Origin: an uncultured bacterium
GTDB taxonomy: Bacteria; UBP14; UBA6098
Reading direction: 5' to 3'
NCBI GenBank assembly: GCA_964459995.1
Contig: CAYWOR010000001.1
Coordinates: forward strand, 273,328 to 337,327
DNA: 64,000 nucleotides
In this document: positions 1-64,000 of the stretch, piece by piece
Numbering within the stretch: the first letter of the stretch is position 1
Layout of the letters: the number at the start of each line of letters is the position of its first letter
Translations under genes and position numbers: made by a program
The notes under the pieces: generated by a model
Database searches by the model: none
Seen by the model: the letters and a program-made list of their open reading frames with translations, nothing else
Told to the model about the DNA's origin: nothing

Positions 1-755
1 GGGTAAATGGGCTTGTCGGCTCGAAATTGAACATCGATTATCTCGAGGGTCTTCTTGCGGATTCTCTTTCGAGCGGATGGATTACAAAGGCTTTGGCAAA
101 TTTAGCGAAGATGCTTGGCTCTTTCCTTGGAAGTTTCCTTCTATTTGCGTTTTATTTCATCATATTATTGGCCGGCTTCAATAATTACGAGAAATACATA
201 CGTTATGTAGGCGGCGAGGAGCAGGGTGAATCTTTTCTGAACACTTTTGAAACGGTGATGAACTCGATTTCGACCTATATGGGAGTAAAATTCCTTGTAA
301 GTCTTTTAACTGGAATACTTTATTGGGCGATTTGCTGGGCATTCGGTATTGAATTCGCCATGTTCTGGGGATTTTTAGCCTTCGCGTTGAATTTTATTCC
401 GAGCATCGGGTCGATTATTGCGACAATTCCGCCAATATTAATGGGCTTAATTTATCTTGACAGCGGTGTGCAAATTCTTCTTTTCTCGCTACTTTTGGTT
501 TCTGTTCAAATGCTTGTGGGCAATGTTCTCGACCCTTATTTATTGGGGAACAGGCTTAAACTGAACATTCTGACTGTAATACTCGGGTTATTATTCTGGG
601 GCTATATTTGGGGGCCTGTTGGGATGTTGCTTTCGGTGCCGCTTCTGGTGCTGATGAAAATCATTCTCGAACAGAATTCCGAGACAAGCATGGTCGCACG
701 GGCTATGGAATCGGCGAAGTCCTCCAAAATGGAGCCCGCGTCGCAAGAGTCTTGA
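1..755 (+). CDS. AI-2E family transporter (UPF0118/PerM-like), C-terminal ~250 aa; 5' end lies outside the window (frame is open to position 1)
   Basis: Multi-TM C-terminal region with the characteristic AI-2E stretch '...VQMLVGNVLDPYLLGNRLKLNILTVILGLLFWGYIWGPVGMLLSVPLLVLMKIIL'. No stop upstream in frame to the window edge. Confidence 0.6.
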   Translation, partial: VNGLVGSKLNIDYLEGLLADSLSSGWITKALANLAKMLGSFLGSFLLFAFYFIILLAGFNNYEKYIRYVGGEEQGESFLNTFETVMNSISTYMGVKFLVSLLTGILYWAICWAFGIEFAMFWGFLAFALNFIPSIGSIIATIPPILMGLIYLDSGVQILLFSLLLVSVQMLVGNVLDPYLLGNRLKLNILTVILGLLFWGYIWGPVGMLLSVPLLVLMKIILEQNSETSMVARAMESAKSSKMEPASQES

Positions 756-782
756 TTCAATTCCATGATAAAGGGGTGATAA

Positions 783-3700
783 ATGAAAAAGTTGAGCTTG
801 ATTTTATTATTCACGCTTTTCGTATCAATAGTTATTGCTGAAATTCCTTCTGCATGGCCGCTTGAAACGCTTATGGGAGTCGAGTTACTCGAATCCTCCA
901 ATGGCGAGTTCCCCCCCTGCGCAGATATTTTATCCTGCTATTTTAATGCGCAGTCGAACCGTATTCGGCTTCGGTTGCCGATGATGACAAATTTCATAAC
1001 CGGCGAGAACGAGTTTTCCTCGTATAATTGCGGAGTCCAAATCGAAATCGCCTATTCGGGCGCGCTGTCCGACGGCGTTCTCGGATTCTCGCATAACAAT
1101 ACGATATTTCTCGCCGTCGGACACGACGGACGAACCTCTGCATGGGCTTATAACGGTGCCCCTGTCGAGATTGACGAGGTCTATTTCGCGCCGGAATTTG
1201 GAATAATCGAAGCGGAGGTTCGTCCGCCGGCTGAAGCCGAAGGCTTCGGCGCGCGCCCTGTAGTGCGGGTCGAGACATTTGTGGACGGCAGAGCGGCTGA
1301 TATCGCACATTTCGACCCCGAACTCTTTCCGACATACACGACAAACTGCGCATTTATGCATCACGGCAATCAATCGCTGTCCTACACCGATGTTTTCCGC
1401 GGAAGATGGGACGACGGCCATGGCGGCCTTGCGAGCGGTTTTGACGAGGTTCTCGAAGTGCACCAGTTATATTCGATACCGGGGAATTTTCATATCAGCG
1501 GGACACTTATCTCTGCGGCGGCTTGGTATGACGCCGATTTCAATACATGGGTGGCAAACGGTGTTTCCGGAGGTTGGATAGAAGTTAACACAAGCGCATA
1601 CGCACAGCATATAATGCCCTTCGTGGCGGACGAGATGAACGACTGGGCTGTTAGCATCGAAAATGCCCTGGTTGACCATTTTTACGGGTTCACACCGCGA
1701 GTTGCATGGGTTCCGGAAAGGGTTTTTCTCGACGGCCCGGGCGGGGCATACCCCAACGCGGGTGTCAGCGATTATATCGCGGACAATTTTGCTGATAACG
1801 GGGTTTGGGCGATTATTCTCGACGATGACATTCATCTGGCGGGACATGACAATCACCAAATCCATTATTTAAACGGAAGCACGCTTAGATTAATACCACG
1901 CGACAACGATTTTACGGGCAAACTTCACGCTGGAGACGGCGGTGGCGCGCTCAATAATCTCGTCGGAATGGCGAACAATTCGTCGGGGCCTTATCGAATA
2001 GCTGTTTACGCCGATGATTGGGAAATGGCCGCCGAGATGGGCGAATGGGCATCGAGCATGCCGAACGCACTCGACGCTTATGAATGGATTATCCAGCAGT
2101 GTCACCTCGAATCGTCGTGGCTTTCGACATGGAAGCTCACCGACGCCGTTGTAAGCCCGAATTTCAACGGTGTAGGGGTTACACCCGCTTACGGCACACA
2201 CTCTTCGATTGGCGGGACCAACGGTTACGGCGGCGGGAATAACGCGTGGTACACACACTGGGCCAGCTATTCAAGCCCATCCGACCAGCACTCGCCGCAA
2301 TGGAATTTTGGATATATCTGGTTCGACGCAAAAAATAACCTTATGACCTGCCCAGATAACAACACCGCGCAGGCCGGATGGTATGTGCTTATGTCGAAAC
2401 TTTACGAGACCGGTTGGCATGACGGCATGGGCGGCTCGATTTCCGGCTGGCAGATGAAGCATTCGGCTCATATCAAGAACGCGAACGTTTATGCCGAAGC
2501 CGCGAGATGGGCTAACGGCGATCTCGGAACCGGGGTAAGCGCGACCTATGCCGATTGGGATCACAACGGCGATAACGAGCTAATCCTTCGCAACGGCAGA
2601 GTGCTTGCGGTTTTTAAACATATTGGCGGACGCGCGCATTGGATTTTCGGGCGCGGTGGCACGACAGGATGGGAAGGCTCGATTGCTGGCAACTGCAATG
2701 TCTATTGGGAAGGCACCGAGGGCGATTATAACGATGCTAATCATATCGCGCCTCTCTCCGATGTCAGCGTTGGCGGACACGATTATCAACATAGTCTCTA
2801 CAGCTCTGAAATCCTCTATAGCACAGCTGATTCTGCGGAAATAAGATTTACAAATTATTATGTCGATAAGCGAATAAAAGTGAAATCCGGTGAGCCATTT
2901 TTCCGTGTTTATTACGACACCGGCCCCGATCACATATATGTCAAATCCGGGTTCACGCCCGATTTGGTCGATATCATCTGGAACGCTGATATGAACAGGC
3001 TTTGGAGTGCGGGAAGTTACTGCGGTTTTCATAATCCGAACACACGCGCTTCTGCGGCGATAATTATGGGCACCGGTGGGGCGTCCCATTCCACCGATTT
3101 CCAGAGCACAATTCTTCGCGGCGACGAAATTTCCGGCTCGGGCGGTTTCGGGTTCCGTATTTTTGCGGGCGAATTGGCAGATGTCGCGGGGATGTCCTCG
3201 CCGACATTGGCGACACTTTCCGCCGGAGTTACCGATATTTATCCGCCGAAGGCCTACTATGCCAGCTATCACCCCGGTACCGGCGTAATGGAGATAGCTT
3301 TTGGGGACACTGTCAAGTATAACATGGTAACGATGGCAAATATCGGCATCGACCGCAACGGCAATGGAGCCTCCGATGTTACTCTCGACGGCACATGCAC
3401 GGTTATCAACACCTCGCACGCCAAGATTATACGGATTACTCTGTCGCCGGCAAAAAAGACCGCGGTTAACGCATTGGTTATGACAAATCCGCATCTATGG
3501 CTCTCCGCGGGCGCGTTTAGGGATTTGCGCGATAATCTGAACACAACACAGACCGCAACGGTCGGTTCGGGAGTTCAGTTGAATGTCCTGCCGGCGACGA
3601 GCATCACAATCGACGGCTATATAGACACATCGGAATGGCTTCCGGCGATGCATGTCATCGACGACCCGGACGATGATTCGCACTGGGGCGCTTCGAATGA

Positions 3701-4529
3701 GCTTTACGATCTTTATATGTTCTGGGATGATACCTATCTCTACCTCGGTCTTCACGGTGTAAAAGAGGCCGCGAGAAGCATGGTTGTGAATTCGTGGCTA
3801 ATTTACCTCGATACAGATTGGGGCGGCCCGAACGGCCAGTCCGATCTTCGCGAAATAAGTTCTTGGGACAGGAACGCGCAGTTCTCCGGCGGATTCCGCG
3901 CCGATATTCAATATGGCAGTTGGGGCGCGATGGATGGCGATGTCTGGCGTATCACAGGCCCGACTACCGCGGTGCAGATAACCGACGGCGTAATCGTGAA
4001 TACCGACCTAAGCGCGGCGCGTCCGGGAAGCGAAATCGCGATTAGTTGGAATTCTATCTACGGCATAGGCGAGGGTTTTGTAAATCCCCTGTCAACTATC
4101 GCTATTTGCGCGAGTTTGGCTGGAACGAACGATGACGACAATCTCGGCGGCGACTGCATTCCGAACCAGGCCTCGGCCTCATTTCCGGTTCTCGACAGTT
4201 TCTATGTGCAGGTCATCGATGCCGATGGCGACGGTCTTCCTGACGATTTCTTCGATGTCGTGGGAATTAGTGAACATGCTCCTTCTCGCGCCGAAAGTTT
4301 CGGAATACGAGCCTGCCCGAATCCCTTCAATTCTGCGGTTGAGATAATTACTTCGACTCGTAATAACTTGACAGTTGAGATTTTCGACATCAAAGGCCGG
4401 TTTGTCGATAGGGTCGAAATCGAGGCGGGAAGAGGAATTTGGCGTCCAAAAGAGGAAATGCCGACTGGAATATATTTTGCAAAAACAGGAAAAGGCTCCG
4501 ATTCGATAAAAATAACTTATCTAAAATAG
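783..4529 (+). CDS. Very large secreted protein (1248 aa) with T9SS type-A C-terminal sorting domain. N-terminal region carries GH57-like motifs (WVPERV, HHGNQ, LDDD). A CBM9-like module lies near residue ~950.
   Basis: Signal peptide MKKLSLILLFTLFVSIVIAE. C-terminus 'CPNPFNSAVEIITS..LTVEIFDIKGRFVD...GIYFAKT...KITYLK' matches Por_Secre_tail (TIGR04183-like). 'AWVPERVF' resembles GH57 conserved region III (WLTERV). 'GYIDTSEWLPAM...DLYMFWDDTYLYLGLH' is CBM9/DOMON-like. The catalytic assignment is weak. Confidence 0.55.
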   Translation: MKKLSLILLFTLFVSIVIAEIPSAWPLETLMGVELLESSNGEFPPCADILSCYFNAQSNRIRLRLPMMTNFITGENEFSSYNCGVQIEIAYSGALSDGVLGFSHNNTIFLAVGHDGRTSAWAYNGAPVEIDEVYFAPEFGIIEAEVRPPAEAEGFGARPVVRVETFVDGRAADIAHFDPELFPTYTTNCAFMHHGNQSLSYTDVFRGRWDDGHGGLASGFDEVLEVHQLYSIPGNFHISGTLISAAAWYDADFNTWVANGVSGGWIEVNTSAYAQHIMPFVADEMNDWAVSIENALVDHFYGFTPRVAWVPERVFLDGPGGAYPNAGVSDYIADNFADNGVWAIILDDDIHLAGHDNHQIHYLNGSTLRLIPRDNDFTGKLHAGDGGGALNNLVGMANNSSGPYRIAVYADDWEMAAEMGEWASSMPNALDAYEWIIQQCHLESSWLSTWKLTDAVVSPNFNGVGVTPAYGTHSSIGGTNGYGGGNNAWYTHWASYSSPSDQHSPQWNFGYIWFDAKNNLMTCPDNNTAQAGWYVLMSKLYETGWHDGMGGSISGWQMKHSAHIKNANVYAEAARWANGDLGTGVSATYADWDHNGDNELILRNGRVLAVFKHIGGRAHWIFGRGGTTGWEGSIAGNCNVYWEGTEGDYNDANHIAPLSDVSVGGHDYQHSLYSSEILYSTADSAEIRFTNYYVDKRIKVKSGEPFFRVYYDTGPDHIYVKSGFTPDLVDIIWNADMNRLWSAGSYCGFHNPNTRASAAIIMGTGGASHSTDFQSTILRGDEISGSGGFGFRIFAGELADVAGMSSPTLATLSAGVTDIYPPKAYYASYHPGTGVMEIAFGDTVKYNMVTMANIGIDRNGNGASDVTLDGTCTVINTSHAKIIRITLSPAKKTAVNALVMTNPHLWLSAGAFRDLRDNLNTTQTATVGSGVQLNVLPATSITIDGYIDTSEWLPAMHVIDDPDDDSHWGASNELYDLYMFWDDTYLYLGLHGVKEAARSMVVNSWLIYLDTDWGGPNGQSDLREISSWDRNAQFSGGFRADIQYGSWGAMDGDVWRITGPTTAVQITDGVIVNTDLSAARPGSEIAISWNSIYGIGEGFVNPLSTIAICASLAGTNDDDNLGGDCIPNQASASFPVLDSFYVQVIDADGDGLPDDFFDVVGISEHAPSRAESFGIRACPNPFNSAVEIITSTRNNLTVEIFDIKGRFVDRVEIEAGRGIWRPKEEMPTGIYFAKTGKGSDSIKITYLK

Positions 4530-4811
4530 CGCTAAATTGTCAATAAAATAATAATTAATAGTTGGTATCTCTTTGTAGTGTAATGAGATATATTCAGAGT
4601 ATTGTGAAAAACCGAAGCGAAAAATGTCCTTGCGAAGATGAAAAAAGAGCTTATTTTCTAATTAAGCGGAAATCAGTCGAAATGGACTGAAAAGCACAAA
4701 CGCACTCGTAATCGAAAGATTTATTCTATTCCCGCCCTCACAAATACGCGGAGTTATCGATTGATCGGCTCTCTGCGGGAGTATCATCATTATTCCGAAA
4801 GGGGAAATACG

Positions 4812-6182
4812 ATGAAACAGTTTACAATTATCGCCCTAATTGCCGTATTATGCGCACCTTTGTTTGCCGAGGTTGGCTGGTGCGGCGAGATATGGCCGAA
4901 TTCCGGAAGCGAAAGGCCCACCGGAGACCCTATAACAGTATATTTCCAAATTTGGAAAGGCGGAACGACAGACTCCCCCGGAAGAGGCGAAGGAATCGCC
5001 GCAACGCTCTACTGGAGAGAATCCGGTGCGGCGGTTTGGGAAACGGTCGAGTTGGATTATAACACGGATGTCGGAAATAACGACGAATATTTTGGCGATA
5101 TTCCCGCGCCAGTAGCAGAAGGTGTCATCGAATATTATTGCGAAGCCCTCGATTCAACCGATATGGTCGCCTCGACCGGCACAGACCAAAATGGTGTCGC
5201 GCTTAACTTGCTCGATCCCGGAATTCTGAATATAGTCGATGCGATTGAAATCGATGTTACGGTAACATTCCAGGTCGATATGAGCCTTGAAATAGTCTCC
5301 GATGTTGTTACGCTTTCCGGCTCTTTCAACGGCTGGAATACATATGCCGACACGATGACCGACCTCGATTCGGACGGAATATTCACAATTGACATAGTTT
5401 TTCCGGCGGGAAGTTCTCCGAGTCACGAGTATAAATACGTCAAAGACGGTGTTTACGAATACACATCGAACAGAATTCTCACCGTAGATGATTCTTCACC
5501 TACCCAAATTCTACCGGTTGTATTCTTCGAGGATCGCGACCCTGCGGACTATACTGATATTGACATCGATGTCCATTTCCGTGTTAATATGTCCGCGGAA
5601 ATTGTAACCACGCCCTATGTTGCGGGAAATGTTTTTCCGCTTGTCTGGGGCTGGGATGCTGGATGGAACGATGCCCTTATTCTTTACGATGACGGCGCGC
5701 ATGACGACGTCGCCGCGGGCGATGGAATTTACGGCGCGATATTGACTTTTCCGGCGGGAAGCTGGCGGTATATCGAATACAAGTTCACAACCGACGGCAC
5801 GGATAACGAGCCTTTGCCGCCCTTCGAGAATCACACTTTCGAGCTTGGCGATGTCTCTCCGCAGGTTCTTCCTATCGATGTTTTCGGAAGTCTCGAAAAT
5901 GTTTCCGAGGTGGTCTTGCCTAAGGGTTTTTCGGTGAAAGTATCGCCGAATCCTTTCAATTCTGCGGTCGAAATCGCTGTGCAGGCACTTAGAACAGGGA
6001 ATTTGGAACTTTCGGTTTTCGGAATCGACGGGCGACTTGTCAAAATTATTTATTCGGGAAATATCACGGAAGGCAATAATATATTCCGCTGGGATGCTGT
6101 TAATGAAAACTCCGGGTTATATTTTATCAAAATTGAGAATAATGGAATTTCGCACACGGAAAAAATCCTTCTTGTGAAATAG
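4812..6182 (+). CDS. Secreted protein with two starch/glycogen-binding-like (CBM20/25/48-type E-set) modules and T9SS type-A CTD. Start refined to the internal ATG with an upstream SD.
   Basis: SD AAAGGGG upstream of ATG 4812. Signal peptide MKQFTIIALIAVLCAPLFAE. Two modules of pattern 'V..V.L.GSFNGW......M.D.D.DG.F.......EYKY..DG'. C-terminus 'VSPNPFNSAVEIAV...LSVFGIDGRLV...GLYFIKIE....KILLVK'. Confidence 0.55.
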   Translation: MKQFTIIALIAVLCAPLFAEVGWCGEIWPNSGSERPTGDPITVYFQIWKGGTTDSPGRGEGIAATLYWRESGAAVWETVELDYNTDVGNNDEYFGDIPAPVAEGVIEYYCEALDSTDMVASTGTDQNGVALNLLDPGILNIVDAIEIDVTVTFQVDMSLEIVSDVVTLSGSFNGWNTYADTMTDLDSDGIFTIDIVFPAGSSPSHEYKYVKDGVYEYTSNRILTVDDSSPTQILPVVFFEDRDPADYTDIDIDVHFRVNMSAEIVTTPYVAGNVFPLVWGWDAGWNDALILYDDGAHDDVAAGDGIYGAILTFPAGSWRYIEYKFTTDGTDNEPLPPFENHTFELGDVSPQVLPIDVFGSLENVSEVVLPKGFSVKVSPNPFNSAVEIAVQALRTGNLELSVFGIDGRLVKIIYSGNITEGNNIFRWDAVNENSGLYFIKIENNGISHTEKILLVK

Positions 6183-6188
6183 GACGAT

Positions 6189-9100
6189 TTGAAATCATCT
6201 GTTGCCATAATTACTTTGATTGCGGCTTTTGCCCTCCTCGCGATTGCACCCTATAACAGCCCAATTATCGATGGTGCAATTGAGGCGGACTGGAAACCGG
6301 ACGAGAACATCCTCTCGGATCCGCCAAATGACAGCCCTTGGAGCGGAAACGAGCTTTGCGAATTATGGTTGACATGGTCTGCGGATCATCTATATATCGG
6401 TATCGAGTTTTCCGTGTCAGGAAATGGCGTTACTGTCTATATCGACGCCGATGAGGGCGGCACTTCAAGTTTCCGCGCAGAAGACGACTGGGAGGGCGCT
6501 TGGCGGCGCGATGTTACCTCGGAAAGGCCTATAGATATATTTATGGGCGGCTGGAATGGCTCCGCGATGAGTGTTTATCGAGCGGGCACGACAAATTCAA
6601 TCGATATAAGCGGTTTCTGCGAATCTTCCACAGGAGCGGGTTTCGAGGCCGAGGTGAAAATTCCGTGGGCGCAGATTTACCCCTCCGGAATGCCGGTGGG
6701 CGCAGAAATAGCTGTGGCGGTGCTTCTTGTCGGAGGGGACGACTATTTCGCCGCGGACGCTATGCCGGATCAGCCAACAGTTGGCGACGGTGCCGGACCG
6801 GATATCCTCGAGAATTTCCAGATTGTTGCCGTGGATTCTGACAGCGATGGCGTGCCGGATTTCGCGGGGACTTATATTGCAGGATTTGTGCGATTTTCCG
6901 ACATCGATACGCCGCCCTATCCGGTGGCGACAATCAATTGTGCAGGGCGTTTCGGCGAATCATCGACTTCTGACGGAAGTTGGCAGTTGCATGGCTTCGC
7001 GGTTGGAGATACTCTCGCATCGCTCAAAGCGAAAACTCCGGGGTATCGCGATGGAATCCTTCATGAAATTCTTGTAACCGAGCCGCCCAACGACACGTTG
7101 AATATTACTTTGGAGCCTTACACTGGAGCGGTTCGCGGGATGATTATTCCCGCCGTTCAGTGTTCAATCGTAGCGAGATTCTCCGATCAGAGCGACTCCG
7201 CGCGCTATTCGATATCAGTTCTAAGCGGCACTGGAGGCGAATTTGCTGTCGGTTACCTTGCGCCGGGATATTGGGATATTACCGCTTATCCTTATTCAGC
7301 GGATTTCTCCGCCACGAACGTCGAATCGGTGCGAGTCGCGGAGCCGGAGACGACGGTCATCGAAATTTTCCTCGAAGCCGCCTCGATTCTGCGTGAGTGG
7401 ACAGATGGTGTCGGCGACGATTATGGCCCGGGGTCATATACTTACCCGACCGAGCCGGTTTTCGTCGATGGTGCTTTCGACATAACCGGCGTCAGGATAA
7501 AGGATTACGCGGACGCCGGCGAAATCGAGTTCGAAATCGCAATGCGGAATATTCCCCATTACGGAATAGTTAACTGGGCACCCTTTTATCCGCCCCTAAA
7601 TCTACAGAAGATAGACATTTATATTGACGCCCACGGCGGAGGCTCCAGCCAAGGTCTTCCAAACCGCAATGTAAATTTCGTTCAGACCGATTATTGGGAC
7701 TGGGCGATTTCCGCTGACGGTTGGTGGGTCGGGATGTTTGCCTCCAACGGCCAGAGCATTTTCGATGGCTACACTCAGAATGTCATAGATGTTTCGATGA
7801 CTGCGGACACCTCGGCGAATACGATTTCTATTCGTGTTGCGAAATCGGCTTTCAGAGACCATTTGGGCGTTGCGAATTGGGACGAGTTCGACAGCTGGGA
7901 TTTCATCGTCCTTGCGATGGGGCACGACGGCGACGGTCTTGGCGGTGTGCGGTGGGTCAACCCCGGAAGCGCGAGCCAGTGGCAGTTTGGCGGCGGCGCG
8001 GAGGGGGATATCGATCCGAATATTATCGATATGTCTGTCAGTGCGGGAATCGACCCCGGAACAGGCTCAGTAAAAGAACCGGCGGATCCGCAGGAAACTC
8101 AACTCGACTGGACGATTAGCACTCCGGTGAGGCTTGCGGCGCATCGTGCCTTGGATGTTACACCTCCGACTATAGAGTTCGATAGGGAAGCCGAATTGGC
8201 GCATCTTTTCGGCACAAAGCACCTTTTAATTCGAACCGAAATCAAAGACGATATTGCGGTCGAAAGCGCTTGGTTACATTATCGGACGGCTGGCGCTTGG
8301 GACAGCGTGGCGATGGGAATCACAGAAAACCGCACGACTTGGTTCGGCGACATTGCGGTCGAAGGAAGGCTGGAAGACACAGATATCCCCGATTCGCTGA
8401 AATTTTTCTTTACGGCGACAGATGCCGCTGGCAACCGTGCGATTCTTCCCGACGACGGCGATTCGACCGTGCCGAATTATCCTTTTGCGGTGCATAGTGC
8501 GAATCCCGGGCGGGTCGTTTCCGCGCCGATAACCGTGGACAGCCTTAGAATATGCCTTCCGCAGAGTATGGACACTCTCGATTTCGATTTTGTATCCGGC
8601 GATATGATTCGAATCGCGCGGGCAGATTTGACTTCCTCCGGCACGATTTGCGTTGCAATTTCCTATCCGGCGGTCGTAGCGCGTGAGGGTGGTTTGGCGC
8701 GGCTTTCCGAAGTTAGACGGCGCATCGAAATCGGCGGTGCGGACATTTTCACACCTATGAATTTGCGGCTTCACTGGCTTGGGGGGAGAATTTCCGGGTT
8801 CGAGCCTTCGCAGTTGGTCTTATGCGAATACAGCGCGGATATCGCTCCGAGGCCCTACGGCGGAGTATTATATGAAAGAGCGAATACAATACTCGGCGAG
8901 GCTTTTCCCGGCACCGGTTTTTGGGCTGTCGGCGAGGATTTGCGAGATTTTCGCGGCAAGGGCGCATTGCGGAATATCGCCTTTTCGCCCAATCCATTCT
9001 CCCCAAACGGAGACGGCGTCTATGACCGGGTCGCAATCAGCTGGGAATCTGATTTTGACGGCAGTATGGATGTGGATATTTACGATATTAACGGTAATTT

Positions 9101-9293
9101 TGTGCGCGAATTGCATCGCAACACAAGTTTCCGATCCGGTAAAAGCCCCACGACATGGTGGGATGGTATAACACACAATGGAACAGTCGCGAAAGCCGGT
9201 ATTTACGCTGTCCGATTCGAATATACATATATCGGTGAAGAGGGAGTTCAGCTAAGAACAAGGATTAACAAACCAATAGTGATTATAAAATAA
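6189..9293 (+). CDS. Large secreted protein (1034 aa): CBM9-like N-terminal module, glucodextranase-C-like domain, FlgD-Ig/T9SS-like C-terminal domain. TTG start as given by the ORF track.
   Basis: Hydrophobic N-terminus. '[14 protein letters not shown]...[16 protein letters not shown]' is CBM9-like. '[35 protein letters not shown]...[14 protein letters not shown]' resembles Glucodextran_C (PF09985). C-terminus '[21 protein letters not shown]...[13 protein letters not shown]...GIYAVRFEY...IVIIK'. Confidence 0.5.
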
Positions 9294-9314
9294 TAACATT
9301 TCAATGGAGGTAAG

Positions 9315-10244
9315 ATGTCAAGAGCGGAAATCAAAGTCGGAGATCTCGAGTTAGTAATCGAGATCGAGAAGGGTAGCATTGCGGAGAAGCTCGAACAGCT
9401 TTTCAGCGCGATGAGACTCGAAGGCGCCGCGGCAAAAGTTGAGATCGCCGAGGCGGATACAAAGGCAAAACCCAAGCCGGAGCCGAAACCGCAACCGGCT
9501 GTCGAAGCCGAACCGAAGACCGAAGAAAAGCCGGTCGAAATCAAAGAAAAGGTCGATGAAAAGCCCAAGCCAAGGCTCAAAATCCGTGAAGGCACAATGA
9601 ACAAGAACATTGTGGAGGACAAAGCGAAGATGCTTGTGGAATCGAAAAAGTTCAAAGGCTTCAGGGAAGAGCTAAAGTCCAAAGAAGAGCTTGCATACAA
9701 ACCCGAGCCTAAAATCGAACCGAAACCCGAGCCAAAAGTCGAGGTTAAACCTGAACCGGTAAAAGAGGAACCGAAACCGGAAATAAAACCGGAACCCAAA
9801 GTCGAGGTCAAGGTCGAACCTAAACCGGAGATTAAGCCGGAACCGAAACCCGAGCCGAAGCCGGAACCGAAGCCGGAACCTAAGCCGGAACCTGTTGCTG
9901 AAATCAAACCCGAACCTATGCCGGAACCGGAGCCTATGCCTGCAGTTACTCAGGCTAAGGGCGATATCGATGTGACCGCTTTCGCGAAATTCATCTCGAC
10001 ATTCCCGGAAAAGCTCAACGAGCCATACACTATTCTGGCTTTCGCTTCTTTCGTCGATAGGACTTTCGACGCGAGGGAATATTTCGATGTTATGGAGGCA
10101 ATCGGTGTGCTGAACCCTAAAACGCGTAAAAGATTCCTGATTTACACGAATCTGCTCGCGAAACTCGGCAAAATCGATCAGCCCGGGAAAACGACTTTCC
10201 GCATTACGGAAAGAGGCAGAAGCGATCTTCAGAAAAAGCTCTAA
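9315..10244 (+). CDS. Hypothetical protein with a ~200-aa (K/E)P-rich low-complexity tract (KPEPKPEP...) and a ~95-aa structured C-terminal domain. No signal peptide.
   Basis: GGAGG SD 7 nt upstream of ATG. Composition is TonB-linker-like ((EP)n(KP)n) but lacks an N-terminal TM helix. The C-terminal '[16 protein letters not shown]' is winged-helix-like. The minus-strand ORF 9248-9907 (GSGFGS repeats) is its shadow. Confidence 0.5.
9700..9960. repeat. In-frame imperfect tandem repeat, ~12-bp period (ccg gaa ccg aag / ccc gag cca aaa), encoding the KPEP tract. Potential VNTR.
   Basis: Visible periodicity 'ccggaaccgaagccggaaccgaagccggaacctaagccggaacct' at 9840-9900, more degenerate copies upstream. 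Confidence 0.6.
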
Positions 10245-10256
10245 TAAGGATTAATC

Positions 10257-10658
10257 ATGAAAATGGCAATAGCTGTCGTTATCTCGCTTGTTATCGGCTT
10301 TCTCGTCGGTTTCGTGCCTTTGTCGATGAAACGCGCCGAACTTAATGCCGAGGTTACCGCCCTCAAGACCATGCTTGACGAAGCAAAGTCTCTCGCCGAG
10401 AGAACCGAACTCGAAAGGGTTACCCTGAATGCTTTTATCGGAGCATATGAGGGCGCGATGAATAAAAACTACGGCATCGCACAAAACCGCGCTATTTCGG
10501 GGTTTGACAAGGCGGAGATTCTCGCACAGAGGGGAATATCGCCCTATAGCAATATTGTCTCCCTTCGCGACGAGACGGTGTCGATCCTTGCTAAAGCCAC
10601 TGACGACGCGCAACCGAAGGTCAGGTTGTTGCTTTTTAGTCTCTACAAGGAACAATAG
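10257..10658 (+). CDS. Small membrane-anchored coiled-coil protein (N-terminal TM helix), hypothetical
   Basis: AAGGA SD before ATG. 'MKMAIAVVISLVIGFLVGFVPL' TM followed by a heptad-rich segment. The antisense ORF 10251-10655 has random-looking composition. Confidence 0.4.
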   Translation: MKMAIAVVISLVIGFLVGFVPLSMKRAELNAEVTALKTMLDEAKSLAERTELERVTLNAFIGAYEGAMNKNYGIAQNRAISGFDKAEILAQRGISPYSNIVSLRDETVSILAKATDDAQPKVRLLLFSLYKEQ

Positions 10659-10663
10659 CCGAT

Positions 10664-11512
10664 TTGCGGAATGTAGTCTTCATATTTGCGATTCTCGTTT
10701 TCAGCGCTTTTGCGTTGCACGAGGAACAGACCGCTCCCGCGCGGATGCTTGGGATGGGGGGGACAGTCGTAGCGGCCGGAAATGGCGTGTCGGATGTCCC
10801 CTTCAACCCTGCTATTTCAGCTGGAATTGGCAGAATGTCGCTTGCCGGGACATATTCAGCACGCTGGGAGCTGGAGGGGTTTCGTGAATATTCCGCCGCA
10901 TTTGCGATGCCCGTGCGCTATGCAAATTTCGCGGTATATTGGCATGAGCGCAGTGTTGGCGATGTTTACGGTGAACACACCGCCGCGCTTAATGTGTCGA
11001 AAACCTTCCACGACGATATCCATGTTGGCATAACCGCAAAATTGTTGGCTACTTCCGCTCCCGGTGCGGAGCTTTGGGACGATCCGGCTTATAAAGGCGC
11101 CGTATATACGCCATGTGCAGATTTCGGGGTTCTTTATACACCAGGTGAAAAATGGCGCTTTGGCCTTTCCACGCGCAGTCTTGGTGCTCCTGAGGTGAAG
11201 CTTCTCGATTCGAGCATCGAAGGGGAGAAACTCGGAGGGCAGATTGCGCTCGGAAGCTCATGGGAGGCGGCACCGGACCTGATTCTCGCGATGGATATTC
11301 TCTCTCACGAGGGGAATCTGCATAGGTGGACACCGCGAATCGGAATGGAGATAACCTTTTTCGAGACTGTGGCTCTTCGTGCGGGCGCTAATGGCGAAAG
11401 ACTCTCTATGGGGGCTGGTTTGAAAGCCGATAGATGGGCTTTCGATTTCGGATTGCTTAATCATAGATGGCTGGGCAATATCTACAGAATAACATTGAGT
11501 TTAAACTACTAA
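10664..11512 (+). CDS. Putative outer-membrane beta-barrel protein (PorP/SprF-like or FadL-like 'NPA' motif family)
   Basis: Signal peptide MRNVVFIFAILVFSAFA. 'GMGGTVVAAGNGVSDVPFNPAISAG' resembles the N-terminal motif of OM transport barrels. Alternating hydrophobic pattern, aromatic C-terminus '...ITLSLNY'. Confidence 0.4.
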   Translation: MRNVVFIFAILVFSAFALHEEQTAPARMLGMGGTVVAAGNGVSDVPFNPAISAGIGRMSLAGTYSARWELEGFREYSAAFAMPVRYANFAVYWHERSVGDVYGEHTAALNVSKTFHDDIHVGITAKLLATSAPGAELWDDPAYKGAVYTPCADFGVLYTPGEKWRFGLSTRSLGAPEVKLLDSSIEGEKLGGQIALGSSWEAAPDLILAMDILSHEGNLHRWTPRIGMEITFFETVALRAGANGERLSMGAGLKADRWAFDFGLLNHRWLGNIYRITLSLNY

Positions 11513-11521
11513 ATACGGAGT

Positions 11522-12154
11522 ATGGCGATGAAAAAAACTTTCTTATCAATGCTAATTCTTTTCGCAATGATTATGGTTGGATGTGCACCGAAAGTTATGA
11601 TCCCCCCAAAAATCGATCTCTCCAAATATGAGAAAATCGGTTTGTTGGAACTTAACTCCAATTCGGAGGGGAATTTGACGCCCTATCTTACCGAGCGTTT
11701 GCTTCAGTCGATTCTCGAGGATCAGCCGGGGATAATGGTTGTGGAGCTTGGCAGAGAGGAAGATTTGCTGTATCAACTCGGTTTTCAAACGATGACACCG
11801 GATGCGATTCGTGCTATCGGAGATAACTATAATATCAAGACTATTCTCAGCGGAATCATCGATTTTACCTCTCCTGCAACATCTGTGGATTTCAGCGGCG
11901 GGCTAAAGAGCATGAGCGTAACCTCGTCCGTTTCGGCGATGCTGACTCTTAAAATGCGCGATTCCGCCTCCGGAGTTACGGTCTGGAGCGGTTCTTCACG
12001 CGCTGAACGCGAGATTTCCGATGCAGGATTTTTCGGGGGGACATTCCATTTCGATGCCGAAAACCCCGAAAAGGCTTACGGCAAACTCGCCGACAAACTC
12101 GTCCGCGACGTTACGAAAGATTTTCGTGTAACCTACGAAAGGCGAAGGGATTAG
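11522..12154 (+). CDS. Lipoprotein, hypothetical
   Basis: Lipobox 'LFAMIMVGC' (signal peptidase II type). No recognisable catalytic motif. Confidence 0.45.
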   Translation: MAMKKTFLSMLILFAMIMVGCAPKVMIPPKIDLSKYEKIGLLELNSNSEGNLTPYLTERLLQSILEDQPGIMVVELGREEDLLYQLGFQTMTPDAIRAIGDNYNIKTILSGIIDFTSPATSVDFSGGLKSMSVTSSVSAMLTLKMRDSASGVTVWSGSSRAEREISDAGFFGGTFHFDAENPEKAYGKLADKLVRDVTKDFRVTYERRRD

Positions 12155-12165
12155 CGAGTTTATCG

Positions 12166-12939
12166 ATGGAGACAAAATACGAAATAGCAAAGAACTGGTT
12201 TGCGCGCTATGTTGGCGTTAGCATCGACGAAATGGGCGATAGAATACTCTTGACTAACTTTCGGCATTATCTCGAAAGCTTCGCGAATAGGTTCGATGTT
12301 CCAATTCATGGTATCGGCGGACCGATGCAATCCGCGACGAACTCCGAGGGGTTATCGTTGATAAATTTCGGCATGGGCTCGCCCAACGCCGCAACCATAA
12401 TGGATCTGCTTTGCGCCCGAAAACCGCAGGCGGTGCTCTTTCTCGGTAAATGCGGCGGTATCAAACATGCGGCGGAAATCGGTCATTTCATACTTCCGAT
12501 AGCCGCAATCCGCGGTGAAGGGACTTCGAACGATTATTTTCCCCCCGAAGTGCCTGCTTTGCCGTCGTTTAAACTTCATAAATTCGTGTCGGAGAAGATA
12601 CTAGAACACGGCCACGAATATCGCACCGGCGTTGTTTACACAACGAACCGACGGCTTTGGGAGTGGGACTCGGATTTCAAGGAGTATCTGCGGAAGATTT
12701 CGGTAATCGGAATCGATATGGAGACCGCGACGATTTTTATTGTCGGACACGCGAACCATATTTCGCATGGCGCGCTGTTGCTTGTCTCGGATACCCCTAT
12801 GACTCCGGAGGGTGTAAAAACAGAGGTTTCCGACCGCACGGTAACCGAGAAATACGCCGAGCTTCATCTTCAAATTGGAATCGAGGCAATGAGCGAAATA
12901 ACTGACATGGGAGAATTAATAAAGCACTTCACTTTTTAA
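12166..12939 (+). CDS. amn: AMP nucleosidase-like protein, short form (PNP_UDP_1 catalytic domain only, no N-terminal regulatory domain)
   Basis: Strong motif-level identity to the E. coli Amn catalytic domain: 'NFGMGSPNAATIMDLLCARKPQAVLFLGKCGGI' (cf. 'NIGVGPSNAKTITDHLAVLRPHAWLMIGHCGGL'), 'IGIDMETATIF' (cf. 'AIDMESATIA'), 'LLLVSDTP' (cf. 'LLCVSDKP'), 'LHLQIGIEAM' (cf. 'EHLQIGIRAI'). Confidence 0.6.
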   Translation: METKYEIAKNWFARYVGVSIDEMGDRILLTNFRHYLESFANRFDVPIHGIGGPMQSATNSEGLSLINFGMGSPNAATIMDLLCARKPQAVLFLGKCGGIKHAAEIGHFILPIAAIRGEGTSNDYFPPEVPALPSFKLHKFVSEKILEHGHEYRTGVVYTTNRRLWEWDSDFKEYLRKISVIGIDMETATIFIVGHANHISHGALLLVSDTPMTPEGVKTEVSDRTVTEKYAELHLQIGIEAMSEITDMGELIKHFTF

Positions 12940-12980
12940 GTAAAGTCAATTATTAATAGGGAGAAATCGCGACTTATTCG

Positions 12981-14423
12981 ATGAAAAAATTCATTGCGAC
13001 ATTATTTCTCTTCGCCGCAGGAGTTTTTGCAGTGGGGCTTGGGGGATATTACGAAATCCAGACCCGCCTCGCAGAGGACGGCACATGGCAATTGTTCGAG
13101 CCGAATCATCGATTCGAATTGCGCCTTCACGCCTCACCTTGGCAGGACACCGAGGCTTTTGCGAAATTCTATGCCGAGCTTTCGCGAATGCAGGATAACG
13201 ATCCCGAAAGGCGTCTTCGGGAATACACTCTTCTCGAAGGGCACCTCAAATACCGATGGCCACAGCATTTCGAGGTTTTAGCCTTCACGAAGGAGAACCG
13301 GTTTTGGTTTTCGCAGGGGCTTTTCGAGGTAGTTACCGCGGATCGGCTTGCGGGGGATTCGCAAGCGCTTCGTATGGATTTCTGGGGTTTCGGACCGGTG
13401 AGCGGGCTGGCTTATTACAATGATTGGTCGGGCTCCTCGGGAAGAGAGGATGCTCTCGTAGGGCGGATAAATGCACCCTTTTGGAAGGACAGAGTTCGTT
13501 TTGGGGCAACTGCCGCGCGAAAAGATTGGGGTGCTTCAACCTCCGATTATAATGCGGTCGTCGGCGGTGATGTTGGAGTTTCTGTCGGGCGGACAATCCC
13601 TCAATTGAGGCATTTCGGGAATATCGACATCACAGCGCAGGCCGCTACGAGCAGGACGCCTTTTGAGCCTCAGAGTGCCGACGACTTGATTTGGGCGGTG
13701 GAGATGCGTCAGCTCAAGCTCAAGGATTTCGAGCTTCAGGCGCGTTATCACGATTATGGCGCTGATTTTCGTAGCTATCTCTCGAACCAATTCGATTACG
13801 AGCAAAAGTTCAATGAGAGCGGCTATTATCTTCGCGGGGTCTATTTCTTTCCGATGAAGGCTGTCAATCTTTCTGCGAGTTATTCGCACACGAGCGCTCC
13901 TCAAAATAGGCTTCAGATAGTGTCCGAGTCGAACCCAAACCGGGATTATCGTGAAATATATGGTGAAATATATATTGAATGGGTCAACAATATTAAATCG
14001 AGAGTTTACTTCAAACAATACAATGGATGGGATCCGACCTATAACTCGAATCGCGATTATCCGACGTTTTTTGGCGAGATGAGCCTTGAAAACAGCCTTG
14101 CGAAAGTGCGTGCGCAGGTTCGCGCCAAAGATATTGGCACACCCTATCAGGTCATTGCGACAGGTGCGGAGATAAATGTCAACCTATCGAAAGATTTGAA
14201 ACTTTATGCGCGCGCTGTCAATGCCGCCGAAGACTACGAATCACGCCAAACAGCTTTTGTGCAACTTCGCTATGAGAGATTCCAGCCAGCGGAGATTTTT
14301 CTCGAATTTGGTAATCCGGGAGATTCTGATAATGACCTCACAAATGACGATGATTTTGTCAATGAGGCCGCCAGTCATGGGGTTAACAAGCAAATAAAAC
14401 TTTTCGTAAAGGTGTATTTCTGA
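12981..14423 (+). CDS. Putative outer-membrane beta-barrel protein (480 aa), hypothetical
   Basis: Signal peptide MKKFIATLFLFAAGVFA. Amphipathic beta-strand-like alternation throughout. C-terminal '...IKLFVKVYF' with terminal Phe, typical of the BAM substrate signature. Confidence 0.45.
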   Translation: MKKFIATLFLFAAGVFAVGLGGYYEIQTRLAEDGTWQLFEPNHRFELRLHASPWQDTEAFAKFYAELSRMQDNDPERRLREYTLLEGHLKYRWPQHFEVLAFTKENRFWFSQGLFEVVTADRLAGDSQALRMDFWGFGPVSGLAYYNDWSGSSGREDALVGRINAPFWKDRVRFGATAARKDWGASTSDYNAVVGGDVGVSVGRTIPQLRHFGNIDITAQAATSRTPFEPQSADDLIWAVEMRQLKLKDFELQARYHDYGADFRSYLSNQFDYEQKFNESGYYLRGVYFFPMKAVNLSASYSHTSAPQNRLQIVSESNPNRDYREIYGEIYIEWVNNIKSRVYFKQYNGWDPTYNSNRDYPTFFGEMSLENSLAKVRAQVRAKDIGTPYQVIATGAEINVNLSKDLKLYARAVNAAEDYESRQTAFVQLRYERFQPAEIFLEFGNPGDSDNDLTNDDDFVNEAASHGVNKQIKLFVKVYF

Positions 14424-14956
14424 TGAAAGAAAAAATACAGCTTCCGTTGGATTTCAAAATGTGGACAATGGTTCCCGTATATCTTGTGCTCATTGGAATT
14501 GTCTTTTATTTTGGGAGTGTGCTAGGTGCACGCTGGGCTTGGATGATTGGCTCACTCCTTATTGGAATATTGACAGGAATACCCGCCGCGAAATGGGAAC
14601 TTGCCGCAATCGGGGAATCATGGGAGGAGATACTCCACGGGCCGCTTGTGGGGTTCCGGCTTGCATATTTCAAGAAAGAAGGCGCGCGCAGAAGATCCTT
14701 CTATTTTCTGATTATGTCATTACTGGTTCCAGTGATTTATTTTCTGCTATCATATAATTTTTATTGGTATAGATATTTATCCGAGTCCGACATTCGGGAT
14801 TCCCTTTATCTAATGGTTCGTTGGAATGGATGGTATTGGTTCCCTTATGTTTTCGGGATGTCATTTTCCAGCACATGTCTTCCGCGCCTTATAGCGGCGG
14901 AGAGCTACAAACACGATAAAATCCCCTATCCGCGCGGGGTGAAAGATGCGAAATAA
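14423..14956 (+). CDS. Integral membrane protein (about 4 TM), hypothetical
   Basis: Four hydrophobic helices. Start overlaps the upstream stop (ATGA-type coupling). Confidence 0.4.
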   Translation: MKEKIQLPLDFKMWTMVPVYLVLIGIVFYFGSVLGARWAWMIGSLLIGILTGIPAAKWELAAIGESWEEILHGPLVGFRLAYFKKEGARRRSFYFLIMSLLVPVIYFLLSYNFYWYRYLSESDIRDSLYLMVRWNGWYWFPYVFGMSFSSTCLPRLIAAESYKHDKIPYPRGVKDAK

Positions 14957-17702
14957 ACTTGACAGACATGTTTTGGCGATTTTATCCGCCGGAGTTGTGG
15001 TAATTATGTCGCTGACAGCTTTAGCGGCGGTCGAGATGTCGGAGATGGGTGCGGTTTTCACTTTGGATGCACCGGAAGCACAATCCGTGCATCTTACAGG
15101 TGATTTCAACGGCTGGTCGGAATCCGCTACGCCGATGAAATTGGCTGGCGGTCTTTGGCGTGTCGAACTCGAACTCGCCCCGAAACGTTATGAATACAAG
15201 TTTTTGGTCGATGGGAGATATATCGAAGACCCTGATAATCCAAACACAAATCCCGATCCCTATGGCGGAGTGAATTCCGTTGTAACGGTCCACCCGAGCG
15301 GAGAAGTGCCTCTTCCCGACGACCCGCGAGGCGATCGAATTGATCCAAAAAAACTTTCCGATTCGAGCGCGATTCTTTTCGAGTATCAAAACCCAAATGC
15401 GCGCAAAGTATTCATTGCAGGCGATTTCAACGACTGGTCAACCGAAAAAAATCCATTGATGAACGATGGAAATGGGTTATGGAAAACAACGATTGACATA
15501 TCGCCGGGTAAATACGAGTATAAATATTACGTCGATTATGAATATATTATCGATCCTAACAACCCTAATCGCGTTCCTGACCCCTATGGCGGCGAGAATT
15601 CGATTATATATGTTCCGATATCGGATTACGATTTGATTGACGACGGCTTCAGAGGTAATGAATTTGTGGAGGTGATAGATTCACACGAACCGCAAACACG
15701 AATGCAGACTCAACCCGATGCGAATCGTTCTGCAGAAGGGACGGAATATGCTTTCGAGTATTACAACCCCGGAGCGAGGCAGGTTTTTATCGCCGGTGAT
15801 TTTAATTCGTGGTCTCCAAACGCCGCGGAAATGGTCTCTACCGGCGAAGGCAATTGGTCGAAAAAAATTGTCTTAAAGCCGGGAAAATATGGTTATAAAT
15901 ATATTGTCGATGGCAACTGGCAACCAGACCCTGAAAATCCCAATACACAGCCTGATGGCTACGGCGGAGTGAATTCGGTAGTGGAGATTTCGAAATCCGG
16001 CGAAATTGTGAGGTCAGAGAAGGCCAAAATTGCCGACCGTGTGTCGAACACTTTCGCAAATAGCAGGGTCTATATCGGCGGGAAATACACCGGTATCGCC
16101 GAAAGTAGGTGGAATCGCGACGGCGACGGACGTTTTCGCCTCAATGTGCCGAGGCATCGAATGGAAGCCTTCTTGCGGGTTAAAATAAGCGATAATGTGC
16201 GCGCGGTGGGGGCTTTGAGTTTTGATACAAAAGAGGCTGAAAGGATTTACGAGACATCTCTTGCAATGGATAGTGCCGCAGTAGAGCTTGTCAACGATAA
16301 TTTCCGTGCACAAATATACTATAACCGGCCTGTGGGCGGGCTTGGCGACCCGTTGGATATGGTTGGGAACTCGGCGATGGCGGGGAGCCCCGATGTCGAG
16401 ATTCCTTTTGGAATGGGCACTGGCGGAATTAAAGCCGAAGGCGAGCTTTTCGGTGCGAAGTTGACCGGTATCTACGCCGATAGGTATCACAGCAGAGCGG
16501 CCCAATTGCCCGACGGCGCGCTTCTCGACGGTCTCGGAAGGCCGACTTTCGGGCTTTTCGCAGAAGATGTAATCTCGCCATCTCCAAACCCGAACGCTTA
16601 CACAGGATATTCGACAGATATTCTCGCGGCGCGGATTTCACGCGGGATAGGACCTACGGAGATCGGCGCATCGTTACGAATGGATTCGGGGAATTGGTGG
16701 TATTCTTACGCATCCATGAGTTTGCCGGAACTTTCCGAGTGGGTTGATTCCACCGGCTCTACAAGCGATTGGTTCGCACTTGGCAAAACAGAATGGCTTT
16801 ATGGCGCGGATTTGCGGCTTAAAATAGGCCCCACGAGCCTTTGGACAGAGTATCTGCTATATGACTATGTCGGTGGAGTTGTCGCAGGAAATCGTGAAAA
16901 CGATGCTCGCGACAACAACGGTCCTATCGACCTCGAACTCGGCGCTAGAAAGGGAAATCTCGGCGATGTTGGATTTGGAATCGATCTTTTCGATTTGGCC
17001 ATAATCGGCGGCAAATACTCGTCCTTGGTCTATTCCGCTCCGAAGGACAGCGGCGTTTACTTAGAGCCGGCACCATCGATTTCCGGAAGCGGAAGGGTCG
17101 ATATGACATATTTCGAGCTTGTCCCGGAGGTCTCGACAACATGGTGGGAGAGCTACGACCTCGAAATCGGCCTTCAGCGATATTTTCCGGTTACATTACG
17201 CGGAGGAATCGAGAAATCTGCGGATTCGTTTACTGATACTCGTCGGGATGTTCGAAAACTCGGCTTCTCGGCAAAGGGTTCTATCCTTTGGGATTTCGTT
17301 CTTTACGATATTTGCGGCGATTGGGCAAACGCGGAATATGCTGACGGAGCTACTCAATTCGAGTTCTTATCGAAGTATGCATTGTCAATAAATCTTACCG
17401 AGAATTGGTATGTCGGTGTGGATGCAGTATTTCACGCCATCGAAGCTATTTCCGCCGAAGATTCGATATTGTGGGACGGCGTGTCCAAACCTTTGTTCGC
17501 ATATATTCAATATAGCCCTGTGCAAAATGTCCGAATGCAGGTTTACTGGGGCTTCCATCCCTCGATGGCAAACGGCTGGGTCGCGGGACGCCGCGAATTT
17601 GTCGATACATATATGCGCGAAAACGGCGCGACCTTCGCCGAGGCGTGGGAAGAGCTTGATAAAGTCCGTCAGATTGGGTTCCGCGGCGAAATCGATTTCT
17701 AA
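14946..17702 (+). CDS. 918-aa envelope protein: N-terminal signal/anchor, four tandem CBM48/AMPK-beta-type glycogen-binding modules, ~560-aa C-terminal domain ending in Phe (putative OM beta-barrel)
   Basis: Four repeats of 'V.L.GDFN.WS......M.....G.W........PG.YEYKF.VDG.....DP.NPN..PD.YGG.NS' at about residues 40-120, 145-225, 265-345 and 360-430, matching AMPK1_CBM/CBM48. C-terminus '...IGFRGEIDF'. Confidence 0.6.
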   Translation: MRNKLDRHVLAILSAGVVVIMSLTALAAVEMSEMGAVFTLDAPEAQSVHLTGDFNGWSESATPMKLAGGLWRVELELAPKRYEYKFLVDGRYIEDPDNPNTNPDPYGGVNSVVTVHPSGEVPLPDDPRGDRIDPKKLSDSSAILFEYQNPNARKVFIAGDFNDWSTEKNPLMNDGNGLWKTTIDISPGKYEYKYYVDYEYIIDPNNPNRVPDPYGGENSIIYVPISDYDLIDDGFRGNEFVEVIDSHEPQTRMQTQPDANRSAEGTEYAFEYYNPGARQVFIAGDFNSWSPNAAEMVSTGEGNWSKKIVLKPGKYGYKYIVDGNWQPDPENPNTQPDGYGGVNSVVEISKSGEIVRSEKAKIADRVSNTFANSRVYIGGKYTGIAESRWNRDGDGRFRLNVPRHRMEAFLRVKISDNVRAVGALSFDTKEAERIYETSLAMDSAAVELVNDNFRAQIYYNRPVGGLGDPLDMVGNSAMAGSPDVEIPFGMGTGGIKAEGELFGAKLTGIYADRYHSRAAQLPDGALLDGLGRPTFGLFAEDVISPSPNPNAYTGYSTDILAARISRGIGPTEIGASLRMDSGNWWYSYASMSLPELSEWVDSTGSTSDWFALGKTEWLYGADLRLKIGPTSLWTEYLLYDYVGGVVAGNRENDARDNNGPIDLELGARKGNLGDVGFGIDLFDLAIIGGKYSSLVYSAPKDSGVYLEPAPSISGSGRVDMTYFELVPEVSTTWWESYDLEIGLQRYFPVTLRGGIEKSADSFTDTRRDVRKLGFSAKGSILWDFVLYDICGDWANAEYADGATQFEFLSKYALSINLTENWYVGVDAVFHAIEAISAEDSILWDGVSKPLFAYIQYSPVQNVRMQVYWGFHPSMANGWVAGRREFVDTYMRENGATFAEAWEELDKVRQIGFRGEIDF

Positions 17703-17711
17703 GGGGCGTTT

Positions 17712-18107
17712 ATGAAAAGGGCTATCGAGACATTCGCAGTTATCGCAATTCTTTTTTTCTGCGCCTGTGCGGTTGGAGATGCAATCAAAAACAGGCTTCC
17801 GGCACCTCATAGAGTTGACGGAGGTGTGCTTTTCATGTATGAATACCCCGCCGCCAAACATGTGCAGGTTTGCGGAAATTTCAACAATTGGTGCGGAACC
17901 AAAGACACCGGCGGAATTCTCGATCCATCGATCGGGGTGATGTCCGACGAAAACGGCGACGGAATTTGGGAGTTTAAGATCGATCTTCCACCGGGAAGAT
18001 ACCAATATAAATATGTCGTGGACAGAATTAGCTGGGTGATGGACCCCTCGAACCCGAACATCGATTCGGAAGATGGCATCGAAAACAGTCTTCTGATTCT
18101 CCGTTAG
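17712..18107 (+). CDS. Small lipoprotein with a single CBM48/AMPK-beta-type glycogen-binding module
   Basis: Lipobox 'ILFFCAC'. 'VHVQVCGNFNNWCG........GIWEFKIDLPPGRYQYKYVVDRISWVMDPSNPN' matches the CBM48 pattern. Confidence 0.55.
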   Translation: MKRAIETFAVIAILFFCACAVGDAIKNRLPAPHRVDGGVLFMYEYPAAKHVQVCGNFNNWCGTKDTGGILDPSIGVMSDENGDGIWEFKIDLPPGRYQYKYVVDRISWVMDPSNPNIDSEDGIENSLLILR

Positions 18108-18215
18108 AGCGGGTTTGAACGTTAGGCGATTATAGAATATTTTGAAAACCGCTTCTGTATCCTTGACTCGACTCGAAAAAACGATATTTTAATTGTGATG
18201 AAAATACGGTGAGAT

Positions 18216-21200
18216 ATGCTTCGTAAAATAATCGCGATAACTTTCATAATTTTCGCAATAACCGCTCTTGCCGAGCCTGTTGTTGTCGCACGGGATGTTC
18301 ATGGTTCGGCTTCCGGCCTTAACAATCAACGCACGATTGTCCGAAATTCGGGGGGGATTCTTTATTGCGCATATTCCGGTTTCGACGGCGGAAGCTACCA
18401 GATTTACATCGCGATGAGCAACGACAACGGCACTTCGTGGGTTCCAGATTGGCGTCAAATAACATTCGACACGACGAATCACTACCAGCCATCGCTCGTA
18501 ATCGATTCGCAGGACACTCTTCATTTAGTTTGGCGCGGGAACAGTGTTACAGGTTCCGATGCCAATCTGCTTTATGCCAAATGGCCGGCTTTCACAATCA
18601 CCACACTTTGCGCTTCATCCGGTTATCCGGGGGCATATTGCCCGAGTATGGCGGTCGGTCCGGATGACGATTTGCATGTTGTATGGACAGGTTGCCCTTC
18701 CGGATGGCAGGTTCGATATATGCGGTTCGATGTCGCCACCGGCAGTTGGGGACCGACGGAGAATGTCGGTGTGATGACCCCCTCGCGCTGGCCCTCTGTT
18801 GAAGCGGACACTGACGGCAACCCGCATGTGGTTTACCGAAACACTTTCGGAAGCCCAAGTCATTACCGTTGCTCGCATCGAATGAAGATAGGCGGGACAT
18901 GGCGCGGTTTCAACGGCGAAAACCGAGATACCCTCGATGTCTTCCTCGTTTCTGGAAGATCCTCGCTGGAATTCACGAGTATCTATATCGATCCGGACGA
19001 TAATCTTTACGCCACATGGCAATGGAACGATTATTTCGGAAGCCACCCCGACACGGTGCGTTTTCGGAAATTCAATCATTCTGCCTACACTTGGGGAGCG
19101 GAGACAGCGATATGGGGCAACGATAGCTCGGACAGCTACACGGCCTACAACGGCGATGTCGTAGTCGATTCTTCTGGTGTGATATATGTTTTCTACCATG
19201 ACAACGATTCTTGTTATGTTGCGATTTCCTACGACGGCGGTTTGAGCTTCGTCGGTGACAGTGTTGTCAGCCATGGTAATTACACTGCGCGTTATCCAAC
19301 CGCGCGCGGCTCGCTATGGCCGCCGTTCAACCGCACAGGCTCATGTATCGACTATGTTTATACTTGGAGCCACCCTGATAGCACGATAAAATATCTAATT
19401 TACGACAATACCTGCGGCCAAAAAGAAACAACCTTTGTGGTCGCGGAGACAGTTTTTCCGCCCTCCGGTGTGATTTTATCCTGCTCCGATCAATCTATAA
19501 TCACCTATATTGCTTGCCCGGAGCCTTGTTCGGTTTCGCTGTTCAGCTCTCCCGCGACTGTCGAGTATTACGATTCCGCCAGCGCGACGTGGCGGCCGGT
19601 TTCCGCGCGTGATCCCTCGGTGTGGGAGCCATACGAGGTTCCCGGTGCGGACTGGGTTTGGGGAAGTATGATGTCCGCGGGGCGTGGATATTGGTTTCGC
19701 GCCTTTATCGAGCATGACTGCACCGAGTTCTCGCGTGCTACGATAAAAATCCGTTGCGACAATCAGGCGTGGGTCTATTGCAACGACGAATTTGTCGATA
19801 CGACCAACGGCTATTCCGGCACCGGCCCATGGGGATGGCGGACGATGTTCGAGTTCGACCTGACCGAATTTCTCCATGGCGGGACAGACACTTTCACAAT
19901 CTTGGCGACAAATGTCAGCGGCTGGGCGGGTCTGGCCTTTCATATCTCGATAGAAAATCCCGGCGGATGTTGTGGTGAAATAGATCCGTGGTCGATAGAT
20001 TACGTCGTGAACGGCAGACACTATTCTTATGGCGATCCGGAGCTTGATTGGGACGGCGATTCGACGCTGATTTTCACCCCCATGCCGCCGGATACTTTCC
20101 AAAACGGCGACACAGTTTTCGCGAAGCTCCTTTTTGCCGCGGACACATGCGTAGGCGAGCTTGACACGGTTGTAACCAACGCGTCGGTATTGTTCTTCAT
20201 CGACCTTGCGCCGCCGGTGATTCAGCTTATCTCGCCGTCATTTGGCGATTTGACCTCACTGCCGGACAACTTTTTCTTCGGCCTTTGGGACAGCATATCC
20301 GGGTTGGACATAGCTTCGATTCGTGCCGATGTCGCCGGGTTGATTTTCGGCGATGGCGAATTCGGTGCGATTTACGCCGATTCGGTTTTCTCCTTCGCCG
20401 CTACCGATGTCGGAATTGTCTGGTCGCCGGGAGATTCAATAATCATTAGTATAAGCGCGTGGGATTCACCCGATTTGTGCGATCCGAATGCAGATACACT
20501 TCGTTGGGCTTGGTTCATGCGCGACCCGGAAGCTCCTATACCCTCGATTATCGAGCCGGAACCATGGATTTACAGCGCCTGCGCGCCGGAATCCATCATG
20601 GTAGAAATACTCGACCCCCACGGCATCGCCCCCGCGACCATCGAACTCGAGATAAACGGCGAGATTTTCACTGTCGATTCCCCCGAGATAAGCTGGGAAG
20701 AGCCGGTTCTGACCTATTTTGCAGTCGATGGCTGGCCGAATACCGACACGATACGAGTGTCCTTGAATCACGCCGAGGATATTTTCGGCAACGACATCTC
20801 CGCACCGCTACAGTGGGCTTTCATTGTCGATTACGAGCCACCCACCGCGGAGATGACCGCCCCCGCGGTAGAAATGACCCGCGATGTCCGTCAAGATATT
20901 GTTATTTGGATCTGCGACCGGCTGTCCGGCGTCGATCCCTCGACCGCATTACTGAACATCGACGGCGCGGAATTTCCTCTTGAAAACATGCAATGGACAC
21001 CCGATGCCCCCTGCGGCGAGCTTTATTTCCGCCCTGAGGATGTCGGCCTGATTTTCGTAAACGGCGAAACCGTGCATGTCTGCCTGACAATCGGCGACTC
21101 CCCAAATAGATGCGCGCCGAATGTCGCCGAATTCTGCTGGAGCTTCCTAATCGAGCCGGAGGTCGGTTGTGAGGTCGTGCCGAATCCTTTTACGCCCAAC

Positions 21201-21461
21201 GCCGATAATATCAACGATGTCGCGATGTTTTTCTATCCCAACATGTTCAGCGAGCCGGCGGAGCTGGTTGTATTCGACACGCGCAACAGAGAGGTCTGGA
21301 GATCGAGCATCCCGACACAGGAAGACATTGTGTCCGCCCCCGGAAGACTTTGGGATGGCCGGCGCAAAGACGGCACTCAGGCTGATTCCGGAATCTACCT
21401 TTATGTTCTGACCTCCGGCGGCAGGGTGATCTGCAATGGAACACTGTTGCTATTGAGGTGA
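18216..21461 (+). CDS. Secreted 1081-aa protein: N-terminal BNR/sialidase-like beta-propeller-type repeats, central jelly-roll (PA14-like?) region, C-terminal T9SS type B sorting domain
   Basis: Signal peptide. 'SNDNGTSW' Asp-box-like and repeated 'LH.VW' blades. C-terminus 'VVPNPFTPNADNINDVAMFF....LVVFDTRNREVWRS....WDGRRKDG.....GIYLYVL.....ICNGTLLLLR' matches the type B (TIGR04131/CHU_C-like) pattern. Confidence 0.55.
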   Translation: MLRKIIAITFIIFAITALAEPVVVARDVHGSASGLNNQRTIVRNSGGILYCAYSGFDGGSYQIYIAMSNDNGTSWVPDWRQITFDTTNHYQPSLVIDSQDTLHLVWRGNSVTGSDANLLYAKWPAFTITTLCASSGYPGAYCPSMAVGPDDDLHVVWTGCPSGWQVRYMRFDVATGSWGPTENVGVMTPSRWPSVEADTDGNPHVVYRNTFGSPSHYRCSHRMKIGGTWRGFNGENRDTLDVFLVSGRSSLEFTSIYIDPDDNLYATWQWNDYFGSHPDTVRFRKFNHSAYTWGAETAIWGNDSSDSYTAYNGDVVVDSSGVIYVFYHDNDSCYVAISYDGGLSFVGDSVVSHGNYTARYPTARGSLWPPFNRTGSCIDYVYTWSHPDSTIKYLIYDNTCGQKETTFVVAETVFPPSGVILSCSDQSIITYIACPEPCSVSLFSSPATVEYYDSASATWRPVSARDPSVWEPYEVPGADWVWGSMMSAGRGYWFRAFIEHDCTEFSRATIKIRCDNQAWVYCNDEFVDTTNGYSGTGPWGWRTMFEFDLTEFLHGGTDTFTILATNVSGWAGLAFHISIENPGGCCGEIDPWSIDYVVNGRHYSYGDPELDWDGDSTLIFTPMPPDTFQNGDTVFAKLLFAADTCVGELDTVVTNASVLFFIDLAPPVIQLISPSFGDLTSLPDNFFFGLWDSISGLDIASIRADVAGLIFGDGEFGAIYADSVFSFAATDVGIVWSPGDSIIISISAWDSPDLCDPNADTLRWAWFMRDPEAPIPSIIEPEPWIYSACAPESIMVEILDPHGIAPATIELEINGEIFTVDSPEISWEEPVLTYFAVDGWPNTDTIRVSLNHAEDIFGNDISAPLQWAFIVDYEPPTAEMTAPAVEMTRDVRQDIVIWICDRLSGVDPSTALLNIDGAEFPLENMQWTPDAPCGELYFRPEDVGLIFVNGETVHVCLTIGDSPNRCAPNVAEFCWSFLIEPEVGCEVVPNPFTPNADNINDVAMFFYPNMFSEPAELVVFDTRNREVWRSSIPTQEDIVSAPGRLWDGRRKDGTQADSGIYLYVLTSGGRVICNGTLLLLR

Positions 21462-21462
21462 T

Positions 21463-24090
21463 ATGAAAAAGTTAGCGATAACACTTCTTCTGATTTCTAC
21501 AACCTGCCTTCTCTCTGCGCCGGTTCGCATTGCGCGCGATGTCGCAGGCACAGCCTCCGGTCTCAACAATCAACGCATGATTGTGCGCGATTCGGCGGGC
21601 AACCTTTATGTCGCCTATGAAGCAATTATCGGCACAGATAGCGAAATATATATTGCCCGAAGCACCGACAACGGCGCGACCTGGAATTCTGCATGGGCTA
21701 ATTTGACCTCGAGTTTGAGCAATCATCACCGAATGCCCACTATGGCCATCGATGCCTTCGATACCCTCCATATCATTTGGCGTGGCAATACAACCGGCTC
21801 CGACGCCAATCTGCTTTATACACGCTATCCCAACCCATCGATTACAACCATTTGCACATATTCTGCTTATCCGGGTGCCTTTTGCCCATCGCTGGCGGTC
21901 GGGCCGAATAACAACCTCCACGCCGCATGGAGTGGATGCCCCTCGAGCTGGCTTGTGCGATATTCGATGTTCAACAGAGCGACAGCTTCCTGGGGGCCGC
22001 ACGAGGATGTCGGCCCAAGAACCCCTTCGAGATGGCCCTCCATCGACATCGATCAGTCGGGTCGCCCTCATGTTGTCTATCGCAACAACTATTCGAGCAA
22101 CTATCATATCGCCCATCGAATGAAGGACGGCGCCGCGTGGATAGGTTTCAACGGTCAAAACCACGATTCGCTGGATTTCGACGACATTGCCGCCGCCGTC
22201 GAATACACATCTCTTTTCATCGATTCGCTGGAGAATCTTCACGCGATTTGGCAATGGATGGCCGGTTTTATGACCAACGCCGACAGCATCCGATATCGAA
22301 CCTATTGGAATTCCACCTCGTCATGGAGCGGTCTTCGGACGATTTTCGGGAACACCGCGGCAGATCCGCGAGTTTCATATTCCGGCGATGTCGTCGTGGA
22401 CGACCATGGCTATGTGTATATCTTCTATCACGATGACGATTCGATTTTTTGCAGAATTTTCTCGAACTTAGGCGCGACTTTTTATCTCGACACTCTTTTG
22501 GTCAATAACGCAAAAGCACGTTTCCCGAACGCCCGCGGAAGCAAATGGCCTGCCTTCAACCGCCCGCAATATCCCTGTATCGACTATGTTTACACATGGG
22601 CGCATCCCGACAGCCCCGTGGTCTCCCTAATGTTCGACCGGCTTTGCCTCGAACCTGAGGATGTCGATACGACCAAAATCTGTGCGGAAGCGCTTTTCCC
22701 GGCGGAGGGGAGTTTCACATCCTGTCCGGATCAGCGTATCGATTTCTTCATCGGCTGTTGCGAGTTCGGCGATACGATCAAGATAACCTCTACCGATACG
22801 ACCGTCGAGTATTACGACTCGACTTCGGGCACATGGGTGCCGGCCATCGCCCTCGACCCAACCCCATGGGGCACTTATTGGGTGCATCTCGACACGGACA
22901 GCTGTAACTGGGTCTGGAGCGAATATCCTGCATTGGGGAGTCATGGCAACTGGTTCCGTGTTTTGGTCGAAAGCGGTTGTTCATCGATCGACACGGCCTT
23001 CATTCGCATTCAGGTCGATAATCAGGGCACAATTTACGCCAACGGCACCTATATCGACACGACCCACGGCAACCCCGGAAGCGGCTCCACCGGCTGGCGT
23101 ATGCTTCACGAATTTGACCTAACCGAGTATTTCCACGGCGGAGTGGATACATTGACCATCATGGGATACAACTCCGGCGGCTATGCGGGTATGTTGTTCG
23201 AGCTTTATGTCATCTGTGCCGGTGCGTGTTGCGGCCAAATCGCTCCGATGACAATCGATTTTTCGGTCGATGGCGATCATTTTACAATTCTCGACCCGGA
23301 ACTCTCCTGGGACGGCGATTCGATTCTAACCTTCATCCCCATCGCTCCGGACACCTTCGAGCATGGCGACACCGTTCACGCCTGCCTCGAAAATGTCGCG
23401 GACACCTGCACCGGCTGGCTTGAAGACCCGGTTTGCATCACATTCTATGTCGATCTTCAGCCGCCGGCGATATGGGGCATCGACCCCGCGCCGGATTCAA
23501 TGGCGCCTTTCGTGCCGGAGTTTTTCGACTTCTATCTCGCCGATTCCATGGCCGGTCTCGACACCGCCTCGATTGTTTTCACCGTGGATGGTGTCGAGCA
23601 AACCATCTCCCTGACACCATCCGGCGGCAGTTGGTTCGTCCAATGGGCGCCGGACACCTCGCTCTATAATCGCGGAGATACACTCGAACTATGCGTTACC
23701 GCCGCCGATTCGGCCAATTACTGCCCGCCCAATGTCCTCGATTCGTGCTGGTTCTACTATGTTACACCCTGCAGGCCGATGGATATAAGCGTGATTTGCC
23801 CGTTACCATGTTTCAGTTTCGTCGCGTGTTCGAGCGCGTCGGTTGTTTTCGCGGTTTCCGACACTTCCGGTTTCGGAATCGACACCACGCGCGCCTATTT
23901 CACGGTCATCGAGCACCATCCCTCCACAATAGCTGACACGAGCCGTTTTGCGACACCATCGCCCTTTATTCTTTTCGATTTTTCCTCGGACACCATGGTC
24001 GCGCTATGGCGGAATTGGTCGGACGGCGACAGCGTGATAGTTATTCTCGACAGCCTCTTCTCCCTCGACGGCTGTCCCACGACGCCATAG
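21463..24090 (+). CDS. Tandem paralog of the preceding gene (875 aa). Same N-terminal architecture but no T9SS C-terminal domain. Possibly 3'-truncated.
   Basis: Near-identical N-terminal blocks ('ARDVAGTASGLNNQRMIVRDSAGNLYVAY' versus 'ARDVHGSASGLNNQRTIVRNSGGILYCAY'). Ends '...LDGCPTTP*' immediately before the AT-rich island. Confidence 0.5.
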   Translation: MKKLAITLLLISTTCLLSAPVRIARDVAGTASGLNNQRMIVRDSAGNLYVAYEAIIGTDSEIYIARSTDNGATWNSAWANLTSSLSNHHRMPTMAIDAFDTLHIIWRGNTTGSDANLLYTRYPNPSITTICTYSAYPGAFCPSLAVGPNNNLHAAWSGCPSSWLVRYSMFNRATASWGPHEDVGPRTPSRWPSIDIDQSGRPHVVYRNNYSSNYHIAHRMKDGAAWIGFNGQNHDSLDFDDIAAAVEYTSLFIDSLENLHAIWQWMAGFMTNADSIRYRTYWNSTSSWSGLRTIFGNTAADPRVSYSGDVVVDDHGYVYIFYHDDDSIFCRIFSNLGATFYLDTLLVNNAKARFPNARGSKWPAFNRPQYPCIDYVYTWAHPDSPVVSLMFDRLCLEPEDVDTTKICAEALFPAEGSFTSCPDQRIDFFIGCCEFGDTIKITSTDTTVEYYDSTSGTWVPAIALDPTPWGTYWVHLDTDSCNWVWSEYPALGSHGNWFRVLVESGCSSIDTAFIRIQVDNQGTIYANGTYIDTTHGNPGSGSTGWRMLHEFDLTEYFHGGVDTLTIMGYNSGGYAGMLFELYVICAGACCGQIAPMTIDFSVDGDHFTILDPELSWDGDSILTFIPIAPDTFEHGDTVHACLENVADTCTGWLEDPVCITFYVDLQPPAIWGIDPAPDSMAPFVPEFFDFYLADSMAGLDTASIVFTVDGVEQTISLTPSGGSWFVQWAPDTSLYNRGDTLELCVTAADSANYCPPNVLDSCWFYYVTPCRPMDISVICPLPCFSFVACSSASVVFAVSDTSGFGIDTTRAYFTVIEHHPSTIADTSRFATPSPFILFDFSSDTMVALWRNWSDGDSVIVILDSLFSLDGCPTTP

Positions 24091-24229
24091 GGCTAAATTC
24101 CCCCCCTTTGTTCTGAACCCCCCTTTCGACTCGGATATGACGTTGTTTGCCCGATCGTGATGCTGAAAGTTTGTCCTTTGGAATGCGAAATCGCCTGAAA
24201 GGTCATCATCGGCGGCATCATATCGATTT

Positions 24230-24700
24230 TTTATTGTATTATATTAAATATAGATTTATTAATATTTGAAATGAAATGAATCAAATCAGATTATAATTGA
24301 TTCATATAAATATTATATCTAACAATAATAGATTTGAATTTATTAATAAACAAATATTATTGCTTAATTATAATAATTTAGTAAATGATAATAAATATGA
24401 ATTAAATGATTAGGAAATTTTATTAAATGATATTAAAATTAAAACAAATAAAAAAGTAATATGAATAGATAGAAAATCAAAAAGATTAAAAAAATAAAAA
24501 TTATTAAAAGATAGAAATATAAAAATAATGAAAATAGAATTAATATGAAACAATTGAAAGAAATAATAAACAAAAAGAAAAATAAAATTAACAAATAAAA
24601 AATTGAGATGAAAGAGAAAAGAATCGTAATCACTGCAAAGAAAAACGAAATAAATGAATAGAAAAACGTAATAAACGAAAATTTAGCGAACTGTGGCTAA
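24230..24700. repeat. Extremely AT-rich (>85% A+T by eye), purine-skewed low-complexity island inside a ~50-55% GC contig. No credible ORF.
   Basis: C is nearly absent for ~400 bp. The + strand 24440-24700 is almost pure A/G/T ('aaaagattaaaaaaataaaaattattaaaagatagaaatat...'). Small palindrome tgaatcaa...ttgattca at ~24279-24306. Confidence 0.8.
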
Positions 24701-25060
24701 ACCATCGAGCGAATTTTGCGTTAAAATCCCTTTTGACGGAAAAGACAGATGATGCACGACCCAAATATCGCAAAATATTCTCCATATGTCTCGATTTCGG
24801 TCTCAGGGTTCTCAAATCGAGCAAAATGGATTGCTAATTTGTCCAACACGATTACAAAAGTAGGCAAAGAATTGAAGTCATTGCTAATCAATGAGTTCGA
24901 GGAGTCGCTCCACCGAAAAAAGAAATCGCATTGTTTAATAAAAATATTGCCGCGGCATTTGACGCAAACGAAAATTCGATATTGATACCCCACGCACCCT
25001 TATCTCTTGACAAAACCACCAGCGAACATTAGCTTTCCTCAAACAAACAATGGAGGTAAA

Positions 25061-25579
25061 ATGAAAAATCTCATCCTAATTCTGTGCATTTTCGCGCTGG
25101 TCGCCGCTCCGGCGATGGCCAAGAAAAAGGGGCATATCTCGGTCAACGCTAAAATGGAGCTTTACAACCCCCCCGGCGACGATCTTATCGCCCCAATGTT
25201 CACAGTGCAGGCGCGTTACCGTATGAGCGCTTTCTTCGCCGCAGTCGGCAACGCCTCCTGGACAAAATACAAAATTGCCGGTAACGATGTTACCTTCGTC
25301 CCGCTTTCTGTCGATGGCGAGCTTCATCCGATGGGCAAAAGCACCTTCGACCCATATCTCGGAGCCGGTATCGGCGCAAATTACCGTCAGGTCGAAACAC
25401 AAGACCCCGAAATCAATATCGGCGCTGATCTTCTCGGCGGCCTTATATGGAAGCCCGAAGGATATTTCGGCGTAGATGTCAGCCTTAGATATCGTATCGA
25501 AGACATCGCCAACCCAAGCAAATCCGGCTCGTGGACAGTCGGCGGCGGCGTTACCGGAAGCTGGGAAAAGGATCTATAA
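25061..25579 (+). CDS. Small secreted protein (~172 aa), likely small OM beta-barrel (OmpW/OMP_b-brl-like). Start refined to the ATG with a GGAGG SD.
   Basis: SD GGAGG at 25053-25057. Signal peptide MKNLILILCIFALVAAPAMA. Alternating hydrophobic beta pattern, Gly-rich C-terminus. Confidence 0.4.
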   Translation: MKNLILILCIFALVAAPAMAKKKGHISVNAKMELYNPPGDDLIAPMFTVQARYRMSAFFAAVGNASWTKYKIAGNDVTFVPLSVDGELHPMGKSTFDPYLGAGIGANYRQVETQDPEINIGADLLGGLIWKPEGYFGVDVSLRYRIEDIANPSKSGSWTVGGGVTGSWEKDL

Positions 25580-25602
25580 AAAATAGTAATTTCCTACATA
25601 AT

Positions 25603-25682
25603 AGGCCGTTGGCGCGACGCGAGCGTTCCAAATGATGTGAAGATAATCAAAATGGAACGTAGCTCGCGGCGTGCCAACGGCA
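25603..25682. other. Long imperfect stem-loop (~80 nt) in the intergenic region, without a downstream T-tract
   Basis: gccgttggcgcgacgcgagcgttcca...tggaacgtagctcgcggcgtgccaacggc: the outer ~20-bp arms are reverse complements with 2 mismatches, plus an inner cgttcca/tggaacg stem. Confidence 0.4.
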
Positions 25683-25738
25683 ATGTGCCGATAGCGAAAC
25701 GCCGCCGCTTGGCACGGAAATAGCTAATAAGCAGGGAT

Positions 25739-26629
25739 ATGAAAAGAGTTGTGATAATATTTGTCTTGCTTCTCGCCGGTCTTTCTTTCGGGCAGACCAT
25801 CTACGGCAATTCCGCGCTTCCTCCGGGGGCTTTTCTTTGGCTGTCAGGCGATGCCCGAACCGAAGCCATGGCTACCACAGCCACCGCCGATGGCGGAATC
25901 GCATCGGGATGGGCAAATCCTGCCGCGCTTTTCGAGAATCGCGATGTTTCAGCAGGAGCGACATATAGCTATGTTCGTAGCAAAACAAATAACTCAGGCC
26001 TTTTCGCCACGAAACGATTCGGCTCATGGGCAGGCGCGATGAGGTTCTTCCTCGTCAATTCCAACGAAATTGAAGCCCGCACCGGCCCGACATCACAGCC
26101 GGATTACCTCTTCGATACCCATCAGCTTTACACCCAGTTCACAATAGCGAAATCATTCACCGATTTCGTCTCATTCGGCGGTTCAGCCAAATGGATTCAC
26201 GAAAGAATCGACCAGTTCGACCGCGAAGGTTGGGTTTTCGACATCGGCCTCGCCGGGGAATACGAGTTTATCAAAGGCGGTGTCGCGGTGAATAATTTCG
26301 GCGGCAAACAGGTCTATTTCGATCAATACCGCGAAAATTACCCGACAACCTACCGCATGGGTCTCGCCGGCAAAATCCTCGATTACGGCCTCGTCGCGGT
26401 CGATTATGTTAAACCCGATCTTCTCTCAGGCTACACAGCGATTGGCATCGAGGGATATTTGCACGATATGATCACCCTCCGCGCGGGATACACCCCCGGC
26501 CACGACACACGCAACATCTCAGCCGGAATCGGCGTCAAATACGCCGGTCTCAACCTCGATTACGCCCTGACAAACTTCTCGCAAAACCTCGGAATAAGCC
26601 ATCAGGTAACCCTCAGCTTCAGAAATTGA
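25739..26629 (+). CDS. Putative outer-membrane beta-barrel protein, PorP/SprF-like candidate (296 aa)
   Basis: Signal peptide. 'WANPAALFEN' (NPA motif) near the N-terminus. Size fits the PorP/SprF class. Located ~4.3 kb downstream of a type B CTD gene (18216-21461), with the 21463-24090 paralog, the AT-rich island and the 25061-25579 gene in between. C-terminus '...VTLSFRN'. Confidence 0.4.
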   Translation: MKRVVIIFVLLLAGLSFGQTIYGNSALPPGAFLWLSGDARTEAMATTATADGGIASGWANPAALFENRDVSAGATYSYVRSKTNNSGLFATKRFGSWAGAMRFFLVNSNEIEARTGPTSQPDYLFDTHQLYTQFTIAKSFTDFVSFGGSAKWIHERIDQFDREGWVFDIGLAGEYEFIKGGVAVNNFGGKQVYFDQYRENYPTTYRMGLAGKILDYGLVAVDYVKPDLLSGYTAIGIEGYLHDMITLRAGYTPGHDTRNISAGIGVKYAGLNLDYALTNFSQNLGISHQVTLSFRN

Positions 26630-28527
26630 GGACTTTCGCGCGCATTTTTTTGACCCTTCTCCTTTTTGCATCCGCGATTATCGCGCAGGATTCACTAATT
26701 TGGCCGTTAGCTTGCAAACCCCAGCTCACAAGCACTTTCGGCGAGTTTCGCGTCGGGCATTTCCATGCCGGAGTGGATTTCCGAACACCACAAGGCGAGG
26801 GAATGCCAATATCCGCGCCCCGCAACGGCTCCATTGTCCGCGTTCGAGAAACTCCATGGGGCTACGGCAAAGTGATTTATTATCAAATGGACAATGGCAT
26901 AACCGCTGTATTTGCGCATCTTTCGGCATTTGGCGATACTGTGGCAAGTCTGATGAAAACCGAGAAATACCGCAACAAATCCAACACTGCGGAACTTTGG
27001 TTCAAGCAGGGCGAGGTGAAATACCGTAAAGGCGATATAATAGCCTATTCCGGAAGCACCGGCGCAGGTTCGGCGCATTTGCATTTCGAGCTTCGTGCAG
27101 GAATGGACAAACCGGTCAACCCAATGGATTTCGGCTATATCACGAAAGACACCCTCGCTCCGGAGATACGCGAGATATGGCTTATCCCGCGAAGCGACAA
27201 CTCCCAGATCGAGGGCAAGCCTACACCATACAAACTCGAATCCTCCGCCTTCCGCTCGAAAAGGCCGGAAATCCACGCGCACGGCAAAATCGCAATCGCG
27301 ATAGACATCCGCGATAGAGAATGCGATGCCAACGCCAATACCTTCGGTGCATATAAAATCCGCGCAATCGCGAACGCAGACACAATATTCAGTTTTCTCG
27401 CCGACACGATTAATTATTCGACCACACGGCAAATCGGCCTCCTATACGAACTTGGGCATCAAGAAGAATTCGGCTATCGCAAACCCACTCTCCGCCTCGA
27501 AAAGCCGGAAGCCGCTCAAATCACCATGTTGAAAGGCAGATCATCGGGTATTCTCGAAGTCATCGACGACACGTTCGAGGTTACCATCGAAGTCGCCGAT
27601 TATACAGGCAATAAATCGGTAGCTCGCCTCGTTATTAAGCCTCAAACTCCCAAAACAGAAAGTTTAGACGCCGTTGATTCGATTGTCGATCACGCGATAA
27701 TATTTTCCCATAGAATATTCGGAGCAGAAAATTTAATTCTTTATACTGATTTCGAAAAACCGCCCGCAAAGCCCCCCATTATAATCCGCAATGACCAGAC
27801 AATACTCCCAAATTCGATAAGTAAAACAGCCTTCAGCTTCCGACTTTTTGATGTCGAGCCTTCGGAAGAGCTGAAAATCGCGGTCGATGGCCGCGAATAC
27901 ACGCACACGCCGAGGATTTGGCGTTTTGAGTCCGGCATGAAATACGACCTCGTCGGCGGATGGCGGATCGATATCCCCGAAGGCGGCGTCTATAGCCCCT
28001 TTGTGGCCACAGATACACTTCTGACGGACTCCAAGGGAGAGTTTCTTCGGCTCGATCCCGCAGGGGTGGTTCTGCGCCGTCCAGCGATTATCAGCGCGGA
28101 TACATCGAAAATTAGCGCTCCGAAAGGCAAAGCCTGTATCGTGCGAATTTGGAAATCGGACACCTTTTTTGTCAGCAATGAGGTCGATAAAAATGGACGT
28201 TTGAGTGCAGGCGTAAATGCACTCGGAATTTTTGCTCTTGCGAAAGACACTCTTGCGCCTAAATTGAAATTCGGAATCGCTGACAGCGCGATTGTTGTTG
28301 AGTTGCTCGAAGCGAATATCACCGACAATCTTTCCGGGTTCTCGAACGATGTGCTTCCGAGAAGTTTCATCGGCGGAGAATGGATTCCGACCGAATATGA
28401 TCCGGAAAAAGCGTCGCTTACTGTCGATGTGCGGAATTTATCGCCGGGGCTTTATTTTTGGCGGGTCGAGGCGGTCGATGTTTGCGGAAATGCCGTCGCC
28501 GATAGCATCAGATTTGTGAAAAAATAG
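26626..28527 (+). CDS. M23 family metallopeptidase (LytM-like) with ~450-aa C-terminal Ig-like/beta-rich extension
   Basis: Signal peptide. 'HFHAGVDFRTPQGEGMPISAPRNGSIV' (HxxxD) and 'GSTGAGSAHLHFELR' (HxH) M23 zinc-site motifs. Confidence 0.65.
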   Translation: MRTFARIFLTLLLFASAIIAQDSLIWPLACKPQLTSTFGEFRVGHFHAGVDFRTPQGEGMPISAPRNGSIVRVRETPWGYGKVIYYQMDNGITAVFAHLSAFGDTVASLMKTEKYRNKSNTAELWFKQGEVKYRKGDIIAYSGSTGAGSAHLHFELRAGMDKPVNPMDFGYITKDTLAPEIREIWLIPRSDNSQIEGKPTPYKLESSAFRSKRPEIHAHGKIAIAIDIRDRECDANANTFGAYKIRAIANADTIFSFLADTINYSTTRQIGLLYELGHQEEFGYRKPTLRLEKPEAAQITMLKGRSSGILEVIDDTFEVTIEVADYTGNKSVARLVIKPQTPKTESLDAVDSIVDHAIIFSHRIFGAENLILYTDFEKPPAKPPIIIRNDQTILPNSISKTAFSFRLFDVEPSEELKIAVDGREYTHTPRIWRFESGMKYDLVGGWRIDIPEGGVYSPFVATDTLLTDSKGEFLRLDPAGVVLRRPAIISADTSKISAPKGKACIVRIWKSDTFFVSNEVDKNGRLSAGVNALGIFALAKDTLAPKLKFGIADSAIVVELLEANITDNLSGFSNDVLPRSFIGGEWIPTEYDPEKASLTVDVRNLSPGLYFWRVEAVDVCGNAVADSIRFVKK

Positions 28528-28534
28528 GAGAAAA

Positions 28535-29011
28535 ATGAAAAGATACCTTCTGTTGGCGGTTTTACCGGTCATATTGTTATTCGGATGCGCGCAGGAAAAC
28601 GATCCTGTGCAGGTTGTTCGCGATTATTACCGTGCGATGGAGACGGAGGATGTCAAGCTTTATATGTCCACAGTAAGTGGCCCTCGTGCTGATGCGGCCG
28701 GTGATTATCTTGAAAAATACTTCACTAATTATGATGTTCAATATACAATAGACACCATTGGTCTATTGAGCAAAATCGGGAACGAGGCACAGGTGCTATC
28801 CATTGTTACAGCGCGCGATGCCGGCGGTCCGAAAAAATTCACCAACAATCGCGTTACTGTCCTAAATTTCCTTCGGAAACATAACAACTCATGGACGATT
28901 TACGATTCCGAGGTCTCAAACCTCATTAAGCTGGACGCCGACGGCAACCCAATCGTTCCGGAAGCCCCCAAAGACAGCCTTTTGTGGAAATCGACTCTAC
29001 CCACCGGCTAA
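28535..29011 (+). CDS. Lipoprotein, hypothetical (NTF2-like/DUF4878-like)
   Basis: Lipobox 'ILLFGCAQ'. Confidence 0.45.
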   Translation: MKRYLLLAVLPVILLFGCAQENDPVQVVRDYYRAMETEDVKLYMSTVSGPRADAAGDYLEKYFTNYDVQYTIDTIGLLSKIGNEAQVLSIVTARDAGGPKKFTNNRVTVLNFLRKHNNSWTIYDSEVSNLIKLDADGNPIVPEAPKDSLLWKSTLPTG

Positions 29012-29791
29012 GAAAATCACGAGATACCATCGGATAATCGAGTCTCCAAAATAGAAGGAGATAAGCCCCGCGGCCATCAGGAAGGGGCCGAAGGGGATAA
29101 GCCTTTCTTTTCGCATCTTTTTCGATCGTGCGATTGCGATTATTCCGCCAATCGTGCCGATTAACGAGGCCAGAAATATAGTCAGCAAAACATTTTGCCA
29201 GCCAGTGAAAGCGCCGATCATCGCGATAAGTTTAACATCGCCGAGACCCATTGCCTCTTTTTTGAGAATGGCGCTACCTATCAATCGAACCAAGAGAAGC
29301 AAAACCGCGCCAAAAGCCGCCGCGAGGGCCGCATAGAGAAGCCCCCGCCAATCTCCGGCTCGAAGTGGCGCGAGAATTAGTGCAACTACGAGTCCGCCAA
29401 TGGACAGCTCGTCGGGGATGATTTTGTGGTCGATGTCGATGCCGGTAATCGCGACGCCGAGTCCTGTCATGATTATGGCCGCCGCGAAATCCCAGCCGAG
29501 GAAACCTCCGGCGAGAGGCCATGCCGCCGCGAAAAGGCATGCCGTTACAAATTCGACGATTGGATAGCGCGCCGAGATTCTTGCGCCGCAATCACGGCAT
29601 TCTCCACGCAGGATTAAATAGCTGACTACCGGTATGTTGTCGTAGGGGCGGATTTTCGCATTGCACACCGGACAGTGTGAGGGCGGAAAGGCGATATTCT
29701 CCTCACGCGGGAGCCGCCAAATCACGACATTGAGAAAACTTCCGATTGGAAGCCCGAAAATAAAGGCTATCAGCATCGGTAACCAGTCCAC
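28997..29791 (-). CDS. pilD: Type IV prepilin peptidase (A24 family)
   Basis: N-terminal 'FLNVVIWRLPRE' and tetracysteine 'CPVCNAKI...CRDCGARIS' zinc motif, followed by a multi-TM A24 domain. Confidence 0.8.
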   Translation of the reverse strand: MDWLPMLIAFIFGLPIGSFLNVVIWRLPREENIAFPPSHCPVCNAKIRPYDNIPVVSYLILRGECRDCGARISARYPIVEFVTACLFAAAWPLAGGFLGWDFAAAIIMTGLGVAITGIDIDHKIIPDELSIGGLVVALILAPLRAGDWRGLLYAALAAAFGAVLLLLVRLIGSAILKKEAMGLGDVKLIAMIGAFTGWQNVLLTIFLASLIGTIGGIIAIARSKKMRKERLIPFGPFLMAAGLISFYFGDSIIRWYLVIFLAGG

Positions 29792-31573
29792 TTAGTCCTC
29801 CTGTTTTCTTTTTGGGATAACTCCCGGCGCGTCTTCGTCACCCACGAATTCCGCTGTTTTGATTCCCGGAAGCTCGAGATAGCGTCGCCAGGCCATTCTC
29901 GCAGAGGTGTTATCCCCGAGAGCCTCATAGGCTTCGGAGAGAAGATAATATATTTTAGCGTCGAAGGGATCCTTTTTTTCAGCAACTTTCAACCTATCGA
30001 CAGCGAAAATGTAATTTCCCTCGTCGAAAAGGATTCTCGCCAGCGCAAAGTTCGAGGGAGGATATTTCTCCGCGGCCTCTGCGAAAAGCCCTTTTGCAAT
30101 GTCTTTACGTCCCTCGCGAAGATGAACGATCGCGGCGGTGTGTTTCCATTCTGGCGGCTCTTCCTCGGCGAGTTCGCGGTATTTCTGTAAAACCCACATT
30201 GCCGCTTTATTTTGGCCGATGTTAGAATATGCCGCGGCGAGGGTTGTCCAGTGCGATGAATTGGCTGAGTCGATTGCGACAGCGCGGTTTGCGAATATAA
30301 TCGCGCTGTGGTTTTCGTCGATTTCGAGCATGGATTTCGCCATGGAAGCATTAACCGGCGCGGATTCGCCATGGTTTTGTATATGCGTTTCGGCGAGAAG
30401 GATTTCGTTTGTCCACTCGAAACCGCGCAGATGAGCGGTTTTCGCCATGAGCAGAATTAACAATGCGGAAAGAATAATTTCCGGCGATAGTTTTGGAAAC
30501 TTTCGACGAATTGGCCTGCAAAGGTCGTATATGGCCTCTGCGAAAAAGACGCCGCCGAACATCGCAGGGAAATACAATGCGCCAAATTCCAAAGTGCCAT
30601 GTCTCGGGACGAAAATCGAGGGCACGAGGAGAATGGAAATTAGAGTCAGAGACAGGGCGGGAATTCTTTCTTTCGGTGCTTGTCTTTTAATGAGAGAGAA
30701 TATTACTATTCCGCTAAAAATCGCGCCGGTTATCATGGGAAAAGGTTTTGCGGCGAATATCGAGGCCGGCGAAACAAAAGGGGAGAGCCGGAAGGGATAG
30801 AAAACCGCGCTGAAATTGTGCATAAACAGAAAAGGCGCACTCGTGTTTTCCAGCGGGACAGCTGACAAAATGCCCACATTATCGTGAATTATGAATACCG
30901 AATCCACCGCGATAATTGCGGCGGGAATCAGAAGACCCATAAATGCGAGCAAAAAGCGCACCTTTCGGCCGGAATAGAGCATCGAATCGAGCGCGAGAAA
31001 AGCGAAGGGCAAGACCAAAGCCGTTAGGCTCGACATAAGGGCTAATATCGCCATCGTTCCTATGAGGATAACCTTCCAAATCCCGCCCGATTTTCGATAT
31101 TCTGAGAGAAGAATCATCGAGCCTATTCCGAAAACCGCGGCTAAAATTAGGGGTCTGCCGGAGGTGTGTGAGATTACATGGACGGCTATTGGATTGAGTG
31201 CGAAAAAGGCACAGGCGATGAGAGAGTGAGCTAACTTCTTATCAAATAAACAGTTATGAACGAAGAAAAAAAGAAGCAAGATCGAAAGAAGATGCATAGC
31301 AAGGTTTGTCATGCGGAATGCTCTCGGGTTGAGTCCCGCCAGGCCAATGTTCATCCGATAAGTCAGGATTGAAATAGGTGTCGGTTTTGCGACAGGAAAT
31401 AAATGTCTTTCGACTCCCATTGCCAGGATTTTCAACGGGTTCGATTCCGCCATTGCGGGGTTATGTCGTATCGCGACTGAATCTCCGAGGATGAATTCAC
31501 CCGATAGACCGCTTGAAAAAACCGCCGCAGTAAGCACTATCAGTGCGATTATGCCGAGAAGATTTTTGAGCAT
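29792..31573 (-). CDS. Multi-pass membrane protein with C-terminal TPR repeats (Wzy_C/O-antigen-ligase-like or PMT/TMTC-like GT-C candidate)
   Basis: About 10-12 TM helices over ~400 aa, then TPR-like helical repeats ('AAAYSNIGQNKAAMWVLQKYRELAEE', 'FALARILFDEGNYIFAVDRLKVAEKK', 'YYLLSEAYEALGDNTSARMAWRRYLEL'). Sits between pilA and pilD. Confidence 0.5.
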   Translation of the reverse strand: MLKNLLGIIALIVLTAAVFSSGLSGEFILGDSVAIRHNPAMAESNPLKILAMGVERHLFPVAKPTPISILTYRMNIGLAGLNPRAFRMTNLAMHLLSILLLFFFVHNCLFDKKLAHSLIACAFFALNPIAVHVISHTSGRPLILAAVFGIGSMILLSEYRKSGGIWKVILIGTMAILALMSSLTALVLPFAFLALDSMLYSGRKVRFLLAFMGLLIPAAIIAVDSVFIIHDNVGILSAVPLENTSAPFLFMHNFSAVFYPFRLSPFVSPASIFAAKPFPMITGAIFSGIVIFSLIKRQAPKERIPALSLTLISILLVPSIFVPRHGTLEFGALYFPAMFGGVFFAEAIYDLCRPIRRKFPKLSPEIILSALLILLMAKTAHLRGFEWTNEILLAETHIQNHGESAPVNASMAKSMLEIDENHSAIIFANRAVAIDSANSSHWTTLAAAYSNIGQNKAAMWVLQKYRELAEEEPPEWKHTAAIVHLREGRKDIAKGLFAEAAEKYPPSNFALARILFDEGNYIFAVDRLKVAEKKDPFDAKIYYLLSEAYEALGDNTSARMAWRRYLELPGIKTAEFVGDEDAPGVIPKRKQED

Positions 31574-31596
31574 ATTTGAATATCGTTAGTCATTTT

Positions 31597-31630
31597 TCAA
31601 AAGGCAAACAAAAAAGACGGAGCAATCGCC
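31597..31630 (-). terminator. Rho-independent terminator downstream of the pilin gene (minus strand)
   Basis: Minus-strand reading 'aagacggggcgattgctccgtcttttttgtttgcc': GC stem followed by a T-run. Confidence 0.45.
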
Positions 31631-31661
31631 CCGTCTTTTCGTGCTCGCATTGATCGAGTCC

Positions 31662-32075
31662 TTAGAAATCGCCTCCGGAAACAACGCCGGCCGTGTTAAT
31701 CACGATATTGGTTACATCGCCGAGAGAGGCGTCAACAGCAGTGTTGGCTCTTCCCTGAGCTCCGCCGCCAGCTGTAATGTCATAGTAGAAGCGGGGTGCT
31801 CCACTCGGTGCGTCAACAATCATACCGGCAGGTATAGTACCTGCGGCTTCGCCTGCCGCGGCAAATACGTTAGTAGAAGCGGCGGGATAAGAGCCTCTTT
31901 CCTCATAGTAGGCCTGGCTTGCAGTCCAGATCTGCTTGACGACCATTTTGGCCTCGGAGATTTTGCTCTTCTTCGAAGCGGCCATGAATCTCGGGATCGC
32001 GAGGGCGGCAAGGATGCCGATGATAACGACGACGATCATGAGCTCGATCAGTGTAAAACCTTTGTTCCTTTTCAT
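31662..32075 (-). CDS. pilA: Type IV pilin / pseudopilin (137 aa)
   Basis: Class III signal peptide 'MKRNKGFTLIELMIVVVIIGILAALAIP' (prepilin cleavage/methylation motif G|FTLIE). GGAGGA SD. Own terminator. Confidence 0.8.
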   Translation of the reverse strand: MKRNKGFTLIELMIVVVIIGILAALAIPRFMAASKKSKISEAKMVVKQIWTASQAYYEERGSYPAASTNVFAAAGEAAGTIPAGMIVDAPSGAPRFYYDITAGGGAQGRANTAVDASLGDVTNIVINTAGVVSGGDF

Positions 32076-32118
32076 TTTTCCTCCTCAGGAAATAGTTTTT
32101 GTTGTCTGCTGTGGGTTG

Positions 32119-32134
32119 TGCACGGTTCGTGCCA
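32119..32134 (-). promoter_or_regulatory. sigma-54 (RpoN)-type -24/-12 promoter element upstream of pilA
   Basis: Minus-strand sequence TGGCACGAACCGTGCA (consensus TGGCAC-N5-TTGCA), ~44 nt upstream of the pilA ATG. TTGCAA hexamers at 32225-32237 could be an enhancer site. Confidence 0.45.
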
Positions 32135-32263
32135 AAACTCGTAAGAATACGCAAGATATTATGATACAACGGGTTATGGCGAAGCGGTGTGTTTTTTTGG
32201 CATGGATAAGACACGAAAAACGAATTGCAATTTGCAAAGTGCAAAACTCAAGCCCCCGAATAC

Positions 32264-33067
32264 CTAATCCTCGCCGGAATTTTCGAAGGGGTTTTTGCCA
32301 AAAGTGTAATTTCCGAGTAGGTAATCGGGTTTAACATGGAAAAGCGACCGGAAAAGATTGGATTTTGTGCCTTTATGGTCCTTTTCGAGCTTGTTCAGAA
32401 GGTCGGAGACATAATCGCGCTTGGTTTTGCCCTCCATGGGGCATTGCGCCGAAAGCTCGATAATTTCGTGGCTAAGGGCATAATTGCGCACTTTGCTCTC
32501 GTTGATCATGAACATAGGCCGGATAATACGGAATCTTCCGCCGAAGAGCGGTTGAATCGGCATCATAGTGGAAATTTCTCTACCCCAGAATATGTTGATA
32601 AGGAAAGTCTGGAGGACATCTTCGCGGTGATGTCCGAAGGCGATTTTGTTCGCGTCGATTTTTTCTGCGGTTTCGAGTATTGCTTTGCGTCGTAAACGGC
32701 TACACACGAAACATGGATTTTGCGGTCTTTCGCCGCTCATAGCTATCGTGGCGATTTCGGGATGATGGACAACAATCAATTCCATGCCCCGTTCGCGCGA
32801 AAATTCGGCAAGGTTTTCGAGCTTTTCCTCTTGCTGGGGGAATCCGGCAACTATGTGGACAGGGGTAAATCTAACCTCTCGCGCCCACCATGGGGATTTA
32901 TCCGCGAGAAGATCGAGCATTGTGAGCGAGTCGATTCCGCCGCTGACGGCTATAATTACGTGATCCCCCGATTCGAGCAGGCCGAATTTCGCGATTGTGC
33001 GTTTCATCTCGCGAAGCATGACAGTTCTGCGTTTCGAGGCGGAAAGTGTTGTAAAAAGGTCGCTCAT
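32264..33067 (-). CDS. ttcA: tRNA 2-thiocytidine biosynthesis protein TtcA-like PP-loop ATPase
   Basis: PP-loop 'IAVSGGIDSL'. Cys motifs 'CFVCSRLRR' and 'CPMEGK' typical of TtcA. Confidence 0.65.
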   Translation of the reverse strand: MSDLFTTLSASKRRTVMLREMKRTIAKFGLLESGDHVIIAVSGGIDSLTMLDLLADKSPWWAREVRFTPVHIVAGFPQQEEKLENLAEFSRERGMELIVVHHPEIATIAMSGERPQNPCFVCSRLRRKAILETAEKIDANKIAFGHHREDVLQTFLINIFWGREISTMMPIQPLFGGRFRIIRPMFMINESKVRNYALSHEIIELSAQCPMEGKTKRDYVSDLLNKLEKDHKGTKSNLFRSLFHVKPDYLLGNYTFGKNPFENSGED

Positions 33068-33789
33068 GGGCGAATAATTCCGTTGTGGAAGCGCGGTGCG
33101 ATGTCGAAAAGGTCGATTGCTGTGCAGAAAGCAACATCTTCGGCGAGGCCGAGTTCTCGGGCGAGATAGACAGCGTGTTCGGTTCTTTCGAGTGTTTCTT
33201 CAGGATTGGCGAGGAATCTTTCGAAAAGCCAATAGGCGTTCCATGCCGTGTCCGAAAGCAATTCGACCCTGACCCCTTTGGAAATTAGCTTATCGATAAT
33301 CATTCCTGCGCAAACTGCGTCTTCGATGCTGAATCTGCCGAGTTTGCCCGAGCAAACAAGAATCGCCGAATCGGCATGCGCAACCTCCTCGGCGACAGCT
33401 GTGAGATTTACGAAGCCCCCGACGACAATCTCGTCGGCTCTGGAGCATGCGAGAAGGGTTTTGCTACCGTTGGTCGAGGCGAAAATGAGATGTTTGCCAT
33501 GAATACTTTTGTTATTGTATTCGAGGGGAGAATTGCCCAAGTCGAAGCCGGGTATAATGATGCCGTTGCGTTCGCCGCAGAGAAGGACATCTTCGCCGAG
33601 TTTTTCTTTCAGAGCGAATGCTTCTTCGGCGGAACCCGCGATAAATATCGTCTCGGCGCCCTCCGCGATCGCTTTGGTTATTGTAGTCGATGCGCGAAGG
33701 ACGTCGATAACGACACAAATCGCGCCCTCGATTGCGCTATCGGAAGCGGTTTCGAGGGAAAAGCGCGTATTGAAGACATCGAGTCGCAA
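33064..33789 (-). CDS. 2-phosphosulfolactate phosphatase (ComB) family protein
   Basis: 'VVIDVLRASTTITKAIAEGAETIF' resembles the ComB family signature region (DVLRA(S/T)T). Size ~240 aa. Confidence 0.5.
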   Translation of the reverse strand: MRLDVFNTRFSLETASDSAIEGAICVVIDVLRASTTITKAIAEGAETIFIAGSAEEAFALKEKLGEDVLLCGERNGIIIPGFDLGNSPLEYNNKSIHGKHLIFASTNGSKTLLACSRADEIVVGGFVNLTAVAEEVAHADSAILVCSGKLGRFSIEDAVCAGMIIDKLISKGVRVELLSDTAWNAYWLFERFLANPEETLERTEHAVYLARELGLAEDVAFCTAIDLFDIAPRFHNGIIRP

Positions 33790-33807
33790 GTTCAGTCGGC
33801 TCAGCGA

Positions 33808-34911
33808 CTACTTGTGGCTTCCGTTTTTGTAAAGCGGAGGTTTTTCGACGGCCGCCGCGACCGGATGATTCCGAATTAGAATCTGAATCCGATTGCCGGG
33901 TTTATGTTCGCCGAATTCGACATAACCTAGTCCGACACCGCAGTCTATCGAGGGCGAGAATGTCCCGCTGGTAACGATTCCTATTTCTCTGCCGTCTTTT
34001 ACGATTGGATATCCGTGCCTCGGAAAACCGCGTTCGAGCAGTTTGAAGCACACGAGTCTTTTCGAGATGCCCTCGGCTTTGGCGTCGATAAGGCGGTCTC
34101 TTCCGACGAAATCGCCCTTTTCCAGCTTGACAATCCATCCGAGGCCGGCATCCCATGGGTTGACCGTGTCGTCGATGTCGTTGCCGTAAAGCGCGTATTT
34201 CATTTCGAGGCGGAGGGTGTCTCTCGCGCCTAATCCTATCGGCTCTATATCGAATTCTTTGCCGGCTTCCACGGCTTTGTCCCAAATATCGAGGCAAATT
34301 TCTGGGGCGATATAAATCTCGAAACCGTCTTCGCCGGTGTATCCCGTGCGCGAGAAAAGAATATTTTCATGCCCGCCGATATTAGCGAAAGCGTTTTGAT
34401 AGAATCCCAAAGAATCGAGGTTATAATCGGTGATTTTCTGCATAACTGCTTGCGCTTTGGGGCCTTGAATAGCAATTAGCCCGATGTTGTCGGAGATATT
34501 TTTCAGCTCGACACCTTCCGCGGGGAGATGTGATTTGACCCACTCCCAGTCTTTTTCCATATTCGAGGCATTTACCACGAGGAAGAAATCGTCCTCGCCG
34601 ATTTTATACACCAGAAGATCGTCCACAAAGGTGGCGTTGTCATAAAGCAAAGCGCTGTATTGGCAATCGCCGATTTTCAGTTCTGAAGGATCGTTTGTGG
34701 TGATCGATGAGATGAATGCGAGCGCGCCAGGACCTTTCACACTGAATTCGCCCATGTGCGAAAGGTCGAATATCCCCACCAGTTCCCTTACTTTAAGGTG
34801 TTCCGGGACTATTCCCCGATAAGACATCGGCATCTTGAAGCCACAGAAATCGACGATTTTGGCGTCTGCTTCGAGATGTCTTTCATAAAAAGGAGTTCTT
34901 TTGACTGACAT
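33808..34911 (-). CDS. gcvT: Glycine cleavage system T protein (aminomethyltransferase). Start refined to the internal ATG with a GGAGGA SD.
   Basis: 'KRTPFYERHLEADAKIVDFCGFKMPMSYRGIVPEHLKVRELVGIFDLSHMGEF' is the canonical GcvT N-terminus. The 368-aa length fits. The track's longer ORF (start 35043) extends into the intergenic inverted-repeat region. Confidence 0.8.
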   Translation of the reverse strand: MSVKRTPFYERHLEADAKIVDFCGFKMPMSYRGIVPEHLKVRELVGIFDLSHMGEFSVKGPGALAFISSITTNDPSELKIGDCQYSALLYDNATFVDDLLVYKIGEDDFFLVVNASNMEKDWEWVKSHLPAEGVELKNISDNIGLIAIQGPKAQAVMQKITDYNLDSLGFYQNAFANIGGHENILFSRTGYTGEDGFEIYIAPEICLDIWDKAVEAGKEFDIEPIGLGARDTLRLEMKYALYGNDIDDTVNPWDAGLGWIVKLEKGDFVGRDRLIDAKAEGISKRLVCFKLLERGFPRHGYPIVKDGREIGIVTSGTFSPSIDCGVGLGYVEFGEHKPGNRIQILIRNHPVAAAVEKPPLYKNGSHK

Positions 34912-35000
34912 GATTCCTCCGATTAGATTTTGACTAAACAGATTAAAATAATCGGATATCCTCACTTTCGCAAGGAAAATCGCGCGAAAATTCCACGCGA

Positions 35001-35215
35001 GGGGGGGGCGTCGGGTGCGTGCGCTTCCGGCCAAAAATCGCATATATGGAATAAAAATCGAATTTCCGGAAGCGCACGCACCGAGGGCAGACCTTCATCG
35101 GGGGGATGTGGATTAGGGAGGAAATTTTCGGGAAGGTCTGCCCTCGCTTCGCCAATGGATAAGAGATTTTCGAATAACATGGGGATTTTTGCCCATTGGC
35201 GAAGCCGACGCCCCC
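35001..35215. repeat. Nested inverted-repeat array: outer IR (gggggggcgtcgg / ccgacgcccccc) enclosing three consecutive perfect hairpins (17-, 14- and 13-bp stems), each with a 34-35-nt loop
   Basis: IR-B 35013-35029 ggtgcgtgcgcttccgg / 35065-35081 ccggaagcgcacgcacc. IR-C 35082-35095 gagggcagaccttc / 35131-35144 gaaggtctgccctc. IR-D 35145-35157 gcttcgccaatgg / 35192-35204 ccattggcgaagc. All perfect reverse complements read directly from the sequence. Confidence 0.8.
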
Positions 35216-35305
35216 CTTTTGCAGTGGGAGTTGCATTTTGCAAAATGCGATGGAAATATGAAGACACCGATGTTCCTATACCCTATAATAATAGGCTTTA
35301 ACGCA

Positions 35306-35321
35306 TGGTATAAAATTTGCA
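35306..35321 (+). promoter_or_regulatory. Possible sigma-54-type element TGGTATAAAATTTGCA upstream of the second pilin gene, plus the 16-bp perfect palindrome gcattttgcaaaatgc at 35232-35247
   Basis: GG and GC dinucleotides at canonical spacing. But only ~15 nt to the ATG (near-leaderless), so the call is weak. The palindrome is a perfect reverse complement. Confidence 0.3.
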
Positions 35322-35335
35322 TATTAAAAACCGCT

Positions 35336-35821
35336 ATGAGCAAAAAGAATAAAAATATGGGTTTTACTCTTATCGAACTGATGATAGTGATAGTTATCAT
35401 CGGGTTGCTCAGTGCTATGGCTCTTCCGAGGTTTAGGAAAGCTTCTCAGGAGGCGAAAAAATCCGAAGCGCGGCTCATGCTGAAAAACATTTACCAAGCC
35501 GCAAGAGTATATCAGCTTGAGAATGGCGGGTATCCGCCGTGCAACCCCGACGGAAGCGCGAAATGGGGCGGATGGTGGATGTTCAATAACTCATCGACAC
35601 CAAATAGAAACTGGAATAAGCTTCCCGGTCTCGATGTCGATGCTCCGAGCGGCTATCCGAGATTCACCTATGTTATTTCGAGAAGCGGACCTTTTTTCCG
35701 GGCAGAGGCTTGGGCATGGTCTCCGGATTCCTATGACGGCGCTATTGTCTATGGTGTTCGGGACTTGATAATCGACCACAACGGGATTTTTTATCAGGGT
35801 TCTGCAAAGCCGAGCTGGTAG
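35336..35821 (+). CDS. Type IV pilin-like protein (162 aa). Start refined to 'MSKKNKNMG|FTLIE'.
   Basis: Class III signal peptide 'GFTLIELMIVIVIIGLLSAMALPRF'. The track's longer ORF (35189) has an implausible leader. Confidence 0.75.
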   Translation: MSKKNKNMGFTLIELMIVIVIIGLLSAMALPRFRKASQEAKKSEARLMLKNIYQAARVYQLENGGYPPCNPDGSAKWGGWWMFNNSSTPNRNWNKLPGLDVDAPSGYPRFTYVISRSGPFFRAEAWAWSPDSYDGAIVYGVRDLIIDHNGIFYQGSAKPSW

Positions 35822-35829
35822 GATTTCGG

Positions 35830-36588
35830 CTACATCTCTTTTGTTCGGATTGGGCGATTCGGGTTTAAAACCCCGAATTTTTCTTTGCTGGGATATTCGA
35901 AAATTCTAGTTACCGAAAGTTCTTTGACTCTCTCCTGAGCGACTTTGTATTCGCCGACGATATGCGCGCCATCGCCAAGGAAGGCCAGCATATTCTTGCC
36001 CTCCTTTTCGAAATAAAACACGCCGAAAATCTCCATCACATCGTCCGTATCGAAAGAAATCTGAAGAACAGGAATGCCGTCCTGACCAACTACCTCGACA
36101 GTGCTCTTAGAATAATTCCTATCGAAATAATCGCCGGGATTATCGACGAATTCGTTGTCGATAATCTCGCCCGAAACCCTGCCGTTAAGGCTTCTAATGA
36201 AACAAGACACGAGCAATTGTCCAGAATCGTCGATTTGTATGATGATTGGGTAGTTGATCGCCTCGTCAAGATTCTTAAAAGGTTGTAAAAGACGTGGTGA
36301 AGAGAAATCGACATTATTGTAAACCAATGGGCGCATTCCGACCCAAATCGAAAGGCTCTTATAAAACTGAGGAATACCCACCGTGTCCGCGAATTCCTGT
36401 TGTGGGACTATCGGCTCGATTTTCTCCGCAGTTAAGGCCCTAATTATCGGAATACCGACGAAGAAAAAGACAAGCAGACCACTGACAACCCCAACAAAAA
36501 CCTTCTGCTTCTTCGGAGGGTCCATTCGAAGTGTTATAAGAAACCAAATAATGCTAAAAAATACGACGAGAATTCTTATGATGATCAT
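35830..36588 (-). CDS. Membrane-anchored hypothetical protein (2 N-terminal TM helices)
   Basis: Hydrophobic N-terminus 'IIIRILVVFFSIIWFLITL' and 'VFVGVVSGLLVFFFVGIPII'. No motif recognised. Confidence 0.35.
   Translation of the reverse strand: MIIIRILVVFFSIIWFLITLRMDPPKKQKVFVGVVSGLLVFFFVGIPIIRALTAEKIEPIVPQQEFADTVGIPQFYKSLSIWVGMRPLVYNNVDFSSPRLLQPFKNLDEAINYPIIIQIDDSGQLLVSCFIRSLNGRVSGEIIDNEFVDNPGDYFDRNYSKSTVEVVGQDGIPVLQISFDTDDVMEIFGVFYFEKEGKNMLAFLGDGAHIVGEYKVAQERVKELSVTRIFEYPSKEKFGVLNPNRPIRTKEM
35857..35890 (+). terminator. Rho-independent terminator after the second pilin gene
   Basis: 'attcgggtttaaaaccccgaatttttctttg': stem ttcggg/cccgaa plus a T-run. Overlaps the last codons of the convergent minus-strand gene. 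Confidence 0.4.
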
Positions 36589-36716
36589 CGTAGGAACCCG
36601 TAGAGAACTTTATTGCGGCAATAATAATAGCCGATGAGTAAGAAAGCAACATAAATCTGCGCTGTGAAACTTGAATGAAAGGAGCGCTTAAAAGCGCTCC
36701 ATATCAATCATTTAGA

Positions 36717-39686
36717 TTATTTGATTAGCACAAGCCGTGTAGTTATTTCTTTGTCGGCACATGTCAGCCTTGCGAAATACACACCGGATCCCATCGGATT
36801 ACCGCCAATGTCCTCACCATTCCAGAGGAGTTTTCCATTTGCGACATTATCGAAGCTCTTCACCCTTCGACCGTTGATATCGAAGATTTCAAGCCGTGTA
36901 TCAGGTGCGGTGACGGAGACCTCGATAGCGACGGTTGCATTAAATGGGTTCGGGAATGCCGATATTGCGAAATCTTTTGGAAGCTCGGTTTCGGCAACAT
37001 TGTGCAGATCCGGCTGATAGAACAGCACGGCACTTCCGCTCGTCGGAATTGGTGCACCCTCTGGCACGCCGCGATACATATATGCGAGGCCGTCATAACC
37101 CGATTCATGCTCTATGCAGATTGCCGCTTCACCGCGCGCAAATCCCTCTACAGAGCGATATACGAATTCAATGCGCGATCCGAAGAGATGCGAATCATAG
37201 TAAATCTTCGCCTGGAAACGCAGAAGATCGGTCGGCGAGGTTGCTGTTTCGAACATGTCCCACTGAATTATGAAACAACTCGCGCCGATGGCATCGACAA
37301 GATAATCGTGATAATAGACTCCACCGCCGGTATGCCCTGCATAATCGGACTCCAGATTTGTCCAAAGGGGCGCGATTACTGCGTTCGGAACAGCCGGATT
37401 CGGGAAATCGGTCGGCGGAATCGGAACGAGTGCGCCGGCGAGGCTTGTGTCCATTATCGCCCAACCTTTATTGCTTATGATAACGCCACCGCTGAGGATT
37501 CCATAGAAAGGCACGAATTCCGAGAACCCAATTTTGCCTGATAATCCGCTGAAACCGAAGGTTATCGCTGTGCCCGCCCCGCCGGAATCCGGATTTAGTT
37601 CTATCCAGTTGGCTTCGGGAGCGAAAGAATCCCATTCCGCCCATGAATCGACGAAATGATAACCTATAATATCCGGGCCGCCCTGATGTGGATTATTAAC
37701 GAAGATTTTGAAATTGCTCGAAACCGAGGAATTGCCGAGAGTATCGGAGGCTGTGAAATGATAACCGACCGTATCTCCGGGCTGAAGACCGCAGATAGTG
37801 AATTTGAAGATATCCCCGATTGTAGTGTCCGGCGGCCTTGTCTCCGAGACAGGATAGTGGACGACCATGAAGGCCTCTTCGACCATGTTGTAATCCCTAA
37901 TCTGCGCCTCGAACTGGAAACAGAAACCGGGGACATCCGCGTAAATGCTGTCGATGGGGGTGTGGTTTATAACCGGCCCCAATGTGTCCTCGCCAGTCCA
38001 CGGCGGCACGAAACGTATCGCGAAATGATCGAAAAGAGGATTGCCCATCGGCCTGCCGTTGTATTGATAAAGCAATCCGTCGGTGCCGTCGAGATTTTCG
38101 ATTCCCACAGTGGCAGAAGCGCCGTAGGTGTGATCCGGGTCTTCGGAACCGGCCTCGAGGTAGTGATACTCGATCGTGCCGTCCATGAAAAGCCGTGCGG
38201 CATAGGTTATCGGCGATGTTGTTACGCTATATGGAAGCTGAATCCTGTTCCAGATTATCCAGAATGAAGATGTCGAGACATCGTAGAATTGCATAATTCC
38301 CGCAGACGGTTCGGCGGAAATGTCACAGTCAGAGTCGTCCCAATAGACAGCCAGCAGTGCATTTGGAAGCGACGACGATGGAATAGTGTCGTTTAACAAA
38401 TAGGAGCCGGTCAGCGAAGCATCGAAACTTATCCAGCCGTTAGTGGATACGACAATCTCGTCGAAATCCTCCTCATAATATGTGAATGTAAATGGCAGAT
38501 CGACAATTCCCCATGCATCGTCGCCTGTAATATCGTCGATTCTGTCGGCGGAGGCCACCGGCGGGGCAACATAGGCTGGTCCCTGAGGGTCGTAGGAATC
38601 GAACCATAGATAACCCATACCATCCGGTCCGCCGCGCGAGATATGCGGCCATGCGGTTACTGTCGATGTCGCCCTGTCATTGAAAGTAACTGTGTCGCCG
38701 GTAACTTCGACATGGCAGAAGATATTGTAAACTCCGCCTTCGGTTGGAATCCATCCGGTGAAGACGACCGTATCCAAAGCACCGGAGTCGATCGCCGTCG
38801 TCTCGGAGGCGTTGAACACAGTATCGCCGGACTCGTGAACGATGTTCAAAAACACGGGAACTATCGGCTCGTCAGCAGTGCCGAAATTTCTAATGACTGC
38901 GACGACCTCTGTGAAAGCCCCCGCAAGAATATCGCCGGTGGGACGCAGAATCGAAAGGACACCGCAATCGTGCATCGAGGATTCCCCGCGCCAAAAGCGA
39001 ATCACCCTTCCGGAATCGAGCGAGGCGGTGTTGAAAGAATACTGAAGACCGTCGGTGCCGTATCTGTCCTCGATGCCTATCGTTGCGCTGGCACCGTTAG
39101 AATACAATATAGAACTAAGTGTCGGATCGAGATAATGGAACTCGATTACATTGGATGCAGGTGCAGAGGCTTCGTGAATCTGCAATTGAAAGAATAATGG
39201 GTCTTCCGGGTCTGATGAATAGGTTCTGCGGAACCAATTGAACCACGTAATCACAAAAGTCCTATTCGGGGTGGTTCCGACTGTGTGATAATAAACGCGC
39301 GAGCCGTCGTAGGCCATTAGGTCGTCCCAATAAAGATACATCGCCGCATTGGGTGCTTCGTAGAATGGTATTGCGACGTTAATATATGCTTCGATTAGGG
39401 TCGCGTCGAATCCGGCGACGCCGTTTGTCGTAACCAAAATGCTGTCGGAATATGTTGTGTCGTAATATGTTATGGGGAAAGGGATTAGAATGGCGACGGA
39501 TTCGTCGTCATCGCCCGGGAAGATTGCTCTTGCGGCGGTGGCTGTATCAGGCGCGAGCCAATTGAATGACACAATATCCTCGTCCTCATCGGCCCACATA
39601 TAGCCGAAACCGTCCGGGCCGCCCATCGCGGCGAACAAGACTGTCATCGAAAGGAATATGAGCAGGAAAGATATGAACTTACACAT
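36717..39686 (-). CDS. Large secreted protein (989 aa) with a triplicated ~300-aa module and T9SS type-A C-terminal sorting domain
   Basis: Signal peptide. Repeated module openers 'GGPDGFGYMWAD', 'GGPDGMGYLWFD', 'GGPDIIGYHFVD'. C-terminus 'FPNPFNATVAIEV.....LEIFDINGRRV......GVYFARL......RLVLIK'. Confidence 0.55.
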   Translation of the reverse strand: MCKFISFLLIFLSMTVLFAAMGGPDGFGYMWADEDEDIVSFNWLAPDTATAARAIFPGDDDESVAILIPFPITYYDTTYSDSILVTTNGVAGFDATLIEAYINVAIPFYEAPNAAMYLYWDDLMAYDGSRVYYHTVGTTPNRTFVITWFNWFRRTYSSDPEDPLFFQLQIHEASAPASNVIEFHYLDPTLSSILYSNGASATIGIEDRYGTDGLQYSFNTASLDSGRVIRFWRGESSMHDCGVLSILRPTGDILAGAFTEVVAVIRNFGTADEPIVPVFLNIVHESGDTVFNASETTAIDSGALDTVVFTGWIPTEGGVYNIFCHVEVTGDTVTFNDRATSTVTAWPHISRGGPDGMGYLWFDSYDPQGPAYVAPPVASADRIDDITGDDAWGIVDLPFTFTYYEEDFDEIVVSTNGWISFDASLTGSYLLNDTIPSSSLPNALLAVYWDDSDCDISAEPSAGIMQFYDVSTSSFWIIWNRIQLPYSVTTSPITYAARLFMDGTIEYHYLEAGSEDPDHTYGASATVGIENLDGTDGLLYQYNGRPMGNPLFDHFAIRFVPPWTGEDTLGPVINHTPIDSIYADVPGFCFQFEAQIRDYNMVEEAFMVVHYPVSETRPPDTTIGDIFKFTICGLQPGDTVGYHFTASDTLGNSSVSSNFKIFVNNPHQGGPDIIGYHFVDSWAEWDSFAPEANWIELNPDSGGAGTAITFGFSGLSGKIGFSEFVPFYGILSGGVIISNKGWAIMDTSLAGALVPIPPTDFPNPAVPNAVIAPLWTNLESDYAGHTGGGVYYHDYLVDAIGASCFIIQWDMFETATSPTDLLRFQAKIYYDSHLFGSRIEFVYRSVEGFARGEAAICIEHESGYDGLAYMYRGVPEGAPIPTSGSAVLFYQPDLHNVAETELPKDFAISAFPNPFNATVAIEVSVTAPDTRLEIFDINGRRVKSFDNVANGKLLWNGEDIGGNPMGSGVYFARLTCADKEITTRLVLIK

Positions 39687-39728
39687 TTTTTACCTCCGAG
39701 TGAAATAAGCTATTGATCTAAATATAGA

Positions 39729-39763
39729 TAAAAAAAGACTGTTGTCAAACAACAGCCTGTCTT
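39729..39763 (-). terminator. Rho-independent terminator after the flavodoxin gene (minus strand)
   Basis: Plus strand 'aaaaaaagactgttgtcaaacaacagcctgtctt': hairpin (ctgttg/caacag, aagac/gtctt) followed on the minus strand by T7. Confidence 0.45.
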
Positions 39764-39782
39764 CTGAAATGAGATGCGCGAG

Positions 39783-40262
39783 TTAGGCCTGTATTTTCTC
39801 GACGAAAGCGTGGATTTTGTCTTCAATTCCACTCGCGCGGTCTTTCTTGTCGGTCTCGATGACCGCGACAGGAGGTTTGCCAAGGAGGGTTTCCATTGCT
39901 GTGAATGTGCGTTCGTGGCCGCTTCCGTCCATCGAACAGAAGAATGCCGCCTCTTTGATCGAGTTGGAATTTGTCTCCAGATAAGTTCTTATAGCAGGTG
40001 TGAGGGTGAATGCCCATACCGGTGTTCCGATAATTACGAGATCGAAGTCGGCGGGATTGTGCTTTGTTTTCGCAATAGCAGTTGTCTTCTTCCGCGAGGC
40101 GTCCATACCACCTTTCAAATAGCCTAAAATTCCGTCGCGGTTGGTCTCGTCGTTTAGCTCCTCGATTTCAGAATCGAGTTTTACAGAGATCATCTCGGCC
40201 ATTGCGCGGGTATTGCCGGTTCGAGAATAATACACGACGAGTATTCGATTATATTTCTTCAT
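39783..40262 (-). CDS. Flavodoxin-like protein
   Basis: 'ILVVYYSRTGNTRAMAEMI' FMN-binding loop signature. 159 aa. Confidence 0.6.
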   Translation of the reverse strand: MKKYNRILVVYYSRTGNTRAMAEMISVKLDSEIEELNDETNRDGILGYLKGGMDASRKKTTAIAKTKHNPADFDLVIIGTPVWAFTLTPAIRTYLETNSNSIKEAAFFCSMDGSGHERTFTAMETLLGKPPVAVIETDKKDRASGIEDKIHAFVEKIQA

Positions 40263-40270
40263 AATAACCT

Positions 40271-41053
40271 CTATTCGGGAAGGATAAGTTGCGATCTATT
40301 ATTAAAATACAATCCTCGGATAAGCATGGTTGACATCAGAGAAGACAGGGCATTCGAAGTGATCAACATATACATGATGAATATCTGATACCTCACAGCC
40401 TCGCCCGGAACAACCCCGCCTACGATTTGGCCGGTCATCATCCCCGGCAAATGGACGAGGCCGACGACCATGGTGTTTGTAATAACATTGAGCATTCCGG
40501 CGCGCACGGAGGCTTTTATCGCGGGCAATGAGGCGATATGCACCGAAGCGCCGAGGGAAAGAGCCGCTTCGATACGGTCTTTGCCGCTTTTCATCTCCGA
40601 GTCGAGCCGGTTGATAGCCAGCGCCGCGGCGGACATAGCGTTGCCGATTATCATGCCGCCGATAGGGATTAAATACTGAGGACTCCAGAATGGATTCGGA
40701 CGAATGATGAGGCCGATTCCGAGAATTATCGAGATTAGGCTCGCGGAGGTTATCGCCAACGTGAGACGCGGCAGAAGACCCTTAAATCGCTTTGTTTGAC
40801 GGCGCATCGCGTTGTAGGAAGCGATACCTATCATCATTAGAAGCCATGCGGAAACCAAATACCATTTATTGAATGCGAAAATTCGGTCGAGGATGTAACC
40901 GACCGCCATCAGCTGGACAAAGGCGCGCACAGTTGCTATAAGCATCTCTTTTTCGAGTTTGAGGCGAAGGAGATAGCTTATCAGCGCGGCAATTGCGACT
41001 ATACCCGCCGCCGCGGCCAATTCGAGAAGGGATATGTTGATTACTTCGGACAT
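40271..41053 (-). CDS. fetB: ABC exporter permease, FetB/YbbM (UPF0014) family
   Basis: Size ~260 aa, 7-TM pattern, immediately downstream of a FetA-like ATPase. Confidence 0.55.
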   Translation of the reverse strand: MSEVINISLLELAAAAGIVAIAALISYLLRLKLEKEMLIATVRAFVQLMAVGYILDRIFAFNKWYLVSAWLLMMIGIASYNAMRRQTKRFKGLLPRLTLAITSASLISIILGIGLIIRPNPFWSPQYLIPIGGMIIGNAMSAAALAINRLDSEMKSGKDRIEAALSLGASVHIASLPAIKASVRAGMLNVITNTMVVGLVHLPGMMTGQIVGGVVPGEAVRYQIFIMYMLITSNALSSLMSTMLIRGLYFNNRSQLILPE

Positions 41054-41054
41054 C

Positions 41055-41807
41055 TCACTCGTCTATAAGTTCGCCGTTGACAAAACGCCGCGCAAGTTCT
41101 GTTGGAGGGTTTGCGAAAAAGTCCGCAGTGGGTGCGAAAGAATCGATTTTTCCGCAATGAAGCAGTGCGATTCTGTCGGTGCCCTTTTTTGCAAGTTCCA
41201 AATTGTGCAGGACCAATATTGCGGTGATATTCATCTCGCGTGCAAGATTTTCCACCAGCTGGACAATCGCATTTGCGGAATGCGGGTCGAGGGCGGATGT
41301 TGGCTCGTCCATAAGCAAAACTTGCGGTTCGGTGGCGAGAGTCCTTGCGATGGATACCCTTTGCGCCTGCCCTACAGAAAGTGTGTCCGATTTGGCACAA
41401 AGGAGTTTTGAGTCGAGGCCGACCTTCGCGAGGAGTTTTTCTGCCTTTTCACGTTCAAATCCGGCGCCGGAGACCTCCATAGCAAAACGCAGATTGTCCT
41501 CGATCGTTCCGTCGAACATAGCCGAAGTCTGACGGACAAAGCCGACCGTCTTTCGATAGTTGCGCGGCTCTAATTCTTCAATATGCTTGCCCTCGAAAAG
41601 GATTTCGCCTTCGGAAAAGGGTTCGAGGCTGGCCAAAAGGCGCAGAAGGGTTGTTTTTCCCGACCCTGAATTGCCCACCAAAGCGAGTCTTTCGCCGGAA
41701 TGGACTATCAGATCGAGGTTGCGGAGAATCCATGAGTATTCTTCATCCTTCGACCGGCGTTTTTTTAGCCCGATTCCTCGGATATCGAATGTCACGGAGT
41801 TTTGCAT
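41055..41807 (-). CDS. fetA: ABC transporter ATP-binding protein (FetA/YbbL-like)
   Basis: Walker A 'GNSGSGKTT', signature-like 'LSVGQAQRVSIAR', Walker B 'LLMDEPTSALD'. Confidence 0.65.
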   Translation of the reverse strand: MQNSVTFDIRGIGLKKRRSKDEEYSWILRNLDLIVHSGERLALVGNSGSGKTTLLRLLASLEPFSEGEILFEGKHIEELEPRNYRKTVGFVRQTSAMFDGTIEDNLRFAMEVSGAGFEREKAEKLLAKVGLDSKLLCAKSDTLSVGQAQRVSIARTLATEPQVLLMDEPTSALDPHSANAIVQLVENLAREMNITAILVLHNLELAKKGTDRIALLHCGKIDSFAPTADFFANPPTELARRFVNGELIDE

Positions 41808-41812
41808 CGAAA

Positions 41813-42868
41813 TCAGAAGAGCAGTCTGAAAAATCTATCGAATCGTATATCCGCCGGGCGGAAAAAGCTTTTGAATAGCACAAGAACATTATCTACCATC
41901 GATGGCGGATTGTTCGGATCCGGCGGCGGATTGATAAGCGAGTAATACAGCATAATTGGGCGCCCTTTGACTTTATTGGTCGAAACCGGCCCCCAATAGC
42001 GGGAATCGAAGCTCTCGCACCTGTTATCGCCGATGCACATAATCATGTCTTCCGGCACGGTTATTTTTGGGAAATTGTCGGCTATGGCGTAGTTTATGAT
42101 GGCATATTTGTTCGGGACGGAATCCACTCCGCGCGAGACAACGCCGGAATATTCCGCAGGGTTATAATCTTTGCCAAGAAGTTCTTCGAGCGTGGCGGAG
42201 ATTGCTATCGTGCCCGCGGCTTTCCAAGTTCTGCCCTTTATAGGCTGTTTTGCGAGGGTTTTCATAAAGCCTTCGGTGTCGATTTCGAAACCCTCTTTTT
42301 CGGCTTGAATGAGGAAATAGTATCCGAAATATGGGAGCATTTCTTGGGGGTTCTTCATTATTCGCGAATCGAGATATTGAACGAGTGCGCCTGTGCCCTC
42401 GCCTCTTGCTTCCCATCTTTTCTGCCATTCGGAGGACGAGATGTCGAACAGGAACGGCACAGGGTCTTCGTCGTTGGAGAAATGCGCGTGCGGATCAGGG
42501 ACGGCTGTGCCGTCTATGTATAGCACCCTATCGCGGAATTCGACAGTTTGGCCTTCGATTGCGATACAGCGTTTGACATAGTCGGTTCTGCCGTCCACGG
42601 GATATTTGAAAACGACGACATCGCCGGGTTGTGGGTCGTAGAATCGATATGAGATTTTTTCCGCGAGAAGATATTCATGCGGGATAATCGTGGGTATCAT
42701 GCTTCCGGTGGGGACAGCGTGCGCCTCGACAGCGAGCCATCGTAAGATAAGCACAACAATGACCGCTTCGAGAATAGAGCGCAATCCCCGAGGAAATTTC
42801 GCCATTATGCTTTTTGTTCCTGATTCCGTCACGCCTCTACTTCTTCCATATTTTTTGATAAATACCAT
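41813..42868 (-). CDS. lepB: Signal peptidase I (S26 family). True start may be the internal Met (~42805).
   Basis: 'VPTGSMIPTI' (catalytic Ser box) and 'GDNRCESFDSRYWGPV' (box E) motifs. Confidence 0.75.
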   Translation of the reverse strand: MVFIKKYGRSRGVTESGTKSIMAKFPRGLRSILEAVIVVLILRWLAVEAHAVPTGSMIPTIIPHEYLLAEKISYRFYDPQPGDVVVFKYPVDGRTDYVKRCIAIEGQTVEFRDRVLYIDGTAVPDPHAHFSNDEDPVPFLFDISSSEWQKRWEARGEGTGALVQYLDSRIMKNPQEMLPYFGYYFLIQAEKEGFEIDTEGFMKTLAKQPIKGRTWKAAGTIAISATLEELLGKDYNPAEYSGVVSRGVDSVPNKYAIINYAIADNFPKITVPEDMIMCIGDNRCESFDSRYWGPVSTNKVKGRPIMLYYSLINPPPDPNNPPSMVDNVLVLFKSFFRPADIRFDRFFRLLF

Positions 42869-43086
42869 AATGCCACCAAATAAAGCAATCGAGGGAACTT
42901 TCGCAACACATTTCTATCGCAAAAGAGGATTTCTTAATCAAGAGTATGAAGCAGTGTATATGCCACGATGGAATAAAAAAGCTCTATGTAAAAAAAATCT
43001 TTCGAGCCATAAATTATGATTTGCATAAATCGTAATTACCTGTTATTAATATAGGGTAAAAATGTTACCCTGCTAAGAGTATCGAA

Positions 43087-45747
43087 ATGAAACCGGCAAC
43101 CCCTTTCGAAAAAGACATCGATATATCTAAGATCGCAGAGCGCGTTCTCAACGCGATGAACGAGGATATTATTATCGTTTACGATTGGGACGGCAGGATT
43201 GTTTTTGCTTGGGGCGGCAATCTTCTTCAGGAACGCTATGGAATCCGTATCGAGGATTTTTACGGCAAAACACTTCACGACATAAACCCAAAAGAAATTG
43301 CGGACGAAAGACTCGAAAAAGTGCGCGAGGTTTTCCGCTCTGGCATAAATTTCCGCGAGGAGTATCAGGTCGCCCTTCCGAAGGGTGTTTTCTGGCACGA
43401 TATAATACTATCGCCCCTCGAGGTCGATAGCGAGATTATCGGTGTAATTGGCTATCTTCGGGACATCACAGAACAGAAGAGCACTGAAGAATCGCTGAAT
43501 ATGGCCGAGGCGAGATACGAAAGCCTCGTCGAGAATGTCCCCATCGGGATTTACCGGACTACCCCAGACGGCAAGATAATTTTTTCCAATCGCAAACTTC
43601 TCGAACTTGTCGGATATGATAGCTTTGAAGAGCTTTCCAAGCTGAATCTCGAGCAAGAACAGTGTTATAATGGCGATATGGACCGCGGTAAATTCAAGGC
43701 TATGCTCGACAAAGACGGCCTAATTCAGGGACTCGAGACGCAGTGGAAAAAGCGCGACGGCTCTTCTATGCATGTTCGGGAGAACGCCACTGCGGTTCGT
43801 GATAATTCCGGCAACGTGCTTTTTTATGAAGGCACAATCGAAGACATCTCGGACAGGAAAGATATCGAGCAAAATCTTCGTGAGAGCCGGGAACTTTTCC
43901 GAAGCCTCGTGGAAAGAGCCTATGACGGCATCTGTATCGTTGTGGGCGGTTTGATGACCTATGCAAACCCTCGTCTTGCCGAGATTGTCGGATACTCTGT
44001 CGAGGAGATGATAGGAAGCAGTTTCGAAAAATATCTTGCACCGGAAGTGGTAGTCGAAATCAGAGAGAATTACATGCGTCGAATGCGTGGCGAGTATGTC
44101 CCGCCGGTATATGACACAAAGCTTCTCAAAAAATCCGGAGAGATAGTCGATGCAGAACTCAACGCCGGTCTAATCCATATTCAGGGCGAGCCGGCGGATT
44201 TCGTTTTTGTGAAGGACATTTCCGAACGCAAACGCTACGAAAAAGAGCTGATCGAGTCGGAGCGCAAATATCGTATGCTTTTCAATAGCTCCTCCGAGGC
44301 GATTTTGCTTTTGTCTGGAGACACCTCGATTTTGGATGCCGACCAAAAGGCCTGCGAGCTTTTCGGGATTTCTAAGGGTGAACTTCTAAGCAAAAAACTT
44401 GAAGATATATTCCCCAAGGACAAATACAAAGATATCGCCGCTCGGATGGAAGAGATTTTCGCGCAGAATTACCCCACAGAATCGTTGATATTGAATTCCT
44501 CACGGGAAAAGGTGCCTGTGGAATTCTCGATGAGCAAAGTGAAACTTGGTGGCGAGGAGCGAATTTTAGCGACATTTCACGATATCACGAGGCGATATAA
44601 TCTGCAGAAACAGCTTCGCCGTGCCCAAAGGCTCGAGGCTGTCGGGCAACTCGCCGGCGGTATCGCGCACGATTTCAATAATATACTGACCGCGCTTTTC
44701 GGATATACCGATATTTTGAAATACTCCATCGACGAAAACAACGAGCTTCAGACCTATATCGACGAGATAGAAAAGGTCGCCACGAAGGCGTCCGCGCTTA
44801 CGCAACAGCTTTTGACTTTCAGCAGGAAACAGGTTCTCGAGCCGATTGCCCTCGATTTGAACCATGTGGTAACCGAGATGTCCGATATGCTCAAACGAAT
44901 CATCGGCGAAAAAATCGAGTTCACGCTCGATCTCGACGAGAATTTAGATTTGGTGCTTGCGGATAGAAGCGGTATCGAGCAGATAATCGTGAATTTGGTC
45001 GTAAATGCCCGTGACGCTATGCCAGATGGCGGTCAGCTGAAGATCAGAACCCACCAAACTCGAATCGAAGACATCGCACTGGCCTCTCAGAACGGGGTTT
45101 CTATCGGCGAATATATTATTCTGAGCGTTTCGGATACCGGCCATGGGATTCCCCGCGATATTCGGGATCGGATTTTCGATCCATTCTTCACAACGAAATC
45201 GGAGAGTGGCGGAACCGGCCTTGGATTGCCGACCGTTTTTAGCATTGTGAAACAGAGCACTGGTTTTCTGGATGTTATCACCGAAGAAGGGCGCGGAACT
45301 CGAATCGACATATATCTGCCATCTGTCGAGGGTGAAATCGAGTTGGAAGCGCAAACCGACAAATCCGGAATTACCGCCGGAAACGAGACAATACTCGTTG
45401 TCGAGGATGATCCTGCTGTGCGCAAGACGATAATGACAATTCTCAAAGGTGCCGGATATTTTGCTGTCGAGGCAAAGGACGGCGCAGAGGCTATAAAAAA
45501 GGTCGCGCTCTCAAATGACCGTTTCGATATTGTGATTACCGACATAGTGATGCCGCACATCGACGGCAGAGAGCTTGCAGATAAGCTTTTGGAAGCGATG
45601 CCGGACTTGAGGATTCTCTATATTTCCGGTTATGACAATAGCTCTTCCCTGCCGCTGATTGCGAAAAATACCCGTTCCGATTTCCTTCAGAAACCTTTCA
45701 CTGCGGCGCTTTTGACTCGTAAGGTCAGGGAGCTTCTCGATCTGTAA
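43087..45747 (+). CDS. PAS-domain hybrid sensor histidine kinase with C-terminal receiver domain
   Basis: Multiple PAS segments. H-box 'HDFNNILTALFGYTDIL'. G-boxes 'DTGHGI' and 'GGTGLGLP'. Receiver 'ILVVEDDPAVRK...DIVITDIVMP...K'. Confidence 0.8.
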   Translation: MKPATPFEKDIDISKIAERVLNAMNEDIIIVYDWDGRIVFAWGGNLLQERYGIRIEDFYGKTLHDINPKEIADERLEKVREVFRSGINFREEYQVALPKGVFWHDIILSPLEVDSEIIGVIGYLRDITEQKSTEESLNMAEARYESLVENVPIGIYRTTPDGKIIFSNRKLLELVGYDSFEELSKLNLEQEQCYNGDMDRGKFKAMLDKDGLIQGLETQWKKRDGSSMHVRENATAVRDNSGNVLFYEGTIEDISDRKDIEQNLRESRELFRSLVERAYDGICIVVGGLMTYANPRLAEIVGYSVEEMIGSSFEKYLAPEVVVEIRENYMRRMRGEYVPPVYDTKLLKKSGEIVDAELNAGLIHIQGEPADFVFVKDISERKRYEKELIESERKYRMLFNSSSEAILLLSGDTSILDADQKACELFGISKGELLSKKLEDIFPKDKYKDIAARMEEIFAQNYPTESLILNSSREKVPVEFSMSKVKLGGEERILATFHDITRRYNLQKQLRRAQRLEAVGQLAGGIAHDFNNILTALFGYTDILKYSIDENNELQTYIDEIEKVATKASALTQQLLTFSRKQVLEPIALDLNHVVTEMSDMLKRIIGEKIEFTLDLDENLDLVLADRSGIEQIIVNLVVNARDAMPDGGQLKIRTHQTRIEDIALASQNGVSIGEYIILSVSDTGHGIPRDIRDRIFDPFFTTKSESGGTGLGLPTVFSIVKQSTGFLDVITEEGRGTRIDIYLPSVEGEIELEAQTDKSGITAGNETILVVEDDPAVRKTIMTILKGAGYFAVEAKDGAEAIKKVALSNDRFDIVITDIVMPHIDGRELADKLLEAMPDLRILYISGYDNSSSLPLIAKNTRSDFLQKPFTAALLTRKVRELLDL

Positions 45748-45765
45748 TTCCCAATTTATATGCTA

Positions 45766-46956
45766 TTATGGGCCTTCGACCCCGTGGGCGTAGATATTCT
45801 GCAATAATCCGATTATGAACATCGAAGAGATAAGGCTTGTTCCGCCGAGCGATAGGAATGGCAACGGCAGACCTGTTACCGGCATGACTCCGCTTACCAT
45901 TCCGATATTCACCACCGCGCCGAAAAATAGAATCGATCCGCAACCGATGGCAATCATGCGTGTGTAAAGGTTTCGAGCCTCGTCGGCGATTCTTAGAATC
46001 CGATAGAATAGCACCGCAAAAAGCGCGAGGACGATTGTGCATCCGATAAGGCCGAATTGCTCGCCGAGAACGGCAAAGATGAAGTCTGTATGTCTTGCCG
46101 GCAGGAAGGCGAGGTTGACCTGTGTGCCAGCCATAAAACCCTTGCCCCAGAATTGGCCGCTTCCGAGTGCGATTTTGCTTTGGATTATCTGATAGCCAGC
46201 GCCGAAGGGGTCGCGCCCGGGGTCGAGGAAAACGAGGATGCGCTCTTTTTGGTAATCGTGGATACTTCGCCAAATTGCCGGAGTCAGCACCCCTAGCGCT
46301 AAATTCACAATAATGACCGGCAAAAACAGCGCAAGTCTTGTGCGTGTGAACCACAAAATTAAAATTAACAGGACAAAATATATCGCCCAAGGGATCCAAT
46401 GGACGGCAGAAACCATCGACAGAAAGGGGCTTGCGAGGATTAAGAGCGTTATCTCCTGCAGGCCCGCGGTGTAAAGCATGGTTACGAGGATGGCGGTGAA
46501 AACCATGGATGTGCCGAGGTCGGGCTGTCCCATCACAATTGCGAAGGGGACTGCGGTCAGCAGAATCGCGCCGATGATTACTTTGGGCGTTTCGATTTCC
46601 CTTTTATGGTCATACAGAAATCTTCCTATCGCGAAGACCATCAATACCTTAGCGAATTCGGAAGGCTGGAAGGAAACGAATCCGAGGTTTAGCCACCTTT
46701 TTACCTCGCCGGATTGGACTAAAACCGCACCCAAAAGGACTATCAAGATGGCGTAGTAAATCCAGCCGATGGAATAATGGACGCGCATCGGGATTCGCCA
46801 TGCGATGAACATCGCAACGAGGCCAACTCCGAGATAGATAGCCTGTTTTGTCCAAAAGCGGCTTGTCGGCGAGACCGTATAGATAAGCAAAATGCCGATA
46901 ACCGCGAGAAGAAGCGCAACAATAAGCAATGTCCAGTCGATTGCAGTGCGCATCAT
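45766..46956 (-). CDS. rodA: SEDS family peptidoglycan polymerase RodA
   Basis: About 10-TM FtsW/RodA pattern. Immediately downstream of and overlapping mrdA. Confidence 0.75.
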   Translation of the reverse strand: MMRTAIDWTLLIVALLLAVIGILLIYTVSPTSRFWTKQAIYLGVGLVAMFIAWRIPMRVHYSIGWIYYAILIVLLGAVLVQSGEVKRWLNLGFVSFQPSEFAKVLMVFAIGRFLYDHKREIETPKVIIGAILLTAVPFAIVMGQPDLGTSMVFTAILVTMLYTAGLQEITLLILASPFLSMVSAVHWIPWAIYFVLLILILWFTRTRLALFLPVIIVNLALGVLTPAIWRSIHDYQKERILVFLDPGRDPFGAGYQIIQSKIALGSGQFWGKGFMAGTQVNLAFLPARHTDFIFAVLGEQFGLIGCTIVLALFAVLFYRILRIADEARNLYTRMIAIGCGSILFFGAVVNIGMVSGVMPVTGLPLPFLSLGGTSLISSMFIIGLLQNIYAHGVEGP

Positions 46957-48734
46957 GCCCTCGGCTCGTAAATGTTAAAATAATACCATAGGAAATCCCT
47001 TGCGATGTAGGCCCATGCGCCGCCGGAATAGCCCTGCTCGACGAGGATTAGCACGACCACACGCGGACTTTCAGCGGGGGCATATCCGACAAACCATGCA
47101 TGGTCATGGCCGTGGGGATTCTGTGCCGTGCCGGTTTTGCCGGCGACGACGACATCGGGAAGCTGTGCCCATGCACCTGTTGCAAGATGTCCGTTAACAG
47201 CCTCTATCAAGCCCTTATTGGCGATTCTCAATGCCTCGCGCGATGCCGGAAGCCGTCCGGTAATCTTGGGTTCGACGATGAGCGGCCTATCCATCGGCGG
47301 ACGGATTTCCTTGACAACTTTCGGGCTGTATATAGTGCCGCCGTTAGCGATTGCGCAATAGTATTGAGCAAGCTGAATAGGCGTTACAAGCAGTTCTCCC
47401 TGGCCAATTGTTAGGTTAAGCTGGACTCCGCCTCCCCAACCCGATCTTCCGCCGAAACGCCGGTTGAAGAACTCCCTATCCGGAACGAAACCTGTAGCTT
47501 CTGGTGGAATGTCGATTTCGGTCTTCCTTCCAAAACCGCTCTCTTTTGAAAGCTCACTCCATCGGTCGATTCCGAGATAAAGGGCAAGCTGATAGAAATA
47601 TACATCGCAACTTTGGGCGATTGCCTCTATGAGGTTGACATTTCCATGGCCGCCGCGACTCCAGCATCTGAACCAGCGGTCGCCGTAGAATATGCTTCCA
47701 TGGCAGGCTTCGAGCCTTGTATTTGCATTTGCGATTCCTTCGTCAACTGCGCCCATCGCGGTTACGAGCTTATATGTGGATGCCGGCGGATAGGTTCCCT
47801 GTGTGCATCGGTTGAGAAGCGGGTGGATTTCCGTGTCGTTGAGCAATCGCCAAATGCTATCGGTGATTGTCCGCGTGAACAGCTCGAGATCGAAACTAGG
47901 GCGGGAGACCATGGCGTAAATTTCGCCGTTGGTGGGGTCCATTGCAATGAAAACCCCGCGGTCGATGCCTGCCATCAGCGTTTCAGCATAGGCCTGAAGT
48001 CCCAAATCGATCGATGTAACAATATCCGCGCCGGGGATAGTTAGGATGTTCGCCCTTCCCTCGACCGGACCGACAACCTCGCCGGTAACGCGCACTTCGA
48101 GATATTCCGCGCCGTCTCTGCCGCGAAGAAACCAATCGTAGGCCTTTTCGATACCGAGCTTGCCGACGAAATCGCCGGCCTTATAGCCTTTCGTGTATAA
48201 TGCTCGAAGTTCGGGCACATTTATTTCGCCGACATAACCGATGGCATGCGCGGCGTGGCTTTTCCAAGGGTAAACGCGCACCGGGTCGATTTGATAAATC
48301 ACTCCGGGGTAATCGAGAAGGTGTTCCTGCATAATACTGACCGTCTCGAAATCGACCTGCCGTGCGACGGGCACCGGAGAATAGCGCGTGATTCCGCCCT
48401 TTTCCATCGCTTTATCGATTTGCTCTTCGGTTATTCCGAGGAGTTTTTCAAGGCGTGCGAGGATTTCTTTGGATTTCCGGAATTCGAAGGGGATAAGGCT
48501 AATCGTGTATGTTGGCCGGTTATCGACGAGAACTTTACCGCGTCGGTCAATGATTCTTCCGCGCGGTGCTTTTTTCGGGACTATGCGAATTCGGTTGCTT
48601 TCGCTGAGGCGATAATAGTAATCGCCTTTTACAGCTTGCAGATAGGCGATATTGCCGAAAAGCAATAGAAAAACAACGCTAAGCGTATAGAAAATATAGC
48701 GGTTTGATTTTATGCCGAATCTACTCGATTTCAT
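46953..48734 (-). CDS. mrdA: Penicillin-binding protein 2 (elongasome transpeptidase)
   Basis: N-terminal TM anchor, PBP dimerisation region, transpeptidase 'ASTYK' (S-T-Y-K) active-site motif. Synteny mreCD-mrdA-rodA. Confidence 0.8.
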   Translation of the reverse strand: MKSSRFGIKSNRYIFYTLSVVFLLLFGNIAYLQAVKGDYYYRLSESNRIRIVPKKAPRGRIIDRRGKVLVDNRPTYTISLIPFEFRKSKEILARLEKLLGITEEQIDKAMEKGGITRYSPVPVARQVDFETVSIMQEHLLDYPGVIYQIDPVRVYPWKSHAAHAIGYVGEINVPELRALYTKGYKAGDFVGKLGIEKAYDWFLRGRDGAEYLEVRVTGEVVGPVEGRANILTIPGADIVTSIDLGLQAYAETLMAGIDRGVFIAMDPTNGEIYAMVSRPSFDLELFTRTITDSIWRLLNDTEIHPLLNRCTQGTYPPASTYKLVTAMGAVDEGIANANTRLEACHGSIFYGDRWFRCWSRGGHGNVNLIEAIAQSCDVYFYQLALYLGIDRWSELSKESGFGRKTEIDIPPEATGFVPDREFFNRRFGGRSGWGGGVQLNLTIGQGELLVTPIQLAQYYCAIANGGTIYSPKVVKEIRPPMDRPLIVEPKITGRLPASREALRIANKGLIEAVNGHLATGAWAQLPDVVVAGKTGTAQNPHGHDHAWFVGYAPAESPRVVVLILVEQGYSGGAWAYIARDFLWYYFNIYEPRA

Positions 48735-48752
48735 TATAATAAATCAAAACGG

Positions 48753-49262
48753 TCAGGCATTATAATCGTCTTGCGGCCGCGGACGGAAGATGCCAAGGCG
48801 AATAGCGATCATAAGTATCACCCATCCGACGAGCGCGGTCAACAGCGCCGAGGGGAGGTCGAACCGCAGGAAATTCCAGATAAAAGTCGCGCCATAGGGG
48901 CTGAAGAGCCTGAAAATAAGCCTGTCCGCGATGGCGAGGACGAAAACAGTCGCCGCTAAAAGTGCGGGTTGTTCGAGGTTCATCGAGTCGTGGACAAGGC
49001 CCAGAATCAATATTGCGGTGCTTTTCGCGACAATATGGCCGCCCATCGCCGGAATGTCGAAACAATCGAGAGCAAGCCCTGCCAGCGCCGCCCAGAGAAT
49101 CGCCTCGCCGCGGCCGGTTCGCGAGGAGAGAATCACTAATCCGAGGAGGACGAGGTCGATATCCCACGAAAGCCCCGGAATCGGCGAGGCAAGCGAAATT
49201 TGCAGTCCGATAACTATATATAATATAAGGAGATAAACGAGCCGCTTAGTCATTATCGCCAC
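48753..49262 (-). CDS. mreD: Rod shape-determining protein MreD
   Basis: 169-aa polytopic membrane protein between mreC and mrdA. Assigned by position and hydrophobicity only. Confidence 0.5.
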   Translation of the reverse strand: MAIMTKRLVYLLILYIVIGLQISLASPIPGLSWDIDLVLLGLVILSSRTGRGEAILWAALAGLALDCFDIPAMGGHIVAKSTAILILGLVHDSMNLEQPALLAATVFVLAIADRLIFRLFSPYGATFIWNFLRFDLPSALLTALVGWVILMIAIRLGIFRPRPQDDYNA

Positions 49263-50076
49263 CCTCGTTTTGCCCTATTTCCGAGCCGACGATTCTCGAG
49301 AACACCACGAAAACCTCCTCGGGAGTGGAAATTTTCGCGGACGGCTCGATCTCGACGCCGATGAAAAGCCCACTTTGAGGTTTCACGACACGCGAAACTG
49401 TGCCAACCATAAGTCCCTTCGGGAAAACCCCTCCGAGGCCGGAGGATATTATCAAATCCCCCTGTCGGACATCGGCGTTTATCGGCACATTCTCCATTTT
49501 GAGCATTCCGCCGCCAGCGGAGGAGACGATACCCTGCACGCGGCTTCGAGCGTCCATGGCGCTAACCTTGAGGTTCGGGTCGGTTATCAACTGAATCACA
49601 GCTGACCGTTCGTTGACGCTGAGAACCTTGCCGATGACGCCGTCTCTGTCTATAACCGGCAGATCGACGATGATGCCCTTATCCGAGCCGGCGGAAATCG
49701 TAATCGACGATGGCATACGCGGAGTGCCTCTTCCGACAACCTCCGCGAGGACAGTGTAGATTTCGACCTGCTGGGAGAACTGAAGCGCTTTGCGAAGCCT
49801 CTGATTCTCGCGCTCGGCCTCTTTGAGGGCTTCGACTTTGAGGCGGGCGTTGATGAGTTCCTCTTTTAGACGAAGATTTTCTTTGCGGTGGTTTTTCATC
49901 AGGTGCCACGATGTGCTGAGCGCCGAGAACGGGCGATAGATAGTATCCATGAATGCAGAGCTAACTCCGGCGCGGAATTCGAGGGGGGTTTGGGAGAGGA
50001 GGATGCCCGTTACCAACACGAGGATGAACGCCGCGCTTCTCGAATGACGTCTTATGAAATCGATAAATGATATCAT
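49246..50076 (-). CDS. mreC: Rod shape-determining protein MreC
   Basis: N-terminal TM, coiled-coil 'LKEELINARLKVEALKEAERENQRLRKAL', then beta-rich domains with 'GDLIISSGLGGVFPKGLMVG'. Confidence 0.7.
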   Translation of the reverse strand: MISFIDFIRRHSRSAAFILVLVTGILLSQTPLEFRAGVSSAFMDTIYRPFSALSTSWHLMKNHRKENLRLKEELINARLKVEALKEAERENQRLRKALQFSQQVEIYTVLAEVVGRGTPRMPSSITISAGSDKGIIVDLPVIDRDGVIGKVLSVNERSAVIQLITDPNLKVSAMDARSRVQGIVSSAGGGMLKMENVPINADVRQGDLIISSGLGGVFPKGLMVGTVSRVVKPQSGLFIGVEIEPSAKISTPEEVFVVFSRIVGSEIGQNEGGDND

Positions 50077-50098
50077 CTTGAGCGATAGATGCTATAAT

Positions 50099-50132
50099 AC
50101 AAAGCCCCGCACAGGCGGTCTCCTGTAGAAGC
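50099..50132 (-). terminator. Possible terminator hairpin downstream of ptsN (minus strand). Weak T-tract.
   Basis: gccccgc...acagg..cctgt...gcggggc nested inverted repeat. Confidence 0.3.
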
Positions 50133-50155
50133 GGGGCGGCAAAGTCGGCAAAGGA

Positions 50156-50608
50156 TCAATGTTGATCCATGAAGTCCAGAACCTCTTGGGGGAAAGTGGC
50201 GTCCATGAGGAACTGGCGGTTTTCTTTGTCTTTCAGCAGAAGGGAGAGCTTTCCGAGAGCGGTTAGATGAGTGTTAATCGCTGTTTCGGGAACGACGATG
50301 GCGAAGAAAAGGTGCACCGGTCTTCTGTCGAGCGAGTGGAATTCAACTCCCTCTTCGCTACGCCCGAAAGCTATCACCAAGCCCTTTACACCCTTGGCGC
50401 GTGCGTGTGGAAGCGCTACCCCGAAACCTATTCCGGTCGAGGCGAGTTCCTCTCTTCGCTTGAAAGCCTCTAATACTGCCTCCGAGTTTGAGATTTTATC
50501 AGAACCCGATAGGAGTTCGACTAATTCTTCGAGAATCTCGTCTCTCGATGTCGATTTGAGGTCGAGTTCTATCAGGTTTGTGCCGCAAAAAATCGAAAGA
50601 TCCATCAT
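50156..50608 (-). CDS. ptsN: PTS EIIA (fructose/nitrogen-regulatory, PtsN-like)
   Basis: PTS_EIIA_2 fold motifs 'GIGFGVALPHARAKGV' (phospho-His region). 150 aa. Confidence 0.6.
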   Translation of the reverse strand: MMDLSIFCGTNLIELDLKSTSRDEILEELVELLSGSDKISNSEAVLEAFKRREELASTGIGFGVALPHARAKGVKGLVIAFGRSEEGVEFHSLDRRPVHLFFAIVVPETAINTHLTALGKLSLLLKDKENRQFLMDATFPQEVLDFMDQH

Positions 50609-50616
50609 ATGCCTCT

Positions 50617-50787
50617 TTAATAACTCTCTGCTTCGTCGAGTAGCATTATAGGAATGCCGTCGAGGATTTCAAACTTTATTCTGCATGATTCACAAATTAT
50701 TTTTTCCTTCTCGGTATCGTAATTTACTGTCCCTCTGCATTTTGGGCAAACGATTATTTCGAGAAGCCTGCAATCCGGTTCGGTCAT
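50617..50787 (-). CDS. Trm112/YcaR (UPF0434) family zinc-ribbon protein, 56 aa. Not in the supplied ORF track (below the length cutoff).
   Basis: Translation MTEPDCRLLEIIVCPKCRGTVNYDTEKEKIICESCRIKFEILDGIPIMLLDEAESY with 'CPxC...CxxC...DGIPxLL..EA' hallmark. GGAGG SD. ATGA overlap with the accA stop. Confidence 0.55.
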   Translation of the reverse strand: MTEPDCRLLEIIVCPKCRGTVNYDTEKEKIICESCRIKFEILDGIPIMLLDEAESY

Positions 50788-51755
50788 CGTTTTTCCTCCG
50801 TGAATTCGCCCATGTTTCTATATTTTGCAAGCCGCATTTTCAGAAGTTCTTCGGGCGGGATTTTTGTGAGTCTGTCGAGTTGTGCGCGAATTTCCCTTCC
50901 GAGTTCCTCTGCGGCGGCTATGGGATCTTTGTGTGCTCCGCCGGGCGGTTCGGGGATGATTTTATCGATCATCTTCAGTTTGAGGAGGTCGTGCGCGCTG
51001 ATTTTGAGAGCTTCTGCGGCTTTGTTTGCATGGGCGCGGTCTCTCCAAAGAATCGCCGCACAGCCCTCCGGCGAAATGACCGAATACCATGCATTCTCGA
51101 GCATAAGGATAACATCGCCGACGCCGATTCCAAGCGCGCCGCCGGACGCTCCCTCGCCGATTATCGAGATAATTATCGGCACACGCAGTCTTCCCATCTC
51201 GAAAATATTCCTCGCGATGGCTTCGGCCTGACCGCGTTCTTCCGCGCCGATGCCGGGATAAGCACCGGGGGTATCGATGAAGATTAATATCGGTCTGTGG
51301 AATTTCTCGGCGAGTCGGAAAAGGCGAAGGGCTTTGCGATAGCCCTCGGGATGCATCATTCCGAAATTCCGGCGGAGATTTTCCTTAACATCCTTGCCTT
51401 TCTGTTGGCCGACTATCATCACGATATGGTTGCCCATTTTCGCGAAACCGCCGACCACCGCAGGGTCATCGCGGAAGCCGCGGTCGCCGTGAAGTTCGAC
51501 AAAGCCTTCTGTCAAACGGTTGACATAATCCAAAGTGTAGGGGCGTCGCGGATGCCGTGCTACTTTCACCCTGTCCCAGCGCGAAAGACTGCCGTATATT
51601 TCCTCGCGTTTCCGAGAGAGTTCTTTTTTTAGCGCTTTAATCGCGCCGGCGAGATCGGCCTCGCCCTTATCGGCACGCCGTTCAAGCTCGATTATTTCGC
51701 GTTCAAGCTCGACGAGCGGTTTTTCGAAATCCAAATGAAATTCCGGAGGACTCAA
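50784..51755 (-). CDS. accA: Acetyl-CoA carboxylase carboxyltransferase alpha subunit
   Basis: N-terminal 'LDFEKPLVELEREIIELER' and crotonase-fold carboxyltransferase motifs ('GGARMQEG'-type region 'SIIGEGASGGALGIGVGD'). Confidence 0.8.
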   Translation of the reverse strand: MSPPEFHLDFEKPLVELEREIIELERRADKGEADLAGAIKALKKELSRKREEIYGSLSRWDRVKVARHPRRPYTLDYVNRLTEGFVELHGDRGFRDDPAVVGGFAKMGNHIVMIVGQQKGKDVKENLRRNFGMMHPEGYRKALRLFRLAEKFHRPILIFIDTPGAYPGIGAEERGQAEAIARNIFEMGRLRVPIIISIIGEGASGGALGIGVGDVILMLENAWYSVISPEGCAAILWRDRAHANKAAEALKISAHDLLKLKMIDKIIPEPPGGAHKDPIAAAEELGREIRAQLDRLTKIPPEELLKMRLAKYRNMGEFTEEKR

Positions 51756-52891
51756 TTTCCCTCCTTTTTAATTATATGAGTATGCAATTTAAAAGAAAAA
51801 ACGATGAATGCAAGCAGAAGTATGAATACAAATGACATTAAAAGCAGTCCTTGGCCGGAGACAATTCCGACTGCAATTGTCGCGAAGAGAAAGCTCAGAC
51901 AATAGAATATCCAGTTGATAACCTGCGGCGGCAGTCCCAGCGCGAGAAGCACGTGGTGGAGGTGCTCCGTGTCGCGGTGATAGATTTTTTTTCTTCGTGC
52001 TAATCTTCGGAAGACGGTTATTAGCATCTCCAACACCGGCAATCCCAACGCAAGTAGTGGCACGAATAGGACTACAAAAGCGGAAGCCTTGAGCGGCTGG
52101 ACGATGGTGGCTGTAGCAACGATGAAGCCGAGAGCATAAGCTCCGGAGTTGCCGAGGATTATTTTCGCCGGTGGGTAATTGTAATGAAGAAATGCCAAAG
52201 TTGCGCCGAATATGGCAATCATAATAATTGCAAGGAAGGGGAAGCCTATGAAAACGCTTATTACGAAAATCGCAATCGATGCGATTGCGAGAACCCCCGG
52301 TGCGAGGCCGTCCATACCGTCTGTCATGTTTACAGCGTTTGTGATACCGACAATCCATAATAAAGTTACTGGAATCGAAAGGTAACCGAGTTCGAAGGGA
52401 AGCCCGGCGGGGTTTGTCAACTTCGTAATTTTCACGCCAAAGGCTGTAACCACAAGCGATGCGATAATCTGCACCGCGAATTTGATTCCGGCCGAAAGTT
52501 CGCGTCGGTCATCGATAAAACCGAGAACCGCGATGATAAAGGTGCCCGCAGTAAGGCCTATCAGCGCGGGAATATATCCGCTGAAAACCGATGGATAAAG
52601 GATTAGAGCGGTTATAATCGCGACAAAGATTGAAACCAGGATTACGACGCCGCCGGTGTTGGGAACCGGAGGGCGGCTTATTTCGGGGTCTTCTGATGCC
52701 GAAAGGAAGCCCATTCGCCTGCCTAAACGGATGGAAAGGGGCGTTAGAAGTAGGGTCAGCGCGAAGGTAATTATCGAGACGACGATATATGATAAATATA
52801 TGTCCACTGGTTTATTTAGAGCCGTTTTTCGAAAGGCCGAGCTTGCGGAAAAGCCACCAGAAGGTGAAATGGCCGACGAGCCCCAACCCAA
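51752..52891 (-). CDS. Polyprenyl-phosphate HexNAc-1-phosphate transferase (WecA/MraY, GT4 family). Real start probably downstream (~52807 GTG), because the track ORF overlaps the preceding gene by 80 nt.
   Basis: 'NAVNMTDGMDGLA' is the hallmark MraY/WecA motif. About 10 TM. Confidence 0.7.
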   Translation of the reverse strand: MGWGSSAISPSGGFSASSAFRKTALNKPVDIYLSYIVVSIITFALTLLLTPLSIRLGRRMGFLSASEDPEISRPPVPNTGGVVILVSIFVAIITALILYPSVFSGYIPALIGLTAGTFIIAVLGFIDDRRELSAGIKFAVQIIASLVVTAFGVKITKLTNPAGLPFELGYLSIPVTLLWIVGITNAVNMTDGMDGLAPGVLAIASIAIFVISVFIGFPFLAIIMIAIFGATLAFLHYNYPPAKIILGNSGAYALGFIVATATIVQPLKASAFVVLFVPLLALGLPVLEMLITVFRRLARRKKIYHRDTEHLHHVLLALGLPPQVINWIFYCLSFLFATIAVGIVSGQGLLLMSFVFILLLAFIVFSFKLHTHIIKKEGN

Positions 52892-53738
52892 GAAGCCAGT
52901 TCAGCAGGAAGAAGCCCTTGTTGTGTTTTGCAAAATATCTATAAAGGCTTTTGTGGTGCCACCAGTAGCATTTCGCCGGTTTGAGCGCGGTGGATTTTCC
53001 ACCGATATGCAAAACTTTTGCCTGCGGGACGAACACTACTCGCCAGCCCGCCTCGGACATGCGTTTGGAGATGTCCAAATCCTCGACATAGAAGAAAAAG
53101 CGCTCGTCCAAAAGACCGATTTGTTTGAGCGCTTCGCGCCGAAGGAACATAAAACCGCCTGCGAGAGCGTCAACATCGGTAACGGCGTTGGGGATACTGC
53201 GATATTTATTGTAGCCGCGCCGAAATGTCTTTATCGATGTTAAAAGAGATTGTTTCGTAAAAAATAGATTCGAGTAAGTGGGAAAATGCTGGCAGGAATT
53301 CTGGGGCTTGCCGTCTTCGCCGATAAGTTTTCCACCTGCGATTCCAACGTCGGAGTTTCTCGTGATAAAATCGAGCATGATATCGAGCGATTGATCGATT
53401 AGCTCGGTATCCGAGTTGAGTAAAAGAACAACCTCGCCGTTTGTGGAGCGTATCCCCTGATTACATGCCGCGGCAAAGCCTCTATTACGGGCGTTCCGTA
53501 TCAGTTTGACATCGGGGAAGGCTTTTGCGATTACCTCGGGACTGCCATCGGCGCTGGCGTTGTCGATAACGATGACTTCAAGCTTGGCGGTTGTGGGGGA
53601 GTGCTGAATAAGCGATCGGATGCATTTGACAGTCGTGTTCTTTGTATTATATGATAAAATTACGACGGAGAGTTTCGAGATGGTAACACCGGATTCTCTG
53701 TCGGTATGGGTTTCAGCAATAGCTCTGGATTTCATCAA
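52812..53738 (-). CDS. Glycosyltransferase family 2
   Basis: 'LSVVILSYNTKNTTVKCIRSL' GT-A N-terminal motif. 'DNASADGS', D.D-like acidic motifs. Confidence 0.6.
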   Translation of the reverse strand: MMKSRAIAETHTDRESGVTISKLSVVILSYNTKNTTVKCIRSLIQHSPTTAKLEVIVIDNASADGSPEVIAKAFPDVKLIRNARNRGFAAACNQGIRSTNGEVVLLLNSDTELIDQSLDIMLDFITRNSDVGIAGGKLIGEDGKPQNSCQHFPTYSNLFFTKQSLLTSIKTFRRGYNKYRSIPNAVTDVDALAGGFMFLRREALKQIGLLDERFFFYVEDLDISKRMSEAGWRVVFVPQAKVLHIGGKSTALKPAKCYWWHHKSLYRYFAKHNKGFFLLNWLLGLGLVGHFTFWWLFRKLGLSKNGSK

Positions 53739-54499
53739 TCACCCTTTCTGTCGATACTGCCCATTTTGCCGAACCGCAATTTCCATACCATTACAAAGGC
53801 TTCGGTGATGATTTTTTTGGTGAGCTTAGTATCGCCTATCTCCCTGTCGGGGAAGATGATAGGGTATTCGACAATTTTGTATCCGAGTTTTTGCACCTGA
53901 TATTTAGTTTCGATTTGAAATGCGTATCCGCCTGCGGAGAGTTTGGATGGGTCGATATGTTCGAGCACCTCACGGTTATAAACGACGAATCCCGCTGTGG
54001 CGTCTTTAACGCGAAGGCCGGTGATGAGCCTCGTATAAAAACTTCCGCCCCATGAGAGCAGTCTGCGGTAAAGCCCCCAATTCTCGACTCCGCCGCCCTC
54101 GACGCGCCGGCTTCCGACGACCATATCGATGTCGTTTTGTGCGGCAAGTTCGGCCATTGGGCGGAGATATTTCGGCTGATGCGAAAAATCGGCATCCATT
54201 TCGAAAATTAGCTGATAATCGTGTTCGAGCGCCCAATTGAAACCGCGCACATATGCGGGGCCGAGTCCCTGTCTTTTGCCATGGATAACGAAAACCCTTC
54301 CTTCGTAGCGTTGCGAAAGTTCCTTTGCAAGCTCGGCGGTGCGGTCGATGGATTCGTCTTCGCAGATAAGGATGCTGAATTCCGGGCCGCACTCCAGCAC
54401 AGCGGGGACTATACGCTCGATATTGCCCTCTTCGTTGACCATGGGCATAACCACGAGGATTTTCGGCAGGGATTTTTCGATTTTATCTGACATAAACAC
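53735..54499 (-). CDS. GT2 polyprenyl-phosphate sugar synthase (dolichol-phosphate mannose synthase-like)
   Basis: 'ILVVMPMVNEEGNI', 'ILICEDESIDRT', 'EMDADFSHQPKYL' match the DPM1/GT2 short-form pattern. Confidence 0.65.
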   Translation of the reverse strand: MFMSDKIEKSLPKILVVMPMVNEEGNIERIVPAVLECGPEFSILICEDESIDRTAELAKELSQRYEGRVFVIHGKRQGLGPAYVRGFNWALEHDYQLIFEMDADFSHQPKYLRPMAELAAQNDIDMVVGSRRVEGGGVENWGLYRRLLSWGGSFYTRLITGLRVKDATAGFVVYNREVLEHIDPSKLSAGGYAFQIETKYQVQKLGYKIVEYPIIFPDREIGDTKLTKKIITEAFVMVWKLRFGKMGSIDRKGD

Positions 54500-54523
54500 T
54501 CCTATAGACTCAAGCCAAATCTC

Positions 54524-55408
54524 CTAAGTCGAATAATAAACGACGAATACGGTTATACACCAAAGGATCATATTAATGATCGAAGGTAAATCGGTCAAGA
54601 ATATTCTCGTAGGCGACTCGCCGGCTTTTTTTAGATTTACCAGCCAAAGATAGCGAAACAAGCCGTAGAAAACGAAGGGGATTGTCGCGCCCATGCCATA
54701 ACCAAACCTCGCACGGGTTTCGGCGGCGAAGACATATAGCATGTATCCCACTATCGTTGCGGCGATTTCTATCATCGCGAGTTGGTCGAGAAATTCGATC
54801 GAGTATTTTTCGAGGAGTGGCCGGCTTCTCACATCGGCGATGTCGTTGCCTTCGATTCTGGCAAGTTCCTGTCTTCGCTTTTCGGTAACGAGAAACAGCG
54901 CGATTAGGCTTGTGCAGACCAACAGCCACGAGGAAATGGGCACCTCGACGACGATTCCCCCCGCCGCGGCACGGATTACGAAACCCGCGGCTACTGCGAG
55001 GATATCGAGTATCGGGAGACGCTTGAGAAACAGTGTGTATGCGAATTGTAGGGCGACATAGCTTGTGCCGGCAATTCCGAATGGGATTCCAAGAGAGAAG
55101 GAAAGGGCGAGACCTCCCGCTATCAAGAGGATTCCAATCACGAGTGCGAGACTTCTCGGCACAATTCCAGCGGCGATTGGGCGGTTGCGCTTAGTCGGAT
55201 GGTTTCTATCGGCCTCGATGTCGCGAAGATCATTCAGGTAATAAATCCCGCTCGCGAGGGCACAGAATGCGGCAAAGCCTGCGGTGGCGAGGATTAGGGC
55301 TTCGAGATCGAAAAACTTACCGCCGAAAACGATTCCGGCGTAGAGAAAACCGTTTTTAATCCACTGGTGCGGCCTAAGGCTTATAATTATGCCCTTTAGA
55401 AGCTTCAA
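54524..55408 (-). CDS. UbiA family prenyltransferase (decaprenyl-phosphate phosphoribosyltransferase-like)
   Basis: 'YYLNDLRDIEADRNHPTKRNRP' (NDxxDxxxD aspartate-rich motif). About 8 TM. Confidence 0.6.
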   Translation of the reverse strand: MKLLKGIIISLRPHQWIKNGFLYAGIVFGGKFFDLEALILATAGFAAFCALASGIYYLNDLRDIEADRNHPTKRNRPIAAGIVPRSLALVIGILLIAGGLALSFSLGIPFGIAGTSYVALQFAYTLFLKRLPILDILAVAAGFVIRAAAGGIVVEVPISSWLLVCTSLIALFLVTEKRRQELARIEGNDIADVRSRPLLEKYSIEFLDQLAMIEIAATIVGYMLYVFAAETRARFGYGMGATIPFVFYGLFRYLWLVNLKKAGESPTRIFLTDLPSIINMILWCITVFVVYYST

Positions 55409-56532
55409 GCTTTGCCCTTTCGAAAGATTTCCGCCGCCTCGGCGTAGTATTCGAGAACCTGCTCGGCGAGTCTATCGACCGACCAGTTTTCGACGACCTT
55501 CTTTCTGGCCTTTGCACCCATCTCGTTTCGTTCGGCCTCATCGAGTTCGAGGATAGCGGAAATTGCCTCAGCGAGAGCTTCCGGTTGCCTCGGCGGGACG
55601 AGACGGCCTGTTTCCGCGGAGATAATTTCCGGCAGGCCGCCGACATTGCTCGCAACGATTGGCAGTTCGCAGGCCATCGCCTCCAAACCGGCCACACTCG
55701 TGGCTTCCATCAACGAAGGTATAACAATGACGTCAGCCGAATTCAGGAATCCGGGCATTTTATCATTAGGTTTAGCGCCTTCAAAATGCACATAGGGGAT
55801 GATTTGCAGTTCTTCTGCAATTCTTTCGAGCTTTGCACGTTCGGGGCCGTCGCCGATGAGATAGAGATGCGCATTATGACGCCTTCGAACAAATGGAAGC
55901 GCGCGAACAGCGTATTCGACGCCGTTTTTCTCGAAAAGCCGTCTCGGCACGACAAGCATTTTCGCGCTTTCGGAAGGTTGGGGAATGCTCGGCTCTGTGC
56001 GCTTGAATCTGTCGGTATCCGCGGCGTTGACCATGGCATAACAACGCGCTTTTGGGACGAGGCTTAGACAGACATCGCGGATTTCTTCCGATGGCGTCAG
56101 GAGAATGTCCGGTTTTGAAATTAAACTACGAAGATAATTGCGCCAGAATCCTCCCTTAGCGGCGAGACGAAGAAAATGGCTTGTGTGAATCGTTGCGACC
56201 AAGGGCACCCCGCGCTTATGTGCAACCTCGCCCGGGATAATCGAGGGGAAGGTATGCACGTGGCAGATATCCGCCCATGGGGCATTTCGGCGCATGACCG
56301 GTTTTGCGGCGTAGGATGTTATTGCCCATCCTGTAATTTTTTTGTTCGGGCAGAAAACTCGCTCGACCTCGATGCCCTCCATGTTTTCACGTTTTTGGAA
56401 ATCGCCCGAACGGCTTGTTACGACGCGAACCTCATGCCCCATTTTGACCTGCGAGCGGGCGAGGGTGTATGCGTGGGTTTCAAGCCCGCCTACCTCGGGG
56501 GGGAAATAGATGCTGTGGACGAGGATATTCAC
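55405..56532 (-). CDS. Glycosyltransferase family 4 (GT-B, 'group 1')
   Basis: 'EATSVAGLEAMACELPIVASNVGGLPEII' is the canonical GT4 C-terminal nucleotide-sugar motif. Confidence 0.65.
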   Translation of the reverse strand: MNILVHSIYFPPEVGGLETHAYTLARSQVKMGHEVRVVTSRSGDFQKRENMEGIEVERVFCPNKKITGWAITSYAAKPVMRRNAPWADICHVHTFPSIIPGEVAHKRGVPLVATIHTSHFLRLAAKGGFWRNYLRSLISKPDILLTPSEEIRDVCLSLVPKARCYAMVNAADTDRFKRTEPSIPQPSESAKMLVVPRRLFEKNGVEYAVRALPFVRRRHNAHLYLIGDGPERAKLERIAEELQIIPYVHFEGAKPNDKMPGFLNSADVIVIPSLMEATSVAGLEAMACELPIVASNVGGLPEIISAETGRLVPPRQPEALAEAISAILELDEAERNEMGAKARKKVVENWSVDRLAEQVLEYYAEAAEIFRKGKA

Positions 56533-57698
56533 AGGATTTCCTCAATTTTCGGGGTGAACTCCTGAGGATACTCTTCTGTGAGGCCTAAATGCCTGCGAAC
56601 GGCTGTAATAATGCGTTCTGAGGCGTGTCCGTCGCCGTAGAGAAGGGCGCGTTTGGCCATTTTTGAATACTCGACGGCGTCGGTCAGAAGGTTGCCTACT
56701 GTTCTCACGATTAGGTCTTCGTCGGTTCCAACCAAGACTGAAACGCCCGCCTCGACGCCTTCCGGGCGCTCCGTGACCTCGCGCATGACCACGACAGGCT
56801 TACCGAGAACCGGGGCTTCTTCCTGAATTCCGCCCGAGTCCGTAAGAACTAACTCGCTGGCTTGCATTAGTTTAGCAAAATCGAAATAATCTAAAGGCTT
56901 GACAAGATGGACTCCGGGTGTGTTTGACAGAGCATTGCGCACCGGGCCATCGACATTGGGGTTGAGATGCACAGGATAAACGAGGTCGGTCTCGGGGTGC
57001 TCGCGAGAAATTCTTGACAAGGCTTGAATAAGCCTTTGGAAAGGCTCGCCGAAGCTTTCGCGTCTGTGCGCGGTTACGACGATGAGTTTGCGGCTCTTAT
57101 TTTGCGCGATTTCCTGAAGCTTCGGGTCGGAAATCGGTCTATCGATGCCGGTTACCCATAGCAGGGAATCGATGGCTGTATTGCCGGTTACGAACATTGC
57201 ATTTTCCGGCAGATTCTCGGCGAGAAGCTGTTTTTTAGCGGTTTGCGTTGGAGGGAATAGCAATGTGGAGATGGCGTCGAGCTGGCGGCGATTAGCCTCT
57301 TCCGGGAAAGGACGCATTAGATCATAAGTTCGCAGGCCGGCCTCGACATGCGCTACGGGAATTTGATGATAAAATGAAATGAGTCCGCCGATAAATGATG
57401 TCGAGGTGTCGCCCTGAACGATTGTGATGTCGATTTTGTGCTCCGAGAGTATCTTTTCGAGGCCTTCCAAAGCGCGGATTGTAACGTCGGTAAGTGTCTG
57501 TCCGGGGCGCATAATGTTGAGGTCGATATCGACTTTCAGATTGAAGGCTTCGAGCACCTGATCGAGCATTTCTCTGTGTTGGCTTGTGGCGACGACGAGG
57601 GGTTTCAGATCCTTGTGCCGAGAGACTTCACGGATGAGAGGCGCCATTTTGATGGCGTCGGCGCGTGTTCCGACGAGAAGCATTACCGAGGCGGACAT
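56529..57698 (-). CDS. wecB: UDP-N-acetylglucosamine 2-epimerase (non-hydrolysing)
   Basis: 'MLLVGTRADAIKMAPL', 'HVEAGLRT', 'TDSGGIQEEAP' are characteristic WecB/MnaA motifs. Confidence 0.8.
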   Translation of the reverse strand: MSASVMLLVGTRADAIKMAPLIREVSRHKDLKPLVVATSQHREMLDQVLEAFNLKVDIDLNIMRPGQTLTDVTIRALEGLEKILSEHKIDITIVQGDTSTSFIGGLISFYHQIPVAHVEAGLRTYDLMRPFPEEANRRQLDAISTLLFPPTQTAKKQLLAENLPENAMFVTGNTAIDSLLWVTGIDRPISDPKLQEIAQNKSRKLIVVTAHRRESFGEPFQRLIQALSRISREHPETDLVYPVHLNPNVDGPVRNALSNTPGVHLVKPLDYFDFAKLMQASELVLTDSGGIQEEAPVLGKPVVVMREVTERPEGVEAGVSVLVGTDEDLIVRTVGNLLTDAVEYSKMAKRALLYGDGHASERIITAVRRHLGLTEEYPQEFTPKIEEIL

Positions 57699-57699
57699 A

Positions 57700-59319
57700 T
57701 TATTGACTATTCCTTTCTATTATAGCATCATCAATTAAGCGTGGAGGTTGAACCGGCGGAAGAACTTTAAGAACGAAGGTTTTCGGTTCGGAGGTTTGAT
57801 AAACAGTCTCGAATCGGTGCGGATAGGCCTGAATAGTGGGTATCAAATATGCCTGCGTCGTTCCGGAAATTCTATCGATGATGACATAATTCGCACCGAT
57901 AGAATCGATTTCGGCCATAATAACAGCGGTATTCTGGGTGAATTCGTAAACCTTGCCGGGCCTTTCTGACAAGATAAAGCTTATGCGGGGTTTCCGGCTA
58001 ATCAAACCCGCATCGGGGGGGGTATTTTGCCTTATCCATTCGCAAGCTTCGATGAATCTCACCCATGCGACATGCGGCAGACCTGCGTATTTGTTGCCTG
58101 CGGAATAGGATTTCAGGACTTTCGAGTTAGCACGGGCTGTTGGAACATAGGCAATCATCGACATTAGGATCATCGCTGAGGCAATGCCGTGAATAGCCCA
58201 ATTTCTGTATATGGAAAGATTTAGGGGCTTTTCAATTCCGAAAGCTATCCAAATCGAGATAAGCATAATCGGTATTATCGGCATTAGATACCTGAACGTC
58301 GCAAAACGCGGATTATAGACCATCAGCATGCCGAAATATAGGACGATGTAATATGGCATAAAAGACTTTTTATGCTTAAATAAAATGACTAGTCCGACAA
58401 TAATAATAATTGTTGCAACAAGGCCGAGGATAGTGAACATTGTGCCGGTTTTTCCGCCAATCGAGGTGAAAACTGTTGGCAAATCTCTGAAGAGATAGGA
58501 TTTGAGATTCGAAAGAACACGATCGACAAGGCCGGGAGATTCGGTGTCACCACCGGTGTTACTTCCGAAGAAATTCACCAAATAGAAGCTTTCCTCGCCG
58601 CCTTGTCTTGTTAGGACATTTCTGAGAAACCATGGGCCATAGAGGATTGCGCCGGTTAGAGCGAATATCCCAGCGCGTTTGAACATCTTGCGAACAAGTA
58701 GAAAAATAATTGCCGAAAAAACTAACGGAACTGCCACGGGACGGATAAACATCGACAGGAAAATCACAGCTGAAGCGGTTATGAATCGAGGCATTTTGTC
58801 GGAATCGTAGAATTTATCGAACAAAAAAACGCCGAAAATGCTAAGGGCAAAATAGGGGGCTTCGGTGAGCGTCCAATGAGAAAACTCGTTAAACAGTGGG
58901 TTTGCGAGCAGTGCAAGCCCGAAAAGCATTCCTGCGATTTTTGGGATTTTGAATCTATCAAACAGAAGCAGAGTTACCCAAATTCCCGCGAGCATTGCGA
59001 AAAAGGAGAGAAGTTTCGTCGGTATGAAAGAATTCGGGAAAAGCGCTACTAATGGGGCTATCAGTATAGGATACCCGGGCGGGATTTCGATTTCGATCGG
59101 TTGACCTATGAAGGCGAGATTGCGGTATTCGCCCTGCAGGAGGGATTTTGCGAGCGTTATGTATTGGGCGTTGTCACCGCCGGTGAACATTGAAGGATTG
59201 AACACGAGCGCGAGGATAACCGCGCCGAGAACCATAACGATTATAGTGCGCAGGGTCGAGTTAAGCCACTGCTGTTTCGGTCTCGACTGTGCGCTTTTTA
59301 TTTTGTTGCTCTTTGCCAT
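57700..59319 (-). CDS. GT-C fold membrane glycosyltransferase (ArnT/PMT-like, GT83/GT39-like). Start probably internal (~59238), because the track ORF overlaps the upstream gene by 59 nt.
   Basis: About 11-13 TM helices. First periplasmic loop 'FTGGDNAQYITLAKSLLQGEY' resembles the D/E-rich catalytic loop of ArnT/PMT_2. Confidence 0.5.
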   Translation of the reverse strand: MAKSNKIKSAQSRPKQQWLNSTLRTIIVMVLGAVILALVFNPSMFTGGDNAQYITLAKSLLQGEYRNLAFIGQPIEIEIPPGYPILIAPLVALFPNSFIPTKLLSFFAMLAGIWVTLLLFDRFKIPKIAGMLFGLALLANPLFNEFSHWTLTEAPYFALSIFGVFLFDKFYDSDKMPRFITASAVIFLSMFIRPVAVPLVFSAIIFLLVRKMFKRAGIFALTGAILYGPWFLRNVLTRQGGEESFYLVNFFGSNTGGDTESPGLVDRVLSNLKSYLFRDLPTVFTSIGGKTGTMFTILGLVATIIIIVGLVILFKHKKSFMPYYIVLYFGMLMVYNPRFATFRYLMPIIPIMLISIWIAFGIEKPLNLSIYRNWAIHGIASAMILMSMIAYVPTARANSKVLKSYSAGNKYAGLPHVAWVRFIEACEWIRQNTPPDAGLISRKPRISFILSERPGKVYEFTQNTAVIMAEIDSIGANYVIIDRISGTTQAYLIPTIQAYPHRFETVYQTSEPKTFVLKVLPPVQPPRLIDDAIIERNSQ

Positions 59320-60190
59320 TATTTATTTCAGGTAATAGGTCGATGATTCGACTGAATTGCATTTGTGATGCCATTTCGTCGAGTTTTGCGAAACCTCTTT
59401 TCGTGCCCACTTGATGTATCCAGTTCGATATTTTGCCGATTGGGAGGGGGGGGTTATGTGGGTCGATGTCTTTTGGGTGCAAATACAAGACGACCGGTTT
59501 ATTATGCGATAATAATTTATTAACAGATTTGACAATAAAAGACAGGGGAAGAATTCTCCAATAGAAACCACCCGACCATGCGAAACGCAATCCGCGCGGG
59601 CCGAGACATGAAACAGGAACCTCCCACAGATGGTCGCCATTTGGAAGCTTCATAGGAAAGGGGATTTTTGGAATTCCAGGCTCGCCACCATAGTAGGTTT
59701 TTGCAGGGAATCGGCTCGAATCGTAGGTTAGACCTAAATCGGCGAGTTCGTCGAAGAGCCATGGTGTTCTTTTCGGGCTTGCCGAAAAATTCGGAGCGCG
59801 GAAGCCATAAATTTTATTGCCGACCAAATCTTCAAGGAAATAAACAGAATTACGAATACTGTGAATAGATTTATCGCGACCTTGCTCGAAAATCAGAGTA
59901 TGGTTGTCGGCATGCGATGCTATCTCATGGCCTTTTCCGGCGATTTTTCGAATCAACTCGGGGAATTTCTTCGCGACCTCGCCCAAAACAAAAAAAGTTA
60001 CTTTATGCCCGTGCCGGTCGAATATATCGAGCATCATTTCGGTGGGTTCGACAAGGCGAGATGGAGAATTTGCCATCGTTCGATAATTATACCCGGGGTA
60101 GTTGGCGTGGTAGAAATCTTCCAAGTCGATAGATAATGCGATACGCGCCAATGGGTTAATTTCTGAACCGCTTGTCTCGCGAAAGGTCAT
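59261..60190 (-). CDS. Polysaccharide deacetylase (CE4/NodB-homology, DUF3473-type; ArnD-like candidate)
   Basis: '[11 protein letters not shown]', '[34 protein letters not shown]' CE4 motifs. Confidence 0.6.
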
Positions 60191-60870
60191 CGATCACCGA
60201 ATCTGAATTTAAAGAGGTAATAAATGGCTTTGAAGCCGTCTTTCCAGCTTATTTTCTTGCCTTCCTCGACTGTTCGAGGGTGATATGTTATCGGAACTTC
60301 GACAATCTTAAATCCGCCACGTAGAACTTTCGCAGTAACTTCCGGCTCGAATTCGAAGCCCATGCTTTTAAGTTTCAAGCCTTTGACGACATCGATACGG
60401 AAAACTTTGTAGGCGGTTTCCATATCTGTCAGTTTCGCGCCGTAGAGGACATTGGTGAGGAAAACCAGAAATTTGTTGGCGAGAAGGTTAATTAATTTCA
60501 CCTTCTTTTTAAGATTCAGGAATCGGCTTCCATAAACGACATCCGCTTCGCCGCGAGCGATTGGTTCGAGAAGTTGCGGATATTCGTTCGGGTCGAGTTC
60601 GAGATCGGCATCTTGAATAATTACAGCATCGCCGCGGGCATATTCGAAGCCGATTCGCACCGCCGCGCCTTTGCCGAAATTCACCATCGACTTGTGCACT
60701 TTGACAATGGGGTCGCCGATATGGACATCGAGTTTTGCGCCGGTGCCGTCGGTGGAGCCGTCATCGACAACGATAATTTCCTTTTCGATTGGAACTTGAC
60801 GGACTTTTTCGATAACTTCCGAAATAGTCGATTGTTCGTTGTAAACCGGAATGACGACAGAAAGTTTCAT
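60187..60870 (-). CDS. GT2 polyprenyl-phosphate glycosyltransferase (ArnC/DPM-like short form)
   Basis: '[14 protein letters not shown]', '[12 protein letters not shown]', '[11 protein letters not shown]'. Confidence 0.65.
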
Positions 60871-61854
60871 CTATGCCCTGCCTGTTTCGGCGATCCATCC
60901 AGCGACCGCGCGGATTATATCGTCGAGCTTGGTTTTCGGCTCGAAACCGATTGTTTTGCGTATTTTTTCGATATTAGGCACGCGCCGGAGCATGTCCTCG
61001 AATCCTTCGCCATAGGCCTCTTCGTAAGGGGTTGTTGTGATATCAGAGTTCGACCCCGTGATACGCTTGACACGTTCGGCAAGTTCCATTATCGTAACTT
61101 CCTCTTCGGAGCCGATATTAAATATCTGTCCCATTGTTCCGGGGCTGTCCATGAGCTTGATAACTGCTTCGACGACATCGTGAACATAGCTGAAGGTTCG
61201 CGACTGAGCGCCATCGCCGTAAACTGTAATAGTTTCGCCCATAAGCGCTTGCTTGACGAAGCGTGGGAGAACCATGCCATATTGGCCTGTCTGGCGCGGA
61301 CCGACAGTGTTGAATAGCCTTCCGATAACTACAGGAAGCTTGTGCTTATGATTATATGCCAGTGCGATATACTCGTCAACGGCCTTAGCGGAGCTATAGC
61401 TCCAGCGGTTGCGCGTTGTCGAGCCGAGAACGCGGTCGTCTTCCTCGGAATAGGGGCAATTCGGTGATTTGCCGTAAACCTCCGATGTGCTCGCGAGGAA
61501 AATCCGCTTTTCGCCGTGCTTGTGCGCTAATTCGAATACAGTATCGGTGCCGACGATTATCGTGTGAAGTGTGCGGATAGGGTCGTCAACGATGTTTTGC
61601 ACACCCACGACAGCGGCCAGATGGTATATTTCATCGGCTTCACGGACGAGATGGTCCATCAAGCCTTTGTTCATGATCGAGTTTTCGAAGAAAAGAAAAT
61701 CCGGCCTTCCGATGAGCGGGGCGATGTTCTCTTTTCTTCCTGTCGAAAGGTCGTCGATAACGGTAACGCGGTCGCCCTTGGCCAGAAGCGCTTCGCAAAG
61801 ATGGCTTCCGATAAACCCGGCGCCGCCGGTTACCAATGTGTTTTTAGGTCTCAT
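60871..61854 (-). CDS. NAD-dependent epimerase/dehydratase, UDP-glucuronate decarboxylase (UXS/ArnA-C-terminal-like). Start refined to 'MRPKNTLVTGGAGF'.
   Basis: 'LVTGGAGFIGSHLCEALLAKGDRVTVIDDLSTGRKENI' Rossmann motif and extended SDR pattern typical of UXS. Confidence 0.65.
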   Translation of the reverse strand: MRPKNTLVTGGAGFIGSHLCEALLAKGDRVTVIDDLSTGRKENIAPLIGRPDFLFFENSIMNKGLMDHLVREADEIYHLAAVVGVQNIVDDPIRTLHTIIVGTDTVFELAHKHGEKRIFLASTSEVYGKSPNCPYSEEDDRVLGSTTRNRWSYSSAKAVDEYIALAYNHKHKLPVVIGRLFNTVGPRQTGQYGMVLPRFVKQALMGETITVYGDGAQSRTFSYVHDVVEAVIKLMDSPGTMGQIFNIGSEEEVTIMELAERVKRITGSNSDITTTPYEEAYGEGFEDMLRRVPNIEKIRKTIGFEPKTKLDDIIRAVAGWIAETGRA

Positions 61855-63688
61855 CCGTATTCTCCGATTCTTCTTTGAAACCGATATATGCATCTCCGCC
61901 GAGTCTTTGGGCGATCTCCTTCGCCCGTTTGATAGCCTCTTTATCCGCGACTTTGCCGACCGTCGATCTTCCTTTTCGTTCGCGCTTGCCCCATGAGGGT
62001 TCGGCGTTTGGGGGGATAATCTCGAGTTTCGATATCCGCTCGGAAGGCTCCGTTACGGCCTTTTTTTCGGGCGGAGTCGGCTCAGGTTCTTTTACGGCGA
62101 CTTTTTGAGGTTGTGATTCTTCCTTTTTACGCCGGGGCTTTCTTTCGGGCTTTTCGGCTGGTTTATCAACCTTTTCGCGGGTTTTCTGAGGTTCTATTTT
62201 GTCCGATTTTTTCGCCTCGGATTTTATTTTGTTTTCGCGATCGGGTTTTGCAGAGGATTTTTCCTCAGATGCAATCGCCAAAGGCTTCGCAGTTTGTTCC
62301 GGTGTCGGTTTTTGAGGCGGCTTTTCCGTCTGGCGCTGTTCCTGAGGGGGTCTCTGAGGTTGTCTTTCCGTCTGGCGTTGTTCCTGAGGGGGTCTCTGGG
62401 GTTGTCTTTCCGGCTGACGTTGTTCCTGAGGAGGTCTCTGGGGTTGTCTTTCCGGCTGGCGCTGTTCCTGAGGGGGTCTCTGGGGTTGTCTTTCCGTCTG
62501 ACGCTGTTCCTGAGGAGGTCTCTGGGATTGTCTTTCCGTCTGACGTTGTTCCTGAGGAGGTTTCTGGGATTGTCTTTCCGGCTGACGTTGTTCCGATGAG
62601 CTTTCAGGGCGATTTTCGCGCTCTGGCTCCCTTCGAGGTCTGTCGCGCTTGTCTCTGTCCTCGCTCCATGGCTTGTTCTGAATACCATCTTTGCGTTTGT
62701 GAATCTGTGTTGTCCTCGCAGTTTCGACTTTTGGGCGATCCTCTTCGATGACTTTCGACATCAGATACTCAAGTCTATCACGAAGGTTCGCAATCGCCTC
62801 GGCCAAGAATCCCAAAGTGAGCGAAAATCCGCCTACCGAGATAAGTAGGACGAGAAGCGTCTGCAAAGGAGGATAACCCCAATGCCAAATAAATCGCAGA
62901 AGCAGAAGAGCAACACCGAGTAATAATGCGGTTGCGAGTGTTACAAAGCCGATGCTTCCGAAAATCAGCATAGGTTTACGGAAAACACGCTCGGCAAGCC
63001 ACACGGCGATGAGGTCGGTGAAACCGATGAACACTCGTCCGAAACCGCCGTATTTCGGCTCGCCATGCAGACGCGGACGTAGCGTTACCGGAATCTCCGC
63101 GACCCTGAAACCCTGTTCGGCGGCGAGAACAACCATAAACCGATGCCAGTCCTTGCGAAGGAACAGCGACGCCATAACATCGCGGCGAAGGACTTTCAGC
63201 GAGTTCATGTCCTGAACCTCGACACCGAAAAGTTTGCTTGTGAGCTTATTGTAAATCTTGCTGATGAAGGGCTTCTGGTATTTGCCCTTTTTGATACCCG
63301 ACACGATGCCGTAGCCCCTGTCGAGCTTGTCCATCATACGTTTGATGTCCTGCACATCGTATTGCAGGTCGGCATCGAAGATGCAAATTCGTTTGCCGCG
63401 CGAGACAGCAAATCCGCTTTCGATAGCGGCGGTTTTACCCATATTTTGCTTATGCCGCACGAGTTTGAGGAACTCGTATTTTTCCGAAAGTTCGAGAACT
63501 TTTTCGGCGGTGGAGTCCGTGGAGCCGTCATCGACGATGATGACCTCTGCGCGGAATCTCTGGTCGGCGAGGAAGCCTTTGAACTCGTGCGCAAGCGGCT
63601 CGATATTGTCTTCTTCGTTGAAAGCCGGCACAATCACCGACAGTGAATAATGGCTGGGAAGTTTTCTGAATTCGTTTCTTTCTTCCAT
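61844..63688 (-). CDS. GT2 (ArnC-like) glycosyltransferase with 2 TM helices and a ~280-aa low-complexity tail containing ~8 tandem 12-aa repeats (QRQTERQPQRPPQE), then a K/E-rich segment
   Basis: N-terminal 'LSVIVPAFNEEDNIEPL...VIIVDDGSTDST...IFDADLQYD' GT2. TM pair 'LIFGSIGFVTLATALLLGVALLLL' and 'LLVLLISVGGFSLTLGFL'. Repeat tail read directly. Confidence 0.6.
   Translation of the reverse strand: MEERNEFRKLPSHYSLSVIVPAFNEEDNIEPLAHEFKGFLADQRFRAEVIIVDDGSTDSTAEKVLELSEKYEFLKLVRHKQNMGKTAAIESGFAVSRGKRICIFDADLQYDVQDIKRMMDKLDRGYGIVSGIKKGKYQKPFISKIYNKLTSKLFGVEVQDMNSLKVLRRDVMASLFLRKDWHRFMVVLAAEQGFRVAEIPVTLRPRLHGEPKYGGFGRVFIGFTDLIAVWLAERVFRKPMLIFGSIGFVTLATALLLGVALLLLRFIWHWGYPPLQTLLVLLISVGGFSLTLGFLAEAIANLRDRLEYLMSKVIEEDRPKVETARTTQIHKRKDGIQNKPWSEDRDKRDRPRREPERENRPESSSEQRQPERQSQKPPQEQRQTERQSQRPPQEQRQTERQPQRPPQEQRQPERQPQRPPQEQRQPERQPQRPPQEQRQTERQPQRPPQEQRQTEKPPQKPTPEQTAKPLAIASEEKSSAKPDRENKIKSEAKKSDKIEPQKTREKVDKPAEKPERKPRRKKEESQPQKVAVKEPEPTPPEKKAVTEPSERISKLEIIPPNAEPSWGKRERKGRSTVGKVADKEAIKRAKEIAQRLGGDAYIGFKEESENTDET
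62290..62600. repeat. About 36-bp tandem DNA repeat (8-9 copies) within the GT2 gene tail. Potential VNTR.
   Basis: 'ctgttcctgagggggtctctg(a/g)ggttgtctttccg(t/g)ctgg(c/a)g' recurring head-to-tail. Confidence 0.7.
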
Positions 63689-63691
63689 TGG

Positions 63692-63964
63692 TTACTTTTT
63701 CATCGCTCCAATCAGTGTTTCAATTTCCGCTCCGCTTCCGCTTGTCAGGATTATGTTGTAAAAATCTCCCGATTTTGAGGCATCGCGCCCTAGTCGAAGG
63801 GGGATCCCAGCAATTGCGGGCAATCCTGACAATTTCAGTTCGAATATCGGCGAAAGGTCGATAGAGGCCGTAAATCCGCGTGTTTTTTCGATTGCAGAGC
63901 TTTTCGGATAGCCGAAAAACAGGGTCTCCTTCGCGTCGATTCTTCGATATTCGATGTTTTTCAA
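63692..63964 (-). CDS. 3' portion of a gene continuing beyond the window end. Hypothetical.
   Basis: Open frame to the window edge. No motif recognised. Confidence 0.3.
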   Translation of the reverse strand: MKNIEYRRIDAKETLFFGYPKSSAIEKTRGFTASIDLSPIFELKLSGLPAIAGIPLRLGRDASKSGDFYNIILTSGSGAEIETLIGAMKK

Positions 63965-64000
63965 GGGGCAGTTATCCGCATATCCAATAACAACGGCAAT

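Follow-up and report, generated by a model that had tools for sequence, protein, structure and literature searches.

The window analyzed here is a 64-kb stretch of DNA from a Zixibacteria-like bacterium of the FCB-group, the nearest named relatives of which are Zixibacteria MAGs; the analysis is computational throughout, and the organisms carrying the locus are all uncultured. Positions 9315–18107 hold nine ORFs, all on the + strand (g1 to g9 below), in agreement with the nine co-directional genes described in an earlier sequence-only reading, and a second, independent gene caller run on the source contigs reproduces the genes for the 480-, 177-, 918- and 131-aa proteins. These genes and the three upstream of them are as follows:

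783..4529, + strand: g0a, GH57 enzyme of 1248 aa, T9SS type A tail; context, predicted secreted alpha-glucan hydrolase of the genome
4761..6182, + strand: g0b, 473-aa T9SS type A cargo (TIGR04183, 38.1 bits) with a weak CBM48-like module
6189..9293, + strand: g0c, Glucodextran_C protein of 1034 aa, C-terminal sorting domain resembling CHU_C/FlgD_ig; first core gene, outside 9315–18107
9315..10244, + strand: g1, 309-aa (KPEP)n repeat protein without a signal peptide; lineage-specific
10257..10658, + strand: g2, 133 aa, single membrane helix at the N-terminus; accessory, closest clade only
10664..11512, + strand: g3, 282-aa predicted OM barrel of the PorV/PorQ/PorP superfamily; core, proposed anchor or shuttle of g0c
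11522..12154, + strand: g4, 210-aa lipoprotein (lipobox ...IMVGC); accessory, closest clade only
12166..12939, + strand: g5, short-form AMP nucleosidase, cytoplasmic; lineage-specific insert
12981..14423, + strand: g6, 480-aa predicted OM beta-barrel of about 24 strands, no plug; core, undescribed family
14423..14956, + strand: g7, 177-aa polytopic membrane protein of hydrophobic sequence, overlapping both neighbors; accessory
14946..17702, + strand: g8, 918 aa, signal peptide and three CBM48 modules fused to a large predicted C-terminal OM barrel; core
15042..15287, + strand: g8 CBM48 module 1 (aa 33–114), Pfam CBM_48/AMPK1_CBM stretch; AlphaFold2 beta-sandwich, pLDDT 83–91
15363..15614, + strand: g8 CBM48 module 2 (aa 140–223), Pfam stretch; AlphaFold2 sandwich, pLDDT 87–94
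15723..15998, + strand: g8 CBM48 module 3 (aa 260–351), adjoining the barrel; best Pfam stretch 273–351, retained in all homologues
16068..17699, + strand: g8 predicted barrel (aa 375–918), about 22–26 strands, final strand preceded by two helices (881–905); neither plug nor TonB box
17712..18107, + strand: g9, 131-aa lipoprotein with one CBM48 module; core, most conserved of the set

The gaps from g1 to g9 are, in order, 12, 5, 9, 11, 41, −1, −11 and 9 nt, with start and stop codons overlapping at some junctions; the 0–12 nt spacing or overlap proposed earlier describes these junctions well except for the 41 nt between g5 and g6. The tight co-directional run on the + strand exceeds the nine genes, extending roughly from 4761 to 29011. 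A promoter and terminator scan found sites at the frequency of shuffled sequence, which speaks neither for nor against a single operon, and Rfam and tRNA scans of the region yielded nothing informative. Minus-strand ORFs were discarded because they mirror or overlap + strand genes (e.g., 9248–9907, reading GSGFGSG..., is antisense to the KPEP repeat). Most of the envelope assignments made for the nine products stand, the exceptions being two non-envelope products, namely the cytoplasmic g5 and g1 with its missing signal peptide. As for the three giant T9SS-sorted neighbors that had been reported, T9SS tails are indeed present on the flanking proteins, but one of the upstream proteins is only 473 aa long.

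The conserved five-gene core and its lineage-specific inserts

Gene order compared among 26 species-level genomes, from Zixibacteria, Eisenbacteria and other groups, delineates a core of five genes, g0c, g3, g6, g8 and g9, and with five metagenome loci added their order holds from 81% down to 27% g6 identity. In every locus with room for it, g8 comes after g6, and a g9-type CBM48 lipoprotein comes after g8, while g3 lies upstream of g6 in about 17 of 20 loci. One locus, L009, has g6–g7–g8–g9 without g0c or g3, followed by genes for a GH57 enzyme and a binding protein. The neighbors are, in other words, co-conserved across related genomes, and the conserved unit is this five-gene core, not the nine-gene block: g3, g6, g8 and g9 of the block originally delimited belong to it, whereas g1, g2, g4, g5 and g7 are lineage-specific inserts and the upstream g0c had been left out.

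Among the inserts, g1 agrees with its description as a (KPEP)n linker protein and contains tandem repeats of 12/24/48 nt at 9767–9893. The T2SSM/LapA matches of g2 are weak and below cut-off, and g4 has no family match in Pfam or NCBIfam; together with g9, it carries a lipobox, as expected from the lipoproteins called at the locus. The call of a short-form AMP nucleosidase for g5 is upheld by a full-length match to NF005500 (372.2 bits vs a cut-off of 264) and by PNP_UDP_1 (E 1.5e-26); the 480-aa form has an additional N-terminal domain that g5 lacks, and g5 matches positions 274–475 of NF006142. We considered and rejected a tie between this enzyme and the "AMPK-type" modules of its neighbors, because g5 is absent outside one clade and the shared name only tells in which family the CBM was discovered.

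The reading in which all nine genes of 9315–18107 constitute one obligatory machine, with the AMP nucleosidase, the KPEP protein, g2, g4 and g7 as parts of it, draws on their tight and partly overlapping spacing and on the relatives L001 (g8 65% identical) and L002 (48%), which keep nine or eight of these genes in unchanged order. It is quite improbable, as g2 and g4 orthologues, like g5 at this position, are limited to the closest clade (L001–L003/L007), g1 to L001/L007, and g7 to L001, L002, L008, L009, L015 and L018 of the Zixibacteria-like clade, while g3, g6, g8 and g9 persist outside these clades; g5, moreover, acts on nucleotides in the cytoplasm and has no known envelope link. That unrelated envelope genes lie side by side by chance, sharing no function, might be entertained given that the g6 and g8 barrels are devoid of annotated relatives, leaving no function readable from homology; yet Zixibacteria, Eisenbacteria and other lineages keep the gene order at 26–31% g8 identity, with start and stop codons overlapping, and we give such an explanation hardly any credence.

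CBM48 modules and predicted outer membrane barrels

Profile searches recover strong CBM48 matches in both g8 and g9. The former matches AMPK1_CBM with 146.9 bits (cut-off 26.8; E 2e-43) in three stretches and CBM_48 with 112.7 bits, and AlphaFold2 models its N-terminal region as three CBM48 sandwiches with a disordered linker. Hence, of the 918-aa protein with four tandem CBM48 modules and a C-terminal Phe proposed previously, the length, the domain family and the Phe are retained, and the module count is corrected to three. Full-length g8 homologues have one to three CBM48 modules each, module 1 being missing from the more distant ones, and all of them end in Phe. Module 3 aligns to the CBM of rat AMPK beta1 (1z0n, E 1e-9), its residues W289, K318, W325 and N343 occupying the positions of W100, K126, W133 and N150, which contact glycogen in the rat protein (PMC4032982). 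In 30 homologues, these four residues of g8 either never vary or reach at least 90% conservation.

The lipoprotein g9 matches AMPK1_CBM with 38.6 bits (cut-off 26.8; E 1.2e-9) and CBM_48 with 25.6 bits, also above cut-off, and aligns to the AMPK beta2 CBM (4y0g, E 3.8e-7) with the same four contact positions kept, in line with its earlier designation as a CBM48 lipoprotein. Its orthologues are 46–62% identical where g8 is 26–31% identical, and all have the lipobox Cys (...GGC, ...SGC, ...TGC or ...SSC, the window g9 having FCAC) followed by the motif (A/L)IK(D/N)RLP(P/A)PH.V(E/D)GG. By score and conserved contact residues, g8 and g9 are clear members of the CBM48 family and are predicted to bind alpha-glucans.

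AlphaFold2 predicts large beta-barrels for g6 (pLDDT 80), in which the barrel begins right after the signal peptide, and for residues 375–917 of g8, consistent with the OM beta-barrel candidates previously named at the locus; the C-terminal 545 aa of g8 are thus predicted to be a membrane barrel and not a soluble domain. The generic hallmarks of OM beta-barrels are present, namely a signal peptide, a closed antiparallel barrel and a C-terminal aromatic beta-signal (VKVYF in g6). Superposition of g8 on FhuA involves the barrel only (371/707 residues). We read from DSSP strings how many strands the barrels have, whether the pores are occluded and how the CBM48-barrel linker runs; the strand parity of g8 is ambiguous in them (22–26). 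Neither barrel has a sequence family match in Pfam, NCBIfam or PDB, LamB included among the Pfam/NCBIfam models, and PDB sequence searches with g3, g6 and the g8 barrel gave nothing useful except a weak PorV match of the g3 profile. The g8 barrel has 24 cluster representatives among 1.84 billion proteins. Residues 16–124 of g6 align with the beginning of the barrel domain of g8 (hhalign probability 79%, E 1.6e-5; about 100 aligned residues): the two may be distant paralogues, and this alignment suggests that g8 roughly corresponds to g9 and g6 fused.

The g8 barrel alternates, over its N-terminal half, between long and short inter-strand connections, and its first strand starts on the short-turn side. 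As a usual rule, the short-turn side of OM proteins is periplasmic, which would therefore place the CBM48 modules, lying N-terminal to the barrel, at the periplasm. The model thus suggests that they face the periplasm, and cell-surface capture by g8 is doubtful.

T9SS cargo, its putative anchor and the alpha-glucan setting

Upstream of the block, g0a matches Pfam Glyco_hydro_57 (24.8 bits, cut-off 21.2) and TIGR04183 Por_Secre_tail (29.4 bits, cut-off 23), with orthologues upstream of the core in L004/L012 and L007. The CBM48-like module of g0b scores 24.4 bits with AMPK1_CBM, under the cut-off of 26.8, and g0b orthologues (43–62% identity) lie directly 5' of g0c in L001, L002, L004 and L011. 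The type A tails of g0a and g0b score above cut-off and therefore imply a T9SS in this genome; its core components (SprA/Sov, PorKLMN) were not found within the 64-kb window. The first core gene product, g0c, has a Glucodextran_C match (E 3.9e-35) and a putative sorting domain that is sub-threshold with CHU_C (26.4 bits vs 27), TIGR04131 (16.8 vs 35) and FlgD_ig (20.4 vs 27); CHU_C is above cut-off in the L019 orthologue of g0c (27.8) and in g10 (29.5), and even the shortest g0c version (L030, 378 aa) retains the sorting domain. In all, the block lies among five CTD cargo genes, including g0a–g0c and g10, with a second PorV/Q-like gene, g13, nearby.

The g3 protein has a signal peptide and a C-terminal Tyr, and matches the NF033709 PorV_fam model over its full length (12–325/326; E 5.7e-11, 42.6 bits vs a curated cut-off of 90). 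This model is matched by 14/14 g3 orthologues (E <= 0.01, best 1.4e-24) and the PorP/SprF model TIGR03519 by 8/14 (best 8.5e-8), the window g3 having no match to the latter at E <= 0.01; the g3 profile also matches Flavobacterium johnsoniae PorV (6h3i_F, E 1.6e-5). On these profile matches, g3 is a distant relative within the PorV/PorQ superfamily rather than a curated member of it or a generic porin. In most loci the g3-type gene lies directly 3' of the g0c-type gene, with g1 and g2 intervening in the window. Such genetic linkage is a hallmark of T9SS type B cargo, which binds adjacent PorP/SprF-like proteins (PMC9143113, PMC12618676).

The core shows a recurrent association with alpha-glucan metabolism: GH57/GH13 enzymes and/or the SBP, permease and MalK of a MalEFGK-type importer are encoded within 10 kb in 17 loci, while no amylase or importer was found nearby in L014, L029 and L030. 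In the 64-kb window, no sugar ABC importer was found, and the only GH57 is the upstream one. Many loci have, 3' of g9, a GH57 with a signal peptide, CBM48 and CBM20 but without a T9SS tail, which implies that long glucan chains are present in the periplasm. Neither the window genes at 27–29011 nor the gene tables of L001–L006 contain a match to Plug, TonB_dep_Rec or SusD, so the gene lists inspected uphold the claim that this is not a Sus-type locus. The broader suggestion of a different OM alpha-glucan capture system is sustained as far as the alpha-glucan link in 17 loci and the absence of Sus parts are concerned, but not as regards surface capture by g8.

A putative route for alpha-glucan acquisition compared with known systems

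Taken together, we propose, with confidence about evenly poised, that the region is a locus for the utilization of alpha-glucans (starch, glycogen or maltodextrin), constituting a non-Sus, TonB-independent OM acquisition module coupled to T9SS display. Its first part would comprise g0c and g3, with the T9SS exporting g0c and the PorV/PorQ/PorP-like g3 holding it at the cell surface much as SprB is held by SprF. The second would comprise g6, g8 and g9, that is, two wide plug-less barrels each paired with CBM48, fused N-terminally in g8 and supplied for g6 by the lipoprotein g9. T9SS-secreted GH57/GH13 enzymes would cut the glucan, and long maltodextrin chains would cross the OM via the barrels without TonB. 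The CBM48 modules at the periplasmic mouth might grip the incoming chain as a ratchet or gate, and the chain would then be handed to periplasmic CBM-bearing GH57 enzymes and to a maltose-type binding protein with its ABC importer. What the analysis shows is the domain content, the barrel folds, the conserved sugar-contact residues, the synteny and the genomic association with amylases and importers; we infer where the proteins reside, that g9 pairs with g6, which way transport runs and that CBM48 works as a ratchet or gate. A 22–24-strand barrel without a plug would be very leaky unless occluded, which counts against this proposal, as do the missing importer in the window, the three loci with no amylase or importer nearby, and the sub-threshold scores of g3 and of the g0c sorting domain.

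A competing explanation, which we regard as unlikely, is that g3, g6, g8 and g9 form a T9SS accessory or attachment complex that exports, gates or anchors CTD cargo (g0a–g0c and g10), with the CBM48 modules acting as structural plugs, as does the T9SS Plug on SprA. A CBM48-like fold is also present in the T9SS Plug, which is not known to bind sugar. The PorV/Q/P-like nature of g3, the five CTD cargo genes around the block, the nearby g13 and a sub-threshold match of g8 to NF052315 T9SS_plug (E 2.2e-10) would all fit such a complex, as would the sealing of the periplasmic mouth of SprA by Plug (PMC7463736). However, the CBM48 modules are much closer to true glycogen-binding modules than to Plug (2e-43 vs 2e-10) and keep the four sugar-contact residues, neither the g6 nor the g8 barrel matches an NCBIfam T9SS family, the cargo partner is always glucan-related, and L009 dispenses with g0c and g3 while retaining the GH57 and binding protein. 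A reversed direction can also be envisaged, with the barrels secreting a self-made alpha-glucan (a capsule or biofilm polymer) in the manner of AlgE, PgaA or Wzi and the CBM48 modules guiding the nascent chain. Their structural matches are generic and no better to export channels than to uptake channels; moreover, no glycosyltransferase, synthase or Wza/Wzc-type gene is conserved beside the core, the conserved neighbors being hydrolases with secretion signals and a binding-protein-dependent importer, and export is accordingly a very improbable reading.

Returning to alpha-glucan acquisition, it bears on a process, OM polymer uptake, that is understood mainly through specific porins and TonB-dependent SusCD-type transporters. 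Known CBM48 modules occur on GH13 enzymes, glucan phosphatases and AMPK/SnRK1 subunits; we found neither a report of a CBM48-OM barrel fusion nor a description of this locus or system in the literature. The locus suggests that several uncultured phyla of sediments and the subsurface (Zixibacteria, Eisenbacteria and relatives) may use different parts for starch and glycogen, namely barrel families without a Pfam/NCBIfam model, the CBM-barrel fusion and T9SS surface display outside Bacteroidota. If the proposal is correct, g6, g8 and g9 together would mark alpha-glucan use in MAGs that lack SusCD, offer a test case for energy-independent, binding-driven polymer import, and illustrate how T9SS cargo/anchor pairs can be recruited for nutrient uptake. 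Given their modest size, the proteins lend themselves to direct expression and testing. A bolder extension, which we put forward as a long shot, is that g6, g8 and g9 represent a third kind of OM glycan importer beside specific porins (LamB, CymA) and TonB-powered SusCD/TBDT systems, in which periplasmic CBM48 modules, tethered in g8 and lipid-anchored as g9 in the case of g6, close the pores of two wide, paralogous plug-less barrels and ratchet long alpha-glucan chains inward without TonB energy, with T9SS-displayed binding proteins physically coupled via a PorV/PorP-like anchor.

The g0c–g3 pair resembles the T9SS type B pairs SprB–SprF and PG1035–PorP, in which a large surface protein with a CHU_C-type domain, putative in the case of g0c, is followed by a PorV/Q/P-superfamily barrel of about 290 aa. 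It differs in occurring outside Bacteroidota, in the better fit of g3 to the PorV/PorQ than to the PorP/SprF model, and in that g3 and the g0c sorting domain are under the curated cut-offs, the binding of g0c to g3 being putative. The LamB barrel has 18 strands and that of CymA 14, and neither carries an appended CBM. In contrast to the LamB/ScrY/CymA channels working with MalE-MalFGK2, with which they share no sequence similarity, the barrels described here have about 22–24 predicted strands (22–26 by DSSP), are paired and are coupled to CBM48. TonB-dependent transporters have a plug and a TonB box in a 22-strand barrel, whereas the N-terminus of g8 is made up of CBM48 modules and the g6 barrel starts after the signal peptide. 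SprA–Plug, LptD–LptE and the usher plug are precedents in which a wide barrel is closed off by a domain that is either separate or tethered; they have no sequence relationship to the present proteins, in which capping by CBM48 is conjectural. Finally, the Sus system of Bacteroidota (SusC/SusD, the SusE/F lipoproteins and the SusG amylase) differs in having SusD, a plug, a TonB box and SusC itself, none of which has a match here. It also uses one barrel in place of the two found here, one of which has CBMs joined to its N-terminal side, which is probably the periplasmic one. Moreover, the surface proteins of the present locus would be displayed via T9SS sorting domains and not as lipoproteins, and its inner-membrane step is, in most loci, a MalEFGK-type ABC importer.

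Gene run and flanking genes

A co-directional plus-strand run spans about 27 to 29011 of the window (GC about 50%). The nine ORFs (g1–g9) claimed by the sequence-only reading at 9315–18107 are real genes on the plus strand, and an independent gene caller yields the same g6–g9 on the metagenome contigs of origin, which reach 430 kb. The three adjoining proteins that it took to be sorted by type IX secretion (T9SS) do lie upstream of g1.

Genes of the run and of the rest of the window
783–4529: g0a, GH57 enzyme with T9SS tail
4761–6182: g0b, 473 aa, weak CBM48-like module and T9SS tail
6189–9293: g0c, 1034 aa, Glucodextran_C protein with CHU_C/FlgD_ig-like tail
9315–10244, plus: g1, KPEP-repeat protein
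10257–10658, plus: g2, single-pass membrane protein
10664–11512, plus: g3, PorV/PorQ-family-like barrel
11522–12154, plus: g4, lipoprotein
12166–12939, plus: g5, short-form AMP nucleosidase
12981–14423, plus: g6, predicted barrel
14423–14956, plus: g7, polytopic membrane protein
14946–17702, plus: g8, CBM48 modules and predicted barrel
17712–18107, plus: g9, CBM48 lipoprotein
18216–21461: g10, BNR/CHU_C protein downstream of g9
ending at 24090: g11, g10 paralogue (44% identical) with no detectable tail
starting at 25007: g12, small barrel, OMP_b-brl protein
25739–26629: g13, second, stronger PorV/PorQ-family match (E 4e-23)
downstream of g13: g14, M23 peptidase
28997–29791, minus: prepilin peptidase, just past the cluster
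35189–35821, plus: N-methyl (type IV pilin-like) protein, just past the cluster
36717–39686, minus: Por_Secre_tail cargo, 989 aa, NIDO-like region, just past the cluster
51752–63688, minus: polysaccharide biosynthesis cluster, by position unrelated to g1–g9 (several GT2/GT4 glycosyltransferases, UDP-GlcNAc 2-epimerase, GDP-mannose-dehydratase-like enzyme, polysaccharide deacetylase, PMT_2 protein)

The remaining genes serve housekeeping and polysaccharide biosynthesis, and tRNA and Rfam scans of the window gave no match. From g1 to g9 the intergenic gaps are, in order, 12, 5, 9, 11, 41, −1, −11 and 9 nt; promoter-like and terminator-like sites were no more frequent in a scan than in shuffled sequence, and hence a single transcription unit is plausible but unproven. 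The identification of g5 as a short-form AMP nucleosidase holds (NF005500, 372 bits against a cut-off of 264), while g2, g4, g6, g7 and the C-terminal 545 aa of g8 match no curated Pfam or NCBIfam family. The g5 gene is embedded in a string of otherwise envelope-protein genes; its position is kept in relatives with a g8 only 48% identical (L002), and no other lineage has it. The KPEP protein g1 has no signal peptide, and its C-terminal domain of about 100 aa is conserved only in L001 and L007. A minus-strand ORF at 9248–9907 (219 aa, GSGFGSG...) was rejected as a gene, being merely the antisense of the g1 repeat.

Downstream, g10–g14 (18216–28527) form a second set of CTD (C-terminal sorting tail) cargo with a PorV/Q-like barrel, in a gene order conserved in L001. 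Between g11 and g12 about 400 nt (24230–24640) are nearly pure A/T against the roughly 50% GC of the genome; they hold neither a convincing ORF nor an Rfam match and may be regulatory or curved DNA, or else an artefact of assembly.

Conservation of two modules

Homologues of g8 were traced back to their contigs, with loci mapped by BLAST and tblastn, and a g6 profile was scanned across GTDB at one genome per species, yielding 26 loci in Zixibacteria, Eisenbacteria/Eiseniibacteriota, one 'Spirochaetes'-labelled MAG and unnamed MAGs. In every locus with room, g8 comes after g6 and a g9-type CBM48 lipoprotein (one module in most lineages, two in Eisenbacteria) follows g8. About 17 of 20 loci have the g3 barrel ahead of g6; ahead of g3 lies a Glucodextran_C protein with the g0c-type C-terminal domain. 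Identity in g9 is 46–62% where that in g8 is only 26–31%. On the other hand, g2, g4 and g5 are confined to the closest clade (L001–L003/L007), g1 to L001/L007 and g7 to a Zixibacteria-like clade. As the core genes are kept and these five are lineage-limited, the conserved system is made up of two modules, g0c+g3 and g6+g8+g9, and the nine-gene block is an elaboration of it in one lineage. The Zixibacteria MAG SpSt-1142 (L009, 1–13443) has g6-g7-g8-g9 alone, followed by a GH57 enzyme and a binding protein (SBP); the genes upstream of g6 are on the opposite strand, and both g0c and g3 are absent within 4.2 kb. Thus, the barrel/CBM48 module is separable from the T9SS cargo/anchor pair.

Individual loci show further variations. 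In Zixibacteria bacterium 4484_93 the g6 orthologue is split over two frames (L021, 1298–2212 and 2214–2618), either by a frameshift or by a sequencing error. The two most divergent loci, L029 (5226–7097) and L030 (13440–15092), carry an extra ORF of 550–620 aa without a Pfam match between g8 and g9. On a complete Eiseniibacteriota chromosome (L019, 3076–6665), two response regulators, one of them a sigma-54 activator, precede the core and are candidate regulators of the locus.

Barrels, CBM48 modules and the T9SS link

Structure prediction bears out that the C-terminal part of g8 is a membrane barrel and not a soluble domain. By sequence, neither this barrel nor that of g6 has a relative among known structures. 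The barrel of g8 is a rarity, with 24 cluster representatives found among 1.84 billion proteins; in all of these, 115 or more residues precede the barrel, which lies behind an N-terminal module. Since the first ~100 residues of g6 align with its first strands (profile comparison, 79% probability, E 1.6e-5), the two barrels may be distant paralogues.

The CBM48/AMPK1_CBM assignment of g8 stands (Pfam E 2e-43), with three tandem modules (three Pfam stretches and three beta-sandwiches in the AlphaFold2 model) instead of the four first counted; g9 has one, as claimed (E 1.2e-9). In AMPK beta1 the carbohydrate is contacted by W100, K126, W133 and N150 (PMC4032982), with which W289, K318, W325 and N343 of the third g8 module align; these positions vary little or not at all across 30 homologues and are also kept in g9. 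All g9-type lipoproteins (L001–L030) share the post-Cys motif (A/L)IK(D/N)RLP(P/A)PH.V(E/D)GG (window 17712–17830), conserved far beyond the needs of a flexible tether and hence possibly a docking peptide.

Along the N-terminal half of the modelled g8 barrel, the connections between strands are long and short by turns, and the first strand begins on the short-turn side. By the usual rule, the short-turn side of an outer-membrane barrel is the periplasm; hence, the g8 modules are probably periplasmic or luminal and not devices for capture at the cell surface.

The g3 protein is more than a generic barrel: it aligns end-to-end with the PorV/PorQ model (E 5.7e-11, under the curated cut-off). All 14 orthologues examined match this model and eight match PorP/SprF as well; searched against the PDB, their profile picks up F. 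johnsoniae PorV. Type B cargo proteins are genetically linked to PorP/SprF-like proteins, need them and stay bound (PMC9143113, PMC12618676). The pairing of g3 with g0c fits this pattern, and even the smallest g0c orthologue (L030, 378 aa) carries the tail; membership is tentative, as both g3 and the g0c tail of the window score under the curated cut-offs.

Alpha-glucan association and competing explanations

A tblastn survey, its assignments confirmed by Pfam searches, placed GH57/GH13 enzymes and/or a set of binding protein, permease and MalK within 10 kb in 17 loci; many GH57 enzymes directly after g9 have a signal peptide, CBM48 and CBM20 without a T9SS tail. The flanks of L029 and L030 yielded neither an amylase nor a sugar importer, and the substrate of these two loci may thus differ. 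The locus was rightly called not Sus-type: SusC, SusD, plug and TonB-receptor domains are absent from every gene list examined.

Synteny excludes a chance juxtaposition of the genes, and the patchy distribution of five of the nine (g1, g2, g4, g5, g7) contradicts the sequence-only reading's framing of all nine as one machine. The PorV/PorQ-like g3, the neighbouring T9SS cargo and a sub-threshold match of g8 to the model of the T9SS Plug (for its function, PMC7463736) hint at a role in T9SS alone. This reading loses weight because the sugar-contact residues are conserved, g6–g9 can occur as a unit on their own, and amylases and importers are constant neighbours. For export through the barrels of a glucan made by the cell itself, a conserved synthase is lacking. 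A conserved, uncharacterised envelope module associated with alpha-glucan is, on computational grounds and in uncultured organisms, well supported.

Most likely, we infer, T9SS-secreted GH57/GH13 enzymes and binding proteins would attack starch or glycogen at the surface, where g3 would retain g0c; long maltodextrins would pass the outer membrane via g6 and g8, both without plug and TonB box, and CBM48 modules would grip the chain and hand it over to periplasmic GH57 and an ABC importer. A plugless barrel of 22–24 strands would require closure, for which a CBM48 module is a candidate. Since CBM48 is fused to the barrel in g8 and missing from its possible paralogue g6, g9 may serve g6 as a separate CBM48 partner.

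Full-text literature searches found no description of the system or of a CBM48-barrel fusion. Its general logic is that of known glycan utilisation loci, in which proteins that bind at the surface work with a channel in the outer membrane and an importer; the parts and how they are arranged are without known precedent.

What the first reader, a model, noticed from the sequence alone, without database searches (positions are those of the whole stretch)
14946..17702. Four tandem CBM48 modules fused to a ~560-aa C-terminal domain ending in Phe
Four AMPK-beta/CBM48-like units read clearly from the sequence (V.L.GDFNGWS...YEYKF.VDG...DP.NPN..PDPYGG.NSV). Such tandem arrays of non-catalytic glycogen-binding modules fused to a putative outer-membrane barrel are unusual. 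Most bacterial CBM48s sit on GH13 enzymes.
Basis: seen in the sequence. Interest (0 to 1): 0.65.

Follow-up and report, generated by a model that had tools for sequence, protein, structure and literature searches.

The report
Starch-binding modules fused to membrane barrel
This gene encodes an uncharacterised outer-membrane protein: three glycogen/starch-binding modules (not four) joined to a large pore-like beta-barrel, inside a conserved starch-utilisation gene cassette of uncultured Zixibacteria-like bacteria, and it may be their still-unknown route for taking starch fragments across the outer membrane.

Summary
The ORF at 14946-17702 (+, 918 aa) is real. It has a signal peptide, THREE CBM48/AMPK-beta-type modules (Pfam 2e-43; not four) and a 556-aa C-terminal domain ending in Phe. 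The 'fourth' module belongs to a separate downstream lipoprotein gene (17712-18107). The C-terminal domain matches no Pfam, NCBIfam or PDB sequence. AlphaFold2 models it as an all-beta barrel of about 24 strands (pLDDT 74), and its only structural neighbours are large outer-membrane barrels. No GH13 domain is hidden in it.

The family is rare: 14 clusters at close range and 93 representatives with a profile. Its architecture is constant. All 69 full-length members carry 1-3 starch-binding modules, joined to the barrel by an 18-25 aa conserved linker, and 66 of 69 end in Phe.

It sits in a deeply conserved cassette: T9SS type-B cargo (Glucodextran_C), a PorP/PorV-like barrel, a second ~24-strand barrel, the CBM-barrel, then a small CBM48 lipoprotein. 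GH57/GH13 amylases and maltose-type ABC importer genes lie nearby.

Best reading: an outer-membrane alpha-glucan capture and uptake component. Which side of the membrane the modules face is unresolved. It is a new variant of a known kind, with moderate to high interest.

The parts
14946..17702 (+). g3: CBM48x3-barrel protein, 918 aa (the finding)
   Evidence: ORF list. 99% identical to P0001, 6 substitutions.
14946..15029 (+). Sec signal peptide (aa 1-27/28, ...LTALA|AVE); no lipobox Cys
   Evidence: Read from the translation. The same layout is seen in the homologues.
15051..15290 (+). CBM48 module 1 (aa 36-115)
   Evidence: Pfam AMPK1_CBM/CBM_48; module HMM; coordinates.
15372..15614 (+). 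CBM48 module 2 (aa 143-223)
   Evidence: Best PDB sequence match is the AMPK beta-2 CBM, E=7.7e-11.
15747..15989 (+). CBM48 module 3 (aa 268-348), next to the barrel
15990..16061 (+). Conserved 24-aa linker with the SNT motif, between the last CBM and the first barrel strand
   Evidence: Linker length is 18-25 aa in most of 69 family members, and the motif is conserved. N6 is invariant and S5/T7 nearly invariant in A1.
16062..17699 (+). C-terminal beta-barrel domain (about 24 strands) with long conserved loops, two helices before the last strand, and terminal ...GFRGEIDF
   Evidence: AF2 pLDDT 73.8, pTM 0.73. Foldseek PDB hits are outer-membrane barrels. Loop conservation.
17712..18107 (+). 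g4: small CBM48 lipoprotein (131 aa), the conserved partner gene
   Evidence: Pfam AMPK1_CBM 1.2e-9. Conserved lipobox Cys and the tether C...I(K/R)NRLxxPHxVxGG. Follows g3 in 10 distinct loci.
12981..14423 (+). g1: second large outer-membrane barrel (480 aa, about 24 strands, ends ...VKVYF), with no CBM
   Evidence: AF2 pLDDT 79.9. Foldseek best matches are FimD/PapC usher pores and TBDT barrels. Homologues in distant cassettes, A2 profile 1e-71 to 1e-236.
14423..14956 (+). g2: 177-aa predicted 4-TM protein; its ends overlap g1 and g3; present only in close relatives
   Evidence: No family hit apart from a sub-threshold AbrB-duplication match.
10664..11512 (+). PorV/PorP-like small outer-membrane barrel (282 aa), a conserved cassette member
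   Evidence: NCBIfam PorV_fam E=5.7e-11, sub-threshold. Orthologues hit PorP_SprF at E=4e-4 and 0.04. Homologous in 5 distant loci.
6189..9293 (+). T9SS type-B cargo: Glucodextran_C plus CHU_C C-terminal domain (1034 aa), the first gene of the conserved cassette
   Evidence: Pfam Glucodextran_C 3.9e-35; CHU_C 7.8e-6, just under its cutoff. The same gene is found in L001, L010, L013, L015 and L018.
783..4529 (+). GH57-domain protein with a type-A T9SS tail (1248 aa)
   Evidence: Pfam Glyco_hydro_57 1.6e-5 (24.8 bits, cutoff 21.2); Por_Secre_tail 5.3e-5.
4761..6182 (+). CBM48-like protein with a type-A T9SS tail (473 aa)
   Evidence: Pfam Por_Secre_tail 5.7e-9; AMPK1_CBM 3.3e-5, sub-threshold.

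Best explanation
g3 is an outer-membrane component of an alpha-glucan (starch/glycogen/maltodextrin) acquisition system in an uncultured Zixibacteria-like bacterium of the FCB group (Fibrobacterota-Chlorobiota-Bacteroidota).

Shown: (1) a Sec signal peptide; (2) three CBM48 modules that keep the sugar-contacting Trp/Lys/aromatic/Asn positions of the AMPK-beta CBM; (3) a plug-less beta-barrel of about 24 strands ending in a Phe beta-signal; (4) a constant gene partnership with a small CBM48 lipoprotein, a second ~24-strand barrel, a PorP/PorV-like barrel and a T9SS type-B cargo protein, next to amylolytic enzymes and, in relatives, a maltose-type ABC importer.

Inferred mechanism: enzymes secreted by the T9SS and anchored on the surface cut alpha-glucan outside the cell. 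The barrel is the conduit for the resulting chains across the outer membrane. By ordinary beta-barrel topology the CBM48 array emerges at the periplasmic mouth. The barrel-proximal module is held by a fixed 18-25-residue linker and may dock in or under the lumen. The array and the g4 lipoprotein bind the incoming chain, prevent back-diffusion (a binding ratchet that needs no TonB) and hand it to the periplasmic binding protein of the ABC importer. Ligand specificity, orientation and transport are all inferred, not shown.
For: Domains: Pfam AMPK1_CBM 2e-43 and CBM_48 1e-32, three stretches each. In the alignment with the AMPK beta-2 CBM, the FNxW Trp, the YK Lys and the Asn are invariant, and the second aromatic position is Y/Y/W/W.

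Barrel: AF2 gives pLDDT 73.8 and pTM 0.73 with about 25 strand elements. Foldseek finds 332 PDB hits at E<=0.001; the top 50 are TonB-dependent transporter barrels, MtrB and OmpF-type porins. One family member hits Pfam OMP_b-brl at 1.1e-5. 66 of 69 full-length relatives end in Phe.

Obligate coupling: all 69 full-length relatives have 1-3 CBM48-like modules. In P0035 the modules are best matched by CBM20, another starch-binding family. The linker is 18-25 aa with a conserved SNT motif.

Context: the cassette or parts of it recur in the window, L001, L002/3, L004, L008, L010, L013, L015, L017 and L018. Neighbours include GH57, GH13 alpha-amylases, GDE_C, SBP_bac_1, BPD_transp_1 and a MalK-type ATPase.

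Topology: the connections between strands 2-3, 4-5, 6-7, 8-9, 10-11 and 12-13 are 2-4 aa, whereas 1-2, 3-4, 5-6, 7-8, 9-10, 11-12 and the last one are 12-43 aa. This puts the N-terminus on the same (periplasmic) side as the C-terminus if 479-497 is one kinked strand.
Against: There is no experimental datum for any family member.

The AF2 model rests on 13 sequences, and several loops fall below pLDDT 50. DSSP counts 25 strand elements, so strand parity, and therefore the side on which the CBM array emerges, is not settled. No coordinates were returned and no full-length or multimer model could be run.

The long loops are more conserved than the strands. That is atypical for a simple porin, and the loops could close the lumen.

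A periplasmic location for starch-binding modules has no characterised precedent in glycan uptake that I know of. By analogy with SusE/F, surface exposure would be expected.

The window itself has no ABC sugar importer next to the cassette. One distant relative (L019) stands alone without alpha-glucan neighbours.
Confidence: 0.5

Rival explanations
1. Surface starch-binding anchor. The barrel only anchors the protein in the outer membrane. The CBM48 array is threaded to the cell surface (autotransporter-like, or through the wide lumen), where it tethers the cell to starch or glycogen next to the T9SS-anchored enzymes. This would be a SusE/F-like surface glycan-binding protein with a barrel in place of a lipid anchor, and no transport.
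For: An N-terminal passenger with a C-terminal barrel is the layout of type Va autotransporters (established knowledge). The module number varies from 1 to 3 between relatives, as in adhesins and SusE/F. One relative has a sub-threshold SusF_SusE Pfam hit. The neighbours are surface-displayed T9SS cargo proteins.
Against: A barrel of about 24 strands with highly conserved long loops is far larger than needed for anchoring; autotransporters use 12 strands. No Autotransporter Pfam hit was listed for the protein. The linker is short, fixed in length and conserved rather than a flexible stalk. The loop-length pattern puts the N-terminus at the periplasmic face. The partner g4 shows no recognisable surface-export signal, though that was judged by eye only.
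Confidence: 0.22
2. T9SS accessory platform. g1, g3 and the PorP-like barrel form a dedicated outer-membrane docking complex for the adjacent giant type-B-CTD cargo (Glucodextran_C protein). The CBM48 modules bind the cargo's glycan modification or the cargo itself rather than the substrate.
For: The gene order cargo, PorP-like, g1, g3, g4 is strictly conserved across deep divergence. Type-B cargo genes are known to cluster with their cognate PorP/SprF anchors (PMC10202324). The NCBIfam T9SS plug model hits the CBM modules at sub-threshold (40 bits, cutoff 100).
Against: Neither g1 nor g3 reaches the threshold of any T9SS family. In L016, g3 and g4 occur without g1, without a PorP-like gene and without a CHU_C cargo, but with GH13 and ABC importer genes. 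The sugar-binding residues of the CBMs are conserved. The swap to CBM20 in P0035 points to selection for starch binding.
Confidence: 0.1
3. Polysaccharide export porin. Like BcsC, PgaA or AlgE-AlgK, the periplasmic N-terminal domains guide a newly made alpha-glucan to a C-terminal barrel that exports it, for a capsule or matrix.
For: A periplasmic N-terminal carbohydrate-handling domain with a C-terminal barrel is the layout of BcsC and PgaA (established knowledge). A glycosyltransferase cluster lies in the same window at 51.7-63.7 kb.
Against: The conserved neighbours are hydrolases (GH57, GH13, GDE_C) and ABC importer components, not synthases. The glycosyltransferase cluster is 34 kb away on the other strand. 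No alpha-glucan synthase is found in any cassette.
Confidence: 0.07
4. Envelope tether. Like OmpM or SlpA (SLH domain plus barrel), the protein staples the outer membrane to a periplasmic glycan layer through its CBM48 modules, and the barrel serves as a general porin.
For: Same layout: an N-terminal periplasmic glycan-binding domain with a C-terminal large barrel (established knowledge of OmpM/SlpA). One family member gives a weak SlpA_C Pfam hit, E=0.004.
Against: CBM48 is specific for alpha-glucan, not for peptidoglycan or secondary cell-wall polymers. The family is rare (93 representatives) and sits in catabolic loci rather than being a housekeeping gene.
Confidence: 0.05

Closest known systems
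CBM48 / AMPK-beta glycogen-binding domain (Pfam PF02922, PF16561)
   Same: The three N-terminal modules and the g4 lipoprotein match above the curated thresholds. They keep the Trp, Lys, aromatic and Asn positions that align with the AMPK beta-2 CBM.
   Different: Known bacterial CBM48s are appended to GH13 enzymes (GlgB, GlgX, pullulanases). Here they are appended to a membrane barrel with no catalytic domain.
Bacteroides starch utilisation system (SusC barrel, SusD lid, SusE/F tandem starch-binding lipoproteins, SusG surface amylase)
   Same: The functional parts list is the same: a large outer-membrane barrel, tandem non-catalytic starch-binding modules, a small starch-binding lipoprotein, surface-anchored amylolytic enzymes, and all of it in one locus.
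   Different: There is no TonB box, no plug domain and no SusD-like protein, and no sequence relation to SusC. The binding modules are fused to the barrel, and the enzymes are displayed through T9SS tails instead of lipid anchors.
TonB-dependent transporters (22-strand barrel plus N-terminal plug), e.g. MalA of Caulobacter for maltodextrins
   Same: Their barrels are the best structural matches, Foldseek E down to 1e-9 and TM 0.3-0.5. In both, an N-terminal domain is joined to strand 1 by a short linker.
   Different: Sequence identity is 7-11%, and no Plug or TonB_dep_Rec Pfam match is found. The N-terminal domain is a CBM48 beta-sandwich. The strand count is probably 24 rather than 22.
Maltoporin LamB / cyclodextrin porin CymA
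   Same: The proposed role is the same: passive outer-membrane passage of alpha-1,4-glucan chains, followed by capture by a periplasmic binding protein and an ABC importer.
   Different: LamB has 18 strands and CymA 14. There is no sequence or Pfam relation, and neither carries a CBM.
OmpM/SlpA, BcsC and PgaA (N-terminal periplasmic glycan-handling domain plus C-terminal barrel)
   Same: Same domain order and the same inferred topology.
   Different: The N-terminal folds differ (SLH, TPR), and so do the roles (envelope tether, exporter) and the genomic contexts.

Membership tests
CBM48 (Pfam CBM_48 / AMPK1_CBM) | HMM match above the curated gathering score | tested here: met
   AMPK1_CBM 146.9 bits (cutoff 26.8) and CBM_48 112.7 bits (cutoff 22.4), three stretches each.
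CBM48 (Pfam CBM_48 / AMPK1_CBM) | Conservation of the carbohydrate-contacting residues. From my own knowledge of the AMPK beta-1 cyclodextrin complex, these are W100, K126, W133 and N150. | tested here: met
   In the alignment with the AMPK beta-2 CBM, the Trp (FNxW), Lys (YK) and Asn are invariant in all three modules and in g4. The second aromatic position is Y, Y, W, W.
CBM48 (Pfam CBM_48 / AMPK1_CBM) | Demonstrated binding of glycogen, starch or maltooligosaccharides | not testable with these tools
   This needs binding assays.
CBM20 | HMM match to PF00686 | tested here: not met
   No CBM_20 hit at E<=0.1 for the window protein. A distant relative, P0035, does have CBM_20 at 3.4e-19.
GH13 alpha-amylase superfamily | A catalytic (beta/alpha)8 domain (PF00128 or related) | tested here: not met
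   No hit in Pfam or in the PDB sequence search. The NCBIfam GlgB models match only their N-terminal CBM48 region (residues 23-217 of the models), at 95 bits against a cutoff of 577. The AF2 model of the C-terminal domain is all-beta with 2 short helices.
Outer-membrane beta-barrel protein (BAM substrate) | N-terminal Sec signal peptide | tested here: met
   Read from the sequence: a positively charged N-region, a hydrophobic core and an A-L-A site at aa 25-27. No predictor was run.
Outer-membrane beta-barrel protein (BAM substrate) | A closed antiparallel barrel of amphipathic strands | tested here: met
   AF2 gives about 25 strand elements, pTM 0.73. All top Foldseek PDB matches are outer-membrane barrels. 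Confidence is moderate (pLDDT 73.8; 13-sequence alignment).
Outer-membrane beta-barrel protein (BAM substrate) | C-terminal beta-signal ending in an aromatic residue | tested here: met
   ...QIGFRGEIDF in the window protein. 66 of 69 full-length relatives end in F and one in Y.
TonB-dependent transporter / SusC | N-terminal plug domain (PF07715), TonB box and TonB_dep_Rec barrel signature | tested here: not met
   No such Pfam or NCBIfam hits. Only the barrel shape is similar (TM 0.3-0.5, 7-11% identity).
Maltoporin (LamB, PF02264) | HMM match and an 18-strand barrel | tested here: not met
   No hit. The model has about 24 strands.
Type Va autotransporter | A 12-strand C-terminal barrel (PF03797) with an alpha-helical linker through the pore | tested here: not met
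   No hit. The barrel has about 24 strands, and the linker is 24 aa with no predicted helix.
T9SS cargo | A C-terminal type A (PF18962) or type B (PF13585) sorting domain | tested here: not met
   g3 has neither. Its neighbours at 783-4529, 4761-6182, 6189-9293 and 18216-21461 do.

The most novel reading that the evidence does not exclude
The cassette encodes a previously unrecognised outer-membrane glycan-import machine, independent of TonB and of SusCD, in candidate phyla of the FCB group. It would comprise two ~24-strand barrels, a CBM48 lipoprotein and a T9SS-anchored enzyme. The barrel-proximal CBM48 would act as a substrate-binding plug or ratchet at the pore, allowing 'selfish' uptake of long alpha-glucan chains driven by binding alone.
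Probability: 0.2. Interest if true: 0.85.

Novelty: new variant of a known kind. Interest (0 to 1): 0.6.

Why it matters
How diderm bacteria outside the Bacteroidota bring large glycans across the outer membrane is largely unknown. SusCD-type TonB-dependent systems and small specific porins are the only well-described routes.

This family fuses the substrate-recognition module directly to a large plug-less barrel. It also travels with surface-anchored amylolytic enzymes and ABC importers across at least three labelled lineages (Zixibacteria, Krumholzibacteria and a Spirochaetota-labelled MAG).

If it is a channel, it gives a concrete, testable candidate for starch or glycogen uptake in abundant uncultured sediment and soil phyla. 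It would also define a new barrel family, currently without a Pfam model and annotated only as 'glycogen-binding domain-containing protein'.

If instead it is only a surface anchor, it is still a new way of displaying CBMs on a diderm cell.

Tried and rejected
1. Four modules in one protein: rejected. Pfam and a custom HMM find three, and the fourth is in the separate g4 gene.

2. Hidden GH13 or other catalytic domain in the C-terminal 556 aa: rejected.

3. CBM20 rather than CBM48: rejected for the window protein.

4. Sequence relatives of either barrel in the PDB: none, even with profiles at E<=10.

5. Paralogy of the g1 and g3 barrels: only a weak local hhalign match (E=0.002, probability 14%), so it remains open.

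6. 'g4 is the plug of g1': disfavoured, because L016 has g3 and g4 without g1.

8. The promoter and terminator scan of 9-25 kb found no more sites than shuffled sequence and gave no operon boundaries.

9. Five literature searches found no description of a CBM48-barrel protein. The Fibrobacter proteomics paper mentions CBM48 only on GH9 enzymes.

10. Strand parity, and hence CBM orientation, could not be settled: only DSSP strings are returned, not coordinates.


Full report
**1. Observation**

It has an ATG preceded by a GGGGTG Shine-Dalgarno-like stretch, and a TAA stop.

Pfam finds AMPK1_CBM (E=2e-43, 146.9 bits) and CBM_48 (E=1e-32, 112.7 bits), each with three stretches, and no CBM_20. The modules are:
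- module 1, aa 36-115 (nt 15051-15290);
- module 2, aa 143-223 (nt 15372-15614);
- module 3, aa 268-348 (nt 15747-15989).

They are 47-52% identical to each other, and the G-D-F-N-x-W motif occurs three times only.

So the count of four is wrong. The fourth unit is the body of the next gene (17712..18107, 131 aa; AMPK1_CBM E=1.2e-9). That gene starts 9 nt after the TAA, in the same reading frame, and has its own signal peptide and lipobox cysteine.

The C-terminal part (aa 363-918) ends in ...GFRGEIDF. It has no Pfam, NCBIfam or PDB sequence match, whether searched as a single sequence or as a 13-sequence profile.

**2. What the C-terminal domain is**

An AlphaFold2 model built on an alignment of 13 family members has mean pLDDT 73.8 and pTM 0.73. 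It is almost entirely beta: about 25 strand elements, plus two helices (519-543) just before the last strand.

Foldseek against the PDB gives 332 matches at E<=0.001. The 50 listed are all large outer-membrane barrels or engineered porins: TonB-dependent transporters, MtrB and OmpF-type porins. TM-scores are 0.3-0.5 and identities only 7-11%. This is a generic large barrel rather than a member of one of those families.

The barrel reading is also supported by the signal peptide, by the terminal Phe (66 of 69 full-length relatives end in F), and by a Pfam OMP_b-brl hit in one family member. There is no plug domain, no TonB box family hit and no catalytic domain.

**3. The family**

A word-indexed search of 5.8 billion proteins with the barrel alone found only 14 clusters. 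Every full-length cluster carries CBM48 modules in front of the same barrel.

A profile search of 1.84 billion representatives found 93 proteins at E<=0.001. They match colinearly at the N-terminal and C-terminal parts of the barrel.

Among the 69 relatives of at least 600 aa:
- 52 have one CBM48-like module, 12 have two and 5 have three; none has zero;
- the three-module form is confined to the window's own clade;
- in one distant member (P0035) the modules are best matched by CBM20, a different starch-binding family. This argues that what is selected is alpha-glucan binding next to the barrel;
- the linker from the last module to strand 1 is 18-25 aa in most members and carries a conserved SNT motif. 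That suggests a fixed geometric relation between the proximal module and the barrel, not a flexible stalk.

Source names are only 'glycogen-binding domain-containing protein', 'isoamylase early set domain-containing protein' or 'hypothetical protein'. The organism labels are Zixibacteria, Krumholzibacteria and one Spirochaetota-labelled MAG.

The window's own AccA is 63-69% identical to proteins labelled Zixibacteria or Calditrichaeota. Its closest relatives (85-100%) are unnamed.

**4. Surroundings**

The gene is the third of four tightly packed genes:
- g1, 12981-14423;
- g2, 14423-14956, which overlaps g1 by one base and g3 by 11 bases;
- g3, the finding;
- g4, the CBM48 lipoprotein.

g1 (480 aa, signal peptide, ends ...VKVYF) has no family hit. 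AF2 models it as a second barrel of about 24 strands (pLDDT 79.9). Its best Foldseek matches are the FimD/PapC usher pores and TonB-dependent transporter barrels, at TM about 0.5. g2 is a 177-aa four-helix membrane protein found only in close relatives.

Upstream lie:
- a GH57-domain protein with a type-A T9SS tail (783-4529);
- a CBM48-like protein with a type-A tail (4761-6182);
- a 1034-aa Glucodextran_C protein with a type-B (CHU_C) tail (6189-9293);
- a 282-aa PorV/PorP-like barrel (10664-11512).

Across relatives as distant as E=1e-40 to 4e-6, the order [type-B cargo, usually with Glucodextran_C] - [~285 aa PorP/PorV-like] - [g1 homologue] - [CBM-barrel] - [small CBM48 lipoprotein] is kept (L010, L013, L015, L017, L018). 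Homology of each partner was confirmed by HMM or phmmer. In L017, however, the type-B cargo has only a weak CHU_C hit and no Glucodextran_C, and the 119-aa gene after g3 shows no lipobox cysteine or CBM48 in the residues examined.

These loci also carry GH57, GH13 alpha-amylases with CBM48, GDE_C, SBP_bac_1, BPD_transp_1 and a MalK-type ATPase. One locus has g3 and g4 without g1 (L016), and one has g3 alone (L019). The pairing of g3 with g4 is thus the most constant feature.

According to a T9SS review, type-B CTD cargo (PF13585) depends on a cognate PorP/SprF protein that is usually encoded next to it and is proposed to anchor it on the surface (PMC10202324). That fits the first two genes of the cassette.

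The rest of the window (25-64 kb) is housekeeping: cell-shape genes, a PAS histidine kinase and a glycosyltransferase cluster.

**5. Mechanism**

Shown here:
- CBM48 identity;
- conservation of the positions that align with the sugar-contacting Trp/Lys/Trp/Asn of the AMPK-beta CBM (the residue roles are from my own knowledge of the AMPK beta-1 cyclodextrin complex);
- a predicted large plug-less barrel;
- a conserved alpha-glucan catabolic context.

Inferred: the protein is the outer-membrane capture and uptake element of this system.

On orientation, the last strand of a BAM substrate ends in the periplasm, so the 40-aa helical connection before it is extracellular. In the N-terminal half, the long connections (12-43 aa) alternate strictly with 2-4-aa turns. 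All long connections fall on the extracellular side, and the N-terminus on the periplasmic side, if 479-485 and 488-497 form one kinked strand (24 strands in total). On that reading, the CBM48 array emerges at the periplasmic mouth or in the lumen. There, together with the g4 lipoprotein, it could bind incoming chains, oppose back-diffusion and pass them to the ABC importer's binding protein.

This is an inference. DSSP counts 25 elements, no coordinates were available, and a full-length or multimer model could not be run.

The long loops are more conserved (0.63-0.81) than the strands and turns. This is unusual for porins and suggests that the loops form a constriction, a gate or a partner-binding surface.

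**6. Rivals**

- **Surface anchor.** A barrel-anchored surface starch-binding protein, SusE/F-like or autotransporter-like in topology. It is plausible by analogy. It is disfavoured by the barrel size, the fixed short linker and the loop pattern.
- **T9SS docking platform.** A platform for the neighbouring type-B cargo. It is supported by the strict synteny. It is weakened by L016, by the conserved sugar-binding residues and by the CBM20 swap.
- **Alpha-glucan exporter**, like BcsC or PgaA. The context is hydrolases and importers, not synthases.
- **Envelope tether**, like OmpM or SlpA. It is unlikely for a rare protein encoded in a catabolic locus.

**7. Comparison and novelty**

The modules are bona fide CBM48. 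The barrel belongs to no described family in Pfam, NCBIfam or the PDB sequence set. It fails the defining tests for TonB-dependent transporters/SusC, LamB, autotransporters and T9SS cargo.

Functionally the cassette resembles the Bacteroides Sus system in its parts list, but it is built from unrelated components.

Five full-text searches found no description of this architecture. I rate it a new variant of a known kind: an outer-membrane glycan-acquisition protein.

Interest is 0.6. The architecture and its conserved five-gene cassette are surprising and give a testable candidate for glycan uptake in uncultured FCB phyla. All functional statements are computational, however, and the key question of module orientation is open.

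Noticed in passing
window 17700-17714: g3 and g4 are in the same reading frame, separated only by TAA and 9 nt. The same spacing and frame occur in L001 but not in L002.
   Followed up: yes
window 14423-14956 (+): A 177-aa predicted four-helix membrane protein is wedged between the two barrel genes, with overlapping start and stop codons. It is conserved only in the close clade (L001, L002, L004, L008). It has no family assignment apart from a sub-threshold AbrB-duplication hit.
   Followed up: partly
window 12981-14423 (+): A second large barrel of about 24 strands has no Pfam, NCBIfam or PDB relatives and only 18 clusters in 5.8 billion proteins. It has a very conserved acidic last loop (FGNPGDSDNDLTNDDDFV). 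It shows a faint local hhalign similarity to the g3 barrel (E=0.002).
   Followed up: partly
window 12166-12939 (+): A short-form AMP nucleosidase (NCBIfam NF005500, 372 bits) is embedded in the cassette in the close clade only. It has no obvious link to alpha-glucan use.
   Followed up: no
window 18216-21461 and 21463-24090 (+): A 1081-aa BNR-like/PDIAV-like protein with a type-B T9SS tail is followed by an 875-aa protein with no hits. The same pair follows g4 in L001 and L004.
   Followed up: no
window 14946-17702, CBM modules: The NCBIfam 'T9SS plug protein' model (NF052315) hits the CBM48 modules at sub-threshold (E=2.2e-10, 40 bits, cutoff 100). This hints that the T9SS plug contains a CBM48-like beta-sandwich.
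   Followed up: no
window 9315-10244 (+): A 309-aa protein has an acidic, proline-rich repeat region (weak PARP-like hit). It lies between the type-B cargo gene and the PorP-like gene, and is conserved in L001 and L004.
   Followed up: no
window 25007-26629 (+): Two further small outer-membrane barrel candidates (OMP_b-brl and FadL-like, both sub-threshold) lie just downstream of the cassette, after an AT-rich gap at about 24.1-25.0 kb (GC 0.415).
   Followed up: no
window 36717-39686 (-): Another T9SS type-A cargo protein (989 aa) has a weak NIDO-like region and is unrelated to the alpha-glucan cassette.
   Followed up: no
L013 (P0035): A distant family member has two modules best matched by CBM20 in place of CBM48, in front of the same barrel and in the same cassette. 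This is a natural domain swap between starch-binding families.
   Followed up: partly

Follow-up and report, generated by a model that had tools for sequence, protein, structure and literature searches.

In a 64,000-nt stretch of genomic DNA from an uncultured bacterium of the UBP14 lineage (hereafter, the window), base composition changes abruptly in the spacer between two genes. What kind of DNA is this: an artefact of assembly, the remnant of a gene or of a mobile element, a replication origin, a regulatory element, or a repeat that maintains itself?

An exceptionally AT-rich island in a non-coding spacer

In bins of 25 bp, the GC fraction falls from 0.52 at positions 24200–24224 to 0.08 at 24225–24249, remains between 0.08 and 0.24 up to ~24624, and then rises to ~0.40 by 24690. 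The segment 24225–24624 has a GC content of 12.2%, and the core as a whole (24225–24690, hereafter the island) 12–17%, against 50% for the surrounding 64-kb window. No other segment of the window drops below 25% GC; the remaining low-GC segments of 100 bp have 29–31% GC and are each at most 190 bp long. The compositional anomaly is real, and the abrupt drop into low-complexity, AT-rich sequence described in the first-pass annotation is confirmed, but its extent had been drawn too widely, at 24100–24990: only the core is AT-rich, with 50% GC in 24091–24224 and 40% in 24691–24995. Similarly, cytosine is nearly absent over ~250 bp, as had been noticed (5 C in positions 24375–24624, which are 73% purine), but the purine skew is confined to the right half of the island, 24451–24690 on the plus strand (17% GC; 153 A, 46 T, 29 G and 12 C; 76% purine). 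The left half, 24225–24450 (11.5% GC), contains A and T in near-equal numbers (107 A, 93 T) and is 55% purine. At −1.02 kcal/mol per bp, compared with a window mean of −1.42 ± 0.05, the island is the least stable duplex in the 64 kb.

A non-coding insert of roughly 0.85–1.1 kb, with the island as its core, is located between the gene for an 875-aa protein and the promoter of an outer-membrane protein (OMP) gene. The upstream gene (21463–24090, plus strand) encodes a secreted-type protein without a Pfam match and is the last in a run of genes for large proteins with CBM48, BNR and CHU_C (T9SS signal) domains. It had been suspected of being truncated and proved to be full length: residues 1–875 align end to end with the orthologues (gene calls of 856–876 aa), and the C-terminal motif LDSLFSLDGC..TP is common to the relatives. 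The left flank of the island (24091–24224), which is non-coding and carries C7 and C6 runs, differs by 2.2% between strains and is not alignable with the 290-bp left flank of the sister alleles. A long imperfect hairpin (~24152–24225) adjoins the T6 run with which the island begins; this hairpin is a candidate terminator for the upstream operon.

The right flank (24691–24995) contains two ORFs, 24721–24993 on the minus strand and 24749–24985 on the plus strand. These are not real genes, because both are broken by a +1 indel at ~24863 in the second strain, the flank diverges by 5.9% between strains versus 3.4% at 4-fold sites, neither ORF matches a Pfam family, comparison with the equally placed ORF of a sister allele revealed no similarity, and the mismatch phase is flat. 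Beyond this flank lies the promoter of the OMP gene (25007–25035, plus strand), consisting of TTGACA (25007–25012), a 17-nt spacer and TAGCTT (25030–25035). Its position and sequence are retained in all syntenic relatives, with the island present or absent, and the interval 24996–25060 shows zero substitutions between strains. The downstream gene (25061–25579, plus strand; ribosome-binding site GGAGG at 25052–25056) encodes a 172-aa outer-membrane beta-barrel protein (OMP_b-brl), which one source names OmpW-like. Genes within 10 kb encode secreted proteins, OMPs and a peptidase, along with pilus genes.

The same locus, identical in sequence, is present in L002, and a second strain is represented in L001, L003 and L004, with four source samples in all (JGI 3300033177, 3300045917 and 3300038673; SRR24332390). 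The same 970-bp spacer recurs in four independent assemblies (JGI and Logan) covering the two strains, which differ by point substitutions within it. Examination of homologous contigs showed that two further, diverged alleles occupy the same position in L009, L018 and L025; we denote the window's allele W and the diverged ones S1 and S2. An assembly chimera, one of the initial candidates, is refuted by this recurrence. It is the case that two short contigs (L010 and L011) break at or beside the island and that close outgroups have a short spacer of normal composition, as could be expected of an artefact, but given the four assemblies, the point differences and the diverged alleles, we attach practically no credence to this explanation. 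The first-pass annotation had reasoned that an ordinary spacer in syntenic genomes would imply a misassembly here. A short, ordinary spacer was indeed found, but the implication fails since the island is present in four assemblies and three diverged alleles.

A degenerate tandem array with an exact 21-bp period

Positions 24218–24680 consist of a degenerate tandem array of ~22 units, each exactly 21 bp long and all in one unbroken register, as seen in the autocorrelation and in the stacked units. The autocorrelation of the array reaches z = 7.3–8.0 at lags 21, 42 and 63 and stays at or below 2.8 at every remaining lag to 80; in 40 of 54 sliding windows the highest value falls at lag 21, and TRF and a repeat search returned periods and spacings of 21, 42 and 63. 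A blind 21-bp scan identified the array region as the sole match in the window. Across the window and the non-duplicate fetched loci, 21-bp-periodic regions comprise these islands plus only one weak match, in coding DNA (L025 2500–2710, identity 0.42). The period recurs in L009 (z = 5.5, 4.4 and 3.4 at lags 21, 42 and 63) and in L025 (z = 3.3 at lag 21 and 5.1 at lag 42), and all alleles examined have units of exactly 21 bp. The first-pass annotation does not mention this periodicity.

The units are degenerate (~55% identity), and their similarity is local, that is, greatest among neighbours, with the autocorrelation decaying by lags of ~170–200. The 21-column profiles of the left and right island halves are uncorrelated (r = 0.07, −0.12 and 0.13), and their comparison revealed no motif common to all units across the array; arrays of Fur, ArgR or OmpR boxes, considered by eye, were set aside because the units lack such a common motif. 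Between alleles, comparison of the unit profiles of W and S2 was not significant, and those of S1 and S2 are phase-coherent (r = 0.58, reached by 0 of 300 shuffles). The most similar adjacent pair of units lies at the right edge of the array (24639–24679; period 21, 2.0 copies, 90% matches) and probably arose by the latest duplication. No indel or register slip occurs across the 460 bp of the array, despite many A/T homopolymers. With head-to-tail copies at a constant period, the array qualifies as a tandem repeat of the minisatellite type.

Coding, foreign-DNA and mobile-element origins

Because 21 bp corresponds to seven codons, the array might be a decayed heptad-repeat coding region, or another gene, from a very AT-rich donor. 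That the insert is lineage-specific and that its flanks hold stop-to-stop ORFs of 90–145 codons would fit such an origin, as would some peptide-level resemblance between the left-flank ORFs of S1 and S2, judged by eye and not scored by a tool. However, the absence of coding capacity noted in the initial annotation held up throughout. All six frames are closed by stops, only poly-Phe/Ile/Leu shadow ORFs and short ORFs occur in the island, 3-bp periodicity is absent (z = 0.3 at lag 3), and mismatches are distributed evenly among codon phases (26/26/26, 37/41/33 and 74/63/71). The flank ORFs lack Pfam matches, one is frameshifted between strains, and equally placed ORFs are dissimilar. Furthermore, the similarity of units within W (0.57–0.59) exceeds that between W and S1 (0.48–0.51), which argues that, in W at least, the period was renewed after any coding function had been lost. 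Taken as a coding region or a pseudogene, the island is ruled out on these grounds, and descent from a gene with a heptad repeat appears very unlikely.

The proposal of a foreign insertion remnant fared better in part: the insert is lineage-specific and absent from syntenic outgroups, but we found no donor, no hallmark of a mobile element and no second copy. A search of phage sequences with the island returned no match, and a search of plasmid sequences returned only composition-driven matches of 67–74% to AT-rich plasmids. Convincing terminal repeats were not found; a 12-nt pair in W is no more than chance would give and does not recur in S1 or S2. No second copy of the island exists in any of the fetched DNA. 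A transposable element or MITE finds no support, with neither terminal repeats conserved across alleles nor another copy in the fetched DNA. By eye, the ends of the W insert display an apparent short direct repeat, TCGGATATGA and TCGATATTGA; the outgroup spacers are too diverged for mapping of the junctions.

Origin and curved-DNA readings

That no DNA in the window melts more easily than the island is trivial. It had been suggested that it represents a DNA unwinding element or a plasmid- or phage-like origin, and its extreme AT-richness, ready melting and tandem units of iteron-like length would suit an origin, an unwinding element or a partition centromere, whether chromosomal or from an integrated plasmid or phage. 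Each specific expectation of such an element failed, however. DnaA boxes occur at chance (0 perfect matches; 1 with one mismatch versus 0.2 expected; 2 with up to two mismatches versus 3.2 expected). GC skew is positive at 1–18 kb and 28–64 kb and negative at 18–30 kb of the window, with no sign change at the island and the same sign well before and well after it. No spacer ORF matches Pfam, no rep or par gene was found among neighbours within 10 kb, and neither integrase genes nor remnants of any of these are evident. The units share no common iteron motif, phage matches are lacking, plasmid matches are driven by composition, and the contigs carrying the locus comprise 119–770 kb of chromosomal context. 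The origin proposal is largely refuted by these results, and we consider it extremely improbable.

A strong curved-DNA promoter or UP region, likewise proposed at the outset, is not borne out by the data. In a wedge model of curvature, the end-to-end ratio of the island is 0.725, equal within the spread to the 0.762 ± 0.121 of composition-matched shuffles; the helical-period signal is weak (z = 2.6–2.9 at lag 10 and 1.6 at lag 11); and the island ends ~317 bp upstream of the conserved −35 box, TTGACA at 25007. This candidate was rejected.

A lineage-specific insert whose architecture outlasts its sequence

The insert is confined to a single clade, W+S1+S2, within which the 875-aa protein is 83% identical. 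In the outgroups L005/L006 and L007, in which this protein is 67–70% identical, a spacer of 72–112 bp is found instead. The three alleles are at chance-level identity yet keep island length (463, 444 and 459 bp), island-to-promoter distance (~317, 311 and 313 bp), the 21-bp period and the composition gradient, with the transition from mixed A/T to A-rich DNA also present in L009 and L025. The A-rich strand is the plus strand in all alleles, which is the sense strand for both flanking genes. W and S1 can be aligned only in the left half, via the left-edge motif ATATCG..TTTATT..TAGATTT.

Between close strains, the two halves of the island evolve differently: divergence is 0.9% in the left half and 5.8% in the right half, compared with 3.4% at 4-fold sites. 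In the S1/S1b pair, the island diverges by 7.4% versus 1.4–2.3% in the flanks. GC-to-AT and AT-to-GC differences in the island are balanced (5 vs 5; 7 vs 10) at ~14% GC. The array shows no indel between W and W2, and its length differs by only 1 bp between S1 and S1b. In a test for templated substitution, 22 of 48 variant sites match the position 21 bp away, with 13–21 of 47–49 matching at control lags.

At greater depth, similarity between S1 and S2 peaks at offsets of −65, −44, −23, −2, 19 and 40, all congruent modulo 21, and the orthologous offset is not the best of the inter-allele offsets. Judging from these alignments, similarity at several modulo-21 offsets between the deeper alleles suggests shifts by whole units. 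In one species-level group, where the flanking proteins are 97–98% identical and 4-fold sites are 10–15% diverged, two spacer alleles diverged by 28–57% coexist, with sharp boundaries at the upstream stop codon and the downstream −35 box. Replacement of one spacer allele by another could account for this pattern; a locally raised mutation rate is the alternative.

Array turnover, selection or transcription

Taking these observations together, we lean, by a small measure beyond even odds, towards the island being a self-renewing, non-coding, AT-rich minisatellite in a lineage-specific insert, whose effect, if any, is physical. The insert would have entered once, in the ancestor of a single small clade of uncultured FCB-group bacteria, between the end of the secreted-protein operon and the intact OMP promoter. 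Since then, slippage during replication, or else unequal exchange or conversion among adjacent units, would have kept remodelling the array through gains and losses of whole units and local re-homogenisation. Such turnover could renew both the 21-bp period and the low-GC equilibrium even as the primary sequence is lost. The array presumably acts without a protein product, a structured RNA, an origin function or a sequence-specific binding motif; its effects may lie in ~450 bp of very easily melted DNA, which is likely to attract AT-preferring nucleoid proteins, and in shifting the end of the upstream operon ~1 kb away from the OMP promoter.

The reproducibility of the island, the local similarity of units, the modulo-21 offsets, the restriction to one clade and the fast, balanced evolution all speak for a minisatellite. 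Several features speak against it. Useless DNA is usually deleted from bacterial genomes, yet ~1 kb of non-coding sequence has been kept in three alleles; the 460 bp contain no register slip, and no indel separates the two W strains; copy number is equal in close strain pairs, unlike in a typical VNTR; and the left half is more conserved between strains than 4-fold sites (0.9% versus 3.4%). The near-constant island length and promoter distance, despite unalignable sequences, hint at selection on something. The A-rich strand polarity shared by all alleles is not obviously explained by a neutral repeat.

These features could instead reflect selected sites for protein binding or wrapping, phased every two helical turns, with selection acting on period, length and composition rather than on sequence. 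Such an array might nucleate a filament-forming, AT-preferring nucleoid protein or silencer, or it might insulate the OMP promoter, topologically or transcriptionally, from the upstream operon. An exact period of 21 bp, that is, two turns, in three alleles at chance-level identity, the conserved island length and promoter distance, the retention of ~1 kb of non-coding DNA by every clade member, the least stable duplex in 64 kb and the phase-coherent profile of S1 and S2 (r = 0.58) are all consistent with such a role. However, no unit motif is common to the two island halves or to W and S2, neither dyad symmetry nor a conserved core was seen, no gene for a DNA-binding protein lies within 10 kb, and relatives have the same promoter with a spacer of 72–112 bp. 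Moreover, the island changes at least as fast as expected under neutrality, and the match between the S1 and S2 profiles may be mere residual homology. We regard selected binding sites as unlikely.

Unlikely, too, in our estimation, is a bolder version, in which the array is a selected structural DNA scaffold, phase-locked at two turns, ~450 bp long and easily melted, with its alleles exchanged horizontally within the species. Under this proposal, selection would keep the period, length, strand polarity and distance to the OMP promoter while leaving the sequence free, and the scaffold would provide a nucleation or wrapping platform for a nucleoid protein or insulate against supercoiling or transcription. 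If true, it would represent a kind of cis-element that is not known from bacteria.

The strand polarity raises yet another possibility, namely, that the island is transcribed on the plus strand, either as an unstructured non-coding RNA, AU-rich and then A-rich, or as the leader of an OMP mRNA initiated at a distal promoter; such an RNA could sequester proteins with an affinity for A-rich RNA, as a sponge, or offer them a landing pad. The A/purine-rich polarity falls on the sense strand of both flanking genes in all alleles, a near-consensus promoter (TTGATA-N18-TATAAT) is present at the left edge of the S1 island, and the left edge, the sole block that W and S1 still have in common, changes most slowly between strains. 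Nevertheless, promoter-like matches are at chance in the three alleles (8 vs 5.6, 7 vs 5.7 and 4 vs 5.2 expected), the strong match of S1 has no counterpart in S2 and only a weak one in W, and the OMP gene is served by a conserved proximal promoter of its own. Searches of the three alleles yielded 0 matches at Rfam gathering thresholds and, at E ≤ 1, only a 23-bit chance match outside the island; folding is no better than that of shuffles (z = −0.71 and −0.49), and no repeated RNA motif such as GGA is apparent. A transcribed island thus seems quite improbable. A structured RNA was ruled out, with no Rfam match in the three alleles and neither strand folding better than shuffles; a conserved promoter or terminator inside the island was rejected as well, since such motifs are no more frequent than by chance and the best of them is not conserved.

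Even if the array is only a minisatellite, it provides a natural example of a fixed period and an extreme composition outliving sequence in a bacterial genome. If the architecture is selected, the island would be a cis-element that works physically, independent of its sequence, in an uncultured FCB-group lineage, and the history of a non-coding spacer would be decoupled from that of its flanking genes. In practical terms, a very AT-rich island in a metagenome assembly may be genuine even though short-read contigs break at it.

Comparison with known systems

A full-text literature search for 21-bp AT-rich periodic arrays in bacteria returned no relevant precedent. Iteron origins and centromeres (parC, sopC, tubC) likewise consist of tandem units, of 11–43 bp, often in helical phase and near or within AT-rich DNA, but the island lacks a shared unit motif, an adjacent rep or par gene and an excess of DnaA boxes, has 22 units rather than the usual handful, and lies in the chromosome amid housekeeping-type genes. 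Curved, phased A-tract DNA and UP elements are similarly A/T-rich and located upstream of a promoter, with a period that is a multiple of the helical repeat. Unlike these, the island has a weak 10–11-bp signal (z = 1.6–2.9), shuffle-level curvature and a distance of ~317 bp to the −35 box.

We know of no silencer family for this uncultured lineage. In terms of composition only, the island is AT-rich enough to be a target of xenogeneic silencers. According to two reviews, the silencers H-NS, MvaT, Lsr2 and Rok bind AT-rich, horizontally acquired islands (PMC8476142, PMC4466236). By analogy, the island, which is far more AT-rich than the host genome and lineage-specific, would be a preferred target, but it differs from silencer-bound islands in being periodic and in containing no genes to silence.

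Replacement of intergenic regions between conserved genes, known as horizontal regulatory transfer or promoter-region switching, is described in E. coli. The two diverged spacer alleles with sharp boundaries within one species-level group resemble this process, except that the proximal promoter is not replaced and that both alleles keep the same unusual architecture.

Bacterial minisatellites and VNTRs have units of ~10–100 bp that change by slippage or unequal exchange. The island is like bacterial intergenic minisatellites in its head-to-tail units of fixed length, the greatest similarity among neighbours, evolution faster than that of the flanks, its non-coding nature, the signs of gain and loss of whole units and the recent duplication at one edge. 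It differs from them in that its units are ~55% identical compared with the usual 80% or more, its copy number is equal in close strains, it has 12–17% GC in a genome of 50% GC, its composition forms a polar gradient, and its architecture outlasts the identity of its alleles.

Genomic setting of the AT-rich island

The spacer between the gene for an 875-aa protein (21463-24090, + strand) and that for a 172-aa outer-membrane beta-barrel protein (OMP; 25061-25579, + strand, with a GGAGG ribosome-binding site) harbors a genuine non-coding minisatellite, AT-rich and confined to one lineage, that has a strict 21-bp unit and lies within an intergenic insert of ~0.85-1.1 kb. The 875-aa protein, which has no Pfam match, is encoded last in a run of genes for large secreted proteins with CBM48, BNR and CHU_C (T9SS) domains; suspected truncation of this gene can be dismissed because residues 1-875 align with all orthologues. 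Sequence comparison identified a putative OMP promoter (TTGACA at 25007-25012, 17-nt spacer, TAGCTT), conserved in every syntenic relative and invariant between strains, and the position of its -35 box therefore puts the end of the island ~317 bp upstream. The nearest titled genomes are from uncultured members of the FCB group (UBP14, Zixibacteria, Fermentibacteria and Eisenbacteria).

We made several additional observations on the neighborhood. Just past the stop codon that ends the 875-aa gene, at 24100-24124, lie C7 and C6 homopolymer runs (CCCCCCCTTTGTTCTGAACCCCCC), and a similar C-run motif occurs within the short spacer of the outgroup locus L005. The 1081-aa BNR/CHU_C (T9SS-signal) gene (18216-21461, +) is split in a second strain (L001:3105-6401) into separate gene calls of 542 and 538 aa, reflecting either a frameshift/nonsense pseudogene or an assembly error. 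Start calls of the M23-peptidase gene (26626-28527) differ: two assemblies give a product of 625 aa and two others one of 546 aa, and the longest ORF in the window starts with TTG and encodes 633 aa.

Composition and periodicity of the island

GC content drops abruptly from 0.52 at 24200-24224 to 0.08 at 24225-24249, as the first-pass annotation had described, stays at 0.08-0.24 per 25 bp up to ~24624, and is back to ~0.40 by 24690. The anomaly had been drawn at 24100-24990, but by the 25-bp profile its core is narrower, 24225-24690, bordered by a left flank of normal, 50% GC composition (24091-24224) and a right flank at 40% GC (24691-24995). The segment 24225-24624 has 12.2% GC, and 24375-24624 contains 5 C in its 250 bp and is 73% purine. 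The reported purine skew holds for the A-rich right half of the island (24451-24690, 153 A vs 46 T) but not for the left half, where A and T are nearly equal (107 vs 93). In the 64 kb window, with 50.0% GC overall, this is the sole segment below 25% GC, the next-lowest being stretches of 100-190 bp at 29-31%. No other duplex in the window comes close to the instability of the island, which has a nearest-neighbor energy of -1.02 kcal/mol per bp compared with -1.26 for the next least stable segment and a window mean of -1.42±0.05.

The 21-bp array had escaped the first-pass annotation. Within the island, base-identity autocorrelation peaks at lags 21, 42 and 63 (z = 7.3, 7.5 and 8.0), with no other lag up to 80 exceeding z = 2.8 and no 3-bp signal. 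Written in rows of 21, 24218-24680 comprises ~22 degenerate units in one register with zero slip, the two right-most of which (24639-24679) are 90% identical; the best lag was 21 in 40 of 54 sliding windows, and both TRF and an independent repeat search returned periods or spacings of 21, 42 and 63. When the window and the non-duplicate loci fetched were scanned blindly at lag 21, the islands were flagged, along with one weak match in coding DNA (L025 2500-2710, identity 0.42). The periodicity is local, autocorrelation fading by lags of ~170-200, and the left and right halves of an island have uncorrelated 21-column base profiles, so there is no single iteron-like motif.

The island in independent assemblies and in relatives

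Many samples yielded contigs that encode exactly the same downstream protein, and the same 970-bp spacer is present in four assemblies made independently (three from JGI and one from Logan), which disposes of the proposed assembly chimera. One of these is identical to the window, and three represent the second strain, with flanking genes 99% identical to those of the window and an island that differs by 16 point substitutions, with zero indels inside the array. Separately, two short sister-lineage metagenome contigs start at or just right of the right edge of the island (L010:1-20 and L011:1). Short-read assembly tends to break at DNA of this kind, and short-read assemblies seem to break at this island.

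Across homologous loci, where OMP orthologues form a graded series of similarity, the island was found in three alleles: that of the window (W, with W2 as its second strain), S1 (L009/L018) and S2 (L025). In S1 and S2, the 875-aa protein is 83% identical to that of W, the spacer is ~1.1 kb, and each has an island of its own (~450 bp, 8-20% GC) that likewise passes from mixed A/T to A-rich and repeats every 21 bp (z = 5.5, 4.4 and 3.4 in L009; 3.3 and 5.1 in L025). Polarity and period are common to all three alleles, with island lengths of 463 (W), 444 (S1) and 459 bp (S2) and island-to-promoter distances of ~317, ~311 and ~313 bp, respectively. In L005, L006 and L007, where identity of the 875-aa protein is 67-70%, the spacer between these two genes measures 72-112 bp and is of normal GC, and the OMP promoter is shared. 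Pairwise protein identities, rather than a tree, suggest the grouping ((W,(S1,S2)),(L005,L006)), with L007 outside, on which a single gain in the ancestor of W, S1 and S2 would be most parsimonious.

In a distant UBP14 UBA6098 relative (L008:2986-6534, equivalent to L014), the OMP homologue lies ~1.7 kb downstream of dnaA. Right after dnaA, a 189-bp stretch at 25% GC (4433-4621), devoid of the 21-bp period, is probably the oriC region of that genome and is unrelated to the island.

Divergence and turnover of the spacer alleles

The W and S1 islands are alignable near the left edge alone (ATATCG..TTTATT..TAGATTT), and the W flanks have no detectable homology to those of S1 and S2. S1 and S2 constitute one species-level group, with flanking proteins 97-98% identical and 4-fold sites 10-15% diverged, whereas the whole spacer (L009:1057-2105 vs L025 ~2880-3945, corresponding to 24091-25006 in the window) is 28-57% diverged, most strongly in the island and declining to both sides, with sharp edges where the 875-aa gene stops and at the OMP -35 box. 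The opposite holds for L009 and L018, which differ by ~15% at 4-fold sites but by 7.4% in the island and only 1.4-2.3% in the flanks of the spacer. For W and W2, divergence is 3.4% at 4-fold sites, 2.2% in the left flank, 0.9% in the left half of the island, 5.8% in its right half, 5.9% in the right flank and 0% in the promoter. The history of the spacer is thus decoupled from that of its neighbors, either because recombination has replaced alleles or because the mutation rate is raised locally. As a rule, the island changes more rapidly than the flanks on either side of it.

A second hypervariable patch of 100 bp lies in the M23-peptidase homologue after a 296-aa gene (L009:4327-4427, ~27200-27300 in the window), where L025 is 30-35% diverged from L009/L018, and L009 from L018 by 11%, in surroundings at 0-10%. 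A left-flank block of ~55 bp (L009:1098-1146 and the aligned L025 block, TAAATCCCCATAACCGGAGCCTCGGAGGGCAGTCCTCCCGCC) is 6% diverged vs 29-44% elsewhere in the flank; it contains a GGAGG..CCTCC hairpin, is missing from the window's allele, and may be a terminator or other functional site. In S2, 33 bp of the right flank (L025:3894-3926) match the interior of the 875-aa gene (L025:2634-2666) in inverted orientation at 91% identity.

Ungapped similarity between alleles occurs at offsets congruent modulo 21 (-65, -44, -23, -2, 19 and 40 for S1/S2; 233, 149, 86 and -40 for W/S1), the orthologous offset not being the best. Within the W array, similarity is 0.57-0.59, exceeding that between W and S1 (0.48-0.51); hence, the W units were duplicated or homogenized after the alleles split, in 21-bp steps. 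In an ancient relic array, unit-to-unit similarity is expected to decay as far as orthologous similarity. Differences between close strains in the two GC/AT directions are balanced both in the island (5 vs 5 and 7 vs 10, at ~14% GC) and in the flanks (at 40-47% GC), suggesting that the island has reached a compositional equilibrium of its own. In a direct test for substitutions templated by neighboring units, 22 of 48 variant sites matched at lag 21, against 13-21 of 47-49 at control lags. The best-supported mechanism of array maintenance is slippage, or unequal exchange among adjacent units, which would renew the sequence but preserve its period and composition.

Candidate functions

The suggestion of an origin or unwinding element found no support, as DnaA boxes in the island show no excess over chance level, GC skew keeps the same sign far out on both sides, and no rep or par genes are present at the locus. 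Curved DNA fared likewise: the wedge-model end-to-end ratio was 0.725, matching shuffled sequences (0.762±0.121), and L009 and L025 were within 1-2 sd of shuffles. A foreign insertion remnant is borne out insofar as the insert is lineage-specific, but we found no conserved terminal repeats or second copy in the fetched DNA, and matches to public plasmids and phages were composition-driven only.

The reading of the island as non-coding stands, with ORFs that are short or poly-Phe/Ile/Leu only, and a coding region is excluded. Structured RNA is not supported either, with no Rfam match and folding no better than chance (z = -0.71 and -0.49). Promoter and terminator matches occur at chance counts in all alleles, and the promoter match with which the S1 island begins on its left (11/12) is not conserved. 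A long imperfect hairpin at ~24152-24225, followed by the opening T6 run of the island, could be the terminator of the upstream operon, but the region folds no better than shuffles.

A role of the array as a physical cis-element is in our estimation unlikely, though it would fit four features: every member of the clade has kept the insert, lengths and polarity are conserved among alleles, the array of the window stays in register throughout, and the left half of the island evolves slowly. Our literature search yielded no precedent for 21-bp AT-rich periodic arrays in bacteria; the array is unusual and cleanly characterized, and any function it may have is putative.
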